A DNA stretch of 52,156 nucleotides, from IMG/VR virus record IMGVR_UViG_3300025120_000077, positions 1-52,156 of that record. The stretch is one strand, 5' to 3'. The notes beneath the pieces were generated by a model that did not search any database, was not told where the DNA came from, and was given only the letters and a program-made list of their open reading frames with translations. Of the stretch, positions 1 through 52,156 are shown in pieces. Every line of letters starts with the position of its first letter. Positions within the stretch are counted from its first letter, which is position 1. The stretch is from a virus. Lineage: Duplodnaviria > Caudoviricetes. Both the position numbers and the translations under genes were made by a program.

Positions 1-812
1 GTGTTCAAAAATTAGCAGCACTTAGTTCAAATACAGCTACCCGTCATATATTAGACGGAAGTCTTTACATATATCGTACTTTGGCGGAAGCCTTAACGTA
101 TAGGGTGGCTGATATTTTAGAGTATTCAGACTTTAAAGAAGACTTTGTAAATAAAATAGGAAAATACAATGTTAGTATTTTGGGTGAAATATCTGATTTA
201 TATATTTATGACTTTGGCGTATTTATAGAGTTATCTCCTGATGAAGAACAAAAAGCAATGCTTGAGCAAAACATTCAAATGGCTTTATCAAAAGGTGACA
301 TTAACTTAGAAGATGCTATAGATATAAGAGAGATAAAAAATCTTAAGTTAGCAAATCAATTGCTTAAAGTCAAACGTAAATCAAAACAAGAGCAGGACGA
401 ACAAAGAGAAATGCAGAAGCAAGCAATGATATCTCAGCAGCAACTTAAATCACAAGAGCTAGCTGCACAAGTTGCAATGCAAAAAATTGAATTTGAAACC
501 CAAGGCAAGTTAAAATATAAGCAAGGAGAAATGCAGTTAGAGATTGAGCGTAATAAAGTTGAGGCCCAGCTTAAAAGTCAATTAATGGAGCAAGAGTTTA
601 ATTATAATTTACAACTGAGAAATATGGACGGTATGGCATTGTCAAATCGCGAACAAACAAGAGAAGATGCCAAAAGTCAAAGAATAAGTCAGCAAAACAC
701 TGAGCAGTCCAAGTTAATAAACCAAAGAAAAAATAATCTTCCTCCTTTAAATTTTGAATCAAATGAAGATAGTTTGGATGGTTTTGACCTAGCTGAGTTT
801 GAGCCTAGATAA
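1..812 (+). CDS. Portal protein, C-terminal part (5'-truncated by window)
   Basis: Frame is open from base 3 (VQKLAALSSNTATRHIL...), so the start at 81 is internal. Q/E/K-rich coiled-coil tail; lies directly upstream of scaffold and major capsid. Confidence 0.75.
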   Translation, partial: VQKLAALSSNTATRHILDGSLYIYRTLAEALTYRVADILEYSDFKEDFVNKIGKYNVSILGEISDLYIYDFGVFIELSPDEEQKAMLEQNIQMALSKGDINLEDAIDIREIKNLKLANQLLKVKRKSKQEQDEQREMQKQAMISQQQLKSQELAAQVAMQKIEFETQGKLKYKQGEMQLEIERNKVEAQLKSQLMEQEFNYNLQLRNMDGMALSNREQTREDAKSQRISQQNTEQSKLINQRKNNLPPLNFESNEDSLDGFDLAEFEPR

Positions 813-838
813 TGTTAAAAGTGTATATAAATATTATA

Positions 839-846
839 TAACTTTG
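839..846 (+). promoter_or_regulatory. Bacteroidota-type -7 promoter box (TAACTTTG)
   Basis: Matches TAnnTTTG in the gap before the scaffold gene; the same box recurs in many other gaps. Confidence 0.65.
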
Positions 847-873
847 TAATTAATAAAATCAAATCTAAATCTA

Positions 874-2031
874 ATGGAAATTAAAGTAAGAGAATTAACT
901 GATGTTGAAGAAAAGTCAGTACAAGAAGTAGAGCAAGAATTGCTTAACAAGCATGAAGCTCAACAAGAATTAAAGTTTGAAGAGGACGCAGAGGCCAAAT
1001 CAAACGCAGAGGTGAAAAGTGATTCAGCAGAAAAAGTTGAAGAGCAAGTAGAAGATCAAGAGACAAATAACGTCGACTCACCTTCCGAAGAAAATAAAGA
1101 ATCTAAGGAGTTATCCGAAGAAGAAGTTCTTTCATATATTGGAAATAGATACGGTAAGGAAATCAATTCTATCGACGAATTGGTTACCGCAAGAGAAGAG
1201 GCACCAGAAATGCCTGAAGATGTTGCGGCTTACTTTAAGTATAAAAAAGAAACAGGAAGAAGCATTGAAGAATTTGTAAAGTTACAAAGAGATTATTCTG
1301 ATGTTAATCCTGATACTTTGGTAAGAGAATATTTGACAATTACTGAAGAAGGTTTAGATCCTGAAGACATAGATTCCTTGATGGAAGATTATGAATACGA
1401 TGAGGATATAGATGATGATTCAGCAATTAAGAAAATTAAATTATCAAAGAAAAAAATTACTGCTAAAGCTAAAAAGTTTTTTAAGGAACAGCAAGAACAA
1501 TACAAGTTGCCCCTTGAGTCAAGGGAAAACCAGTTCACTGATACTGAAGAATATAATGCTTATAAGCAGTATGTGAATACGGCTCAAAGTCAACAGGAAG
1601 AGGCTAAACGCAAAAGCGAATGGTTTGTCAAAAAAAGTGACGAAATATTCAACAATGAATTTAAAGGTTTTAAGTTCAATTTAGATCAAAGCGAATTATT
1701 CTTTACACCTGGTAATGCTTCTGAATTAAAAAAAGCTCAAGAAACACCAATGAATTTTGTAAATAAATTTGTTGACGATCAAGGTCTTTTACAAGATGCA
1801 GAAGGATACCACCGCTCTTTAGCTATTGCAATGAATCCCGAAAAGTTTGCTCAGTTTTTTTATGAGCAAGGTAAATCAAGTGCAACAGAAAATGTAATGC
1901 GTAAGACTAAAAATATTGATATGTCTGAGCGTTCAACTCCTGAAGCAGTTGCTAAATCTGGGTTTCAAGTTAAATCAGTATCATCGCCTTCAAGCAATGG
2001 ACTGAGAATTAAAAGTGTAAAAAGAACTTAA
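874..2031 (+). CDS. Capsid scaffolding protein
   Basis: Very acidic, low-complexity N-terminus and helical body; located between portal and major capsid. Confidence 0.7.
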   Translation: MEIKVRELTDVEEKSVQEVEQELLNKHEAQQELKFEEDAEAKSNAEVKSDSAEKVEEQVEDQETNNVDSPSEENKESKELSEEEVLSYIGNRYGKEINSIDELVTAREEAPEMPEDVAAYFKYKKETGRSIEEFVKLQRDYSDVNPDTLVREYLTITEEGLDPEDIDSLMEDYEYDEDIDDDSAIKKIKLSKKKITAKAKKFFKEQQEQYKLPLESRENQFTDTEEYNAYKQYVNTAQSQQEEAKRKSEWFVKKSDEIFNNEFKGFKFNLDQSELFFTPGNASELKKAQETPMNFVNKFVDDQGLLQDAEGYHRSLAIAMNPEKFAQFFYEQGKSSATENVMRKTKNIDMSERSTPEAVAKSGFQVKSVSSPSSNGLRIKSVKRT

Positions 2032-2053
2032 TATTAATTAAAAATTTATTATC

Positions 2054-3517
2054 ATGGCAGGACAAGTCAAAAGTACTCCTACTTTTGCGCTAACGCCAAG
2101 TTCAGAGAGAACTCCGACAGCGCAAAATTATCTAACCAATGCAGATTTCGATTGGTTAAATCAATATTTACCTGACACTTACGAAAAAGAATTCGAGCGT
2201 TACGGTAACAGAACTATCTCATCTTTCCTACGTATGGTGGGTGCTGAGATGCCTACTAACTCTGACTTAATCAAATGGGCAGAGCAAGGTAGACTACACA
2301 CTAAATACACTAATGTTGGATCAGCAGGAGCTGGTGCGGCAGACCAAGTTGTATTTCAAGTTAATGATGTATTAGACCCTACAGCTGCAGAGCAAGTTAT
2401 TAGAGTTGGACAGACAGTAGTTATTGTGCAAAACGATGGCTCAGGATCAAACAAAGCTGTAGTTAGTGCGGTTAATAATGCTGGTGGTGGAAGAGGACAG
2501 TTTACAGCTGACTTTTACGAAGCCGGTGGTTTAACAACTGCAGGTACAGGTGTTGGTAATGCTGACGTTACTGTATTTATCTATGGGTCAGAATTCAAGA
2601 AAGGTACTGCTGGAATGGCTGGATCTCTTGAATCAAATGATTTCATCTTTGACAACAAGCCTATTATCATCAAAGATACTTACAATGTATCTGGATCTGA
2701 TATGGCACAAATCGGATGGATTGAGATCACTACGGAAGACGGTGGAACAGGATACCTATGGTATCTAAAATCTGAGCATGAAACAAGACTTAGATTTGAC
2801 GATTATCTAGAAACAGCAATGATTGAAGCTGTACCCGCTGAGACAAACTCAGGAGCTGCTGCCATTCTTGGTAGTGCAGGTGGTGCTGCTGATCCTGGAG
2901 CTGGATCTGATGGTATTTTCTATGCTGTACAACAAAGAGGTAATATCTGGGACGGTGGAAACCCAACAGTGTTAGCTGACTTTGATAATGTAATTAGTCG
3001 TCTAGACAAGCAAGGAGCGATTGAAGAAAACGTATTATTCGTTGACAGACAATTTGCTTTTGATATTGATGATATGTTAGCTGCCCAAAACTCTTACGGA
3101 GCAGGCGGTACTTCATATGGTCTTTTTGACAATGACGAAGAGATGGCGTTAAACTTAGGTTTCTCAGGATTTAGAAGAGGTTATGACTTCTACAAGACTG
3201 ACTGGAAATACCTGAATGACCCAACTATGAGAGGTGGACTTCCAACAGGAGCAGGATCAGGACGTGTAAACGGACTACTTGTGCCCGCTGGATCAACTAG
3301 TGTTTACGACCAAATCCTTGGTAAAAACGCTAAGAGACCTTTCTTACATGTTAGATATAGAGCTTCAGAAACTGAAGACAGACGTTACAAAACTTGGATT
3401 ACTGGTTCTGCTGGTGGTGCAAGAACAAGTGATGTTGATAACATGCAAGTAAACTTCTTGTCAGAGAGAGCTGTTTGTACTTTAGGTGCTAACAACTTCT
3501 TTATCTTCCAAGAATAG
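2054..3517 (+). CDS. Major capsid protein
   Basis: 487 aa; follows scaffold; N-terminal IKWAEQGRLH-type motif seen in Bacteroidota podophage capsids; followed by a terminator. Confidence 0.8.
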   Translation: MAGQVKSTPTFALTPSSERTPTAQNYLTNADFDWLNQYLPDTYEKEFERYGNRTISSFLRMVGAEMPTNSDLIKWAEQGRLHTKYTNVGSAGAGAADQVVFQVNDVLDPTAAEQVIRVGQTVVIVQNDGSGSNKAVVSAVNNAGGGRGQFTADFYEAGGLTTAGTGVGNADVTVFIYGSEFKKGTAGMAGSLESNDFIFDNKPIIIKDTYNVSGSDMAQIGWIEITTEDGGTGYLWYLKSEHETRLRFDDYLETAMIEAVPAETNSGAAAILGSAGGAADPGAGSDGIFYAVQQRGNIWDGGNPTVLADFDNVISRLDKQGAIEENVLFVDRQFAFDIDDMLAAQNSYGAGGTSYGLFDNDEEMALNLGFSGFRRGYDFYKTDWKYLNDPTMRGGLPTGAGSGRVNGLLVPAGSTSVYDQILGKNAKRPFLHVRYRASETEDRRYKTWITGSAGGARTSDVDNMQVNFLSERAVCTLGANNFFIFQE

Positions 3518-3528
3518 TACACTATCTT

Positions 3529-3559
3529 AATGGGGGTGTAAAAGCCCCCATTATTTTTA
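3529..3559 (+). terminator. Rho-independent terminator after major capsid gene
   Basis: AATGGGGG-loop-CCCCCATT hairpin followed by a T-rich tract. Confidence 0.7.
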
Positions 3560-3582
3560 TTATAAATTTTAAATCTAATCTA

Positions 3583-4335
3583 ATGAATACGACTACCAAA
3601 TACGTAGATAAAATCTACAAGCTTACACGAGAAACTGCACCTTTATCCTTAATCTTAGCGTCAAGACATACACAGAGATTTCCTCTGTTATGGTTTGATG
3701 AAGAAACAGGATCCAACAAAGCATTAAGGTATGCAAGGAATCAAAACTCACCTTTTCAGGATGAACAAGATAATAATGCTATTTTAGAGCCTATTGTTTT
3801 TGAAAATGGGTTTTTAACAGTTCCTAAGAATAATCAAGTACTTCAGAAGTTTTTAGAATACCACCCTGGTAAAGGGCGTGTATATGTAGAAGTAGACAAA
3901 GCTAAAGATGCTGCACAAATTGTAGAAGAGTTAAATGCTGAAGTTGATGCGCTTATAGAAGCTAGACAACTTAGTGTTGATCAAGTGGAAAACATAGCTA
4001 GGGTTATATTTCAAATAGATATAACAACAGTAACAACAGCGGAGCTTAGACGAGATATATTAGTCTTTGCTAAAAATCAACCACAAGATTTTTTACTATT
4101 ATTAAAAGATCCAGCGTTAAAACTAAATTCTAAAATACAGTTATTCTTTGACAAAAAGTTACTTCAATTTAGAAATAGTAATAAAGAGGTTTGGTTTAAT
4201 ACTCCATCCAATAAAAAGAAAATGTTAAATGTTCCTTATAAAGAAGATCCCTACTATATCATTGCATCTCATTTTCAATCAGATGAGGGATTGGAAGCGT
4301 TAAAGCATCTATCTAATCTAGCAAAAAACGTATAA
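3583..4335 (+). CDS. Conserved phage protein in head module
   Basis: 250-aa ORF with AAATCTAATCTA leader; function not recognised. Confidence 0.6.
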   Translation: MNTTTKYVDKIYKLTRETAPLSLILASRHTQRFPLLWFDEETGSNKALRYARNQNSPFQDEQDNNAILEPIVFENGFLTVPKNNQVLQKFLEYHPGKGRVYVEVDKAKDAAQIVEELNAEVDALIEARQLSVDQVENIARVIFQIDITTVTTAELRRDILVFAKNQPQDFLLLLKDPALKLNSKIQLFFDKKLLQFRNSNKEVWFNTPSNKKKMLNVPYKEDPYYIIASHFQSDEGLEALKHLSNLAKNV

Positions 4336-4356
4336 ATTCATCGTTTTTATTTTTTG

Positions 4357-4364
4357 TATATTTG
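4357..4364 (+). promoter_or_regulatory. -7 promoter box (TATATTTG)
   Basis: TAnnTTTG in an intergenic gap. Confidence 0.5.
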
Positions 4365-4393
4365 TTTTTTGTTTAACCCATAAATTTTTTAAC

Positions 4394-4681
4394 ATGGCAA
4401 AATATATTACATTCGATACTGCAAGTAACGGAAATGTTCACCTTGCAACAGATGACATTCTTTATGCAGAAACTACAAGTTCAACTGCTGGAACAATCTT
4501 TTTGAAAGGCGGAAGCCACAAATTTACTGTTACTGGAACAGGTTTAACTTCAGGTTTTGCAGCAAATGTAAACGCCGCATTAGTTAACGCAGCTGAAACA
4601 AGTTGGACTAACGCAGTAGTTCCTGTAAGTAAATCAGGAGGGCTTTTAGCATTTACTAGCGTAGCTGTAGCTACTATTTAA
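4394..4681 (+). CDS. Small beta-rich virion protein (possible decoration protein)
   Basis: 95 aa, rich in A/T/G/S; has its own promoter box and terminator. Confidence 0.5.
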   Translation: MAKYITFDTASNGNVHLATDDILYAETTSSTAGTIFLKGGSHKFTVTGTGLTSGFAANVNAALVNAAETSWTNAVVPVSKSGGLLAFTSVAVATI

Positions 4682-4707
4682 CATTACCTTTTTATTAGGT
4701 ACTAGAG

Positions 4708-4740
4708 AGAGGTCATGAAAAATTGACCTCTTTTTTTTTT
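4708..4740 (+). terminator. Rho-independent terminator
   Basis: AGAGGTCA-loop-TGACCTCT followed by a long T run. Confidence 0.8.
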
Positions 4741-4743
4741 ACT

Positions 4744-4751
4744 TATCTTTG
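4744..4751 (+). promoter_or_regulatory. -7 promoter box (TATCTTTG)
   Basis: TAnnTTTG immediately after the terminator and before the tail operon. Confidence 0.6.
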
Positions 4752-4765
4752 TAAAAAGACTACTA

Positions 4766-5494
4766 ATGATAAATTCTGTAAGAAATACAGTTTTAGCAAT
4801 AATCAACAAAAACAATTACGGTTATTTATCACCTAATGATTTTAATTTATTTGCTAAACAAGCGCAACTAGATTTATTCGACGAATATTTTTTTCAATAT
4901 AATCAACAAATAAACGAGGAAAACGCAAGACTTTCTGGCACAGGATACGCAGATATAAAAAAAGGGTACGAGGAAGTAATTGATACTTTTTCAGTAACTA
5001 GTAACTTAACTCAGAATGCTGCTAATGTATACTTCTTGCCATCAGCAGCGACAACTGGATTTGATTATTATTTAATAAATGAAGTTAGATGTTCTAGCGG
5101 TGCTGTTTTTAAAGGTATTGCGGAATTAGTTTCTAATAGCAAAATAACTTCTCTTAATAATTCTAATCTCACAGCCCCATCAATTATATATCCAGCCTAC
5201 ACTCAAGAAGCGGGGTCTATAACTATTTATCCTTCTACTTTTAACGGAGCAACGGATGTTGCGTCACAATACATTAGATACCCTAAAGATCCTAAGTGGA
5301 CTTATCAAACTATCTCTAATGGGGAACCATTATTTGATCAAAGTCAATCTGATTTCCAAGATTTTGAACTTCCTTTAGATGATGGAAATGATTTAGTTTC
5401 TAAAATATTACAATACGCTGGTATATCTATAAGAGAGGCAGATGTATTTAAATTTGGTCAAGTAGAGGAACAAACACAAAATCAAGAGCAATAA
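4766..5494 (+). CDS. Head-tail ring/adaptor protein
   Basis: N-terminal helical NKNNYGYLSPNDFNLFAKQAQ and YIRYPKDP motifs typical of ring proteins of crAss-like/Bacteroidota podophages; position fits. Confidence 0.6.
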   Translation: MINSVRNTVLAIINKNNYGYLSPNDFNLFAKQAQLDLFDEYFFQYNQQINEENARLSGTGYADIKKGYEEVIDTFSVTSNLTQNAANVYFLPSAATTGFDYYLINEVRCSSGAVFKGIAELVSNSKITSLNNSNLTAPSIIYPAYTQEAGSITIYPSTFNGATDVASQYIRYPKDPKWTYQTISNGEPLFDQSQSDFQDFELPLDDGNDLVSKILQYAGISIREADVFKFGQVEEQTQNQEQ

Positions 5495-5496
5495 TT

Positions 5497-6411
5497 ATGG
5501 CATATATAGATCAGAAAAAATATTATACTAATGATGGAGTTGCACCAACAGATTTAAATTGGGGTTCGTATCAGTATGTAAGTTTGACAGATATTGTAAA
5601 TAATTTTTTATTGATGTATAATGGAAACCATTCATTAATAAATAATGTAAATAGATTTAAAATATTATTTCACGCTAAAAGAGGTATACAAGAATTAAAC
5701 TACGATGCATTTAAAGAAATAAAATCATTACAACTCACAGTGTATTCAGACTTAAGATTTGTTTTGCCTTCTGATTACGTTAATTGGGTTCGTATATCTT
5801 TATTTAAAAATAATACCATAAGGCCTCTTCTTGAAAACATTCAAGTTCAATCAGCGCTATCATATGTCCAAAGCGCTACATCTACTTTTACCTACGATGC
5901 AGACGATAATGTTAACACTCAAACATCAAGCTTAGATACGGCTAGAACTGACGGTTCACTAAATAGTATATACCTAAACCAAGCAAATCTTGATCAAGAT
6001 AATAATCCACCTTACAATGAGGATTTTTATGATACGCATATAGGAGCACGCTACGGCCTTAACACCGAAACAGCCAACATGAACCCTACCTTTACTATAG
6101 ATAAGAAAGCAGGGGTCATTAACTTTAACTCTACAATGGCGAACGAGCAGTGTATATTGGAATACATATCTGATGGGATGGAAGGAGGAGATGATTCTTT
6201 AATTACTGTAAATAAATTATTTGAAGATTATATCTACGCATATATTAAATATTCTTTATTAAACGGTAAGTTTGGAGTGCAAGAATATATTGTTAATAGA
6301 GCACGAAAAGACAAAACTGCTTTACTTCGTAATGCAAAAATACGCTTGAGCAATATTCACCCTGGTAGATTACTGATGAATATGAGGGGAGAAAATAAGT
6401 GGATAAAATAA
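5497..6411 (+). CDS. Second tail ring/adaptor protein
   Basis: LPSDYVNWVRIS motif and ring-protein architecture; precedes the tail propeller gene. Confidence 0.55.
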   Translation: MAYIDQKKYYTNDGVAPTDLNWGSYQYVSLTDIVNNFLLMYNGNHSLINNVNRFKILFHAKRGIQELNYDAFKEIKSLQLTVYSDLRFVLPSDYVNWVRISLFKNNTIRPLLENIQVQSALSYVQSATSTFTYDADDNVNTQTSSLDTARTDGSLNSIYLNQANLDQDNNPPYNEDFYDTHIGARYGLNTETANMNPTFTIDKKAGVINFNSTMANEQCILEYISDGMEGGDDSLITVNKLFEDYIYAYIKYSLLNGKFGVQEYIVNRARKDKTALLRNAKIRLSNIHPGRLLMNMRGENKWIK

Positions 6412-6412
6412 G

Positions 6413-7456
6413 ATGGCACGGACACAACGGAATTTTATTGCTGGCCGAATGAATAAAAGCCTTGATGAAAGGCTTATACCAAATGGCGAATATGAAGATG
6501 CACTCAACGTAAGGTTGGGATCAACTGAAGCATCGGAAATTGGTTCTGTAGAAAACGCCAAAGGGAACACCTTACTTACCAATTTATTTTTTCTAGATAT
6601 AGAATCATTAAGTACAAACGCTCGTTGCATAGGAGCATTTGAAGATAGTGCTAATGAAACTATTTATTGGTTTGTACATGATCCAGAATTTACTCTTTCA
6701 GATACGGGTAAATGTGATATGATTTGTTCATATAATACCGTAACAGCAAGTGTAAAGTATCATGTAGTCAGTACCGATGATGGCGGCGGCGTATTAACAA
6801 CATTAAACTTTAGCCCCATTAATCTAATAACAGCGGTAAGTAGGGTGGGAAATTTTTTATATTTTACGGATAACTTCAGTCCACCGAGATTTATAAATAT
6901 AAGTAATAGTAAAAAATATGGCCAACCAGAATTAAATGGTGTGCCGCCATCGGGATCAACAGCATTATTTAAATTTAAAGCAGGCTTTGTAACAGTAGGA
7001 GGAAATAATTTTATTGGTTTTCATAGAGGCACTTTAGATGGATGTCCAAGTAGCACACCTGGTTTTGGAACAGGTATAGTACCAACAATAACGGAAATAC
7101 AATTACCAGGAGTTGATTGCTATACTGCAGGGGCCGATAGTGTTACTAAAGGATTTGCTGTACAAGGAAATAATACAGCAAATGGTTTAGCGTTTACACA
7201 GTTTTCAACTAATGAAAGTACAGGCATTACAACTATAGGTTTAATTAATTCAAGTACAGTATCAAATCCAGGAACATCAAGTATTACAGGAAGCATTGTA
7301 GGAGATGATGGAAATAGCGGAACCTATACGGCCAACTATTCTGTTGCAACAGCCTATACAGATGGAAATGGCGCATCGCAGCAACCAGAATCAACAGGCA
7401 CTGTTACTTTGACAGGAATAACTTTAACTAATGAGGTAACTTATACTTTATCATAA
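6413..7456 (+). CDS. Tail stabilization/muzzle protein, N-terminal fragment with appended G/T-rich domain
   Basis: Starts with RNFIAGRMNKSLDERLIPNGEYEDALNVR...GSVEN and has LYFTDNFSPPRFIN, typical of podophage tail beta-propellers; then switches to an unrelated G/T-rich domain. Confidence 0.65.
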   Translation: MARTQRNFIAGRMNKSLDERLIPNGEYEDALNVRLGSTEASEIGSVENAKGNTLLTNLFFLDIESLSTNARCIGAFEDSANETIYWFVHDPEFTLSDTGKCDMICSYNTVTASVKYHVVSTDDGGGVLTTLNFSPINLITAVSRVGNFLYFTDNFSPPRFINISNSKKYGQPELNGVPPSGSTALFKFKAGFVTVGGNNFIGFHRGTLDGCPSSTPGFGTGIVPTITEIQLPGVDCYTAGADSVTKGFAVQGNNTANGLAFTQFSTNESTGITTIGLINSSTVSNPGTSSITGSIVGDDGNSGTYTANYSVATAYTDGNGASQQPESTGTVTLTGITLTNEVTYTLS

Positions 7457-7459
7457 ATT

Positions 7460-10400
7460 ATGGCAGCTTACATTGATCAATTTACTGCGGAGACTTTACT
7501 GGTAATTAAAAAACCACCGGTCGAAGCACCTACAGTTGTTCCGTTTAAAGCAGCTAGTGAAAATAATTTTTTAGAGGATAGGTTTGTTTGCTTTGCTTAT
7601 AGATACCAATACGAAGACGGAGAATACTCAGCAACCTCCCAATTTAGTAATGCTGCATTTACAGCAAAACCTTTTAAATTTAGCGTTGACAGTTATCTTA
7701 ATGAAGGGATGATTAATGCATCTAATGCTGTCACTATTACTTTTAATTCTGGAGGATCTCTTGTCAAGGCAATAGAGTTGCTATTTAAAGAGTTTAATGA
7801 TCCTACAATAAAAGTTATAGAAAGTTTAAATAGATTAAATTTAGGTATTGGGAATGATGAATTAACAACCTACACTTTTGATAATCAAAAAATATTTACG
7901 GTACTACCGGAATATGAAATTTTAAGATTGTATGATAATGTTCCATTATTAGCACAAGCTCAAACTTTAATGGGTAATAGGTTAGTCTATGGAAATTATG
8001 TAGAAGGATATGATTTAAAAGACCGTTTTAATTACCCTATTCGATTAAATTATGACACCACCTTAAAGACAAGTTCTATTGATGTTGTAGATATAACATC
8101 ATCTGAAGCAAATGGTGGGTATGATTTGGGAGGGTATTTACATGTATTTGGATGTGAAGTATTAATGGAGATAGATCCAACGCTTTTAGTAGCTGGCTCT
8201 TCAATTACTTGGAGTATCCAAATAGAACATAGTTCTTTTCAAGGTCAAACACCGTTTCCTGTAGAAACAACTACATCACGTAATGTAAGCTTTACATACA
8301 CTCTGCCACAAACATTTTCATCTGTTTACGAACTAACACAAAGTACTGATTTTGTATCTAAAATAGGGTCGTCTACAAATATCCAAACTGTAGCTAATTC
8401 TTGTAATGGAACTACCTTTACAGATGTTTTTAATTGTGCTATACCAAATCAACTAGATGCATATTTCAAAAAGGCAAGTGGTATAGCGGCGGTTAATGAA
8501 CCTTTTCAAATATTTGGTTCACCAGCCAATAACTTTATAGGTATTCAGCTTGTAGCAATGGAGTTTGTGGATAATATAAATACCCCTACACAAACTTTCT
8601 ATGAGTACTATACTATCTTATCTTCTTCAGTATCTTACTCAAGCTCTTCTAATAATTTTTCTTTACATAGCAATAGAGGATATGAGATCGGGATTATTTA
8701 TATGGATGATTTTAATCGATCATCAACCGCCCTTGTAAGTCCAGAAAACACAATTCACGTTGGTTGTGCTGACTCAATAACGAAAAACGAGATACAAGTA
8801 ACTATCCCAGGGGGCACTACTACCCCACCTCAGATAGCGCCCCGTTGGGCGACAAGGTATAAGTTTGTTATTAAGCCAGATAAAACAACTTATGAGACTA
8901 TATATACAAATGTATATTTTGAAGATCCCGATACCTTCGCTGCATATTTTTTATTAGAAGGAGAAAATGCAAATAAAGTACAAGCGGGCGATAGACTTAT
9001 AGTTAAAATTGACACAGTTGGACCAACAAATACATGTACATTTACTACTGTTTTAGAGAAGGAAAATAAAGCATCTCAATTTATTGAGATAGATAATCCT
9101 TTAGATCCTGGGGGGACTAAAGTAGCGGTCCCTGCTGGAACATACATGAAGTTAAATCCAAACAATTTTTCAATTCAAAACAGTCAAGAAGTTGGAGGTA
9201 ACTTTATTTCATATCCTCCAGTAGCTGCGACTAGTGGTAATGGTAATGGTTATCCTTGTGCAAATTTTCCAGTAACTGTAAAAAACCCTGTAACCACAGG
9301 ATCTCCAATTGCTAATGTTGACTACACCATTCCTGAAGGAAGTACCGTTAAAATTAGATATAGGAATTTTAGAGCGGGATATTTTCAACCCTTCATTGGG
9401 CAAGTACAGTATCTATATGAAGGAGAAATAGTCTCCACGGCTTTATATTCAAATTTTAAAGCATTTTTTGAAGGAGAAAATGTAATAGACAGTATTAATG
9501 CTGATGGTATTTCTTGTAATGGAACTATCAAATGTCTTGACCCTCCTAATACTAATGTTTATGATAATACTTTATACGAGCCATCCCCAGCAGCCGATCC
9601 TAAAAACATTCTAATAGGAACTGCTAATACGCAAATAAGTAGCGCCGAAAACATAAATTACTGGAGATTTGCAAAAAACACCGATACAGGTGAAACTTTT
9701 TTAATGGCCACAGGAACAGTAGGTTCTAGGCCTAGTACGGCAGTTGCATCACTTCAAATAGAAGTCATACGACGTGAAACCAGTATTGTTTTCGAAACTT
9801 TACCGCTAGACGCATTGCCTGACGTATGGTACGAAAATGGCAAGTCATTTGCCATTGACAACCAAGGTCAACATTCGGGAGATGTGCAAAATCAAGTTAT
9901 AAACTTTCAAAATTCTGTTCAGCCGATTACACCTCAAGATGCAATAGTAGATACTGGTTTTAGCAACTGTATTACTTTTGGCAACGGGGTTGAAAGTTAT
10001 AAGATTAGAGACTCTATAACAGGAAAGGAAATTAATTTTGGCAATCGCGTTAGCACAACTTCAACCCAAATATATAAAGAAGCTCATAGATTTGCAGATC
10101 TAACCTACAGTGGTGTATTTAATGATGAGTCTAATGTAAATAAACTTAACGAGTTTAACCTTGGCCTCTTAAACTTTAAGCCTTTAGAAGACTTGTATGG
10201 CCCCATAGAAAGGTTACATGCGAGAAGAACCGATATACTTGTATTACAAGAAGACAAAATATCTTATGTACTTCAAGGTAAAGACCTACTTACCGATGCT
10301 AGTGGAGGCGGCGCTTTAACTTCCGTGCCGACAGTTTTAGGTCAGCAGATTGCTAGAGATGAAGAGTTTGGGATTAGCAATAACCCTGAAAGTTTTGCCG

Positions 10401-11941
10401 TTTATGGATCAGATAAATTTTTTACTGATTCAAAAAGAGGAGCTGTACTAAGACTTCGAGGAGGAGAATCTGGCCCTGAAGCACTGTCAGTTATTTCTGA
10501 GGCGGGAATGCGCAGTTGGTTTAGAGACTTTTTTGTTGACACCATAGGCAATCAAAAGCTTGGTGGTTATGATCCTTACATGAATGAGTATGTATTAGCG
10601 ACAAATGGAGAGTCTATACCAGGCTTTTCAAATTGCTTACTATGTGGCGTAACTGAAAATGTATTAGTTAATCCAGGCGAAGAAACTATCTATTGTGTTA
10701 ATGTCACACAAGAAGTAGGAACTGTATCAATTAGTTATGTTATACCAAACGCTCAAGGAGAAGACGTTATAACAGAAGTAAACACCCCAAGCACTGGAAC
10801 AGGATTAGTAGATGTAATAACGGAACAAGGGCTAGATATAGAAACACAAAGCAGCAGTACTGTTGGTTACACCATTGAAGCTGTTTATAACAATGTTACT
10901 TTTACTACAGGTGTTGTGTTTGTTAGCGGAACATTAGATATAAATAAAAATAATGTTGATGCAACAGATGTAACTTTAAGAATTACAACTACATCAGTGG
11001 TTCCAGATACGATTCAAATTACAACATCATGTCCCATACAAAACATTTTGAGTATATATAACATTGCTGTAACAAGTAGTAATGAAGCAGGGCAGTTTAT
11101 TCATAATCAATACTCGTGGATAGACGGAACCTTCTCTTCTCCGTTACATTCAAATCAAATAACATTTTCTTCAGACACTTCTTCTGATCCTATTATTTCA
11201 CAGTTTAGCAATGTATCCGGACCAATTGGTTCGGGCATAGTGCCTAGTGAAGGCGCAACGGTTAACATTATTAGCAATCAACTAGCGACTGATAATTATG
11301 TTTTTGATGGTTCGACAAACCAATTTAGATATTTAAGAACAGACACTTCTTATGCAAACAACTCAATTGAAATAAGAAATCTACTTAGTGATTCTAATTT
11401 AGCTACGCCAATATTAACAAGTGGTAATAAAAATTACGCACAATTTACTATGCCTAATAACACTGGTAGTAACTTGTATTTAATTTGGGATTACAGAAAA
11501 CCCACACAAACGTTATTAAATTATGACGCTACATCGGCAAGAAATGCGTGCTGTGGAGCAGTCGTAGGACCTGTAGTCTCTTGTGGAAATGTAACAGGTT
11601 ATAGCGGAGGTGAGGCTTTTCCCGACGTACAAGTTATTGATTTAGGTTCAGCTACTGGGGTTGTAACTTTGACGTTTGATGCCTTTACAGTTGTAGATAA
11701 ATTTATATTAGAGTTTGACGGAGTAGAAGTAATAAATACAGGATATCGAGGATCAACTGGATACCAAGGATCATTAAATTCTTTCCTTGCATCACAAGGT
11801 TTACCGGCAGAAACTATCACCGCTCCTGGAAACGGTACGGCTGTGTTTACTAAAAGCACGGCTACAACCACAGCTACGCTGAAGGTTTTTGCACCGTTCC
11901 CTAGTACTTATTGGACTGTAACAGTATCATGTCCAGTATAA
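7460..11941 (+). CDS. Tail stabilization/muzzle protein, middle part with added domains
   Basis: FAYRYQY, GNRLVYGNY, FGISNNPESFA, FFTDSKRGAVLRL and GGYDPYMNEY motifs of crAss-like stabilization proteins. Confidence 0.65.
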   Translation: MAAYIDQFTAETLLVIKKPPVEAPTVVPFKAASENNFLEDRFVCFAYRYQYEDGEYSATSQFSNAAFTAKPFKFSVDSYLNEGMINASNAVTITFNSGGSLVKAIELLFKEFNDPTIKVIESLNRLNLGIGNDELTTYTFDNQKIFTVLPEYEILRLYDNVPLLAQAQTLMGNRLVYGNYVEGYDLKDRFNYPIRLNYDTTLKTSSIDVVDITSSEANGGYDLGGYLHVFGCEVLMEIDPTLLVAGSSITWSIQIEHSSFQGQTPFPVETTTSRNVSFTYTLPQTFSSVYELTQSTDFVSKIGSSTNIQTVANSCNGTTFTDVFNCAIPNQLDAYFKKASGIAAVNEPFQIFGSPANNFIGIQLVAMEFVDNINTPTQTFYEYYTILSSSVSYSSSSNNFSLHSNRGYEIGIIYMDDFNRSSTALVSPENTIHVGCADSITKNEIQVTIPGGTTTPPQIAPRWATRYKFVIKPDKTTYETIYTNVYFEDPDTFAAYFLLEGENANKVQAGDRLIVKIDTVGPTNTCTFTTVLEKENKASQFIEIDNPLDPGGTKVAVPAGTYMKLNPNNFSIQNSQEVGGNFISYPPVAATSGNGNGYPCANFPVTVKNPVTTGSPIANVDYTIPEGSTVKIRYRNFRAGYFQPFIGQVQYLYEGEIVSTALYSNFKAFFEGENVIDSINADGISCNGTIKCLDPPNTNVYDNTLYEPSPAADPKNILIGTANTQISSAENINYWRFAKNTDTGETFLMATGTVGSRPSTAVASLQIEVIRRETSIVFETLPLDALPDVWYENGKSFAIDNQGQHSGDVQNQVINFQNSVQPITPQDAIVDTGFSNCITFGNGVESYKIRDSITGKEINFGNRVSTTSTQIYKEAHRFADLTYSGVFNDESNVNKLNEFNLGLLNFKPLEDLYGPIERLHARRTDILVLQEDKISYVLQGKDLLTDASGGGALTSVPTVLGQQIARDEEFGISNNPESFAVYGSDKFFTDSKRGAVLRLRGGESGPEALSVISEAGMRSWFRDFFVDTIGNQKLGGYDPYMNEYVLATNGESIPGFSNCLLCGVTENVLVNPGEETIYCVNVTQEVGTVSISYVIPNAQGEDVITEVNTPSTGTGLVDVITEQGLDIETQSSSTVGYTIEAVYNNVTFTTGVVFVSGTLDINKNNVDATDVTLRITTTSVVPDTIQITTSCPIQNILSIYNIAVTSSNEAGQFIHNQYSWIDGTFSSPLHSNQITFSSDTSSDPIISQFSNVSGPIGSGIVPSEGATVNIISNQLATDNYVFDGSTNQFRYLRTDTSYANNSIEIRNLLSDSNLATPILTSGNKNYAQFTMPNNTGSNLYLIWDYRKPTQTLLNYDATSARNACCGAVVGPVVSCGNVTGYSGGEAFPDVQVIDLGSATGVVTLTFDAFTVVDKFILEFDGVEVINTGYRGSTGYQGSLNSFLASQGLPAETITAPGNGTAVFTKSTATTTATLKVFAPFPSTYWTVTVSCPV

Positions 11942-11953
11942 AATAAATTAATT

Positions 11954-13087
11954 ATGGCAGTAGGAACATATTTTTTTGACACCGCAACATTTGCAAACGC
12001 ATCCACTGTTTACACGGATCAAGGTTTAACCTTAATCGCGCCCGATGGATTTTATTCAGATGATATAATTGTAAGAGAACAAATAACTGGTAAATTACAA
12101 GTAGCGGAGACGTGTGATTGTTCCGCCGTTACACCTACACCTACGCCTACGCCAGCTACACCTACACCTACGGCAGCTACACCTACACCTACGGCTTTGC
12201 CCCCCACAGCTACAGCGGTTCCACCTCAGCCTACAGTACGCCCTAACCCTCCTACAGCAACACCACCCCCCGTAACAGAACCAATAGCTGGATTTTATTA
12301 TAGATTAGAGCCATGTGTGCCTTGTAATACTACTGAGATTAGGTACATGTTCTCTCTAACAGCACTTACTAACAATCAAAGGTATTTAGAAGCAGAAACG
12401 GGATGTTATTATACTTATACGGATGATGTTAGTTATCCTCCTTTAGTAGCAGTTCCAGTTAATTTAATTATTAATCCATCTGAACTTGCAGGTGAAACAT
12501 CATGTCCTCCTGTGCCTACAGGCCCTCCAGTAAATAATTATATTGTTTCAAAATGTACAACCAATATAAGGTCTATATTCTCTACAACTACAAATTATAA
12601 TAACTTTACTAGAATGGGTGGGGCTTCTGGAACGTATCAGATATTAGGGACTAGTAATGATGCCAACCTATTCCCAACAGTAACTGGTTTACAGTGTGTT
12701 GACGACCAAGGCAGATTAGAGTCAAATACTAATTTCAGTGGGTGTGCAAGTAATTGTCCTGATAACCAATCCTATTTCACATTAAATAGATGTAACAATC
12801 CAAATAACGCTAATATAGGATCACTTATAACTATGAATACAGCTGAATATTGGGAGGCTAGTCCATTCGGTTATCAAACTGGAGATGTAGTTTATGCGCC
12901 TAGTACAGGTAAGTGTTATACTTTAGGCCCAACAAGAACAGGAACTGGCGGCGCCGATCCAATAAATTTAAATGGGTCTTATAAAGTACAAAGTTGTTAC
13001 GAATGTTCTAATTTTGAAAGTCCTGATGCGGGATTTGAGCAGCCCAATACCTTTACAGACTTTGATATTAGAAACCGTCCTTTTTAA
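11954..13087 (+). CDS. Virion protein with Pro/Thr-rich linker and repeated Cys-rich modules
   Basis: (PT)n stretch at about 12125-12272; modules begin YYRLEPC / YIVSKC / YFTLNRC. Confidence 0.55.
   Translation: MAVGTYFFDTATFANASTVYTDQGLTLIAPDGFYSDDIIVREQITGKLQVAETCDCSAVTPTPTPTPATPTPTAATPTPTALPPTATAVPPQPTVRPNPPTATPPPVTEPIAGFYYRLEPCVPCNTTEIRYMFSLTALTNNQRYLEAETGCYYTYTDDVSYPPLVAVPVNLIINPSELAGETSCPPVPTGPPVNNYIVSKCTTNIRSIFSTTTNYNNFTRMGGASGTYQILGTSNDANLFPTVTGLQCVDDQGRLESNTNFSGCASNCPDNQSYFTLNRCNNPNNANIGSLITMNTAEYWEASPFGYQTGDVVYAPSTGKCYTLGPTRTGTGGADPINLNGSYKVQSCYECSNFESPDAGFEQPNTFTDFDIRNRPF
12125..12272 (+). repeat. Coding low-complexity repeat (ACACCT-like units; Thr-Pro mucin-like linker)
   Basis: acacctacacctacg-type iterations encode TPTPTPTPATPTPTAATPTPT. 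Confidence 0.85.
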
Positions 13088-13107
13088 ATTAAATCAAATG
13101 AAATCAA

Positions 13108-14325
13108 ATGGAATCTATATTTATTCAAATTGCGAGTTATCGCGACCCAGAGCTAATACCAACAATTGATGATTTATTAGCTAACGCAAGTAGTCCAGAA
13201 GCATTAACTATATGCATTGCACATCAGCACAGTGAGGAAGATCAGTGGGATACTTTACAAAAGTATGCTGATGACGGAAGGTTTATTATTATTGACATAC
13301 CCCATACTGAATCACTCGGAGCGTGTTGGGCAAGAAATCAAATACAGCAACACTACGACGGACAAAAATATACCCTTCAGTTAGACTCGCACCATAGATT
13401 TATAAAAGGTTGGGATACGGAGTGTATAAAAATGCTCAAAGATTTACAGAAAAAAGGCCATAAAAAACCTTTGCTTACAAGTTATATTTCTTCTTACAAT
13501 CCTGAGAATGACCCCGAAGAAAGGCAACAAACCCCTTGGGGGATGTCTTTTGATAAATTTACTCCTGAAGGTGTAGTGTTTTTTTTACCTTATCACATGG
13601 ATAATGATTACACTGAACCAATAAAAGCTCGGTTTTATTCAGCTCATTTTGCTTTTACGGTTGGTGATTTTTGCAAGGAAGTTCCTCATGATCCTATGTT
13701 ATATTTTCATGGTGAAGAAATAACTATAGCAGTTAGAGCCTACACCCATGGGTATGATTTATTTCACCCCCATAAAATTATTGCATGGCATGAGTACACT
13801 AGAAAGGGAAGAACAAAACATTGGGATGACGACGTCACATGGGGAGAAAAAAATAATAGGGCGCATGATAGAACTAGAATGCTCTTAGGAATAGACGGAT
13901 CAGTATGCTCTCCATGTAATAAAAAAAGTTTTGAAGGTTATAATATAGGGGAGATTAGATCTATTTCTGATTATGAGGTTTATGCGGGCTTAAGGTTTAG
14001 AGACAGAGCAATAACTGAATCGTGCGGTAAAAACCTACCGCCACCAGGCAATAATCAAAATGTGTTTTTACCTGTATTTAGATATCCATTGGCTGTAGAT
14101 GTAAGTCAATTTCACAAAAATGATTATACGTTTTGCGCTTTAATTTGTGCAGATGAAAACCAACAAGAACTTTACAGAAAAGATTACTCTGACTGGAATA
14201 CTTTGATAAAGCAAAAAGATCTTGTTTTACAGATAGAAGCTAACGTAAAAAAACCTCACTTACTTATACTTTGGGCACATTCCAAAAAAGATGGGTGGTC
14301 AGAAAAAATTGTTAAGAATCTATGA
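13108..14325 (+). CDS. GT60-like glycosyltransferase (Skp1-hydroxyproline/polypeptide alpha-GlcNAc transferase family)
   Basis: IFIQIASYRDPEL, GACWAR, YTLQLDSHHRF and FHGEEI..AVRAYTHGYD motifs match the Gnt1-like GlcNAc-transferase family. Confidence 0.8.
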   Translation: MESIFIQIASYRDPELIPTIDDLLANASSPEALTICIAHQHSEEDQWDTLQKYADDGRFIIIDIPHTESLGACWARNQIQQHYDGQKYTLQLDSHHRFIKGWDTECIKMLKDLQKKGHKKPLLTSYISSYNPENDPEERQQTPWGMSFDKFTPEGVVFFLPYHMDNDYTEPIKARFYSAHFAFTVGDFCKEVPHDPMLYFHGEEITIAVRAYTHGYDLFHPHKIIAWHEYTRKGRTKHWDDDVTWGEKNNRAHDRTRMLLGIDGSVCSPCNKKSFEGYNIGEIRSISDYEVYAGLRFRDRAITESCGKNLPPPGNNQNVFLPVFRYPLAVDVSQFHKNDYTFCALICADENQQELYRKDYSDWNTLIKQKDLVLQIEANVKKPHLLILWAHSKKDGWSEKIVKNL

Positions 14326-15014
14326 TTTACAATATAAAAAATTACCACAACGGAGAAAACTACAATTTTAACCTTTACAATAATTGTTACATTAGTAATA
14401 TTGTACGAGAAGGAAATATATATGAGGCGTTTTTACATAATGTTTTTGAAGAATATATTGATAAGCAAAGTGTTGTTGTGGAAGGAGGTTGTCACATAGG
14501 ATTGCACAGCGTTAAACTTTCAAGGTTATGTAAAACCCTACATTGTTTTGAACCTTTACAATCATCTTTTAATTTACTTAATCAAAACCTTTCTTTAAAT
14601 AATTGCACAAACACTTACTTGTCAAAAAAAGCGCTTTCAGATAAAAAGGAGATTGTTAAATTTAATTGGGTCGGTAATGGAAACCCAGGAGCAAGTGGTT
14701 TAGAAAAAAATCCTATGGGTAATATAAACTTAAATTCAACATCACAAACAGCACAATGCATTACTATAGATGAAATAGATTTAGATAAATTTGATTTTTT
14801 AAAACTAGATATTGAAGGTTATGAGCCTAAAGCATTAAAAGGAGGTTTACGGACAATTAAAAAATTTAAACCTATAATAGTTTTAGAATGTTGGGCGGAT
14901 CATTATGGTAACTCAAACATAGATCATACTAAATTAACGTTTCAACATATTCTAGATTTAGGTTACAGTGTTAAACAAATAAGCCACAGTGATTATTTAT
15001 TTGTTCCTATATGA
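14322..15014 (+). CDS. FkbM-family SAM-dependent methyltransferase
   Basis: VVEGGCHIGLHS, CFEP and DFLKLDIEGYE motifs. Confidence 0.85.
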   Translation: MIYNIKNYHNGENYNFNLYNNCYISNIVREGNIYEAFLHNVFEEYIDKQSVVVEGGCHIGLHSVKLSRLCKTLHCFEPLQSSFNLLNQNLSLNNCTNTYLSKKALSDKKEIVKFNWVGNGNPGASGLEKNPMGNINLNSTSQTAQCITIDEIDLDKFDFLKLDIEGYEPKALKGGLRTIKKFKPIIVLECWADHYGNSNIDHTKLTFQHILDLGYSVKQISHSDYLFVPI

Positions 15015-16627
15015 TACCAAGAATTATACATCAAACCTTTGAAACAGAATTGACTCCGCCAGGTATGTCTAATGCAAGAGAAAGTTGGCGTATTAATAAT
15101 CAGAATTACATTTACAAGTTTTACAATGCTAATAAAAGAATAGAATTTATTAAAAAAAATTTTAATTCTGATGTTTTACAAGCTTATCACAACATCATAC
15201 CAGGTGCTTTTAAAGCTGATTTATTTCGGTACTGTGTTCTATACATACAAGGCGGAGTTTATGCTGATGTTGACACTATATGTTTAAAGCCTTTATCTTA
15301 TTACATAAATAAAACAGATGATTTAGTGGTAGTAAGAGATGATCCTATGGCAAAAAAATGGTTAGCTAATGGGTTTTTAGCTTGTAATCCTAACCACCCA
15401 CTTTTATTATATGCTATACAAAAAGCCGTGCAAAACATACAAAGCCAAGAAAAAAAGTTTTATTTGGACTACACAGGCCCAGGGTTGCTAGGTAAATCTT
15501 TAAACCATGTTTTAAATAGAGATATAGAGACTGAATATGATTTAGGTATATTTAACATTAACAATTACCAACTAAAAATTCTAAAACATAATTTTAGTAC
15601 AACTCAGTTTACGTTTGAAAGTATGCCCGTGATACATGTGGAATACCCTGAATATAGAAAGGAGATGGAGGCCATAAATAATAAACCTTTTTATTTCTAT
15701 GTTCAGACAAATAATCTGTTTACAAGAAAACAAATTAATTTACTTAAACAAGAAATTCGACCTGCCGTTTCACACAACTTAACGATACACCCAACTAAAG
15801 ATGGATACACTGGAGTAGCAAGATTAGACAACGACACATCTAGAACTGAGTTTATGAAAAAGTTGGGGGAGTCGAAAGAATTAATTGAGTACAAATTTGA
15901 TTCTAGATTTAACGTTTTAAAAAAATCTACGCATAAGATTAAAAATATACAGGGCCATTTTAAATTTGAAGATTATCGAGCTTTTAATTATAAATCAAAA
16001 CTTTATTATAGCGTTGCCTATTTAGATGAAAACTTTAACACATATATGGGTGTATTGGATAGTGAATATAATTTTATTGGTAGGATTGATATTGATAGAA
16101 AAAACAAAATGTCATTTGTAGAAAACAAAGAAGTAGATTGGGAAAAAAATTGGTTGTTTTTTGAAAACAAAAAAGATTTATATTTTATTTATTCTACTAC
16201 TCCAAATCTAATTATATATAAATGTACTGACTTTAATCAATTAACATTTAAAGAAACCGTCAATACGTTAAATATATTTTCTTCGGGTTTGCCTCAAGAT
16301 CAACTATATTTTACACAAAACATTACCACAGGCGGATCGACTAATCCCATATTTATAAAAGAATATAATTGTTTTGTTTATTTAATACACACTAAAATAT
16401 ATGCACAAAGAAAATATAATCATTATTTAGTAGGTTTAGATCTTGATTTAAAATTAACATTTTTAAACCCGATACCTTTTATAAGTGCAAATGTCGGATA
16501 TAGTTTAATGTTTATAACTACTATGGTTAAAAACCAAAACGATATAGTTATAAGCGGTGGAGTTGAAGATAATCAAAATTTTGTTTGGCAAATCCCATTT
16601 TCACATTTAAAAATACCTAACAAATAA
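15011..16627 (+). CDS. GT32/OCH1-like glycosyltransferase fused to an EKNW-motif propeller-like domain
   Basis: IPRIIHQT, ADLFRYCVLYIQGGVYADVD (DxD) and TGPGLL motifs; C-terminal half has EDYR and EKNWLFF. Confidence 0.8.
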   Translation: MIPRIIHQTFETELTPPGMSNARESWRINNQNYIYKFYNANKRIEFIKKNFNSDVLQAYHNIIPGAFKADLFRYCVLYIQGGVYADVDTICLKPLSYYINKTDDLVVVRDDPMAKKWLANGFLACNPNHPLLLYAIQKAVQNIQSQEKKFYLDYTGPGLLGKSLNHVLNRDIETEYDLGIFNINNYQLKILKHNFSTTQFTFESMPVIHVEYPEYRKEMEAINNKPFYFYVQTNNLFTRKQINLLKQEIRPAVSHNLTIHPTKDGYTGVARLDNDTSRTEFMKKLGESKELIEYKFDSRFNVLKKSTHKIKNIQGHFKFEDYRAFNYKSKLYYSVAYLDENFNTYMGVLDSEYNFIGRIDIDRKNKMSFVENKEVDWEKNWLFFENKKDLYFIYSTTPNLIIYKCTDFNQLTFKETVNTLNIFSSGLPQDQLYFTQNITTGGSTNPIFIKEYNCFVYLIHTKIYAQRKYNHYLVGLDLDLKLTFLNPIPFISANVGYSLMFITTMVKNQNDIVISGGVEDNQNFVWQIPFSHLKIPNK

Positions 16628-16632
16628 AATCG

Positions 16633-16640
16633 TATTTTTG
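16633..16640 (+). promoter_or_regulatory. -7 promoter box (TATTTTTG), nearly leaderless
   Basis: TAnnTTTG ending 5 nt before the ATG at 16646. Confidence 0.5.
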
Positions 16641-16645
16641 TTGAC

Positions 16646-18043
16646 ATGGGTGTAGTACAATATTGTGGGCAAAGAATAGAAAATCCAGAAAACAATGGGG
16701 AGAGATATGTATCACCTGTTGGTACTTATACTGTAGGAAATAGAACTTCAATTAATATACCTATAGATTTAGTTTTTAGTGGTAATAATAGACCTTTTGT
16801 AAATGCTAAGTGGGATTCTGGAGGTCAATATAGCTCACAGTCAACAGGTCAAATAAGTGTAGCGGGAGTTTTACTAGATGCTAATGGTGTAGAGGCCATA
16901 AGATTTTATCCTGAAAGACCTTTTGGAGCTACCGCCACACAGTTTAATAATGACGTTACAGAATTTAGTTATACCACTGGAGCAACTTTACCCGCTGGTA
17001 ATTATGACATCTTAACTTTTGAGATTGATGATCCTACCAATGATTCTTATGGAAGTGGGCAGATATGTATAAGAGGAGAAGAAGCGGCAGTTGTTACCCC
17101 AGTACCTCCTACGTTTGAGCCGACAAACCCCCCTACAGCTCGTCCAGCAACTCCTACACCCACGGCGGTAACTCCTGTACCAGCAACTCCTACACCTACC
17201 CCAGTCCCCGCCAATCCCGTACCTGTTCCTATTTTACCGTTGGGGCCACAGTACACTTTGACTTATAGTGAAAACTCAAAGGGTTGGCCATCCTTTTATT
17301 CTTACAATCCTGACTACATGATTGGGATGAATAATTTCTTTTACACTTTTAATGGTGGCAATTTATATAGACACAACACCAATGTTTTAAGGAACAACTT
17401 TTACGGAAGACAATACAACTCATCAGTTACAAGTGTAATAAATGAACTTCCCATCGTAACTAAACTATTTAAAACAATAAACTTACAATCGGACGAGCCT
17501 TGGACAGTAACATTAAAAACAGATATTCAAGGGGGCGGATTTATAAGCAACGAATGGTTTGAGTTAAAGGAGGGGTCATGGTATGCAGATATTAAAAACA
17601 CAACACAAGCACCTACTATAATTTCAAATTTTGCATCTAGAGCCATTAATGGCATTGGGCGATCAAGCGGATTCAGTGGTTTACCATCAGCTAGGCAATT
17701 TGACTTCTTGTCAAGCCCAACAATTAATATTGGATCTATACTTAGCGTTGGAGACTTTTTGTATTTTAATAATGAAATAACCAATACTCCAGAATTAGCT
17801 GGTAGAGTAACGCTGATAAACATAGATTTAACACAAAACATAAATAATATTGTTATTGATGCTACTATTAATGGCGCCGAGGATCCTACAGTTGGAAACC
17901 CTTACGTTATAGGAGTAAAGAATAATACGGCTGAGTCTTATGGTCTTCTAGGACATTTCTGTAGATTTCAAATCGTAAACACGGGGCCTTCCCCAACAGA
18001 GCTCTTTGCCGTACAAGCTGAGATCATGAAAAGCTATCCATAA
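16646..18043 (+). CDS. N-terminal domain + Pro/Thr linker + C-terminal part of the tail stabilization protein
   Basis: After the PT linker the sequence reads YTLTYSENSKGWPSFYSYNPDYMIGMNNFFYTFNGGNLYRH and KLFKTINLQS...FELKEGSWYA, the usual last blades of this tail protein family. Confidence 0.6.
   Translation: MGVVQYCGQRIENPENNGERYVSPVGTYTVGNRTSINIPIDLVFSGNNRPFVNAKWDSGGQYSSQSTGQISVAGVLLDANGVEAIRFYPERPFGATATQFNNDVTEFSYTTGATLPAGNYDILTFEIDDPTNDSYGSGQICIRGEEAAVVTPVPPTFEPTNPPTARPATPTPTAVTPVPATPTPTPVPANPVPVPILPLGPQYTLTYSENSKGWPSFYSYNPDYMIGMNNFFYTFNGGNLYRHNTNVLRNNFYGRQYNSSVTSVINELPIVTKLFKTINLQSDEPWTVTLKTDIQGGGFISNEWFELKEGSWYADIKNTTQAPTIISNFASRAINGIGRSSGFSGLPSARQFDFLSSPTINIGSILSVGDFLYFNNEITNTPELAGRVTLINIDLTQNINNIVIDATINGAEDPTVGNPYVIGVKNNTAESYGLLGHFCRFQIVNTGPSPTELFAVQAEIMKSYP
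17084..17240 (+). repeat. Second Thr/Pro mucin-like coding repeat
   Basis: Encodes VTPVPPTFEPTNPPTARPATPTPTAVTPVPATPTPTPVP. Confidence 0.8.
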
Positions 18044-18050
18044 AAAATAG

Positions 18051-18058
18051 TATCTTTG
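18051..18058 (+). promoter_or_regulatory. -7 promoter box (TATCTTTG)
   Basis: TAnnTTTG ending 7 nt before the ATG at 18066. Confidence 0.55.
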
Positions 18059-18065
18059 TTAGTGT

Positions 18066-18476
18066 ATGGAGTTTGATATACGAAAACTAAATTCCACTGA
18101 CTATGACGAGGTATTAGTTGGTTGGTGGAAGGACTGGGGATGGGAGCCTCCAGCCAAAGACTTTCTGCCAGATGACGGCGAAGGAGGGTTCTTAGTATTA
18201 GACAAAGACATTCCTGTATGTGCAGGATTTATATATGTAACAAATTCAAAAGTAGCTTGGGTGGACTGGATTATATCAAATAAAAATTACGACAGCAAGA
18301 AGAAAAAGCATAGCGCTGTAATCCTATTAGTTGACACTTTAACTAATCTAGCTAAGAACTCAGGAAAAAAATATTCATATGCTCTTATAAAACATAAGGG
18401 CTTGATTAGAACATACGAGAGGCTTGGATATATTAAAGCAGACAATTACACACAAGAAATGATTAAAGTATTATAG
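18066..18476 (+). CDS. GNAT-like acetyltransferase preceding the ejection proteins
   Basis: Begins IRKL, ends LIRTYERLGY (GNAT motif B-like); conserved position before internal virion proteins. Confidence 0.6.
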   Translation: MEFDIRKLNSTDYDEVLVGWWKDWGWEPPAKDFLPDDGEGGFLVLDKDIPVCAGFIYVTNSKVAWVDWIISNKNYDSKKKKHSAVILLVDTLTNLAKNSGKKYSYALIKHKGLIRTYERLGYIKADNYTQEMIKVL

Positions 18477-18477
18477 T

Positions 18478-19266
18478 ATGGCGGCATTTACAACAATAGC
18501 AGCAGGGATAGGATTAGCAACAAATATAGGAGCATCAATCGGTAGTTTTTCACAAGCTGCAAAGCAAAGAGAAAGACAAAAGCAAGCTGAGATAGATGCT
18601 CAAGAAGCAATGGACGCGGCCAAAGCTAAATTGGAAGTTAATTATATGGAGGGCAGATCAATCCAAAAAGAGGCGTACGAGCGAGCTAGAGAAGCTGGTT
18701 TATCTGGTTCGAAACAGATTTTACAAGCTGCTAGAGAGGGAGAGCAAAGAGGTGCGGCAGTTGGTGCTGGTAGGGCGGCAGTGTTTAATCAAGCAGCTCA
18801 AGCACAAGCTCGAACAGATATGGCCCAAGACCTTCAGAACTTTGAGACTGCAGCACTAGAAGAGGAGTCTCGACTACGCGATGCTAGGGCTAATTTAGAC
18901 TTGGGTGAAGTTGCAGGACAACAACAGATTGCCGCTGACGCAAGAGCAGCGGAGCAAGCCGCTAATATGGCAGCCGTCGGCGGATTAGTAAATCTAGGTA
19001 CACAGGCGATGAAGCTTCCTTCATTGTATGGCAGTGCCCAGCCACAAGCCGCACAAGGAACACCATTGCCTGGCGGTACTTTGCCAGATGTGGATACATC
19101 TATTCAAGGCATGGTCAATACTGTACAGCCTCAGTATAATAGAAGTTTTGGCGATCCGTTTCCTACTATATTTGATAGCAATTTTCAAACACCACAGATC
19201 GCATTTCCTGGATTAATAGACATACCAAGTATTTCAGCGGGAGGACAATTTTCAAAATATCAATAA
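18478..19266 (+). CDS. Internal virion/ejection protein 1
   Basis: Hydrophobic G/A-rich N-terminus and A/Q-rich helical body. Confidence 0.6.
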   Translation: MAAFTTIAAGIGLATNIGASIGSFSQAAKQRERQKQAEIDAQEAMDAAKAKLEVNYMEGRSIQKEAYERAREAGLSGSKQILQAAREGEQRGAAVGAGRAAVFNQAAQAQARTDMAQDLQNFETAALEEESRLRDARANLDLGEVAGQQQIAADARAAEQAANMAAVGGLVNLGTQAMKLPSLYGSAQPQAAQGTPLPGGTLPDVDTSIQGMVNTVQPQYNRSFGDPFPTIFDSNFQTPQIAFPGLIDIPSISAGGQFSKYQ

Positions 19267-21345
19267 ATGGCACTAGGATACGGGTACGTTAAGGATGCAA
19301 AGCCAATGCAAATAAATTGGCAAGAGGTTGGTAAACAAATGACCGACAACATCCAAGCTGAAATAACAGATCGTCAAAACAGAAAAGACGATATTGATAA
19401 ACAACTAACACAATATAACAAAGACCTCTTAGATCAACCACAGGGGACAAATGCCGAGGTTAACAGGTTTATGGGGGATTTCTCTGCAGACGCAGGAGAA
19501 GCCATGAGAAACGCCGAGAGGATGCTTAAAAGCGGTAATCTATCTGAGAGAGACTTCTATAAGTTTAGGGCTAATGCTAATCAAGGCACTGATTTAATGT
19601 TCGAAGCTGGCAAAAAATTTAACGAAGGGTATGACGAGTCTATGCGTAGGTTTGCGGATGGTGAAAGCCAGTCCAAAGAGAACTGGATGCGCCAACAGAC
19701 CGAAGGGTTTTTAGCTTTTGCCGACAACGGAGCGTACATCAACCCATTGACGGGCGAGGTAAACGTTGCACGCAGGTACAAAGATGAGAACGGAGAGTGG
19801 CAAATATCAACTAAACCAGGGGAGTTTGCCAACGCCTCAGAGCTTGTTCAGCAAGCCTCAGCGAAGTATAATAAATATGATCTGGATGGTTCTATCAATA
19901 AAGCTATAAAGGGATTAGGCGCAACGCTAATTAAAGAGAGCAGCGGATTAAGTACTAAGCAGTTTTTTCAAGCTATACAAGACGGAACCCTAGGGGATAA
20001 AGAGCAAAAGCTTTTGGACCAAGCTAAATTAAATATGGTAGCGTCTTTCACAGCCAACCCTAACCACGTGTCTAGTATCCTTACTGAGAACATGGGATTT
20101 GCACCTAATGGTGAAGCTTATACTTTTACGTATGATGAGAATAAGGCGAAAATAAATGAGAATCTTATTCTTGTAAACCCTGACGGGACAAACAACTTCA
20201 CAACTGTTAACGGGAAAAAACAACTGCAAGCTGCCGAAGCCTATGCATCTGCACAGTTTGAAGCAGGGCTAGGAGGATCAAGAGAAGAAGCTCAAGATTT
20301 AACTGCTGTACAAAAAGAAGAATTAAAACTTAAAAAACAAAGATTAGCACTAGACATTGACAAGCTAAACTTAGACAAAAAGAAATTTAGTAAAGAAGAT
20401 CGAGACAAGGCGACAGACTTAAAAACAAAAGCTCAACTTATAAGCACCTTGTACTCTGGAACAATTGCTGATATTAACGCGACAGTAGATTACTACAGAG
20501 ACTACGGGGGTAACACCAATGTTCTTGAGGTTAAAAGAAATGATACCGGAATTGTTGTGACCTTTGAAGACGAAAATGGAAACGCTCAAACAAGGTCCGT
20601 GAGTTTCTTTACGGCTGATAGCACTTCAGATACCAATGTCCCCAACCCTGACTTTGATCCAAGCCAACCCGAAAGTGAAACAAATCAAAAGTTTGTCAAA
20701 GGTAGACAATTGACTGAGGCCCAGTTTGTAAATGCAGCTTCACAGCTATTAATAGGTGAAGACGTGTCAACTGAAATAAAAAGCAGAGGAGATGATGGTG
20801 AATTATTATATAACCGAGCCCTGACATCGGTCGACAGTCCGATTACTGCCACCACAACGATTGAAGAGGGTGAAACATTAGCTCAATCCGAAACGTATAA
20901 TGTTTCAGCTGATCAGTATTTTGATAAAATTATTGCTGATCCAGAAATTGATTTTGGTTTTAAACCGCCTTCGCCGTTATCTGGTAGAAAGTCATCGAAC
21001 AAGCCCTTTACGGGACTTGGAGTTGGTCCCCTATTGCTTAATTCAGCTGATGAAGATTTAGCTACTGTTTTAGAATCTAGTTTTAAGGATATAGGATTAA
21101 TTGCTACAGATACTGGTGGTTTAAATAATGAAGTAAATGTAAGAATACCTGGGGTTACTAATACAATTACAATAGACGCTAACAATTATACAGGTTCGGG
21201 ACAATTAGAGGAAACACAAAAGCTTAGAGAATTTATAACTAACGCCCTTAAAACAAGACCTGACTTGCAAGAAAAACTTAATTTAAAAGCTGACGTAAAA
21301 AAGCGAGGCGGGCGGGGATCAAAATACAATAAAGTAGGAGGATAA
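19267..21345 (+). CDS. Internal virion/ejection protein 2
   Basis: 692-aa helical protein between the small and giant ejection proteins. Confidence 0.55.
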   Translation: MALGYGYVKDAKPMQINWQEVGKQMTDNIQAEITDRQNRKDDIDKQLTQYNKDLLDQPQGTNAEVNRFMGDFSADAGEAMRNAERMLKSGNLSERDFYKFRANANQGTDLMFEAGKKFNEGYDESMRRFADGESQSKENWMRQQTEGFLAFADNGAYINPLTGEVNVARRYKDENGEWQISTKPGEFANASELVQQASAKYNKYDLDGSINKAIKGLGATLIKESSGLSTKQFFQAIQDGTLGDKEQKLLDQAKLNMVASFTANPNHVSSILTENMGFAPNGEAYTFTYDENKAKINENLILVNPDGTNNFTTVNGKKQLQAAEAYASAQFEAGLGGSREEAQDLTAVQKEELKLKKQRLALDIDKLNLDKKKFSKEDRDKATDLKTKAQLISTLYSGTIADINATVDYYRDYGGNTNVLEVKRNDTGIVVTFEDENGNAQTRSVSFFTADSTSDTNVPNPDFDPSQPESETNQKFVKGRQLTEAQFVNAASQLLIGEDVSTEIKSRGDDGELLYNRALTSVDSPITATTTIEEGETLAQSETYNVSADQYFDKIIADPEIDFGFKPPSPLSGRKSSNKPFTGLGVGPLLLNSADEDLATVLESSFKDIGLIATDTGGLNNEVNVRIPGVTNTITIDANNYTGSGQLEETQKLREFITNALKTRPDLQEKLNLKADVKKRGGRGSKYNKVGG

Positions 21346-24300
21346 TGAACGAACAAGCTTTAAAAGACGCTTATGATTTATTTCGTGCCGAGGGGTATGA
21401 GGGATCTATAGAAGAGTTTATTAGTTTAATGCAAACCAATCCGGAAGCAGTAAATGATGCTTTTTCTATTTTTCAAGATGAGGGATATGAGGATAGTATT
21501 GACGACTTCCAAAACTTAATAGGCGTAAAAAAAAAAGACCCGGTCGCTATGGCTTCCGTATCGGAGGATGGTTCTTCGGTTTTACCAGAGTCTCCAGAGC
21601 AGCCCACTGAAAAAGATTACTTTGAAGGAACCTTTGGCGACATACTCCGAGGGTTTGATAACGTTACACAGACAGGATTAGGTGATTTTGTAGATGACAT
21701 GGCGCGTAGTGTAGCGTCTGGTTATTATCAGGGCGTTGCTTCAGAAAATGCATCCGACCTTCTCCTTGCAGGGTCAATGGCTTCGGAAGAAGATATAGCT
21801 AGTTTTATAGAAGCAAATAAAAACACACAGATGTACGGCCCATCAGCTGAGATGCAAGAGTATCAAAAGGCTTACGAAGATGAGGGTAAAAGCTTTTGGG
21901 GCGTTGTAAAAGGCTTAAGTAAAAGTGGTCTAACTATATTGCCAGAGTTAATTGTAAGCTCTCTTACATCTATGGCAACAAACACGGACTCTCTTTTAGC
22001 TGGTGCAGCTACTATAGGTACAGGAGCAGCAGTCGGAGGAGGTCTTCCTGGTGCAGCCGCCGCCGTACCTTTTGCTTTTGGAGCGGCAAGCTCCGCTTTA
22101 GAGATGGGCGCTACATTCTCAGAATTGTTACAAGAAGAGCTTGATGGTAAAGATTTAACTTCTGAAAACGTTAGAGCTGTCTTAGAAGATCCTGAGGCTT
22201 TTAATAGTATAAGAAATAAGGCTATCACTAGGGGTATTGCTATTGGAACAATAGATGCGTTTACGGGTAAACTGGCGGGAGGCGTAGGCGCAAAACTTTT
22301 AACTAAAGGAGGTAAGAGTCTTTCTGCCGCTAGTAAATTAGACAAAATTAAATCCGTTGGCGCGGCTGGTTTAATAGAGGGGGCTGGCGGGTCAATTGGC
22401 GAAGCCACTGCTAGAGGGCTGATTGGTCAGGAGATGGACATATCTGAGATTGCTTTAGAGGGATTGGCTGAAACCCCAGGGGGGATAAAAGACATAGTCT
22501 CGGCTAGATTCAGCAAGCCTAAGTATAGGATAAACGGTCAGAGAGTAGACGTAGAAGAGATTGATAATGTAATTAATAACTTTACTTTAGAGCAAATACA
22601 AGCCACTAAAATAAAAATTGACAATGATTACTCCGGAAAATCTAAGGAGTTAAACGATAGAGTGATAAGGTTGTCTGTGGAGCGTGAGCTTTTACAAGCT
22701 AACCCAGATTTAAACAAGCCTACACTCGAAGCATTGACTGATCTTCAGTTAGAATTAAACGAGCTAGAAGGAAACAAAACAGAGCCAGCTAAAGAAAAAG
22801 CTTCTTTACTAAGGCAACAAATGAAAGACTTACAAGCCGCTCCCCTACAAGAAGAGGTAGAGGTAGAAGCGGGGCGTGCGCGATTTAGCATGCAAGATGA
22901 CGTAGAGAAGGTATATCACGGTTCACCAAACAAAATAAAAGATGGTGTTTTAAAAAAAGGACAGTCAGGAGCTGTATTTTTAACTCCTTCATTAACTTAC
23001 GCCAAACAATATGCTAGAGACACTGATAATATAGTGGAACTTGAGTTAACACAAGAAAAAATAAATAACCTTTTTGATTTAAGAAATCCAGAGCATATTG
23101 AAAGATTGAGGGAAGGATTTATAAATGAAAATGAAGATTTAGAAATTGTTTATGATTCAGAAGCAGATGCTATAAGAGATTATAATAACGCAATACGGTC
23201 TATGAAAAATGATTCTCAAGGGCGTGAGGGTATAAACGATTGGGCTTCAGGCTCCCAATTTATTGAGGCTATGGAAAATGCTGGATTCGAAGGAGCTGTA
23301 TTTGCAGAAAGACCAGCTGGTTTTGCAGAGACTGATGTTGTAATTAGTTACGCTTTATTTGACAAAGAAATTAATATTGATGCTTCATCCAGACAAAGAC
23401 GACAGCAAAAAGGAGATGCTATAATTCAGTCAACGGAAGAAGATGTAGACGCGATAGCTGAAGAGATGAACGCAATGGATCCTGAAGAAGTAAACTTTAC
23501 TACTCCAGAAGGAGAGACTACCGTTACTGTCAACCCCTTAGAAGAAAGCACAACGCCTGAGACAATAACAGAGGAGGAACTTACAGAGCTTGGATATGAA
23601 ACCACTAATGATCTAGTTAAGCCTATATCTTATTTCGATGGTATTCCTATGATTACAGCAATATCAGATATGCTTTCCACGGGTACAGTTAAAGACTCGA
23701 AAGGGAATGATATGAAGGTTAGCGGAGGATTACTGTTTAATGTTAAGGGAGACAATAAAAATGCTGCATGGGCGGGGGTTGCAAGAGACAAGTCACAAGG
23801 GCAGTATGATAACGCTGTTAGGACCTACCAAAATAACAAAGAACTATTTGATAGGCTATGGAAAGAGGGTAAGATACCAGATGGACACATACCTATGGCT
23901 ATTATAAAAATGGGCAATGAAGCCGTTCATTCAAATGAAGCTTCATTTAGATTTTTCTCTGCTGAAATAAACTCTCAGTCAAAAGAAAATCAAACCGAGG
24001 CAATGAACGATGTTAAATCGATTTTTGAAAACAAACCAGAAAAACAACGTGCTGACGCTGATGCTGTTCTTTCATTTATAAATCAAAATAATATAACAAC
24101 ATTAGGTCAATTTTTTGAAGCTATAGTTAGTGATGCTAACCAGAGATCTAAAAGGAATAAAAATACATTATCTCTAAAAGAAAGAGCATTTATTTTTGAC
24201 AATTTAATTTCACCAGAAAAAAAAGAAGGAGAGGTTAAGGCAAACAAGCCTTTTATTAAATCACTATACAAAGGAGGTGAGGTTAATCAAACTATGTTTA

Positions 24301-27300
24301 CTGCAAATAATTTATATAACGCTATTGGAGAGAAGTCTATGCTTAAGGCTAATAAAGGTGATGTTGTTGCTGTAGTTGGTGTTGATGTAAAAAATGGAGG
24401 GGTTATAGATATTAATCATGAAAACTATGGGACGGGACCTAAGGGTAGACCCATTGCTTTAATAGAAAATCCTACAAACGGGATGGAGGTTTTCCCTACA
24501 TGGAAAGCCAAGTCTAACAGAGTCTTTAAAAAGAATATTCGCGGTAAAAGGCCTGGAGATAAGGAAGTGGCAGCTCAGACCATGGGGACTGTTGCTAATG
24601 ATGAAGCTTTTCAAGGAGATGTTGTCACTACCGAAATGAGTCCTCTCGATATTCTTATAGGTAAATTAAAATTTGCTTTCCCAAACGTTAGCGTTACTAC
24701 AAATATAGAAGAGTTTAATAATATATTGTCACAGCCAGGAGTCCGTACCAAAGAGTCAAAGGGCAGAGTAATACTAGGACTAACAACTGACGGTAAAATT
24801 TATTTAAACCCGGAAGTACAATCTTTAGGCACCCCTATACATGAGTTTGGTCATATATGGTTAGATTTTTTAAGATCAAAAGATAGTGGAAGGAAAGGAG
24901 ATAAGCTTCTTGCGAGAGGGTTAAAGCTTGTTGAAGGAACGCCAGAACTTACAAAAGCTATAGAAAAATATGGTGACACAAAACTTGCAAGGGAAGAAGC
25001 TCTAGTGGAATTATTAGCAACGAAAGGGGAGACCATAGCAAATGCTAGTCAAAGATCTAAGTTTAAGGAGTGGATGAACGCTATGTTTAAATACATAAAA
25101 GAAAAGTTTACCACAACGAAAGATTTAAAAATAAAAGATATTAATAAAATGACCTTAGATGATTTTATTAATACTGGTCTAGCAGATTTATTTAAAGGAA
25201 CGGCTGTTTCTGCAACTTTTGATGCTAAAGCAGAATCAACAGGCTCCGCAGTAAGGATGAGAAAAGGAGAAAAATCTCAGGAGCAAAGAATAAGAGAGGG
25301 CCTTAAAAGAACTGACGATCAAGGAAAAGAAATCCCAAGGAAAACTCCAACTGTTAGTTCCGCTATTAAAACCTTTGAACGTTTATTTACAAACATAAAA
25401 GATCCCTCTAAGATTACCCTGACCCAAAGACAGGCAATAGCAACACAAATAAAACTTTTGAATCGAGGAGCTAGAACCGCTAAAGCCTCGTTTATTAAAG
25501 CTCAAAAGGTGTTGACTTCTCAAATAAAGGACATGAGACGTGGGGGCAAAATATCTGACGCTCAACTTACCGCCGTTCTTAATAGATTTTCTAAGGTTAA
25601 TATGTTTAATCCTACCTCTATAGACCGATTTGTGGACTATATGGCTAAAGTGTTTGCTGATGCCGAGTATGCAGCAAAAATAAATTTTGCGAGTAAAGCC
25701 CGTAGGAATAAAGCAAAGAAAGCGGCGCAGTCTAAAATTGGTATGGCTGATTCAATAGTTCCTCAGTTGTTGGAGTTGTTTAGCGTTAATCCAACTTTAA
25801 TACCCGATAGTGTATTAGATCAGTATATATCTTTAGTTGATTCGTTTAGCAAAGCCGAAGCGGTATTGTCTCTTCCCTCAATATCCGAGGTAAAAAGACA
25901 GGTTGAAAAGGTATTGAAGCAGTTAGATGAGGAGCAATCAATGGCGATTGATCTTGCTGACAGATTTGCAAATACAGATAGCAAGGTCTTTGACTCAGAC
26001 AACAAGTTAGATTATGCAGCTACCCTTAAAAAAATGCTTGATAACGGTGAGATAAACGAGCGGGAGCTTGAGGTAATGCGTAAATATAAGTCACAGATAT
26101 CCCCGCCCCAACTTAAAAAACCAAAAACCGAGGCTGAATTAGAAGCTGAAAGAGAATTACTTTTGGAGGGTATAGACGAATCAACTGATTTTTCTGTGTC
26201 TGAATTGGCATTACCATACGCTAGAGATTTAGCTAAACAGTTTAAAAAACTAATACAAACAGATGCAATTAATAAATTCGATAATGTTGAATTAAAGAAT
26301 GTATTAAAACTAATAGACAATATTAATAATGGTTATGCGCCACATCTTATACAGAGATATAACGAAAAATTAGAATCAATCACCAAAGCCTCCGGCTTGG
26401 CCACATCGATTAATACTGCTAAACCGCTAACGTTTAGTGCAATGTATGCTAGGGTTAAGGCTTTAATAACGGGTAAAGACAGCATCCAAGAATTGGTACG
26501 ACGTAATCCTTTATTTTATATTGACCAAGTCTTTGGAGATTTTAAAACCAAGAATATATTTAACGCTGTTTTTGGAGAGGCTTCTAAAGCTGTAACTAAA
26601 TATAGATCGGAGTTTGACGTTATACAAGAAAAGATAAATGAGGCTGGAGCTAATGTCCTTAAATCTTTAGGTAGTGATCCTAACAAGTTTAGCAAGTCGA
26701 AGTATAAACAGATGGCTTATATGATACAAGAAGAGTATCTGAGTAACCCTGATAGCGAACAAGTTAATCCAGTTACTGAATTTTTAAAAGCCACTATAGA
26801 AAGAATTAACGAACAAAACACACGATATACAAAAGGCGATTCTGATATGCTTCAGGATATACTTGATACGTATACTAATGACCAAGGCGAGTTTGATAAT
26901 CAAGCGTTATTTGATTCTTTTAATAAGGCTGAAAAACAATCTATTCAAACCGTAAGAGACATAAATGATAGTCTAGGGGAAAAGGCTGAGATTGCCGCCA
27001 CACTAATCAGAGGTGAAAAATATAATCCTCTTGATAATTATGTACACCTTAACGTACTTCCTCCTGGTAATAAAAATTCCTTGGAGTCGTCACAGCTTAG
27101 TGTTATTAAGGCCTATAATACTAGCAGAAAACCATCCACCAAAGCAAAGACGTTGATTAAAAGGACTGGAGATGTGTCGCCTCTGAACTTTGACATTTAC
27201 GCTTCAGCAATCCGAGGTAGCAAAAACACATTAATTGATTTCCATTTAACAGCTCCATTAAGGACTGCAAGGGGAACGCTGAACCAAACAAAAAAACTTT

Positions 27301-29072
27301 TAAAAGAACAAGGCAAATACACATTTGATAACGTCAGGGTGTTCAATGCAATAGAAAGTGGCTTTGAAGAGTCAACAGAGAATTTATTGGTTAACATGTT
27401 TGGCGAGTCATCAGCAGCCGATGCTGCTTTAAACTATTTACAAAAAACGGGATACCGATCTATATTGGCGGGAACTGGCAGATTTATTGCTGAATACGTA
27501 TCCAATGTTAGCTTTGCAATGATTGTAGATCCAAAAGGATTTATAGCCGGATCAAAGATGGGATGGTTGAGTTCTCCTAAAGGGGCACAAGTTTTAAATA
27601 ACTTAAGCAGTAAACAGACAACTCGAATATATGCCGATGGCCTGACAGGTAGATTTATAGACAAGTCTATACTTGATCAAGCTGCGGGTGTTCGAGGCGG
27701 TGCTGCTGTTGCGCCCGTACAGAACGAAATCCTTAAAATGTGGAATAAAACAGGTCAGCGCTGGAAGAATGGCGTTGAGGCTGCTGCAGATTTTTTGATT
27801 TCTACTCCTGATAAAGCCGTCATGCGTCCATTGTGGTTTGGAGCTTTTGAAAATGAATTTAAAAGAATTACCGGTAAGTCCCCTGACTTTGACAAAATCG
27901 CAGATAATGATTCAACTTATATACAGGCTAACCAATCCGCTTTAGATGAAGCTACAAATTTAGCTGATAAGAAATCAGTAATGGCGGGCGCTACAGACAA
28001 TGCTTTTATGGGTATCTTAAAGGGTACGGCTAAACCAAATCAAAGCGCACGGCTTAGAGCTTTTAATGCATTTAATAACTTTATGACTCGGTTCCTTATA
28101 TTTGAATATATAACGGCACGTACAGGTGTTGCCAATCTAATAGGCAAAGGCGAGCTCAGCAAAAAACAAGGCGGTAGATTGATCGGCGCAGTTATAAGCC
28201 GAATGATGTTGTATACCATACTAGGGCAGCTTTTAGCTGAGGGAATGACATCTTTGATAAACGATGATGACGACGATGAATTGCCAGGAGAGGGGATGAA
28301 GTCTCCAGAAAAAATGTTGGGTCAAGCCTTTGCATCTACCTTCACCTCTCTTCTTTTAGGTAGGGATTTTGGAAATGCAACTAAATTAATTATTAATAGA
28401 GGTGTAGAAGAATTTAATGAAGCGCAACTTGAGTTCTTAAGGGATGGTGAGTACGATGCCTTTAAGGACGCTTTACAGTATACACCTCTTCCTAAAACTG
28501 CGTCTGGCAGGGGTAATGACTTAGGAGATTTTTTAAAAGGAATGGGCGCTGCATACGGACCCGTTATTGGTGCAGGTTCATTATTAATAAAAAAGTTAAC
28601 AGAAGACAAAAAGAAAACACCTGAAGCGATTGAACGACAAGACATGGAGAGGTTTATAAGGTTGCCCCTGGAGCTTCTTGGTAACCTAGGATTCATACCT
28701 CTTTACAAAGACGTTCGAAAGATTACATTAGATCGTATTTATGGAGATCTTTCTAGAGCCAAGAGAGAGCTTAAGGACAAACAGAAAGCCAAAAAAGAAA
28801 TGTTGCAAGGCTACGACAGTGAGTCGGACATGAAGAGGTACGACAGAGAGTTGTGGAATGCAACCTTTGGTCCTAACTCTCCAGGCTATGATGAAAAACA
28901 GGCGCTTAAAGAAATTGAAAGAGCGCAACGACAAATAAAACAACAACAAAAGGATGAGATGTATAATTATACACCTCCACAGAAAAGAAAAAAGGTAAAA
29001 CAAAAATCACGTTTTAATAAGAAAAAGTCATCGCGATTTAATAAGAAAAAGTCATCGCGATTTAATAATTAA
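21345..29072 (+). CDS. Giant internal virion/polyvalent protein with ART-like and zincin HExxH domains
   Basis: G/A-rich hydrophobic N-terminal segments; VYHGS...AVFLTPSLTYAKQYA (ART-PolyVal-like); TPIHEFGHIW...EEALVE (MPTase-like); basic C-terminal repeat. Confidence 0.7.
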   Translation: MNEQALKDAYDLFRAEGYEGSIEEFISLMQTNPEAVNDAFSIFQDEGYEDSIDDFQNLIGVKKKDPVAMASVSEDGSSVLPESPEQPTEKDYFEGTFGDILRGFDNVTQTGLGDFVDDMARSVASGYYQGVASENASDLLLAGSMASEEDIASFIEANKNTQMYGPSAEMQEYQKAYEDEGKSFWGVVKGLSKSGLTILPELIVSSLTSMATNTDSLLAGAATIGTGAAVGGGLPGAAAAVPFAFGAASSALEMGATFSELLQEELDGKDLTSENVRAVLEDPEAFNSIRNKAITRGIAIGTIDAFTGKLAGGVGAKLLTKGGKSLSAASKLDKIKSVGAAGLIEGAGGSIGEATARGLIGQEMDISEIALEGLAETPGGIKDIVSARFSKPKYRINGQRVDVEEIDNVINNFTLEQIQATKIKIDNDYSGKSKELNDRVIRLSVERELLQANPDLNKPTLEALTDLQLELNELEGNKTEPAKEKASLLRQQMKDLQAAPLQEEVEVEAGRARFSMQDDVEKVYHGSPNKIKDGVLKKGQSGAVFLTPSLTYAKQYARDTDNIVELELTQEKINNLFDLRNPEHIERLREGFINENEDLEIVYDSEADAIRDYNNAIRSMKNDSQGREGINDWASGSQFIEAMENAGFEGAVFAERPAGFAETDVVISYALFDKEINIDASSRQRRQQKGDAIIQSTEEDVDAIAEEMNAMDPEEVNFTTPEGETTVTVNPLEESTTPETITEEELTELGYETTNDLVKPISYFDGIPMITAISDMLSTGTVKDSKGNDMKVSGGLLFNVKGDNKNAAWAGVARDKSQGQYDNAVRTYQNNKELFDRLWKEGKIPDGHIPMAIIKMGNEAVHSNEASFRFFSAEINSQSKENQTEAMNDVKSIFENKPEKQRADADAVLSFINQNNITTLGQFFEAIVSDANQRSKRNKNTLSLKERAFIFDNLISPEKKEGEVKANKPFIKSLYKGGEVNQTMFTANNLYNAIGEKSMLKANKGDVVAVVGVDVKNGGVIDINHENYGTGPKGRPIALIENPTNGMEVFPTWKAKSNRVFKKNIRGKRPGDKEVAAQTMGTVANDEAFQGDVVTTEMSPLDILIGKLKFAFPNVSVTTNIEEFNNILSQPGVRTKESKGRVILGLTTDGKIYLNPEVQSLGTPIHEFGHIWLDFLRSKDSGRKGDKLLARGLKLVEGTPELTKAIEKYGDTKLAREEALVELLATKGETIANASQRSKFKEWMNAMFKYIKEKFTTTKDLKIKDINKMTLDDFINTGLADLFKGTAVSATFDAKAESTGSAVRMRKGEKSQEQRIREGLKRTDDQGKEIPRKTPTVSSAIKTFERLFTNIKDPSKITLTQRQAIATQIKLLNRGARTAKASFIKAQKVLTSQIKDMRRGGKISDAQLTAVLNRFSKVNMFNPTSIDRFVDYMAKVFADAEYAAKINFASKARRNKAKKAAQSKIGMADSIVPQLLELFSVNPTLIPDSVLDQYISLVDSFSKAEAVLSLPSISEVKRQVEKVLKQLDEEQSMAIDLADRFANTDSKVFDSDNKLDYAATLKKMLDNGEINERELEVMRKYKSQISPPQLKKPKTEAELEAERELLLEGIDESTDFSVSELALPYARDLAKQFKKLIQTDAINKFDNVELKNVLKLIDNINNGYAPHLIQRYNEKLESITKASGLATSINTAKPLTFSAMYARVKALITGKDSIQELVRRNPLFYIDQVFGDFKTKNIFNAVFGEASKAVTKYRSEFDVIQEKINEAGANVLKSLGSDPNKFSKSKYKQMAYMIQEEYLSNPDSEQVNPVTEFLKATIERINEQNTRYTKGDSDMLQDILDTYTNDQGEFDNQALFDSFNKAEKQSIQTVRDINDSLGEKAEIAATLIRGEKYNPLDNYVHLNVLPPGNKNSLESSQLSVIKAYNTSRKPSTKAKTLIKRTGDVSPLNFDIYASAIRGSKNTLIDFHLTAPLRTARGTLNQTKKLLKEQGKYTFDNVRVFNAIESGFEESTENLLVNMFGESSAADAALNYLQKTGYRSILAGTGRFIAEYVSNVSFAMIVDPKGFIAGSKMGWLSSPKGAQVLNNLSSKQTTRIYADGLTGRFIDKSILDQAAGVRGGAAVAPVQNEILKMWNKTGQRWKNGVEAAADFLISTPDKAVMRPLWFGAFENEFKRITGKSPDFDKIADNDSTYIQANQSALDEATNLADKKSVMAGATDNAFMGILKGTAKPNQSARLRAFNAFNNFMTRFLIFEYITARTGVANLIGKGELSKKQGGRLIGAVISRMMLYTILGQLLAEGMTSLINDDDDDELPGEGMKSPEKMLGQAFASTFTSLLLGRDFGNATKLIINRGVEEFNEAQLEFLRDGEYDAFKDALQYTPLPKTASGRGNDLGDFLKGMGAAYGPVIGAGSLLIKKLTEDKKKTPEAIERQDMERFIRLPLELLGNLGFIPLYKDVRKITLDRIYGDLSRAKRELKDKQKAKKEMLQGYDSESDMKRYDRELWNATFGPNSPGYDEKQALKEIERAQRQIKQQQKDEMYNYTPPQKRKKVKQKSRFNKKKSSRFNKKKSSRFNN
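29013..29068 (+). repeat. 24-bp tandem repeat (2.3 copies) encoding FNKKKSSR
   Basis: TTTAATAAGAAAAAGTCATCGCGA at 29013 and 29037, with a partial copy at 29061. Confidence 0.9.
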
Positions 29073-29073
29073 T

Positions 29074-29247
29074 ATGCCATTTAAAAGTCAAGCGCAACGC
29101 GCGTACATGTACAAGAACCTGCCGGAGATAGCAGCGCGGTGGGAGGAGGAGACAGTGTCAGGGTCTCTGCCAAAAAGAATACATCCAAAAAAGAAAAGGC
29201 CATCATTAATTTCACAAAGGAGGCGAAGACGCTTGCCTAAAAGATAA
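29074..29247 (+). CDS. Small basic phage protein (MPFKSQAQRAYMYKNLPEIAARWEEET...), 57 aa
   Basis: Hand-translated ORF below the track cutoff; abuts the stop of the giant gene; Arg/Lys-rich tail. Confidence 0.7.
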   Translation: MPFKSQAQRAYMYKNLPEIAARWEEETVSGSLPKRIHPKKKRPSLISQRRRRRLPKR

Positions 29248-29312
29248 GCAAGAACAGCAGGTACATCACTATAAGAGTGATGCAGATAGCACCAACAAAA
29301 TCAAAATCAGGT

Positions 29313-29504
29313 TTATACTTCATCAGTTACAGACTCCCCAACATTACGAAGTTTTTTAGTTAAATTATTTACCTCACCTCTAAGTGTGGTATAGTCCTTA
29401 TCTATTAAGTGTTCGTATATGTTGTTTAGTGAAGTGTGAAGCTCGCCCATGACAAAATTTATGTTCTGTATTCGTCTATTTTCAATCGGAGTTAAGTCAT
29501 TCAT
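29313..29504 (-). CDS. Hypothetical protein (probable start MNDLTP)
   Basis: Last ORF of the minus-strand replication block. Confidence 0.55.
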   Translation of the reverse strand: MNDLTPIENRRIQNINFVMGELHTSLNNIYEHLIDKDYTTLRGEVNNLTKKLRNVGESVTDEV

Positions 29505-29529
29505 GCTCACTAAATTATAAAAAATATAT

Positions 29530-29769
29530 TTATCCTCTGTATATTTCACATATAAATCCTAGATCCTCTAGTTCCTTGAGCCTATACTCTTGAAGTTTTG
29601 ATACCCTTCCTTTTTTTGTTTTGCACTCCACAAATAAGGGAGGCCTACCCATATGAAGTGCTACTAGATCAGGTATTCCATTTTTATTAGTCTTGATTAG
29701 CTTTAGGACGTAGTACCCCTGAGCTTCTAGTTGCTTAATCTTTTTTGACTGTATCTGCTGTTCCGTCAT
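29530..29769 (-). CDS. VRR-NUC domain nuclease (Holliday junction resolvase-like)
   Basis: EQQIQ...GIPDL...FVECKTKKGRVSKLQ, a PD-(D/E)xK pattern. Confidence 0.85.
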   Translation of the reverse strand: MTEQQIQSKKIKQLEAQGYYVLKLIKTNKNGIPDLVALHMGRPPLFVECKTKKGRVSKLQEYRLKELEDLGFICEIYRG

Positions 29770-29880
29770 CCCATAATTGATTATCAGTTAAATATTTTGG
29801 ACACATTAATGGATAAATAAATTTATATACTCCAGAATATTTGCCCACAAACTCGTATTTTTCTATGTATCCGTAGTCTT

Positions 29881-31119
29881 TCATAAGCTAAGTAAATCTT
29901 TTTTGAAATGATTAAGTGTGTAATCTTTCTTGCCGATTACAGCTTTATATATCTGATCTTCAATCCCGCCTTTGGCGAATATCCAGTAGACATTGTTGTT
30001 AAGCCTATCTTTGGTGGTCATGCGATCACGTGACTGCCAATAGCTTGTTGCACTAAAATCAATATTGTAGTATACCAAACAGTCAGCTTGTCTCAGACTT
30101 ATCCCTTCCCTGCCGCTTACAATCTGCAGGGCTATACTTTTATTTCCATTTACAAAGTCATCTAACTCGGTAGTAATGCTATCTTGGAATACCTTCTTCA
30201 ACGCTAGGAGCTCCTGTTTAAACTTATAAAATATTCCGATCTTTTTATTCTTAAAACTTTTATGGATAAACTTAGCCTTACTTAGGTCTAGTATCTGTGA
30301 TGATCCACTCTCAAACTTTACAGTGCCTGAGTATATTTGGTGTAGTTTCATCATTAGTTTTACTGGAGTATCTGCCAAGATCACCTCATCTTTACCCTGA
30401 ACGACAAGGTCACTCTTGAGTTTATTAGCTAGGTTATATGTAAATGGATTCATCTTAACGTGCATTACCTTCTCAGTAGTCTGCACTTTGAACCCAGCCT
30501 CTTTCTGACTATAAGACAAAAAGAAAGGTTGCATGGCATCCATAATACTTTTCTGACCCTTGGAGTAGTCACGGATACTAAGGCCGTTAATCATCCTCTG
30601 AGTTACATTAACGTGGTCATCACAAAAACGATAGAAGCTTTTATACCTTCTAAAGGGATTGCTAGGTATACCATAGACCTGGTGATACATCTGACTGTAT
30701 GATTCAGGGGTAGGTGTGCCAGATAAAAGAATAACCTTGGCATCGCTGTTCCATATGTGGTATTTAACATCCTTCGCGCGTTTGCTAGGCTTAGGAAATG
30801 CACCAATGCAATGAGCCTCATCTACAATTACTATATCGTATGTTCCTACGCCAGTCGTTTGCAGTTTATGTAGGCTTTCATAATTAATTATTGTTATATC
30901 AAAGTCAGGCACCAAGGTGTCGTAATCTTGTTGGATGGAGGAGATGGCTTTCTTTTTGGTAATAAACAACACGTTTTTCGCAGCTGTATTTGCACATATA
31001 CCTAGACTAGTAAAGGTTTTCCCTGTTCTCACTTCCATTGCTAAGTATACAAACCCATATTTTTTAAGTATATATGTGCCTTTTTGTATTATTTTAATTT
31101 GATAATCTCTAAACTTCAT
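29881..31119 (-). CDS. SNF2-like superfamily 2 helicase
   Basis: RTGKT Walker A variant, DEAH, LSGTP, GREGISL and QSRDR motifs. Confidence 0.85.
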   Translation of the reverse strand: MKFRDYQIKIIQKGTYILKKYGFVYLAMEVRTGKTFTSLGICANTAAKNVLFITKKKAISSIQQDYDTLVPDFDITIINYESLHKLQTTGVGTYDIVIVDEAHCIGAFPKPSKRAKDVKYHIWNSDAKVILLSGTPTPESYSQMYHQVYGIPSNPFRRYKSFYRFCDDHVNVTQRMINGLSIRDYSKGQKSIMDAMQPFFLSYSQKEAGFKVQTTEKVMHVKMNPFTYNLANKLKSDLVVQGKDEVILADTPVKLMMKLHQIYSGTVKFESGSSQILDLSKAKFIHKSFKNKKIGIFYKFKQELLALKKVFQDSITTELDDFVNGNKSIALQIVSGREGISLRQADCLVYYNIDFSATSYWQSRDRMTTKDRLNNNVYWIFAKGGIEDQIYKAVIGKKDYTLNHFKKDLLSL

Positions 31120-33530
31120 ATCAGCTTTGTTTGAATTTGCGCTTCGCTCCTTGGTTTCAGTCTAATCCATTTACCAGTCATATCTCTACCTACCTCAGCT
31201 TCTATTCCTTGTGTATATTTTGAATAAGATAACATCCAATTTTTAAATTTAAAATGAGATACAGAAAACTTGGATCCGCGAGCATAGTCAGGATATGAAT
31301 TAGTAAAATCATAATAGATTTCATTTAAATGTATTTTTTTGTTTACCACTAACAACGGATTTGGTTGACTAGTATCGGTTAATCCACACCACTCGCAGAA
31401 ATCCCCGTTGGTTTGCATTATCAATCTCTTCATTTCACCGTTTACAGACTCACTTAATATCAATCCTTCTTTTAAATAGAGCTGTAGATTTTTAATCATA
31501 TAGTTATCAAACTTGCACCAGTCCTTATCGTCCCACTCTTCACCAAATATAAACCTACCAAAGTCATCCATTGGAGTGTGCTTATCATTGTAATGAGATG
31601 CTAGTTCAAGCTCCCACCTTCGTCTTGCAAATGATGTGCCTGCACCCTTAATTGTATAATTAGTAGTGATCACCACTTTAGGAGATTTTGAGAATGGTAT
31701 TTTAATTGCGTCCTTGTTTTTCTTTTCTAGGGTCAACCCTTCGGTAACTACACTAAACAACCTCTCGAAATCAAAATATTTTTTTACATCGTCAAAGACA
31801 AGCACTTGGGTGTCAGCTGATACTAACTGATAAGGAAAAGACTTTTCAAATGTAAAAGATTTACCATCAATCATTACTACCTTCTTCATATGACCCACAG
31901 CTTGAAGCCATATACCTTTACCAGTCCCTCCGTTGGCCGTATCAGAAATATTCTCATCGTTTAGAATAACCGCGGGGCAATAGGACATATTTTTATGAGC
32001 GTGCATTAAATATCCAAGAGTTGACTCAAGCGTTACAATGCGATTATCATCTTTGTTTGCTATTTGTTTTACAAATAGTTTAAAATCATTATCAGATTGG
32101 TCACATGATTCATAAACCCTATTTATCACATGGTCTTTCCAGACATAACCATCTAACTCTAAATAGTCAATGGCCTCAATAGAATCCTTGGTGATTTTAA
32201 CTGCACAATTTTCATAGTATAGATAAGAAGTGTCTAAGGTGTCTTCAATAAAGTATATGTCAATAGTACTAAGTAAGGTCAAAAAATCTTCTTTAAATAG
32301 CCTAGTCTGTTCGGCAAAGTAATTATATATAGCCATATCTTCAAGGTCATGCAGATGATTGAGAATAAAATCTTTAATATCTTTTTCAGTGGTATGGTCA
32401 ATCAGGTTGTTTGTTACCTTGACAAAAACATAACTCTTTTGTCCTTCTGGGCAGAATTTAAAATATCCATTTGATTCTAAAAATCTTTTAAATATTAGCG
32501 GTATAGCTTTAACAATTCCTTTTTTACTGAGAGTCCAAAACTTCACAGAATTATTTTCTTCTGCTACTTGGATAACGGAGTCTATGACATCTGACGCCAA
32601 ACTTGACTCCTCTAAGTGTTGGCGAATTACTTTTTTTGATTCTCCTCTTCTTAATCTCTGTTGTATATCATCCAACTTATCTTCATCCTCATAGTATTTA
32701 GTGTTGAAGTTTTTGGTGTTTGCATAGGCTGATGTTATTGTCTTAGATATTTCAGTAGCATTAAAGTCACGGCTTTGATACTGAGTAATAACTAGCGTTG
32801 CCGTTGTAGATGAGATACCAAAGTCATTAAATGCCATCGCAAGTATAAATGCATTCTGATTGCGCTGACCCTCAGACATGGGATATTTTTTCTGCCACCA
32901 CTTTACTAGGATATCAACTATCTTATTTTCATCGGTAATAGGGATTGTGTTGATGCCACTCGTTGAGTTAACTTCTTTATATTGTTTGTCCTCAAACACC
33001 TCCCAGAGTAATGAGTTAACATTAATTTCAATCAATGGATCGTAAGACTCATAACAAACCCTGCTTAAGTTTTTTGATGTCTTATCAAAATAATTAGATT
33101 TAAAATGTTTTTCTAATGCAATAAAGTATCCTGTATGGTTCTCAGGAATAGCAGGTATCTTTACTAAAACCTTCAGCCCTTTACCTGATGGTGAAATAAA
33201 TACTGAGTATACATATTTGTTCTTTGCAAATTTAGTTTTGTCTGATAGTAACTCTTGCTTTTTTAAGTAGCCATCAAAGTCCAAACAGATCAGGCCACTA
33301 TGTTCAAGTAGCGACACGTCCGACCTCTTGTTAAACTTTCCACTAAAACATATTGATGGGAGTTGTTTTTTTAGCTCATTGCGTTTTGCCTTATTATTCT
33401 CAGAACGAATAGATTTTATTAAATCTTTTGACGCTCCTTCTTTGATTCTTTTTAATATAACGTCAACATCTCGGAAGAATGGAGAGGTCGTTGAGTTAAT
33501 ATCTTTAAAAATAGTGACGATTTTTGACAT
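31116..33530 (-). CDS. Primase-helicase (BT4734/VirE-N AEP-like domain, PriCT, SF3 helicase)
   Basis: KKQLPSICFSG, HSGLICLDFD, SPSGKGLK, GQRN, NGGTGKG, VFDD and ITTN motifs. Confidence 0.85.
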   Translation of the reverse strand: MSKIVTIFKDINSTTSPFFRDVDVILKRIKEGASKDLIKSIRSENNKAKRNELKKQLPSICFSGKFNKRSDVSLLEHSGLICLDFDGYLKKQELLSDKTKFAKNKYVYSVFISPSGKGLKVLVKIPAIPENHTGYFIALEKHFKSNYFDKTSKNLSRVCYESYDPLIEINVNSLLWEVFEDKQYKEVNSTSGINTIPITDENKIVDILVKWWQKKYPMSEGQRNQNAFILAMAFNDFGISSTTATLVITQYQSRDFNATEISKTITSAYANTKNFNTKYYEDEDKLDDIQQRLRRGESKKVIRQHLEESSLASDVIDSVIQVAEENNSVKFWTLSKKGIVKAIPLIFKRFLESNGYFKFCPEGQKSYVFVKVTNNLIDHTTEKDIKDFILNHLHDLEDMAIYNYFAEQTRLFKEDFLTLLSTIDIYFIEDTLDTSYLYYENCAVKITKDSIEAIDYLELDGYVWKDHVINRVYESCDQSDNDFKLFVKQIANKDDNRIVTLESTLGYLMHAHKNMSYCPAVILNDENISDTANGGTGKGIWLQAVGHMKKVVMIDGKSFTFEKSFPYQLVSADTQVLVFDDVKKYFDFERLFSVVTEGLTLEKKNKDAIKIPFSKSPKVVITTNYTIKGAGTSFARRRWELELASHYNDKHTPMDDFGRFIFGEEWDDKDWCKFDNYMIKNLQLYLKEGLILSESVNGEMKRLIMQTNGDFCEWCGLTDTSQPNPLLVVNKKIHLNEIYYDFTNSYPDYARGSKFSVSHFKFKNWMLSYSKYTQGIEAEVGRDMTGKWIRLKPRSEAQIQTKLI

Positions 33531-33691
33531 TGTGATGTTGGTTTTATGTTGGTTTTAGATTGCTTACCCTTTGACTACATTGCAAAGTGTTGAAAATGTT
33601 GGTTTTAAATATGATTCTGTATTTGAAAAAAGTAAATATAAATAAATATATATATATATAAGTATAGAAAAATAAAATTAACATTTGACAC

Positions 33692-33719
33692 AAAAAAAAG
33701 GGGGAGCATAACTCCCCCT
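33692..33719 (-). terminator. Rho-independent terminator after the SSB-like gene
   Basis: Minus strand reads AGGGGGAG-TTATG-CTCCCCCT followed by a T run. Confidence 0.8.
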
Positions 33720-33736
33720 AGTTTAGTTGGGGTTAC

Positions 33737-34012
33737 CTAAAATGGTAAATCAGGGTCAGCCTTCTCCACTTTGGGAGCTGGTGCAGGGGCAGGTGCATTG
33801 TCCTCTAGTGGCTTTACATAGGGTTCTTTTATGTTAAGAGATAACTTCTCGGCACCTGCTTGAGTTTTACCTTTCCAAGCCGAGATTTCCACTTCCTTAC
33901 CATCCATTGTGGTTCCAGTTCCTCTGTAGTCAGGTTGGTTGCTTCCATTCTTTTTGTTGGTATTAACAAATAAACTTCCTTTCCCGTTAGGGTGTACATA
34001 CTTTTCACTCAT
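33737..34012 (-). CDS. SSB-like protein (DUF736-type)
   Basis: GSLFVN...QPDYRG...EISAW motifs and C-terminal DLPF tail. Confidence 0.75.
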   Translation of the reverse strand: MSEKYVHPNGKGSLFVNTNKKNGSNQPDYRGTGTTMDGKEVEISAWKGKTQAGAEKLSLNIKEPYVKPLEDNAPAPAPAPKVEKADPDLPF

Positions 34013-34015
34013 AGT

Positions 34016-34855
34016 TTAAAATTTAAGATTATATATTACGTTTCTTATGTCTTCTTTCTTGTCTTTGCCATGATAGTGTTCATAGATTTGAACTGCAGAT
34101 TCTACCTTCTTTTTCCCCTCTAGCGCACTTTCCTCACTAACTGGGCAGACATAAATCTCATGGTAGATTTCTCCATTGTCACCATACTCTCTTGGGTTTT
34201 TGTCTATAGCTATAAACCACATCGGCTTATCAAATAACGTTTGATAGATATAGGCTTGGGTGTCATAGAAATACTTGTTCTTTCCTAGCCACACAAATTC
34301 CTGGTCGTTCTTTGCCGTTGTAGTTTTTAGGTCTATAATAATTCCTTGAGAGATGATGTCAGCCTTGGCTTTGAACGGATGACCAAATATCTCACCCACT
34401 ATTGGAACCTCATACTCAGCATCCTTGTCTGTTATAAGATCAGCCACTTGTTGCTTGGCTCCCTTATAGCCCTTAACGTTTAAGAGTTCGTCTCGGAGTT
34501 GCTCCATCAACACTGCCTCATGCTCTAACAACGCGCCAGATATGTTGCTCTCTTCAATAAATCTATTGTACTTTACCCCCCTTGTCTTGGTGTCACTAAA
34601 GATTGGAAAATCTTTTGCCTTGTTTGGCTCAAGAATCAACTGGTGGAAGTACCTGCCCTTTATAAAGTTCTCGTTGTCATCCTCAACCTTGCCAAACTGC
34701 TTGAATGTTTTTGGCTGGAGGTCTTGGATGTTTGAGTTGGAAAGCCATTGCCTTCCAAACTCTCCGTAATAATCCTCGTCATTACGGAGTCTGTCTATTA
34801 TTTGCTTATCACTAAGCTTCTTTTTGCTCATTCGTTTTTTGTTTATATTCTTCAA
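34016..34855 (-). CDS. RecE-like PD-(D/E)xK exonuclease (DUF3799-type)
   Basis: LSNS, GRYFHQLILEP, FKAKAD, IIDLKTT and YDTQAYIY motifs. Confidence 0.8.
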   Translation of the reverse strand: MKNINKKRMSKKKLSDKQIIDRLRNDEDYYGEFGRQWLSNSNIQDLQPKTFKQFGKVEDDNENFIKGRYFHQLILEPNKAKDFPIFSDTKTRGVKYNRFIEESNISGALLEHEAVLMEQLRDELLNVKGYKGAKQQVADLITDKDAEYEVPIVGEIFGHPFKAKADIISQGIIIDLKTTTAKNDQEFVWLGKNKYFYDTQAYIYQTLFDKPMWFIAIDKNPREYGDNGEIYHEIYVCPVSEESALEGKKKVESAVQIYEHYHGKDKKEDIRNVIYNLKF

Positions 34856-35408
34856 TTGTTAAATCATCATACGTTAATCTCAGCCAAGCTTCGATATCTT
34901 TCCACTCTTTATTAGCTTTTAGTAATCTTTGGATGGTAGGAATGTCATCTATGGGATCGCCAGTTGGAGGAGACCCTTTCTTCTTTTTAGGTATATCCAA
35001 TTTATTTACTGCCACAGGTTTTACTTCTTCACCATATGCATCAAGGTCTTTATCACTTACAATACCCAGTTGTGATGCCAATGAATATCTTTTTAAATAA
35101 CTAATCCCCGATCCAAAAGATTGGTAAAGATTTTGACCCTTCATCTCCACTAAAGGAATATCTACCGAACCTGAGTCACTCTCCCCAGATTCAGCATGGA
35201 ATATTGTAGTAGTCAAACACGCTTGTCCAGTATCCTTATTGGATCCTAACTTTTGCGTGAACCCCAGTCCATGCTTTTTCATCAATGGATTAATTGTGTG
35301 AATAATTTTTGGTAGGTCAATGTATTTATAATTGAACCCATCGCTTTCTTTTAATAAGACAGGACATTCCTGTTGGAATCCTGCCAAGGCTTTGTAATAG
35401 TTTTTCAT
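34812..35408 (-). CDS. erf: ERF-family single-strand annealing protein
   Basis: YKYIDL...LMKKHGL and QSFGSGISYLKRYSL...DKDLD, the ERF signature. Confidence 0.85.
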   Translation of the reverse strand: MKNYYKALAGFQQECPVLLKESDGFNYKYIDLPKIIHTINPLMKKHGLGFTQKLGSNKDTGQACLTTTIFHAESGESDSGSVDIPLVEMKGQNLYQSFGSGISYLKRYSLASQLGIVSDKDLDAYGEEVKPVAVNKLDIPKKKKGSPPTGDPIDDIPTIQRLLKANKEWKDIEAWLRLTYDDLTIEEYKQKTNEQKEA

Positions 35409-35410
35409 AG

Positions 35411-36115
35411 TTAGGATATTCTATTTTTACCAGTTAATCTTCTATTGTAAGTGTCGACAAGTCCGTTGCGAGTATCTGTTACATTTGGATATACGCTAAC
35501 CTTATACCTTTGCAATGAACCGATCATTCTATTTAATTGAAAGTTGTCATTGTTCATAACGATTCCAATTAGAGGTAAAATAAACCTCCTTGTAAAGCCA
35601 TACATCGGAACATAAGGTTCTATCGCCACTACAATCTCCGTTAATCTTTTACCTTTTTCTATGTCTATTTTATACTCCCCATTTCTCATTCGAGTTGGCT
35701 TATACGCACCTTTACCATACATCTCTACTAAAGTGTTAGTGCCAATTCTTGTGTCGTTCTCTTCAAGTAATTGAACAAGCCTTATATAGTCAGCATTACC
35801 CTTGGAGGCGTAGTGATATATATAGTCTGTCAGCGACCATCCCTTTCTCACAACATTGGTAGTAATAACAGAATCCTCGTCTGTTCCTGGTTTAACTATA
35901 GCCTCGATGTCTAAGCCTAACTCTTGCAGTGCGACAAACCTATTCTGTCCATCAACAATTTGATAATTCTCGTTGACAATTATCTCTTGCAGTAAACCAT
36001 GCTCTTGAATGGACTCTTTAAGGTTGTTGACATGGGACTTGTTAACTTCACGATTGCTATGAAAAAATGAAAATAGATCATAGTTCTTGGTTCTAATAAA
36101 TTTTGGATTACTCAT
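35411..36115 (-). CDS. ParB/Srx N-terminal domain protein
   Basis: NREV..SHV..LKESIQEHGLLQEIIVN....IVDGQNR. Confidence 0.75.
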   Translation of the reverse strand: MSNPKFIRTKNYDLFSFFHSNREVNKSHVNNLKESIQEHGLLQEIIVNENYQIVDGQNRFVALQELGLDIEAIVKPGTDEDSVITTNVVRKGWSLTDYIYHYASKGNADYIRLVQLLEENDTRIGTNTLVEMYGKGAYKPTRMRNGEYKIDIEKGKRLTEIVVAIEPYVPMYGFTRRFILPLIGIVMNNDNFQLNRMIGSLQRYKVSVYPNVTDTRNGLVDTYNRRLTGKNRIS

Positions 36116-36498
36116 AATAGTTGGTTTAATTTTTGTGTTAATTTAAAATACTTTTTAAGAATCCCTGTGCGTCTTTCTTTTAATGCAGTCAGGGTCTTCT
36201 TGTTGTTTAAAATCTCAGGTATTCTTTTCTCTATTAGATCCAATCGATTCCTATACGACTGGAGTACTAAAGTGTAAACACCTTTTCGCCATCCCCCCTC
36301 AAATAATAAATACTCTTGGGCAGTAAGCTCTTCGTAATATTCCTTGCCTCGTGGGTTGAATATTTTAATCTCGCTTGTCTCATTGTAACACATGATCTGA
36401 ACACCATGCATCATCCGAGACTCATAACCCCTTCCATCTAAGTTGACAGAACTTGGGTCGTTCTTTGCTTGATCAAATATCTCCATAAGATTAGGCAT
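36112..36498 (-). CDS. Hypothetical protein
   Basis: 128-aa ORF translationally coupled within the operon. Confidence 0.6.
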   Translation of the reverse strand: MPNLMEIFDQAKNDPSSVNLDGRGYESRMMHGVQIMCYNETSEIKIFNPRGKEYYEELTAQEYLLFEGGWRKGVYTLVLQSYRNRLDLIEKRIPEILNNKKTLTALKERRTGILKKYFKLTQKLNQLL

Positions 36499-36790
36499 CT
36501 ACGATAGATAATTTCTGTAAGATAACTGTGTAGTCAGGATCATTGGCTATCTCTTTTTCAAAGGTAGACAACGCTTGAGGTACAGTATTAGAATAGCATA
36601 CATAACCATTCTCTTCCATGTACGTTTCAATTGCCTTGGTTGATAGGCCTCGATCCTTGCACAATTTGTACAAAAATTTTCTTGCATCAGAACCATCTCT
36701 CTTACGATTATTAGCAAAGAGCTGTTCCTTAGTAAACCCAGTATGCTTGAGAATGTTCTCCACAAACTGGTCAAAAATGTACTGCTTCAT
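36491..36790 (-). CDS. DnaA C-terminal-like HTH DNA-binding protein
   Basis: GFTKEQLFANNRKR..SDARKFLYKLC..RGLS..AI resembles the DnaA domain IV pattern. Confidence 0.55.
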   Translation of the reverse strand: MKQYIFDQFVENILKHTGFTKEQLFANNRKRDGSDARKFLYKLCKDRGLSTKAIETYMEENGYVCYSNTVPQALSTFEKEIANDPDYTVILQKLSIVDA

Positions 36791-36978
36791 TTGAATAGAT
36801 TTTTAAATAAAGGGTTAATGTTGAGGTCTGTGCTGATTGCACGACCTAAAGAGATCAAGTCATCAGAGGTAGCGATAGGCTTTAGCTTTCGCTCTCGTTC
36901 TGCTTTCTTGATAAACTCTTGGAATTGATACTCGTCATCAGCGAACGCATCAATGCATGGGTTGTTGGTTAAACGCAT
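36787..36978 (-). CDS. Hypothetical protein, first gene of the replication operon
   Basis: TAATCAA leader; overlaps the next start codon. Confidence 0.55.
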   Translation of the reverse strand: MRLTNNPCIDAFADDEYQFQEFIKKAERERKLKPIATSDDLISLGRAISTDLNINPLFKNLFK

Positions 36979-37093
36979 TTGATTAAGATTAAATTAAATT
37001 TTCATAAAGATAATATATTTTATTGATATAAGTTTAATAAAAGATGGGAAAATTGGGTGCAGTTGGGAAAAAACCCATGTTTTGTCTACCCGT

Positions 37094-37147
37094 TCCCCTA
37101 ATGGGAACTTTTGTCCCCTAATGGGAACTTTTGTCCCCTAATGGGAA
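37094..37147. repeat. 20-bp tandem repeat (2.7 copies) TCCCCTAATGGGAACTTTTG
   Basis: Exact copies at 37094 and 37114 and a partial copy at 37134; each contains the dyad TCCC-N5-GGGA. Confidence 0.95.
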
Positions 37148-37159
37148 AGTAATTTTTTT

Positions 37160-37167
37160 TACCTTTG
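37160..37167 (+). promoter_or_regulatory. -7 promoter box (TACCTTTG), near-leaderless
   Basis: TAnnTTTG ending 4 nt before the ATG at 37172. Confidence 0.55.
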
Positions 37168-37171
37168 CCAC

Positions 37172-37402
37172 ATGGCAGAAGCTTTCCTAAAAAATAACCT
37201 ATCAATCGTGCTATCTTTTTTGGTTGCAGTCTTTACTGCTGGTGGTATATTCGCTGAGTTTACTGCCATCAAGAATGAACTTACTATGGTGCATGAACGT
37301 CTTGACAAAAAAATTGTTGTTATAAATAAACTTGAAGATCGGATCCTTGATATTGAAAAACAATTGGAATACGAGCGAGGTTTTATTGACGCTACTAAAT
37401 AA
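37172..37402 (+). CDS. Small membrane protein (one TM segment + coiled coil)
   Basis: LSIVLSFLVAVFTAGGIF followed by a heptad-rich region. Confidence 0.6.
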   Translation: MAEAFLKNNLSIVLSFLVAVFTAGGIFAEFTAIKNELTMVHERLDKKIVVINKLEDRILDIEKQLEYERGFIDATK

Positions 37403-37430
37403 AAAAAGGAGAGACATCCCTGCCTCTCCT
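37401..37430 (-). terminator. Terminator ending the minus-strand early operon
   Basis: Minus strand reads AGGAGAGGCA-GGGA-TGTCTCTCCT followed by a T run. Confidence 0.75.
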
Positions 37431-37453
37431 CTTACTAACAAACAACAAAAAAA

Positions 37454-37681
37454 CTATTTCCTTGTGAACAGATACTCCTGCTGGAGTTGGTTCTTGGCTA
37501 ACTGCAATTCTTGGGTTAGCCTTTTTATTTCTTTTCTTAGAACAACGTTGCTCTGTTTTATAAAGTCAACGTTCATTGGATCGTTTACTACGGGGTCTAT
37601 TACTTTAATCATATTTAAGTTGGTTTTTAATTTTAAGTTGTTGTAGACTAAGATAAATAATTTGTCTGACTTTTTGATCAT
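37454..37681 (-). CDS. Hypothetical coiled-coil protein (true start may be MIKVID at 37612)
   Basis: ORF track; ends just before the terminator. Confidence 0.5.
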   Translation of the reverse strand: MIKKSDKLFILVYNNLKLKTNLNMIKVIDPVVNDPMNVDFIKQSNVVLRKEIKRLTQELQLAKNQLQQEYLFTRK

Positions 37682-37868
37682 TGATCACATAGTCTTTTCT
37701 TGCCAATGCTTTTTTATTTGCCCTTGCCAACTGCAATCTTAATTGCCTACATTTTTGGTCGTTCTTTATTAATTGATCCCATAGCTTATCGTGTCTGCTT
37801 TTTCTGAGTTTTCGTTGCTTAAGTCTTAGCTTTACAAATCTTATTATGTTTACAAATATTTTTTTCAT
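37605..37868 (-). CDS. Hypothetical basic protein
   Basis: Coupled to the upstream stop codon. Confidence 0.5.
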   Translation of the reverse strand: MKKIFVNIIRFVKLRLKQRKLRKSRHDKLWDQLIKNDQKCRQLRLQLARANKKALARKDYVINDQKVRQIIYLSLQQLKIKNQLKYD

Positions 37869-38119
37869 AGGTCTTTATTTACTTGGTTAATTATAAATTC
37901 ATACAAGTCATGACTGTTGACGTGTTCAATACTTAGCATCTCATTCGTGCCATTCTCTCGAAGAAATACAGTCTGTATACCTTTATCGTTTACTGTCGCC
38001 TCTACAAAAATATATAGGTTTACTCCTGCTCTTCGCCTATACTTCGTATGTACTACGAATGCGACATGGGTGATGTTGCCATACCCTTGTCGCTTTCCAA
38101 AGTTCTGCGTTATTCTCAT
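37865..38119 (-). CDS. Hypothetical protein
   Basis: Tightly packed in the operon. Confidence 0.55.
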   Translation of the reverse strand: MRITQNFGKRQGYGNITHVAFVVHTKYRRRAGVNLYIFVEATVNDKGIQTVFLRENGTNEMLSIEHVNSHDLYEFIINQVNKDL

Positions 38120-38120
38120 A

Positions 38121-38408
38121 TTAAAATCTATAATAAACTGTTAGTTCTTCATGCTTGATTTTCCGTACTGTGTACAGAAGCCTTGTGTCGTCATTTTGTA
38201 AGATGAAACAGTTAGGTGTATCGCTATGGTTAATAAACCCTCCCAGAGGAGTTCTAATAACCCCATACTGATCGTTTAATACATGGGTAATACCTAAGCA
38301 TACCCCTGCACCAATTTCATCGGTACAAAACAAACCTAACCCCTCGATATCACTTTGCTTTATTGTCAAGTGATCAGGCAGAGGTCGGTAGTTGTTCTTT
38401 TTAATCAT
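38121..38408 (-). CDS. Minimal SET-domain protein (lysine methyltransferase fold)
   Basis: SDIEGLGLF, FINHSDTPNC and EELTVYY, the SET motifs. Confidence 0.85.
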   Translation of the reverse strand: MIKKNNYRPLPDHLTIKQSDIEGLGLFCTDEIGAGVCLGITHVLNDQYGVIRTPLGGFINHSDTPNCFILQNDDTRLLYTVRKIKHEELTVYYRF

Positions 38409-38412
38409 ATGG

Positions 38413-38562
38413 TTAATTTGTTTTATGTTTGTTCATAATCAGTAAAAAGCCTTCTCGAAGAACTTTGTCCATTTTACAATTCTCTTCATAGTGTACCACT
38501 TTAATTTTTTGTATCCTACATCGACTTTCTAAATCTTTTAAATATTCCTCTAAATGCACCAT
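38413..38562 (-). CDS. Hypothetical small protein (MVHLEEYLKD...)
   Basis: Its ATG lies inside the 17-bp remnant of the mini-tRNA element. Confidence 0.4.
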   Translation of the reverse strand: MVHLEEYLKDLESRCRIQKIKVVHYEENCKMDKVLREGFLLIMNKHKTN

Positions 38563-38572
38563 GCTATCCTTT
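38556..38572. repeat. 17-bp direct repeat GCACCATGCTATCCTTT (second copy at 38995-39011)
   Basis: Exact match; corresponds to the 5' part of mini-tRNA element C. Confidence 0.9.
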
Positions 38573-38930
38573 AAAGTTCTGCTTCTAAATAACAAACGTT
38601 TTCTTTAGGGTTATCGTCAAAGTAGTCCTTAACTTGTTTCCCTAAACGATAGTCAGCGTACTCAGATAAATCTTCTTTTGTAACATTGTACTGTTTCTGA
38701 ATCTCATCATTGTAACCATTGTTTTCTTCAAACATTTTACTGACCCTTTCAATTGACCCCTTATCAATTGAATCCAGCTCCTTGACTATATCATCATAAC
38801 TATTTCTACTGATCTCATAATCAATATAGCCTCTTTCCACTTCTTCTGCACCAAATCTTGTGTGTGCATCGCTTGACTGTACTGCAAACATAAACTTTCC
38901 GTTTACATCGCCATTGTAATATCTTCCCAT
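38571..38930 (-). CDS. Hypothetical early protein (start MGRYYNGD)
   Basis: The ATG at 38930 has an A/C-rich leader; the track's longer start runs into the RNA element. Confidence 0.7.
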   Translation of the reverse strand: MGRYYNGDVNGKFMFAVQSSDAHTRFGAEEVERGYIDYEISRNSYDDIVKELDSIDKGSIERVSKMFEENNGYNDEIQKQYNVTKEDLSEYADYRLGKQVKDYFDDNPKENVCYLEAEL

Positions 38931-38951
38931 TTTAATGTTGGTTAAATTATT

Positions 38952-39008
38952 GAGCATTATTACTCGTGGATAGGGAGGAATCGAACCTCCCAACGCACCA
39001 TGCTATCC
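38952..39008 (-). ncRNA. Mini-tRNA-like element C plus 3' hairpin
   Basis: GGATA-GCATGGTGCGTT-GGGAGG-TTCGATT-CCTCCC-TATCC-AC-GAGTA-ATAA-TGCTC. Confidence 0.75.
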
Positions 39009-39026
39009 TTTCATTTTATTTTATTT

Positions 39027-39248
39027 TTAGTTTGTTAAATCTTGTACGAATAGTTTATCACATTTACATAAAACTATTCTTTGCATACAGTTACCAATTT
39101 TTTGCATCTCTCTTGTAGTGCTTTTATACTCTGTCGTGTTACATTCTTTACAACATTTCTTATATTCTTTTATTCCATTTAATTCGTGATGGATAACAAT
39201 ACTTGATGTGTTTCTGACTGCTTCACGCCACATTTTGTGTACATTCAT
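39027..39248 (-). CDS. Small Cys-rich (possible Zn-ribbon) protein
   Basis: CKEC...CKC. Confidence 0.55.
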   Translation of the reverse strand: MNVHKMWREAVRNTSSIVIHHELNGIKEYKKCCKECNTTEYKSTTREMQKIGNCMQRIVLCKCDKLFVQDLTN

Positions 39249-39249
39249 T

Positions 39250-39492
39250 TTATTTAAAGTTTATAAATTGTTGGTGTATGTACTCTTCAGGATCAGGAGA
39301 TAGAATATGTACTTCCGAATCGATATCGCCATCCTCGATGACTTTGGTCATTAGGCTTACATCATATCCCGTTGAGTCCATGATCGCTATCTCTTTGTTC
39401 TTGTTGTCATTGGTATACTCCCATACCATATAGCTATCCCCGTTAAAGGAAATAGCTTTTTCTATGACTTTTGTGTTAACTATTATTTTCAT
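39250..39492 (-). CDS. Hypothetical early protein
   Basis: Tightly packed ORF. Confidence 0.6.
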   Translation of the reverse strand: MKIIVNTKVIEKAISFNGDSYMVWEYTNDNKNKEIAIMDSTGYDVSLMTKVIEDGDIDSEVHILSPDPEEYIHQQFINFK

Positions 39493-39698
39493 TTGTACTT
39501 TATTATTTTGATTAAATTGTTTATCCTTCGCTTGGATAAAGGTCGTGCATATTCCAATAAAATTTTATCCATTTTTTCGTTCGATATATTACAGTAGTTC
39601 GTTGTTTTAAGGGTTGAACGATCCCATAATTTAATGGTCTTTTGTTTTGGATTTATTTTTATTTTAAAAAATGCTGACACTGTGTTGTGAGTTATCAT
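39489..39698 (-). CDS. Hypothetical early protein
   Basis: ATGA overlaps at both ends. Confidence 0.55.
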   Translation of the reverse strand: MITHNTVSAFFKIKINPKQKTIKLWDRSTLKTTNYCNISNEKMDKILLEYARPLSKRRINNLIKIIKYK

Positions 39699-39952
39699 AT
39701 TATATAATATTTTAGGTTTTTACGTTCTCGTTTGAATGAATCCTCTGCTTGACTTAAATATCCAAATTCATTTTCAATAAGGAAATTTCTATCTTCAATG
39801 TCTTCAAAATCATAGCCTTTAACAAAGATGTCATCTTCAGCCATACAATCTTTAAGGTCTCCATCATCAGTGCGTATAAATACCATTGCTTCAGCCCCAA
39901 TAATATCATTGTTTTTATTTAGTAATTGGTGTACTTCTAATGTATAAATCAT
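39695..39952 (-). CDS. Hypothetical acidic early protein
   Basis: ORF track; A-rich leader. Confidence 0.6.
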   Translation of the reverse strand: MIYTLEVHQLLNKNNDIIGAEAMVFIRTDDGDLKDCMAEDDIFVKGYDFEDIEDRNFLIENEFGYLSQAEDSFKRERKNLKYYII

Positions 39953-39970
39953 AATTATAGTTTTTATTGT

Positions 39971-40216
39971 TTATAGTAAATCATCTAAACGATCTAACAG
40001 ATCATCAAGTTCAGGAATATCGGCAGAAACATCACCATTGTGATAAAGTTCTTCATCAGACCCCTCCTCCGTTATTAACCTATCGCACCATCCATTAGAA
40101 TCACAAGTTCCATGAACAGATACTTCTACTTCTTTATTGTCATCCACTTGAGTGATTGCATGATAACCAACAGTTACTAATTCATCTCTCCATTCTGTGT
40201 CTTTAATAATTCTCAT
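39971..40216 (-). CDS. Highly acidic small early protein
   Basis: Rich in D/E, almost no Lys. Confidence 0.6.
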   Translation of the reverse strand: MRIIKDTEWRDELVTVGYHAITQVDDNKEVEVSVHGTCDSNGWCDRLITEEGSDEELYHNGDVSADIPELDDLLDRLDDLL

Positions 40217-40217
40217 T

Positions 40218-40712
40218 TTATTCTACTTTTAAATTAAACGTTTTTAGGTAATTGCCATTAAGAATGTTTTCCCCATTTTTAATAGCATCATCGATTATCT
40301 TTTGATATTCGGATGTGACCTCATCTACTCCCCACTTCTCAAATGTTTTGGGAATGCTTGTCTTGAATCCTCTTATCTCATAACTATGTGGTATACCAAT
40401 CAATACACCTTTCTTCTCATCCTTTTTCATGTATCCCATCGTCTTCAATTCATCCATTAATAATTCAAGATTTGTAGTCCATCCATACTCCTTATCATAA
40501 AGAGAATCCTTATTAATAGAATTGTAAATATCCTCGATACTTTGATTGTCGTAATTAGTGATCTTTAACTCACCACCATAGGAATCATCCCAACAATTAC
40601 AAATCTTCTTGCCATCAAAGTAGATGTCCCATTCATAAGAGGGTGCATCATGACCCCTCATCTCTTTTAAGTTTTTAGCTGATGCTCGTTTTAAAAATTC
40701 TTTTTTTAACAT
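40218..40712 (-). CDS. Hypothetical early protein (start MLKKEF)
   Basis: The ATG at 40712 follows a CAACAAAAATAATATT leader. Confidence 0.65.
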   Translation of the reverse strand: MLKKEFLKRASAKNLKEMRGHDAPSYEWDIYFDGKKICNCWDDSYGGELKITNYDNQSIEDIYNSINKDSLYDKEYGWTTNLELLMDELKTMGYMKKDEKKGVLIGIPHSYEIRGFKTSIPKTFEKWGVDEVTSEYQKIIDDAIKNGENILNGNYLKTFNLKVE

Positions 40713-40741
40713 AATATTATTTTTGTTGATTATGACCATTC

Positions 40742-40765
40742 TTTCGGATATTGAATCCTCATTAG
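40742..40765 (-). ncRNA. Degenerate hammerhead-like core (probably inactive)
   Basis: CUAAUGA-GGAU-UCAAU-AUCC-GAAA; G5 is replaced by A and stems I/III are not convincing. Confidence 0.3.
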
Positions 40766-41055
40766 ATATTTTGAATTAGCTTACTTTCATTGTAGAAACA
40801 ATCATCAGCATAATAACGTTCATCATGGACTGACTTACTTTCTACTAATCCAAACGATGCAATTGCTTCGACATTCTCAGGTATTTTATATTCATCTATG
40901 CACTCACCATCTTCCAACAGTATAACACTATATCCTACTATACTTTCAAGGTCGTTATATAATGTTTCTCTCACTACTTCATACTGAGCATTACCTTGAT
41001 CTTTAAAACCATCTTCAAGATAGGTTTTGAGTTTGTTTTCTGTTATTGTTTTCAT
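40762..41055 (-). CDS. Hypothetical acidic early protein
   Basis: ORF track; ATGA overlap with the upstream gene. Confidence 0.6.
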   Translation of the reverse strand: MKTITENKLKTYLEDGFKDQGNAQYEVVRETLYNDLESIVGYSVILLEDGECIDEYKIPENVEAIASFGLVESKSVHDERYYADDCFYNESKLIQNI

Positions 41056-41318
41056 TTTATTGTTGGTTTAAAAAAACTACTGAAATGATTTACTATCTCG
41101 AATGTAGTCTCAATGTTATTTAAATCATCCTTTAGAATCTCTTCTATACTATCATTGGTATATCGCATTACCTTTGTGGTGTAAAAGTCCTCAATCGCAT
41201 CCTCTGATGGATTGGTAGCCATAAACTCTCTGACCATACTTGGCAAATCTTTCTTCCAATTCGCCAATTCCCTTTGCTCTCGTTTTTGAAGAGAGCCATG
41301 TAAAATTTTGTGTGACAT
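41052..41318 (-). CDS. Hypothetical early protein
   Basis: Starts right after the leader of element B. Confidence 0.65.
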   Translation of the reverse strand: MSHKILHGSLQKREQRELANWKKDLPSMVREFMATNPSEDAIEDFYTTKVMRYTNDSIEEILKDDLNNIETTFEIVNHFSSFFKPTIK

Positions 41319-41339
41319 AATTTGTTGGTGTTAGTTAGT

Positions 41340-41394
41340 GACAATATTGTCGATGCGAGAGAGGGAATCGAACCCTCTCATGATCCAATCTCGC
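41340..41394 (-). ncRNA. Mini-tRNA-like element B plus 3' hairpin
   Basis: GCGAG-ATTGGATCATG-AGAGGG-TTCGATT-CCCTCT-CTCGC-ATC-GACA-ATAT-TGTC. Confidence 0.75.
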
Positions 41395-41400
41395 TAGTGA

Positions 41401-42354
41401 TTACTTACCTTGGATGTAAGCTACAATCTTCGTAGCTTGTTGCATCGCATATAGGCATTCTTTTGGCTTATCCTCTAAAGCCTTACACCATCCTTTGATA
41501 TAGGCAATGCTATTCTCCTTATCATCTTTTGGATCAAGTCCCAATAACCCTGAGATGTACATCGCTGATATCTCTGCAACCAATTCCTCCTTAGCATAGG
41601 TGTTATCACCCCAAAAGGATATCTCAGTTAGGCTTTTACGATCCATTCGATCTTTGTGACCGGTTGAATGGGCTAACTCATGAAACAGTACCTTATAGTA
41701 GGAATCAGAGTCAACAAACTTATTTAGCTTAGGCATATTCACTGTATCGGTTTCAACATTGTAAAATGCCCTATCTCCAAACAGATGACATACTACCAAT
41801 TTACCATCTCGATCTACATAGCTTTTGCTCAGTTGATCAGCTATCTCAATTGGCTTATTGTCAGCAGGAACATCAGCATCCAATACATGAGGAACAATGC
41901 CATTGCATTGATCAACATTGTATACTTGCCAATATCGGATTGAAAATGTTTTACGATATCTTAATTGCCTTTTGCCATTGATTACAATCTTTTCACTTTG
42001 ATTGATTTTTTTAACGTTTTTTGATGCTACATAACATTCTTTCTTAGCATCATAAAATCCTATCGTCCATCTGTAAACATCAGCAGTATTACCCTTTTCA
42101 CCTGATTTGATTGAACCACCTAATTCTCTACAATGATTTTCAGTTAACCATTGGTTATGCTCATAACCCTCAGCCATCATAACTGCATTGAGCATAAATA
42201 CATTGAATCCTTTGTAGTAGTATTTTTTGTTGTAACTCATAGGTTGATTCACATCTCCTGATTTCCATGGCATGAACCATTTCATCCCATCTCGCTTTAG
42301 TCCCTCTAAAACGGCATCATTAACTTTCTGAAAAATTTTGTCTTGGTTTGACAT
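41401..42354 (-). CDS. ardC: ArdC-like antirestriction protein (ssDNA-binding N-domain + zincin-like MPTase)
   Basis: WFMPW, YKGFNVFML, QWLT, VYNVDQ, LFHELAHSTGH and YAKEELVAE motifs; true start is MSNQDK at 42354. Confidence 0.9.
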   Translation of the reverse strand: MSNQDKIFQKVNDAVLEGLKRDGMKWFMPWKSGDVNQPMSYNKKYYYKGFNVFMLNAVMMAEGYEHNQWLTENHCRELGGSIKSGEKGNTADVYRWTIGFYDAKKECYVASKNVKKINQSEKIVINGKRQLRYRKTFSIRYWQVYNVDQCNGIVPHVLDADVPADNKPIEIADQLSKSYVDRDGKLVVCHLFGDRAFYNVETDTVNMPKLNKFVDSDSYYKVLFHELAHSTGHKDRMDRKSLTEISFWGDNTYAKEELVAEISAMYISGLLGLDPKDDKENSIAYIKGWCKALEDKPKECLYAMQQATKIVAYIQGK

Positions 42355-42375
42355 ATTTGTTGGTGTTTGTTGTTT

Positions 42376-42429
42376 GACATTATTGTCGATGCCTATCGGG
42401 GAATCGAACCCCGATACATCCAATTAGGC
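42376..42429 (-). ncRNA. Mini-tRNA-like element A plus 3' hairpin
   Basis: GCCTA-ATTGGATGTA-TCGGGG-TTCGATT-CCCCGA-TAGGC-ATC-GACA-ATAA-TGTC. Confidence 0.75.
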
Positions 42430-42435
42430 AGTTGA

Positions 42436-42678
42436 TTATTGATAGTAAGCTATCATATCATAGGTAGATGAATAAACCTTTTCACTCCCATTTAAACTTG
42501 GGATTCTCTCTACTTTTGCTATTTCTGTTATCTTCTCTCTAAATTTATCATGAAGTAATTTGTTTGGATTTTCTTGACCTACTATTGCTGATATTAAATT
42601 TGTCTCTAAATCATATCCATTGTAATAGGTAGATGTTTCGTCTGTGATTAGGTTTATTACTGTTGAAATTTTTTTCAT
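42436..42678 (-). CDS. Hypothetical early protein
   Basis: Tightly packed ORF. Confidence 0.6.
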   Translation of the reverse strand: MKKISTVINLITDETSTYYNGYDLETNLISAIVGQENPNKLLHDKFREKITEIAKVERIPSLNGSEKVYSSTYDMIAYYQ

Positions 42679-42680
42679 AA

Positions 42681-42866
42681 TTATTGTTTTTTTCTGTTGT
42701 TATATTCATTAGTTAATACCTGAAGAAATAAGAGATTTTCCTCTGTTAAATCATACTTGATTCTAAGGAGGATTTTTCTTTCGATCTCTTCCATAGTCAT
42801 ATTGTCTACTATCCTTTGGAAAATTTTTTGGTTAAACTCTTGTCTTTCTGTTGTTGAAATTTCCAT
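42681..42866 (-). CDS. Hypothetical early protein
   Basis: Tightly packed ORF. Confidence 0.6.
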   Translation of the reverse strand: MEISTTERQEFNQKIFQRIVDNMTMEEIERKILLRIKYDLTEENLLFLQVLTNEYNNRKKQ

Positions 42867-42868
42867 TG

Positions 42869-43174
42869 TTATTGTTTTTTGATTAATTTATTAAATGCTC
42901 TTTTGATGATCGATAGATCGTATTTTAGTTGATCGAATTGCCATTCGTTATTGACATTGTATCTCTTGTCGAATCCATATGCATGATACCCTTTGTCTTC
43001 ATGGATGTAAACGAATTGGTTTTTTACTTCAATTGGCTTAGTTAAGATCACAAAGGATTCGTAAGTACTACCTGCCATTGTTGTAGCAAGATGACCCGTT
43101 GAAAGTTCATGCTTTTCCACTATAGGTAGCATTTCATTGATTGCATTGATTCTGTTTTGGATTGCTTTTTTCAT
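42869..43174 (-). CDS. First gene of the early operon, hypothetical
   Basis: CAACAACAAAACACA leader directly after the ribozyme. Confidence 0.65.
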   Translation of the reverse strand: MKKAIQNRINAINEMLPIVEKHELSTGHLATTMAGSTYESFVILTKPIEVKNQFVYIHEDKGYHAYGFDKRYNVNNEWQFDQLKYDLSIIKRAFNKLIKKQ

Positions 43175-43195
43175 TGTGTTTTGTTGTTGATTAGT

Positions 43196-43255
43196 ATCTC
43201 AGATTTCGTCCTAATGGACTCATCAGATCAGCCATTCAGCTGATGATCTAAAGAT
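43196..43255 (-). ncRNA. Type III hammerhead ribozyme
   Basis: AUCU-U-UAGA-UC^-AUCAGC-UGAAUG-GCUGAU-CUGAUGA-GUCC-AUUA-GGAC-GAAA-UCUG-AGAU: full catalytic core, all three stems, AUC cleavage triplet. Confidence 0.93.
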
Positions 43256-43366
43256 GAAGATTTTTGCCTGTGATGTCCGTATAACCCTTAATTTGCATTT
43301 GCCTATCGAGTCAACTTGGCAGGAGAGAGGTCTCATTTCCTCCCAGCAATTTTTATGAAGTATTAC

Positions 43367-43374
43367 CAAACTTA
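43367..43374 (-). promoter_or_regulatory. Candidate -7 box (TAAGTTTG) of the early operon
   Basis: TAnnTTTG on the minus strand about 110 nt upstream of the ribozyme, with AT-rich sequence further upstream. Confidence 0.5.
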
Positions 43375-43807
43375 AAATGCTAATATATATTAAATTTATA
43401 TAACTACCAAATGAAACCTATATAAATGCATTTGATCAAATGTTGGAAATGTTGTTTTGTGATGCAGTTTGCAGGAAATCATACTGCACAAATCGATTGG
43501 ACTGATCGAGTTTACTTACTTTGATTATTGTTTCTGAATTGTTTTGGGGGTATTAAGTGAACGAAGTGAGCTTCCCCCCAAAGGGATTATTTTTGCGAGA
43601 TGTCAAACAAAAAACGGATCGACAAAGGATGCCCTCCAGTTGACAACCTTGTAACTACCTGATAGCCAGTCAGGTAAAACGTCAAAAAATCTGCAATGCA
43701 CCGATCATGTGTTACCCCACACCTAAGTTTTTTTTTGAGTTTTTTTTTTGGGCCAGCGCGCGTACAGTATAGTATAATACAACAGTTCCGTGTATCTAAT
43801 AAATTTG

Positions 43808-43815
43808 TATCTTTG
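43808..43815 (+). promoter_or_regulatory. -7 promoter box (TATCTTTG), leaderless
   Basis: Ends 3 nt before the ATG at 43819. Confidence 0.55.
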
Positions 43816-43818
43816 ATA

Positions 43819-43974
43819 ATGTCTTATAGGCTAGAGTTATACAACAGGTTACGGGTAGGGTTTGCATTAGGTTGGTCCTATTACTCTAGAGATAGGAAAC
43901 ATGACTGGTCAGAGCTGGTTATATATTTAGGTTTAATAAGTATAACAATAAAGGGATATGAAAAAAATGAGTAG
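43819..43974 (+). CDS. Small hypothetical protein (start MSYRLE)
   Basis: The start after the promoter box is preferred over the track's start at 43696. Confidence 0.55.
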   Translation: MSYRLELYNRLRVGFALGWSYYSRDRKHDWSELVIYLGLISITIKGYEKNE

Positions 43975-44167
43975 AGACAACACTATCAGCGATATGGTTG
44001 ACGGGTTGTATGTAAAGAACGGCAGGTTAATAAATGGAAGACCTGATAGTATGACAGGTATACAGCAGGCGGCAAATATGAAAAGGATCATTGATGAAGA
44101 TCGTAAGATTAAGATGATTGCAGATGGTATTGGTCGAGCTGAAATGATGAAGGGTTTGTTTGGATAA
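43958..44167 (+). CDS. Hypothetical protein
   Basis: ORF followed by a terminator. Confidence 0.6.
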   Translation: MKKMSRDNTISDMVDGLYVKNGRLINGRPDSMTGIQQAANMKRIIDEDRKIKMIADGIGRAEMMKGLFG

Positions 44168-44194
44168 TTTGTTGGTTAATTATCTTTATTGTGG

Positions 44195-44225
44195 AAAGGC
44201 TACTTTTAATCGGGTAGCCTTTTTT
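44195..44225 (+). terminator. Rho-independent terminator
   Basis: AAAGGCTACT-loop-GGTAGCCTTT followed by a T run. Confidence 0.75.
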
Positions 44226-44546
44226 ACGTTTAAAAACCAACATATTTATGTTAAAAAACCTGTAAATAGACAAGAATAAAAAATAAATAATTTTTCTTAT
44301 ATATATTTTATAGTAATTTAATGAGTCATCATTTTGTTTTTAGGATTGACAAACCGTTAATTATGTTAATTTTCAACATAAAGTATGTTAAATACATGTC
44401 GGTTATAGACCCTTAACTATTTGATAATCATTACTTATGTTGATTATGTTAATTCTTCTCGCATGAGAAAAGTAAAAATAATAATAAAAAGAAATAAATA
44501 TATATATAAGTAAAGGGGAAAAAAAACTAACATTCAACATTTTTTA

Positions 44547-44554
44547 TATATTTG
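44547..44554 (+). promoter_or_regulatory. -7 promoter box (TATATTTG) for groEL
   Basis: TAnnTTTG followed by an (AAATC)n leader. Confidence 0.6.
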
Positions 44555-44579
44555 TATAAATCAAATCAAATAAAATCAA

Positions 44580-46169
44580 ATGGATAATTCGGGAGGATAT
44601 TCGCCAAAGGATTTACATTTTGGCAAAGAAGCACAATCAAAACTTATTTCGGGTATTACAAAACTATCAGATGCTGTTAAGAGCACCTTGGGTCCAATGG
44701 GTAATACGGTGCTGATTGAAAGCCCGCATCACACCCACGGGATAACTGTAACAAAAGACGGCGTTACTGTAGCTAAGAGCATACAACTTTTGGATGCGGT
44801 AGAGAACCTATCGGTCCAAATGATGAAAGAGGCGGCAGATCGAACAGCCTCAGAAGCTGGTGATGGTACTACTACGGCAATTGTATTAACAGAGGCGCTT
44901 GTAAAAAAGGGCCTTGAGCTTATTGGGCCAAAGGACAATAAAACCATGATCTTGCGTGAAGTTGCGGCAATGAGTGAAGAGGTTATTGAGAAATTAAAAA
45001 AGCGTTCGATACCCGTCACCAAGGAGCTCCTACTTGATGTTGCTACGATATCATCCAACAATGACCCTGAGATCGGCCAGATTATATCACAGACCTATAA
45101 CCAGGTAGGAGAGAATGGGATCGTAACAGTTGAGAAAAGTCAAACCTCTGAGACCACCTTCGAGACCACACAGGGTATAAAGGTTGACCGAGGGTACTCA
45201 AGCCACCTGTTTATAAACAACCACAAGAAGGATGAGTGTATACTTGAGGATGTGTTTGTCTTGGTGTCTGACTCTGAGATAAACAATATACTCTCGATTG
45301 AGAATGTTCTAAAGCCAATTATTGCCGAGAACAAGAAATTATTAATAGTAGCGCCGTGTTCTCAAAACGTAACAAATACGTTGGCGGCCAACGTCATGAA
45401 GAACAATCTGAAACTTTGTACCATTATTCCTCCCAATTTTGGATACAAACGCCATGAGCTGATGCATGACATCGCTCTCTCGGTAGGTGCTACTTATTTT
45501 TCTGAAAGCACAGGTGATGACCTGAGCCTTATGACCTTCAAAGATTTAGGCAGAGCCAAAAAGGTGATCGTAGGGAAAGACAGCACGATCATACTCAAGG
45601 ACGATGACAAGGTCAGCAAGGAGGACATTGACAAAAGGGTTGAGGAGCTGATGGACGCCCATAAAATAACAAAGAAAAAAGCCGACAAGGATTTTATCAT
45701 GTCTCGCATCGCGTCCCTCACAGGCGGTGTAGGCGTTATCTATGTCGGCGGGAATACTGATCTGGAGCAGAAAGAACTCTATGATCGGGTGGACGATGCC
45801 GTATGTGCAGTACGATCTGCGCTAGTTGAAGGTGTTCTTCCTGGAGGAGGCCTTGCCTTGTGGGAGGCAGGTGACGATATTATATTTTCAAAATCGATCG
45901 CTCACGCGATTTTCGGTGAGGCACTTCTTGCCCCTTTAATCCAAATAATTGAGAACGCTGGGGTTGACTGGGCACCTTATGGCGCTGATGTAGGCCACGG
46001 GTTAGATGTAAAGTCTGGTAAGGTTGGTGACATGATTGAGATGGGGATCATAGACCCTCTGAAGGTTACGCGGACGGCGCTGCAAAATGCTGTGTCTGTC
46101 GCCACCACGATACTATCAACAAACGCCATAGTTACTATGGCTAGGAGTTATGAAACAAAAGATAAATGA
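44580..46169 (+). CDS. groEL: Phage-encoded chaperonin GroEL
   Basis: AVKSTLGPMG, VTKDGVTVAK, AGDGTTTA, GVLPGGG and GIIDPLKVTRTALQNA motifs. Confidence 0.97.
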   Translation: MDNSGGYSPKDLHFGKEAQSKLISGITKLSDAVKSTLGPMGNTVLIESPHHTHGITVTKDGVTVAKSIQLLDAVENLSVQMMKEAADRTASEAGDGTTTAIVLTEALVKKGLELIGPKDNKTMILREVAAMSEEVIEKLKKRSIPVTKELLLDVATISSNNDPEIGQIISQTYNQVGENGIVTVEKSQTSETTFETTQGIKVDRGYSSHLFINNHKKDECILEDVFVLVSDSEINNILSIENVLKPIIAENKKLLIVAPCSQNVTNTLAANVMKNNLKLCTIIPPNFGYKRHELMHDIALSVGATYFSESTGDDLSLMTFKDLGRAKKVIVGKDSTIILKDDDKVSKEDIDKRVEELMDAHKITKKKADKDFIMSRIASLTGGVGVIYVGGNTDLEQKELYDRVDDAVCAVRSALVEGVLPGGGLALWEAGDDIIFSKSIAHAIFGEALLAPLIQIIENAGVDWAPYGADVGHGLDVKSGKVGDMIEMGIIDPLKVTRTALQNAVSVATTILSTNAIVTMARSYETKDK

Positions 46170-46314
46170 TCCTCTTTTGTGTGAAGAGCAAGCAAATATA
46201 TTAGCAGAGATAATAGCCAGTAAATTAATAGTTGAGAAGCTTAGTAAATCAAAAAAAGGCAAGACTGTTTTTGGAGTAGTGCTTGAGATATTATCTGAAT
46301 ATAGAAGTTTATGA
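46150..46314 (+). CDS. 54-aa hypothetical protein between groEL and groES
   Basis: Hand-translated MKQKINDPLLCEEQANILAE...; overlaps the end of groEL and the start of groES (ATGA). Confidence 0.5.
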   Translation: MKQKINDPLLCEEQANILAEIIASKLIVEKLSKSKKGKTVFGVVLEILSEYRSL

Positions 46315-46568
46315 AACCAATTGGGAAATACGTTGTGATCAAAACCATTGAGGAAGAACTCAAAACCTCATCGGGGTTATTACTTTCTGCGGAGGATGCA
46401 AACCAGCTTCGGTATAAAAAGGGTAGGATTGTTGAGGTAGGTACTGATGTTGTAGCTATCGATAAGGATAGCCTGATATACTACGATAAACGTGCGGGAT
46501 ATACTATGCTTATTCATGATGAGCCTTATACGATTATTCGTGAGAATGACATTGTTCTTGTCGAATAG
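46311..46568 (+). CDS. groES: Co-chaperonin GroES
   Basis: MKPIGKYVVI, KTSSGLLL mobile loop, GRIVEVG and IIRENDIV. Confidence 0.92.
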   Translation: MKPIGKYVVIKTIEEELKTSSGLLLSAEDANQLRYKKGRIVEVGTDVVAIDKDSLIYYDKRAGYTMLIHDEPYTIIRENDIVLVE

Positions 46569-46986
46569 CCTCGTTCATTTTTAGAATTTGTTTTCTATAA
46601 ACCTTATCGCTATAGCCTATCTCAGCCATAAAAATGGGGTTGTTTGATTTTGCTGTTGGGATCATGCCACCATCCAATTTATCGTATATTGACCCTAGCA
46701 TTCTGTTGGCTTTAAACGACAAACCATAAAGGGCCTTTTTTCTTTCTCGTCTGTTGTATGGTTTTATAACTTCAATCCATCCCTCTTGACGGAGTTTGTT
46801 AAATCTATTTTTATTCCAGCCTAGCACTGAATTAAACTCTTGAAACTTATCTACGTTAAAGTATTCTTCGCTATATAAAAACAGCAGCATGTCTAGCTCT
46901 TGAGTGTTAACTTTATACTTTCTCATCACGAAGTATCGGATGACTCTCCAGTATTTCAAGTAGTCTCTGTTTCTTGAATTTTTCAT
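46534..46986 (-). CDS. Winged-helix (MarR-like) DNA-binding protein
   Basis: ELDMLLFLY...FNKLRQEGWIEV...LYGLSFKA pattern. Confidence 0.55.
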   Translation of the reverse strand: MKNSRNRDYLKYWRVIRYFVMRKYKVNTQELDMLLFLYSEEYFNVDKFQEFNSVLGWNKNRFNKLRQEGWIEVIKPYNRRERKKALYGLSFKANRMLGSIYDKLDGGMIPTAKSNNPIFMAEIGYSDKVYRKQILKMNEAIRQEQCHSHE

Positions 46987-47000
46987 TAGATTTAATTTTA

Positions 47001-47008
47001 TAACTTTG
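47001..47008 (+). promoter_or_regulatory. -7 promoter box (TAACTTTG) in a divergent gap
   Basis: TAnnTTTG; a TATCTTTA variant on the minus strand at 47011-47018 faces the other gene. Confidence 0.55.
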
Positions 47009-47033
47009 TATAAAGATATTTATTATTATACGG

Positions 47034-47402
47034 ATGCAAAAAGATATTGCCAAAGAAATTAGGAACTACGCAGGGGCGTTAGGGATATTTATAGTTGTTA
47101 TTGGGCTATTATTTTTCTTATCCTTCAATCAAATACCTACAGAAAACAAAGATTTATTTGTTTCTATAGTTGGTGTAATATCAGGCTCCTTGTCTGTTAT
47201 TCTTTTCACCATCATAGGAAGAAACCCAAATGAGGTACAAGAGCTTAAAAATTCAAATGAAAAACTAAGCGGTCAAGTACATCAGCTGATACGTCAGAAG
47301 GATGAGCTTGAAGGAATGCTTATAGAGATGCAAAAGGAAATAGTAGACAAGCTTTCAATCGCCGGCGTATACTTTGAATTAAAAAACAAAAAGAAAGAAT
47401 AA
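47034..47402 (+). CDS. Two-TM membrane protein with coiled-coil tail (holin-like candidate)
   Basis: Two hydrophobic segments followed by heptads and a basic C-terminus. Confidence 0.55.
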   Translation: MQKDIAKEIRNYAGALGIFIVVIGLLFFLSFNQIPTENKDLFVSIVGVISGSLSVILFTIIGRNPNEVQELKNSNEKLSGQVHQLIRQKDELEGMLIEMQKEIVDKLSIAGVYFELKNKKKE

Positions 47403-47430
47403 TAATTTAACTTAATCAAAATTAGAAATC

Positions 47431-47538
47431 ATGGCTAGTAAAAAAACAGAAACAAAAAAAGCAGCACCGAAAAAACCTGCAGCACCAAAAACCAGACAAC
47501 TCTGGAATGGTGAGCAGTATGTAACAGTTAAAATTTAA
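47431..47538 (+). CDS. 35-aa Lys/Ala/Pro-rich peptide (MASKKTETKKAAPKKPAAPK...)
   Basis: Hand-translated; AGAAATC leader; histone H1-like composition. Confidence 0.6.
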   Translation: MASKKTETKKAAPKKPAAPKTRQLWNGEQYVTVKI

Positions 47539-47541
47539 GTT

Positions 47542-47730
47542 ATGCCCGATCCAAGGAAAAAACTTTACGATTCTATTCCTATGCGGAATAAACAGATCGA
47601 TACACTTAAAACAAAATTTAAGATTGGACCATCAGGTATGGCTTATAACCCAGCCTACGAAGCTGGTAGAAACCCACAGGTGAACGACTCAGTTCCTGTA
47701 ACACAAAAAAATAAACCTAAAAGAAAATAA
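47542..47730 (+). CDS. Small basic protein
   Basis: ORF track; tightly packed. Confidence 0.6.
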   Translation: MPDPRKKLYDSIPMRNKQIDTLKTKFKIGPSGMAYNPAYEAGRNPQVNDSVPVTQKNKPKRK

Positions 47731-47732
47731 TT

Positions 47733-47888
47733 ATGCCTACAGTAAAACTACCTAACGGAACAAGCAGAACCTTTCCCTACAATGCGGTAGGAAAAGCACA
47801 AGCCGACACATTTGCCAGAATGATGAAAGGCAAAAAGAAAAACAACCCAGGTTATGGGATGGAGAAAAAAACTAAGTCTGGTTACTAA
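47733..47888 (+). CDS. 51-aa basic protein (MPTVKLPNGTSRTFPY...)
   Basis: Hand-translated; TAATG overlap with the next ORF. Confidence 0.65.
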   Translation: MPTVKLPNGTSRTFPYNAVGKAQADTFARMMKGKKKNNPGYGMEKKTKSGY

Positions 47889-48043
47889 TGGCCGGAAGAA
47901 CAAAATCAAAGGGCAACAAAATCTGCCCCGCAGGCATAGCATGGGCCAAGCGTACTTTTGACAAGTACCCTTCGGCTTATGCTAATATGGCGGCAAGCAA
48001 ATATTGCAAAGACCCGAACTATGCGAAAAAAAGCAAACGATGA
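47888..48043 (+). CDS. 51-aa basic protein (..KICPAGIAWAKRTFDKYPSAYAN..)
   Basis: Hand-translated; coupled overlaps at both ends. Confidence 0.7.
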   Translation: MAGRTKSKGNKICPAGIAWAKRTFDKYPSAYANMAASKYCKDPNYAKKSKR

Positions 48044-48159
48044 TAGATTCAAAAAAATTAAGAACGATTTCTGCTGAGTTAAAAAAAGCCTCTGCTATGC
48101 ATAAGGCACAAGCAGGACGAATTGATCGTATGTTAAAATCTTTAAATAAGAAAAAATGA
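48040..48159 (+). CDS. 39-aa basic helical peptide (MIDSKKLRTISAELKKASAMHKAQA..)
   Basis: Hand-translated; ATGA overlaps. Confidence 0.6.
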   Translation: MIDSKKLRTISAELKKASAMHKAQAGRIDRMLKSLNKKK

Positions 48160-48236
48160 AATATCAACCCATGTGCCAGTGTGGCAATACATCAAATGCT
48201 GATGGCCACTGTGATGGTTCACACTTAAACAAGTAG
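48156..48236 (+). CDS. 26-aa CDGSH-motif microprotein (MKYQPMCQCGNTSNADGHCDGSHLNK)
   Basis: CxCxxT-x6-CDGSH; ATGA overlap with the upstream stop; next ATG 2 nt after its own stop. Confidence 0.7.
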   Translation: MKYQPMCQCGNTSNADGHCDGSHLNK

Positions 48237-48238
48237 AG

Positions 48239-48373
48239 ATGAGTAAGATGAACAAAAAAACGCGGATGAAAAAACGTCCAGCATTCGGTATGCTAAGTGT
48301 AAAAGCAGGCATCGATAATAATCCCAACCCTACTCAAGCAGATAGAATTGCTGGAGCTCAAATGAAAAGCTAG
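48239..48373 (+). CDS. 44-aa basic peptide (..FGMLSVKAGIDNNPNPTQADRIAGA..)
   Basis: Hand-translated; tightly packed. Confidence 0.65.
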   Translation: MSKMNKKTRMKKRPAFGMLSVKAGIDNNPNPTQADRIAGAQMKS

Positions 48374-48606
48374 TGAGCGAGCTTAAAAAATGGCGCGATC
48401 AGAAGTGGGTTCGTATAGGCACCGACGGAAAGATTAAAGGCGCTTGCGGAACAAGCAAGAACAAGAAAAATCCTGATCGATGTTTGCCATTAGCAAAAGC
48501 AAGAAGACTTAGTAAAAAACAATTGGCTGCTACCGCTAAAAAGAAAAAAGCTTCAGGCGGTAAAAAACAATTTGTAAGAAACACTTCAACTGTAAGAAAC
48601 GCATAA
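48373..48606 (+). CDS. Small basic phage protein (LKKW..KWV..CG..CLP)
   Basis: GTG start overlapping the upstream TAG. Confidence 0.7.
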   Translation: MSELKKWRDQKWVRIGTDGKIKGACGTSKNKKNPDRCLPLAKARRLSKKQLAATAKKKKASGGKKQFVRNTSTVRNA

Positions 48607-48722
48607 TGAAAAAATTTAAAGTTCACAAGATGTATAGCAAAACGGGATTAGTAAAAACTGCTAAGACAATGGCAGATCATAACCGTTTAAAAAAACAAGG
48701 CTATACGCATAAAAAAAAGTAA
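48606..48722 (+). CDS. 38-aa basic peptide (MKKFKVHKMY..DHNRLKKQGYTHKKK)
   Basis: Hand-translated; TAATG overlap. Confidence 0.6.
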   Translation: MKKFKVHKMYSKTGLVKTAKTMADHNRLKKQGYTHKKK

Positions 48723-49013
48723 ATGGCTAATAAGACCAAGATGAAATGCAATGTCGTAGTAAAAAGCGATAGGGCAGGAAAAAAGAAAATGGTTAAGGGC
48801 TGCGAGGGTGGAAAGGAAAAACTTATTCATTTTGGCGCTAGCGGTTATGGACATAACTATTCTGCAGCAGCAAGAAAATCTTTTAAGGCTAGACACAAGT
48901 GTAGCACTGCAAAGTCTAAACTTACTGCAAGATATTGGTCGTGTAAAAAATTATGGGCAGGATCGGGAGGATCTACCAAAAGTTCACCTAAAAATAGACA
49001 AGGAAAATATTAG
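48723..49013 (+). CDS. Small basic phage protein (IHFG..ARKSFKARHKC..ARYWSCK)
   Basis: Motif pattern common in aquatic phage small virion-region proteins. Confidence 0.7.
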   Translation: MANKTKMKCNVVVKSDRAGKKKMVKGCEGGKEKLIHFGASGYGHNYSAAARKSFKARHKCSTAKSKLTARYWSCKKLWAGSGGSTKSSPKNRQGKY

Positions 49014-49021
49014 TATCTTTG
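49014..49021 (+). promoter_or_regulatory. -7 promoter box (TATCTTTG)
   Basis: TAnnTTTG directly after a stop codon. Confidence 0.55.
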
Positions 49022-49047
49022 TCTGTATAATTTAAAATATTTCAATT

Positions 49048-49260
49048 ATGGATCAAGGTTATAACGCTCGTCTAGATGAGTCTTTAGGAGCAAAAAACGG
49101 AAAGAAAACTCAAAGCTATAAAGCTAGGAGAGACGAAAGCAAAGCCATGTCAAAAAGATTATATGGTCATTCTTACGGAGGGGATCATTCTATGGTTTAC
49201 GAATCTCATGGTGAGAAGGGTAGTGTTAAAGGTCATTTATCATCTTTGATTAAAAAGTAA
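49048..49260 (+). CDS. Small basic protein (QGYNARLDESLG)
   Basis: ORF track; coupled to the next ORF. Confidence 0.65.
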   Translation: MDQGYNARLDESLGAKNGKKTQSYKARRDESKAMSKRLYGHSYGGDHSMVYESHGEKGSVKGHLSSLIKK

Positions 49261-49466
49261 TGGCAGTTAGAGGCAGAACAAAAGCAGGTGCATTTCCTGA
49301 GATAAAGGAAAAAAACCAAGGTAAATTTACCCGGTGGGCTAAGAATAATATGCCTGGTAAAAGCACTTGCAGTGCTGCGTCAGCTGTAATGAAAAGTAAA
49401 AACAAATATTCAAAGAGTGTAGTTGCTATGGCAAATTATGCTAATAATTTTGGATGTAAAAAATAA
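49260..49466 (+). CDS. Small basic protein (IKEKNQGKFTRWAK..ANYANN)
   Basis: ORF track; TAATG overlap. Confidence 0.65.
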   Translation: MAVRGRTKAGAFPEIKEKNQGKFTRWAKNNMPGKSTCSAASAVMKSKNKYSKSVVAMANYANNFGCKK

Positions 49467-49468
49467 TT

Positions 49469-49624
49469 ATGAAATCCAAAGGGTTAGGAGATAGCGTTGC
49501 AAAATTCACACAGGCCACTGGCATAAAGTACGTTGTTGATAAAGTTGCAGAAGCAACAAACAGCGACTGCGGATGTGATGAACGCCGCGACACTTTGAAC
49601 CGAGTATTTCCATATAAAAGATAA
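49469..49624 (+). CDS. 51-aa phage protein (MKSKGLGDSVAKFT..DCGCDERRDTLN)
   Basis: Hand-translated; GLGD...CGC pattern frequent in Bacteroidota phages. Confidence 0.7.
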   Translation: MKSKGLGDSVAKFTQATGIKYVVDKVAEATNSDCGCDERRDTLNRVFPYKR

Positions 49625-49629
49625 TAACT

Positions 49630-50133
49630 ATGGCATATCAAAAATTACAAGCTGGAAGAGCTTGGTCAGTAAATCCAAGCGACAACACCGACATCCCCAA
49701 CAATGGTTTAAATAGTCCTACCGGCACAACAACAACGGGTAGTGCTACACAATTAATAGATGCCAATAGAGTGGGTACGGATCCTAGTAATATGGCAACT
49801 TTAAGTTTTTTATTAGCTGGAATAAAGCCTGGGATGATAATTGTTAATACAACGGACTCAACACAAACTACAGTATTAAAAGTGGTTAATGCTACTACTT
49901 TGTTGGTAAAAGATAATGTCTTTGCAGTCACAGCAAAAAGTTATGCTATATACGGTGGGGTACAAGACGGAGCTGTTTTGTATGTAGGAGCTTCAGGAAA
50001 TATTAGAGTCACTACCGCGGGTGGTGATGATGTAATATTTGTTGGTGTGCCGACAGGTACATTTTTTCCCGTTCAAGTAGTTAAGGTGTGGAGTACAAGC
50101 ACAACTGCTACTAATATTATGGCGTTATGGTAA
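49630..50133 (+). CDS. Virion structural protein (spike-base-like)
   Basis: VNPSD...LYVGASGNIRVT..GDDVIF.GVPTG.FFPVQVVKV..T.TTATNIMALW resembles the GTA head-spike base family, with an inserted domain. Confidence 0.6.
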   Translation: MAYQKLQAGRAWSVNPSDNTDIPNNGLNSPTGTTTTGSATQLIDANRVGTDPSNMATLSFLLAGIKPGMIIVNTTDSTQTTVLKVVNATTLLVKDNVFAVTAKSYAIYGGVQDGAVLYVGASGNIRVTTAGGDDVIFVGVPTGTFFPVQVVKVWSTSTTATNIMALW

Positions 50134-50155
50134 TAGTAATTGGTATTATTATATA

Positions 50156-50299
50156 ATGATAAGTTACATAGCTATAAGCAACTCCATTGGGAGTTTAAAA
50201 ATAATAAGTGGCTCTGGATCTAGTCAAAGAATAGTATCAGAAGTATCGGATCAAATTGTAACTGAAGCCTCTAGTCAAAACATGATAACAGAACAATAA
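50156..50299 (+). CDS. 47-aa peptide with repeated I-V/I-T/S-E motifs
   Basis: Hand-translated MISYIAISNSIG...RIVSEVSDQIVTEASSQNMITEQ; stop 1 nt before the next ATG. Confidence 0.55.
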   Translation: MISYIAISNSIGSLKIISGSGSSQRIVSEVSDQIVTEASSQNMITEQ

Positions 50300-50300
50300 A

Positions 50301-51803
50301 ATGGCAGTAAAATTTTCACAGTTCACCCAAGAAACAGTAGCCGCTAATGTAACGAGATTGGTAGGATATACAGCTACTGGAGATTTAAATATCCAAATAC
50401 CACCCGCTAATTTAGATACTACATATACTTTTGCCACTGCACAAGATGGCAACAATGTAGATTTAACCCTAACTGGCACAAAAACAGGAACAGCAAATAC
50501 AACTGAGGTATTGCAGTTTACTGCAGGCGCAGGCGTAACCCTTACCTCTGGAACGGATGCCCTAACCATTGCGGCTACTGGGGCTGTTAGTTCGGTTGAC
50601 GAAACAACACCGGGGACATCAAGTGGTGTACCTATAGTAGTTAATCCAACAACTGGAGCTGTCCTTATCCAGTCAATGTCATATGCTGGGACAACAAATA
50701 TCGGCCATGTCCCCGCTGGCGGAACGGCTTCTACTTTTTTGAGAGGGGATGGAACTTGGGTTACACCATCAGGAGGGTTTTCAAACTTTGACATTGCTGG
50801 TGACACGGGAAGCGAAACAGTAAATAGTGGTGATACTGTAACATTTACAGGTGGCACGAATATTACCACCGCAGTCACTGCAACCGATACGGTAACTATT
50901 AATTTAGATACTACCGCAACGCTTTGGACTTTAGCTGGAGGAGATGGCGCAGGTACAAGTCAAATAATTACCCCTGGCAATATTGCAACAATTAAAGAAA
51001 ACACATCCACAATTAAAAACAGCGTACAAGTTGGTGGTGGTATACAAACAAAAGCAAACGACACAGATGAATTATTACTTGATCAAACGGCGGAGCTTGT
51101 TGTAACGATGATAAATCCAGGCAGTGGAAATCTTTTGTATATAGACGGAGACTACCAGCCTATAATAAATTTAACCCAAGGCTTCACTTACGAGTTTAAT
51201 CAAGATGCAGCTACAAACAGTGGGCATCCATTAGAAATTGGAGAAGTTCTAGATGGAGCAACTCCTTATGCAACAGGTATACAATACTACGGAAGCGCTT
51301 CGGCAAACACTTTAACACTAGTAGACCAAGACGATTATGTTACAAACAGTGCAACATATTCAGGGGGTTCAGGGACAGCGAGAGTAAGATTAAGAATTAC
51401 TCAAAATACACCTGCACTTTATTATTATTGTTCAAACCACTCTGGAATGGGTGGATCATTAGTTGCATTAAACGATAGATATACAGGCTTGTCTGCCCTA
51501 GGGTCAGGATCAACCTTTGCTTTAAATTTTGCAACTGCGACTACATTTACTGCTACAGCTAATGCTAATGCAACATTTAACTTTAGCAATGCCATTCAGG
51601 GACAGGTTGTAGATTTAATTGTAAGTGGGGCATACACACTAGAGTTTGCAGAAACAGGAAGTACATTTAACAGAGTGGGCTCAGTGGAATATGATTCAAC
51701 TACAAATAATATAATTCAAATTATTTGCACGGATGATGCTCCCGGCGCAAAAGTATATCATTATTCAGTAGCAACATTCCAAAGCGACACAACACCAGGA
51801 TAA
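50301..51803 (+). CDS. Fibre/spike protein with cupredoxin-like domain
   Basis: T/G-rich repeats, FLRGDGTW fibre motif, NSGHPL...LYYYCSNHSGMGG. Confidence 0.7.
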   Translation: MAVKFSQFTQETVAANVTRLVGYTATGDLNIQIPPANLDTTYTFATAQDGNNVDLTLTGTKTGTANTTEVLQFTAGAGVTLTSGTDALTIAATGAVSSVDETTPGTSSGVPIVVNPTTGAVLIQSMSYAGTTNIGHVPAGGTASTFLRGDGTWVTPSGGFSNFDIAGDTGSETVNSGDTVTFTGGTNITTAVTATDTVTINLDTTATLWTLAGGDGAGTSQIITPGNIATIKENTSTIKNSVQVGGGIQTKANDTDELLLDQTAELVVTMINPGSGNLLYIDGDYQPIINLTQGFTYEFNQDAATNSGHPLEIGEVLDGATPYATGIQYYGSASANTLTLVDQDDYVTNSATYSGGSGTARVRLRITQNTPALYYYCSNHSGMGGSLVALNDRYTGLSALGSGSTFALNFATATTFTATANANATFNFSNAIQGQVVDLIVSGAYTLEFAETGSTFNRVGSVEYDSTTNNIIQIICTDDAPGAKVYHYSVATFQSDTTPG

Positions 51804-51804
51804 C

Positions 51805-52156
51805 ATGAAAGCAAAACTAATAGACGGGAATATTATCACCTACAAGCAAGTACCCAATACATATACCAAATCAAATGGTAGTGTGGTACTTAACTTTAGT
51901 AAATCTGATAGAGCAGAGCTAGAGGCCGAAGGGTTTTACGATTTAGTAAAGCCTGTTTATAATCAACTTACACAAGATAGAGGAGGATTGCAGTGGGATG
52001 AAGAAAATAAGATATTTACTTTTCCTATCACCGACAAAGATTTTGACGCTACCTATGATGAGCTTGACGAGGACGGAAAGCCTACTGGCAACAAGTTGCC
52101 CGTATATGATGTGGATGTTTTAAAGGCTACTACAATAAAAGGGTTAAAAGGTACAG
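51805..52156 (+). CDS. Fibre-associated/assembly protein, 3'-truncated by the window
   Basis: Open frame MKAKLIDG...LEAEGFYDLVKP runs to the window end. Confidence 0.55.
   Translation, partial: MKAKLIDGNIITYKQVPNTYTKSNGSVVLNFSKSDRAELEAEGFYDLVKPVYNQLTQDRGGLQWDEENKIFTFPITDKDFDATYDELDEDGKPTGNKLPVYDVDVLKATTIKGLKGT

Follow-up and report, generated by a model that had tools for sequence, protein, structure and literature searches.

The window analysed here (52,156 nt, the whole of IMG/VR record IMGVR_UViG_3300025120_000077) comes from an uncultured marine podophage, kin to Flavobacterium, Cellulophaga and Maribacter phages. On its minus strand, at 43252-43198, it carries a complete type III hammerhead ribozyme. 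The ribozyme is part of the untranslated 5' leader that precedes the first of a leftward array of small genes, and it directly follows a conserved, structured leader RNA. The explanation that we favour, although tentatively, is an active cis-cleaving ribozyme that would serve as RNA punctuation at the head of the leftward early operon.

Anatomy and Significance of the Hammerhead

A preliminary description of this DNA had listed the stems, loops, cleavage triplet and catalytic core of a complete type III hammerhead, and direct reading of the strand confirmed every element, position by position. [quoted passage not shown] C17 (43245, position 17 of both alignments) is the cleavage-site nucleotide, so the triplet is AUC and cleavage is predicted between 43245 and 43244. 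Stem I (43244-43227) consists of AUCAGC (43244-43239) and GCUGAU (43232-43227), 6 bp with pair probabilities of 0.44-0.91, closed by loop I UGAAUG (43238-43233). It is followed by the catalytic core CUGAUGA (C3-A9, 43226-43220, by strand reading and Rfam alignment), by stem II (43219-43208) with the 4 bp of GUCC (43219-43216) and GGAC (43211-43208) around loop II AUUA (43215-43212), and by the core nucleotides GAA (G12-A14, 43207-43205). In the covariance-model alignments the element has the type III topology of RF00008, with stems I and II closed by loops and a 7-bp stem III left open. The core-adjacent pairs A1.1-U2.1 and G10.1-C11.1 are formed, and the core strands C3-U4-G5-A6-N7-G8-A9 and G12-A13-A14, the A15.1-U16.1 pair and a non-G at position 17 are all present.

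The Rfam Hammerhead_3 search suggested in the preliminary description gave a full-length match of 40.6 bits, with E values of 1.1e-7 (301-nt search), 1.9e-5 (whole window against 4227 families) and 4.4e-9 (this one family against the record), but the score stayed below the Rfam gathering score of 48.5, which is a curation cut-off and not a structural feature. Since 40.6 bits is under this threshold, a default Rfam scan of the site reports nothing. The model R2, made from 47 hammerheads of other viral contigs with the window and its relatives left out, aligned to the ribozyme over model positions 1-55 of 55 with 56.5 bits and an E value of 1.9e-14 on a rough calibration; its next-best place in the window scored 10.1 bits (E 1.4). 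No second hammerhead or other ribozyme family was found in the window, either in the Rfam scan (E<=0.5) or with R2, and for that reason excision or circularisation of RNA between two ribozymes was rejected.

The energetics of the site are undistinctive. The hammerhead fold of the 55-mer has -14.8 kcal/mol, compared with -15.4 kcal/mol for the minimum free energy structure, a slightly more stable competing fold, and a 73-nt stretch gave z = -1.16, with 28 of 200 shuffles folding equally well. Loop I has a 5' U and a U on its 3' side and loop II a 3' A, the nucleotides of the published motif of natural hammerheads (PMC2632901), and these may make the loop-loop contact proposed earlier, which fast cleavage at low Mg2+ requires. 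At the level of sequence, the element is confirmed as a genuine type III hammerhead.

A Family of Minimal Phage Hammerheads

Of the 120 viral loci examined, 46 contained type III hammerheads, 64 in all, and the window ribozyme belongs by its sequence to this large family of minimal phage elements. In their common design, stem I has 6 bp and is closed by UGNNUG, stem II has 4 bp and is closed by four nucleotides of which the last is A, and stem III is short. Among 62 family sequences the core CUGAUGA varies at position 7 only, loop I starts with U and loop II finishes with A in 47 of 47 members, and every Watson-Crick pair type is represented in stem I across the family. What sets the window copy apart is its 128-nt structured leader, its longer and AU-rich stem III, and the rarer AUC triplet (3 of 62).

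Placement is also regular. In 54 of the 64 distinct contexts a co-oriented ATG-ORF lies within 70 nt of the ribozyme, and the distance from A15.1 to the start codon in these contexts is about 27 nt, with an interquartile range of 25-30.75 nt; in the window it is 30 nt. A co-oriented upstream gene ends within 70 nt of 53 of the 64 copies, and in 49 of these 53 a strong GC-rich hairpin directly adjoins stem III. The window copy has neither an upstream gene nor a hairpin (the 44 nt upstream have a minimum free energy of 0.0) and can be called leader-type, like that of Flavobacterium phage elemoE. The adjoining genes include one that is ArdC-like, four that encode a gamma-glutamyl cyclotransferase-like domain and many of unknown kind, a variety that ruled out a tie of the hammerheads to one gene type. 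As in the window, the 12 hammerhead matches in five other loci are all under the Rfam threshold (37.2-45.3 bits), so that the whole phage family escapes annotation.

Candidate Promoter, First Gene and Predicted Cleavage Products

The first gene of the leftward array (42869-43174, minus strand) encodes 101 aa. Its product matched no PHROG or Pfam family, and its 92 related protein clusters are never annotated beyond "hypothetical protein". The array includes an ArdC-like gene two genes downstream of the ribozyme, whose 340-aa "anti-restriction" product is ArdC-like by Pfam and not ArdA, and replication genes come after. Measured from 43196, the spacer to the ATG (43174) is 21 nt (43195-43175), exactly as first described. 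The A-rich spacer and translation start region (43197-43175) is unpaired in the predicted post-cleavage fold.

Bacteroidota promoters have the consensus TTTG, 19-21 nt, TAnnTTTG. The TTTG at 43411-43408, 20 nt upstream of the box TATATTAG at 43387-43380, and this box itself are taken by us to be -33 and -7 elements of this type, an assumption that rests on the general consensus. ATTTG is kept in most rows of the leader-locus alignment (A7), and a TAnnTT(A/T)G box stands at the matching place in L245 (TAACTTAG), L242 (TATCTTAG), L256 (TATATTTG), L241 (TACCTTAG) and L236 (TACTTTAG), loci that carry unrelated DNA further upstream. A sigma-70-type scan flagged the same spot (TTGGTA-17-TATATT, 43410-43382). 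In the window as a whole TAnnTTTG occurs 90 times against 70.9 +/- 8.0 in shuffles, 1 of 100 of which reaches 90, and is not clearly enriched. The candidate boxes lie upstream of the ribozyme, with none between it and the ATG. No intrinsic terminators were found within 42800-43800.

Under the favoured explanation, transcription would start from this promoter at about 43373, the first 128 nt forming a multi-helix leader RNA and the next 55 nt the hammerhead, which would cleave itself between C43245 and A43244. Self-cleavage is expected because the catalytic core is complete, the helices are intact and the loop-loop nucleotides are conserved. The first product, the leader RNA, would have a 2',3'-cyclic phosphate at its end and a length of 129 nt, close to the primary leader of about 115 nt estimated earlier. 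The second would be the early mRNA with a 5'-hydroxyl, which continues after stems I and II with an open, A-rich stretch of 21-27 nt up to the AUG; in its predicted fold stem I is fully paired from base 1, in keeping with the hairpin-capped mRNA proposed before. Division into two products would uncouple the leader RNA from the coding RNA and set a fixed, structured mRNA 5' end beside the ribosome landing site. Stabilisation of the mRNA by the cut is plausible on this model.

A Conserved Structured Leader RNA

The leader (43373-43246 on the minus strand, 128 nt, or 129 nt with C17) and the ribozyme form a conserved module of about 176 nt with the hammerhead at its 3' end, and the two adjoin in all 8 close loci. 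In the alignment of these loci (A7), conservation begins at 43373, the predicted transcription start. RNAalifold gave three main helices, which comprise P1 (43367-43362/43350-43345), P2 (43344-43339/43330-43325) and P3 (43323-43318 with 43278-43277 and 43270-43267), together with an inner helix of 43315-43308 with 43287-43279. Both partners have changed in 12 of the 28 pairs, and 97.8% of the cells are paired, a result reached by 0 of 500 shuffles, in an alignment of only 8 related sequences that was fitted to the model. As a single sequence the leader folds no better than shuffles (z = +0.36). A search of 43100-43400 against all Rfam 15 (E<=10) returned no family for the leader; the matches were Hammerhead_3 and two low-scoring ones to eukaryotic families over the hammerhead and spacer. 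Compared with the closest relative, L235, the leader has 3 mismatches in 128 positions and the DNA further upstream 20 in 327.

One locus, L224, has a diverged leader homologue (62.2 bits) behind which a tRNA-like fold, 22 nt from the ATG, takes the place of the hammerhead, and this suggests that processing devices may be interchangeable at this junction. In L240 and L243, a T-arm-like sequence before the gene was spotted by eye; ARAGORN found no tRNA there, Rfam none in L243 or L224, and the fold of the T-arm-like stretch is undistinctive (z = -0.19). Among 56 records, the leader was matched in 1.

The locus points to an unclassified structured RNA at the outset of the early transcript, and this leader RNA probably does something in its own right, either in cis prior to the cut or in trans afterwards. 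A more far-reaching version of this idea, possible but not one to count on, is that the 128-nt leader represents a new class of structured phage RNA for which the hammerhead is a built-in 3'-end maker, and that the order hairpin, hammerhead, about 27 nt and AUG is a general punctuation of phage cistrons. The first RNA of the phage would then be a discrete folded RNA of about 129 nt, whose action would be on the transcribing polymerase or, in trans, on the host, and the same cut would free the early mRNA. In Bacteroidota, initiation led by a Shine-Dalgarno sequence is largely missing, and the punctuation would apply to phages of hosts of this kind.

The preliminary description had treated the leader as disposable, the active cut giving the early mRNA a 5'-hydroxyl, hairpin-capped end that resists 5'-end-dependent decay. 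Pairing from base 1 in the predicted fold fits this account, and the fixed start-codon distance throughout the family points to a role of the downstream RNA. The upstream hairpin, which would protect upstream RNA, is missing from the leader-type copies of the window and elemoE, and control of stability is what has been proposed for the haloviruses HF1/HF2 (PMC3088659). Even so, the account is rather doubtful, since the leader covaries across the 8 loci and is better conserved than the DNA upstream of it, L224 has a diverged leader with no hammerhead, and in the relative L236 the gene occurs with no module before it. That the leader is just waste seems improbable.

Natural Variants and Distribution

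L235 has the same 101-aa gene and spacer as the window, with 0 mismatches in 329 positions (0 of 23 in the spacer), and its 55-nt ribozyme differs at 8 positions, none of them in the conserved core. Four of the differences exchange two stem I pairs with compensation (U-A to C-G and C-G to U-A), two convert G10.1-C11.1 to U10.1/U11.1, one changes C17 to A17 (triplet AUA) and one lies in loop II. The combination of U and U at 10.1/11.1 is named as a natural, active variant (PMC3088659).

The module can also be missing. L236, with an 88% identical gene and the same promoter region, lacks the equivalent of 43370-43201, and L124 has a different leader of 67 nt; the leader and hammerhead are therefore dispensable in nature. 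In L241, L244 and L238 an extra small gene (70-104 aa) separates the ribozyme from the homologue of the 101-aa gene. L241 and L244 retain the leader-plus-hammerhead unit unaltered; in L238, where the hammerhead occupies bases 4-58 and so opens the contig, nothing else of the unit can be seen. The position of the ribozyme follows the leader and not the gene. The hammerheads of L125 and L126 are within a three-gene block absent from the window.

Hammerheads were present in 3 of 40 relatives' records, all three belonging to the training set of the model used, in 2 of 5 relatives' records at least 90% complete, and in 1 of 7 named relatives. This one, the cultured and distant elemoE, has its hammerhead 13 nt before gp59, the first gene of its leftward array. 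R2 (E<=0.01) found none in Cellulophaga phages phi38:1, Calle_3, phi18:3 and phi46:3, Maribacter phage Panino or MW202828.1. Among loci with the 101-aa gene, 27 of 35 judgeable metagenome loci had no upstream hammerhead, and the ribozyme was upstream of 0 of 16 viral homologues. These counts, and three loci with another gene next to the ribozyme, led to rejection of the idea that hammerhead and 101-aa gene are one mobile cassette. No match was found in a near-identity search of 42000-45000 against GenBank phages, nor for the leader-plus-ribozyme module against the same phages (blastn, E<=0.01), and the exact 23-base core string was not present in viral contigs.

This distribution bears on whether leader and hammerhead are a passenger or selfish module, spread among phage early regions by recombination with little or no benefit to the phage. 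The module is patchy among close relatives, presence and absence variants exist at one locus (L236, L124), the L125/L126 hammerheads come in a block that the window does not have, and the 8 differences from L235, confined to the ribozyme in otherwise identical flanks, resemble a recombinational allele swap. On the other hand, every core base and all the helices are kept in both alleles, and the single hammerhead in the window leaves no excisable RNA unit. The stereotyped placement of 64 copies relative to start codons would be hard to explain without a function in expression, and a mere passenger is unlikely.

Predicted Alternative Pairing of the Module

When the whole module was folded with RNAalifold, pairing of the linker UUCAUC with the core GAUGAA was preferred. 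These 6 pairs are intact in 5 of 7 sequences, with one mismatch in the other 2, and would block the active hammerhead fold. Such a switch would fit an allosteric ribozyme, in which the leader would respond to a ligand, to a protein or to the cell's state, gating the cutting to time or tune early expression. The constant presence of the leader beside the ribozyme in the 8 close loci agrees with it, as does the slightly greater stability of the alternative fold in the window copy, and regulated cleavage has been raised for phage hammerheads (Perreault et al., PMC3088659). However, the leader matches no known aptamer family in Rfam, the alternative pairing was predicted from 7 sequences, in which it does not covary, and the energy models leave out tertiary contacts that favour the active fold, so an allosteric ribozyme appears quite improbable. 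Finally, a chance motif or a dead, non-cleaving relic, which the score below the curated Rfam threshold, the unusual AUC triplet and the undistinctive predicted fold might suggest, is hardly credible given the E value of 1.9e-14 with an independent model, the 12 family matches likewise below the threshold and the compensatory changes between alleles.

Comparison with Known Hammerheads

The favoured reading, a self-cleaving ribozyme at the head of the early operon, concerns a known kind of element with a close precedent in the haloviruses HF1/HF2. There, the HHphage hammerhead lies 13 nt upstream of the opening ORF of the early polycistronic transcript, whose mapped 5' end is at most 3 nt from the cut, and control of transcript stability was the role proposed by Perreault et al. 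2011 (PMC3088659). The ribozyme shortly before the start codon of the first early ORF is shared with the window. Differences are the HF1/HF2 core, which is atypical with insertions, and the archaeal host, whereas the window core is fully canonical and adjoins a conserved structured leader of a kind not described for HF1/HF2 in the available part of PMC3088659. HHmeta, a structural analogue of the HF1/HF2 ribozyme, required very high Mg2+ (PMC3088659). Because stability was already tied to the HF1/HF2 hammerhead in that paper, the earlier claim that the context suggests a new function is weakened.

In an Agrobacterium tumefaciens prophage, a triple hammerhead arrangement surrounds ardA, and for prophage hammerheads between co-oriented genes of varying identity the processing of long phage transcripts into gene-length mRNAs has been proposed (PMC3088659; review PMC6155905). 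An anti-restriction gene is near in both cases, ArdC-like in the window. In contrast, arrays of the A. tumefaciens type have several ribozymes of mixed types, many with pseudoknots, and the window has one copy at the operon head with no upstream gene. RiboJ-type insulators, in which a hammerhead in a bacterial 5' UTR strips off upstream RNA and leaves a constant, structured 5' end before the ribosome binding region, are synthetic parts tried in E. coli, while the window element is natural and belongs to a phage of Bacteroidota.

Type III hammerheads of viroids and satellite RNAs, such as that of CChMVd, carry one U at the 5' end of loop 1 and another on its 3' side, and in loop 2 a 3' A that is opposed to a purine (PMC2632901), and the window shares this topology and these loop features. 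Loop 1 has 6 nt in the window and 7 in the CChMVd type, which processes a multimeric circular RNA genome, whereas the window element is DNA-encoded in a phage operon. The AUC triplet is described as "essentially absent in natural hammerheads", and in one viroid ribozyme its cleavage in the course of transcription was poor (PMC1636495).

The function of phage hammerheads is still called open in reviews (PMC6155905, PMC13725137). Beyond Perreault et al. 2011, the titles and abstract openings of the literature searched showed no work on hammerheads of Flavobacterium phages or on hammerheads fused to a leader RNA, and some members of the family may already be listed in Dataset S1 of PMC3088659. 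For testing function, the locus is unusually clean natural material: it offers two ribozyme alleles that differ by compensatory changes, a deletion of the module before the same gene and promoter in L236, and cultured distant kin, the Elemovirus phages, which infect Flavobacterium sp. BAL314 and have a hammerhead at the corresponding place, its cut being expected between 18146 and 18145 of NC_055854.1 (minus strand). Among sequencing runs recorded as RNA, none included the region. In the runs X1-X4, which are labelled RNA-Seq but may be DNA and come from a single study with short contigs throughout the region, contig ends fall near the ribozyme but carry no weight as signs of cleavage: a piece of X2 ends at 43241 and another starts at 43250, one of X1 starts at 43230 and one of X3 ends at 43213.

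Hammerhead ribozyme upstream of the first leftward gene

Direct reading of the minus strand of the window gave a type III hammerhead of textbook layout at 43252–43198. Its ends form stem III (UUUAGAU/AUCUGAG), and the other elements are the triplet AUC, with C43245 as its last base and a predicted cut at 43245/43244, stem I (AUCAGC/GCUGAU) with loop UGAAUG, the core strand CUGAUGA, stem II (GUCC/GGAC) with loop AUUA, and the core-closing strand GAAA. An outer extension of stem III to 43255 and 43196, with one bulged U, is possible. Every element of the complete ribozyme claimed in the preliminary description was therefore found in place, and the ORF listing agreed with the 21 nt that it had counted from its end point to the ATG at 43174.

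The search with the Rfam model Hammerhead_3 that it had proposed produced an end-to-end alignment of 40.6 bits, with E-values of 1.1e-7 in a local search, 1.9e-5 for the whole window against all Rfam families and 4.4e-9 for that single family against the record. Since this score is below the curated cut-off of 48.5 bits, a default Rfam scan leaves the site unreported. R2, a covariance model of minimal phage type III hammerheads trained on 47 examples from other viral contigs, with the window and its relatives left out, scored the site at 56.5 bits (E 1.9e-14, rough calibration), and the second-best site in the 52 kb reached 10.1 bits. The folding energy of the stretch was not distinctive by itself (z = -1.16).

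Genomic context

The window, a virus record in IMG/VR, has an estimated completeness of 88%. Relatives of its virion protein come from phages of Flavobacterium (genus Elemovirus, 45%) and Cellulophaga (phi38:1 among others, 40%), from Maribacter phage Panino (52%) and from an uncultured podovirus (64%); on this basis the host probably belongs to the Flavobacteriia. Structural genes occupy 1–29 kb on the plus strand. A minus-strand run of small ORFs extends from 43174 downward, including an ArdC-like protein, with helicase and primase genes next. Since plus-strand genes begin at 43696, 43175–43695 is a divergent control region and the 101-codon ORF with its ATG at 43174 heads the leftward array, which we infer from gene content to be early.

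Several other features of the genome were recorded. The structural half of this ~59-kb podophage holds two very large plus-strand ORFs, of 2575 aa (21345–29072) and 1493 aa (7460–11941, matching a virion structural PHROG). On the far side of the divergent region lies a GroEL-like chaperonin of 529 aa (44580–46169, plus strand; phrog_5725, E 3.8e-132). In the leftward array, the ArdC-like protein (340 aa, 41401–42423, minus strand; 'anti-restriction protein' in PHROGs) combines the Pfam domains ArdcN and MPTase-PolyVal, a zincin-like metallopeptidase. ARAGORN called a 98-nt tRNA-Trp(CCA) overlapping the 3' end of this ORF (41352–41449, minus strand), where the Rfam tRNA model reported nothing at the gathering score or at E ≤ 0.5; the probable explanation is a false call or a tRNA-like remnant. 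A 97-aa protein (40762–41055, minus strand) has a weak, sub-threshold Pfam match (23.1 bits, cut-off 25) to SUa-2TM, the two-transmembrane effector domain of SMODS/ubiquitin-associated systems. An 80-aa ORF (42436–42678) is absent from contigs of two runs, which join 42434 to 42680, and from the metagenome locus L235 (245-nt gap), and in strains without it 18 nt are inserted after 42759; gain or loss of single genes is common in the early region.

A family of minimal phage hammerheads

Hammerheads of phages and prophages were described in 2010–2011. The pattern of core and stem II matched at least 120 viral-contig stretches, and a simple descriptor applied to 120 loci picked out 64 hammerheads of type III in 46 of them, which share a 6-bp stem I, loop UGNNUG, a 4-bp stem II and a 4-nt loop ending in A. 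All four Watson–Crick pair types occur at most positions of stem I; as pairing there is a condition of the descriptor, this variety is informative and the percentage paired is not. With crude ORF calling, and with loci that come from one pattern scan and are not independent, 54 of 64 distinct contexts have an ATG-ORF of 40 codons or more that begins no more than 70 nt from A15.1 (interquartile range 25–30.75 nt; 30 nt in the window), a co-oriented ORF ends at most 70 nt upstream in 53 of 64, and a strong hairpin (MFE -10 kcal/mol or lower) directly abuts stem III in 49 of the 53 contexts with an upstream gene versus 5 of the 11 without (Fisher p = 0.0009). The window (upstream MFE 0.0) and the Elemovirus copy are of a 'leader' type, without an upstream gene. 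All 12 hammerhead matches in five family loci scored 37.2–45.3 bits with Rfam, below threshold, so routine annotation misses the family.

The apical sequence of the abutting hairpin is itself recurrent, as an exact 16-mer in 21 of 62 distinct upstream contexts and in a looser form in 31 of 62 (18 loci). It occurs at intercistronic hammerheads among loci L004–L123 (e.g. L011:3270–3320, L015, L091, L108, L115), and stem I of the adjoining hammerheads varies freely. No Rfam family covers this hairpin, which may be a protein or processing site.

Passages in Perreault et al. 2011 (PMC3088659) propose that phage hammerheads cut long transcripts into gene-length mRNAs, and describe, 13 nt ahead of the first early ORF of the haloviruses HF1/HF2, a hammerhead whose cut lies near a mapped 5' end. 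This is a direct precedent for the arrangement seen here. Going by titles and abstract openings, three features appear to be new, namely a hammerhead joined to a conserved structured leader, a pair of alleles related through compensatory changes, and a module lost by natural deletion; the supplementary alignments of the 2011 paper may contain members of the minimal type III family.

Orthologous loci, second allele and deletion

None of the 92 clusters related to the 101-aa protein is named. R2 found 12 hammerheads in 11 of 42 metagenome loci with a homologue; 39 loci were tabulated, 35 of them with enough upstream sequence to judge. The ribozyme lies 22–23 nt before the homologue's ATG in five of these 35 (L235, L242, L245, L246, L256) and 308–411 nt upstream in three (L238, L241, L244), with a different ORF of 70–104 aa between. 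The other 27 have no upstream hammerhead, nor have any of 16 viral contigs with more distant homologues.

These orthologous ribozymes are all of a second allele, with triplet AUA, stem I ACUAGC/GCUAGU and U10.1/U11.1; passages in PMC3088659 give U/U at 10.1/11.1 as a natural, active variant. Between the window and L235, mismatches number 0/329 in gene and spacer, 8/55 in the ribozyme (43198–43252 against L235:1423–1477), 3/128 in the leader and 20/327 further upstream. The eight ribozyme differences comprise two compensatory pair swaps, the 10.1/11.1 pair, position 17 and one loop base, and leave the conserved core untouched. Such clustering, with flanks identical over 329 nt, looks like allele replacement through recombination between hammerheads, not gradual drift. 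The 43208 difference of the second allele is present in contigs of three runs of one study.

In L236, with an 88% identical gene and a homologous promoter region, window 43370–43201 is missing, and the sequence goes from '...TTTCAAG' directly to 'TGAGATACTAATC...ATG'. Because remnants of both module ends persist, a deletion is the best reading of this state. L124, the nearest IMG/VR relative, lacks the 101-aa gene and carries a different leader, of 67 nt; since L125 and L126 share that leader, the window state is the derived one in this comparison.

The elements are patchy among relatives. R1, a second model of the family, found the hammerhead in 3 of 40 capsid-relative records, all three in its training set, and in 2 of 5 records at least 90% complete; that of L125/L126 lies within a three-gene block absent from the window. 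Among seven named phage genomes R2 found one, in Flavobacterium phage elemoE (18097–18153, minus strand). The hammerhead there lies 13 nt ahead of gp59, which opens the leftward array of that phage beside a divergent junction. All 68 Elemovirus records hold that stretch at ≥99% identity, these near-identical genomes being one observation. The leader model matched 1 of 56 records.

Leader RNA

In an alignment of eight loci, conservation has a sharp onset at 43373 (AAGUUUGG...), a few bases downstream of the box TAnnTT(A/T)G (TATATTAG in the window, 43387–43380), which itself follows TTTG by 20 nt, a layout that fits the Bacteroidota promoter consensus. DNA farther upstream is unrelated among several of the eight. 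In the RNAalifold prediction, a further stem lies inside a long-range helix, alongside two hairpins, P1 and P2. L224 supplied a ninth, diverged copy (62.2 bits). Once this was included, both sides had changed in 12 of 28 pairs, 97.8% of cells were paired, and none of 500 shuffles matched these values (slid controls, 1–3 double-changed pairs). The figures come from only eight related sequences, with an alignment fitted to the model and a structure obtained from that set. The window leader alone folds no better than shuffles (z = +0.36), and no Rfam family matches it.

Proposed role of cleavage

The cut would release a folded leader RNA of 129 nt; the mRNA would begin with stem I, paired from its first base, followed by stem II, an open A-rich stretch and the AUG. 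We favour punctuation between two functional RNAs, because the distance to the start codon is fixed family-wide, the ribozyme persists by the translation start whichever gene is first, and the leader is conserved; removal of a waste leader is less favoured. The paired 5' end may instead serve mRNA stabilisation, cleavage may be regulated, or the element may be a passenger module. Against efficient cleavage stand the triplet AUC, rare in nature, and a competing fold, the active hammerhead fold being predicted at -14.8 kcal/mol, 0.6 kcal/mol above it. In PMC1636495, one viroid ribozyme with AUC was slow to cut during transcription.

In L224 no hammerhead follows the leader; a 113-nt stretch (1350–1462; z = -2.22) ending 22 nt before the ATG is predicted to fold with an acceptor-like stem of 8 bp and an arm of 5 bp whose loop is UUCGAUU, and Rfam calls no tRNA there. 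This hints, as a lead, that the ribozyme can be replaced by a different processing signal. T-arm-like sequence also occurs before the first gene, at the place of the window's hammerhead, in L243 (1416–1470) and L240 (55–109); ARAGORN calls no tRNA in these two, nor does Rfam in L243. The tRNA-like fold or T-arm-like sequence stands ~22–34 nt before the first gene in these loci.
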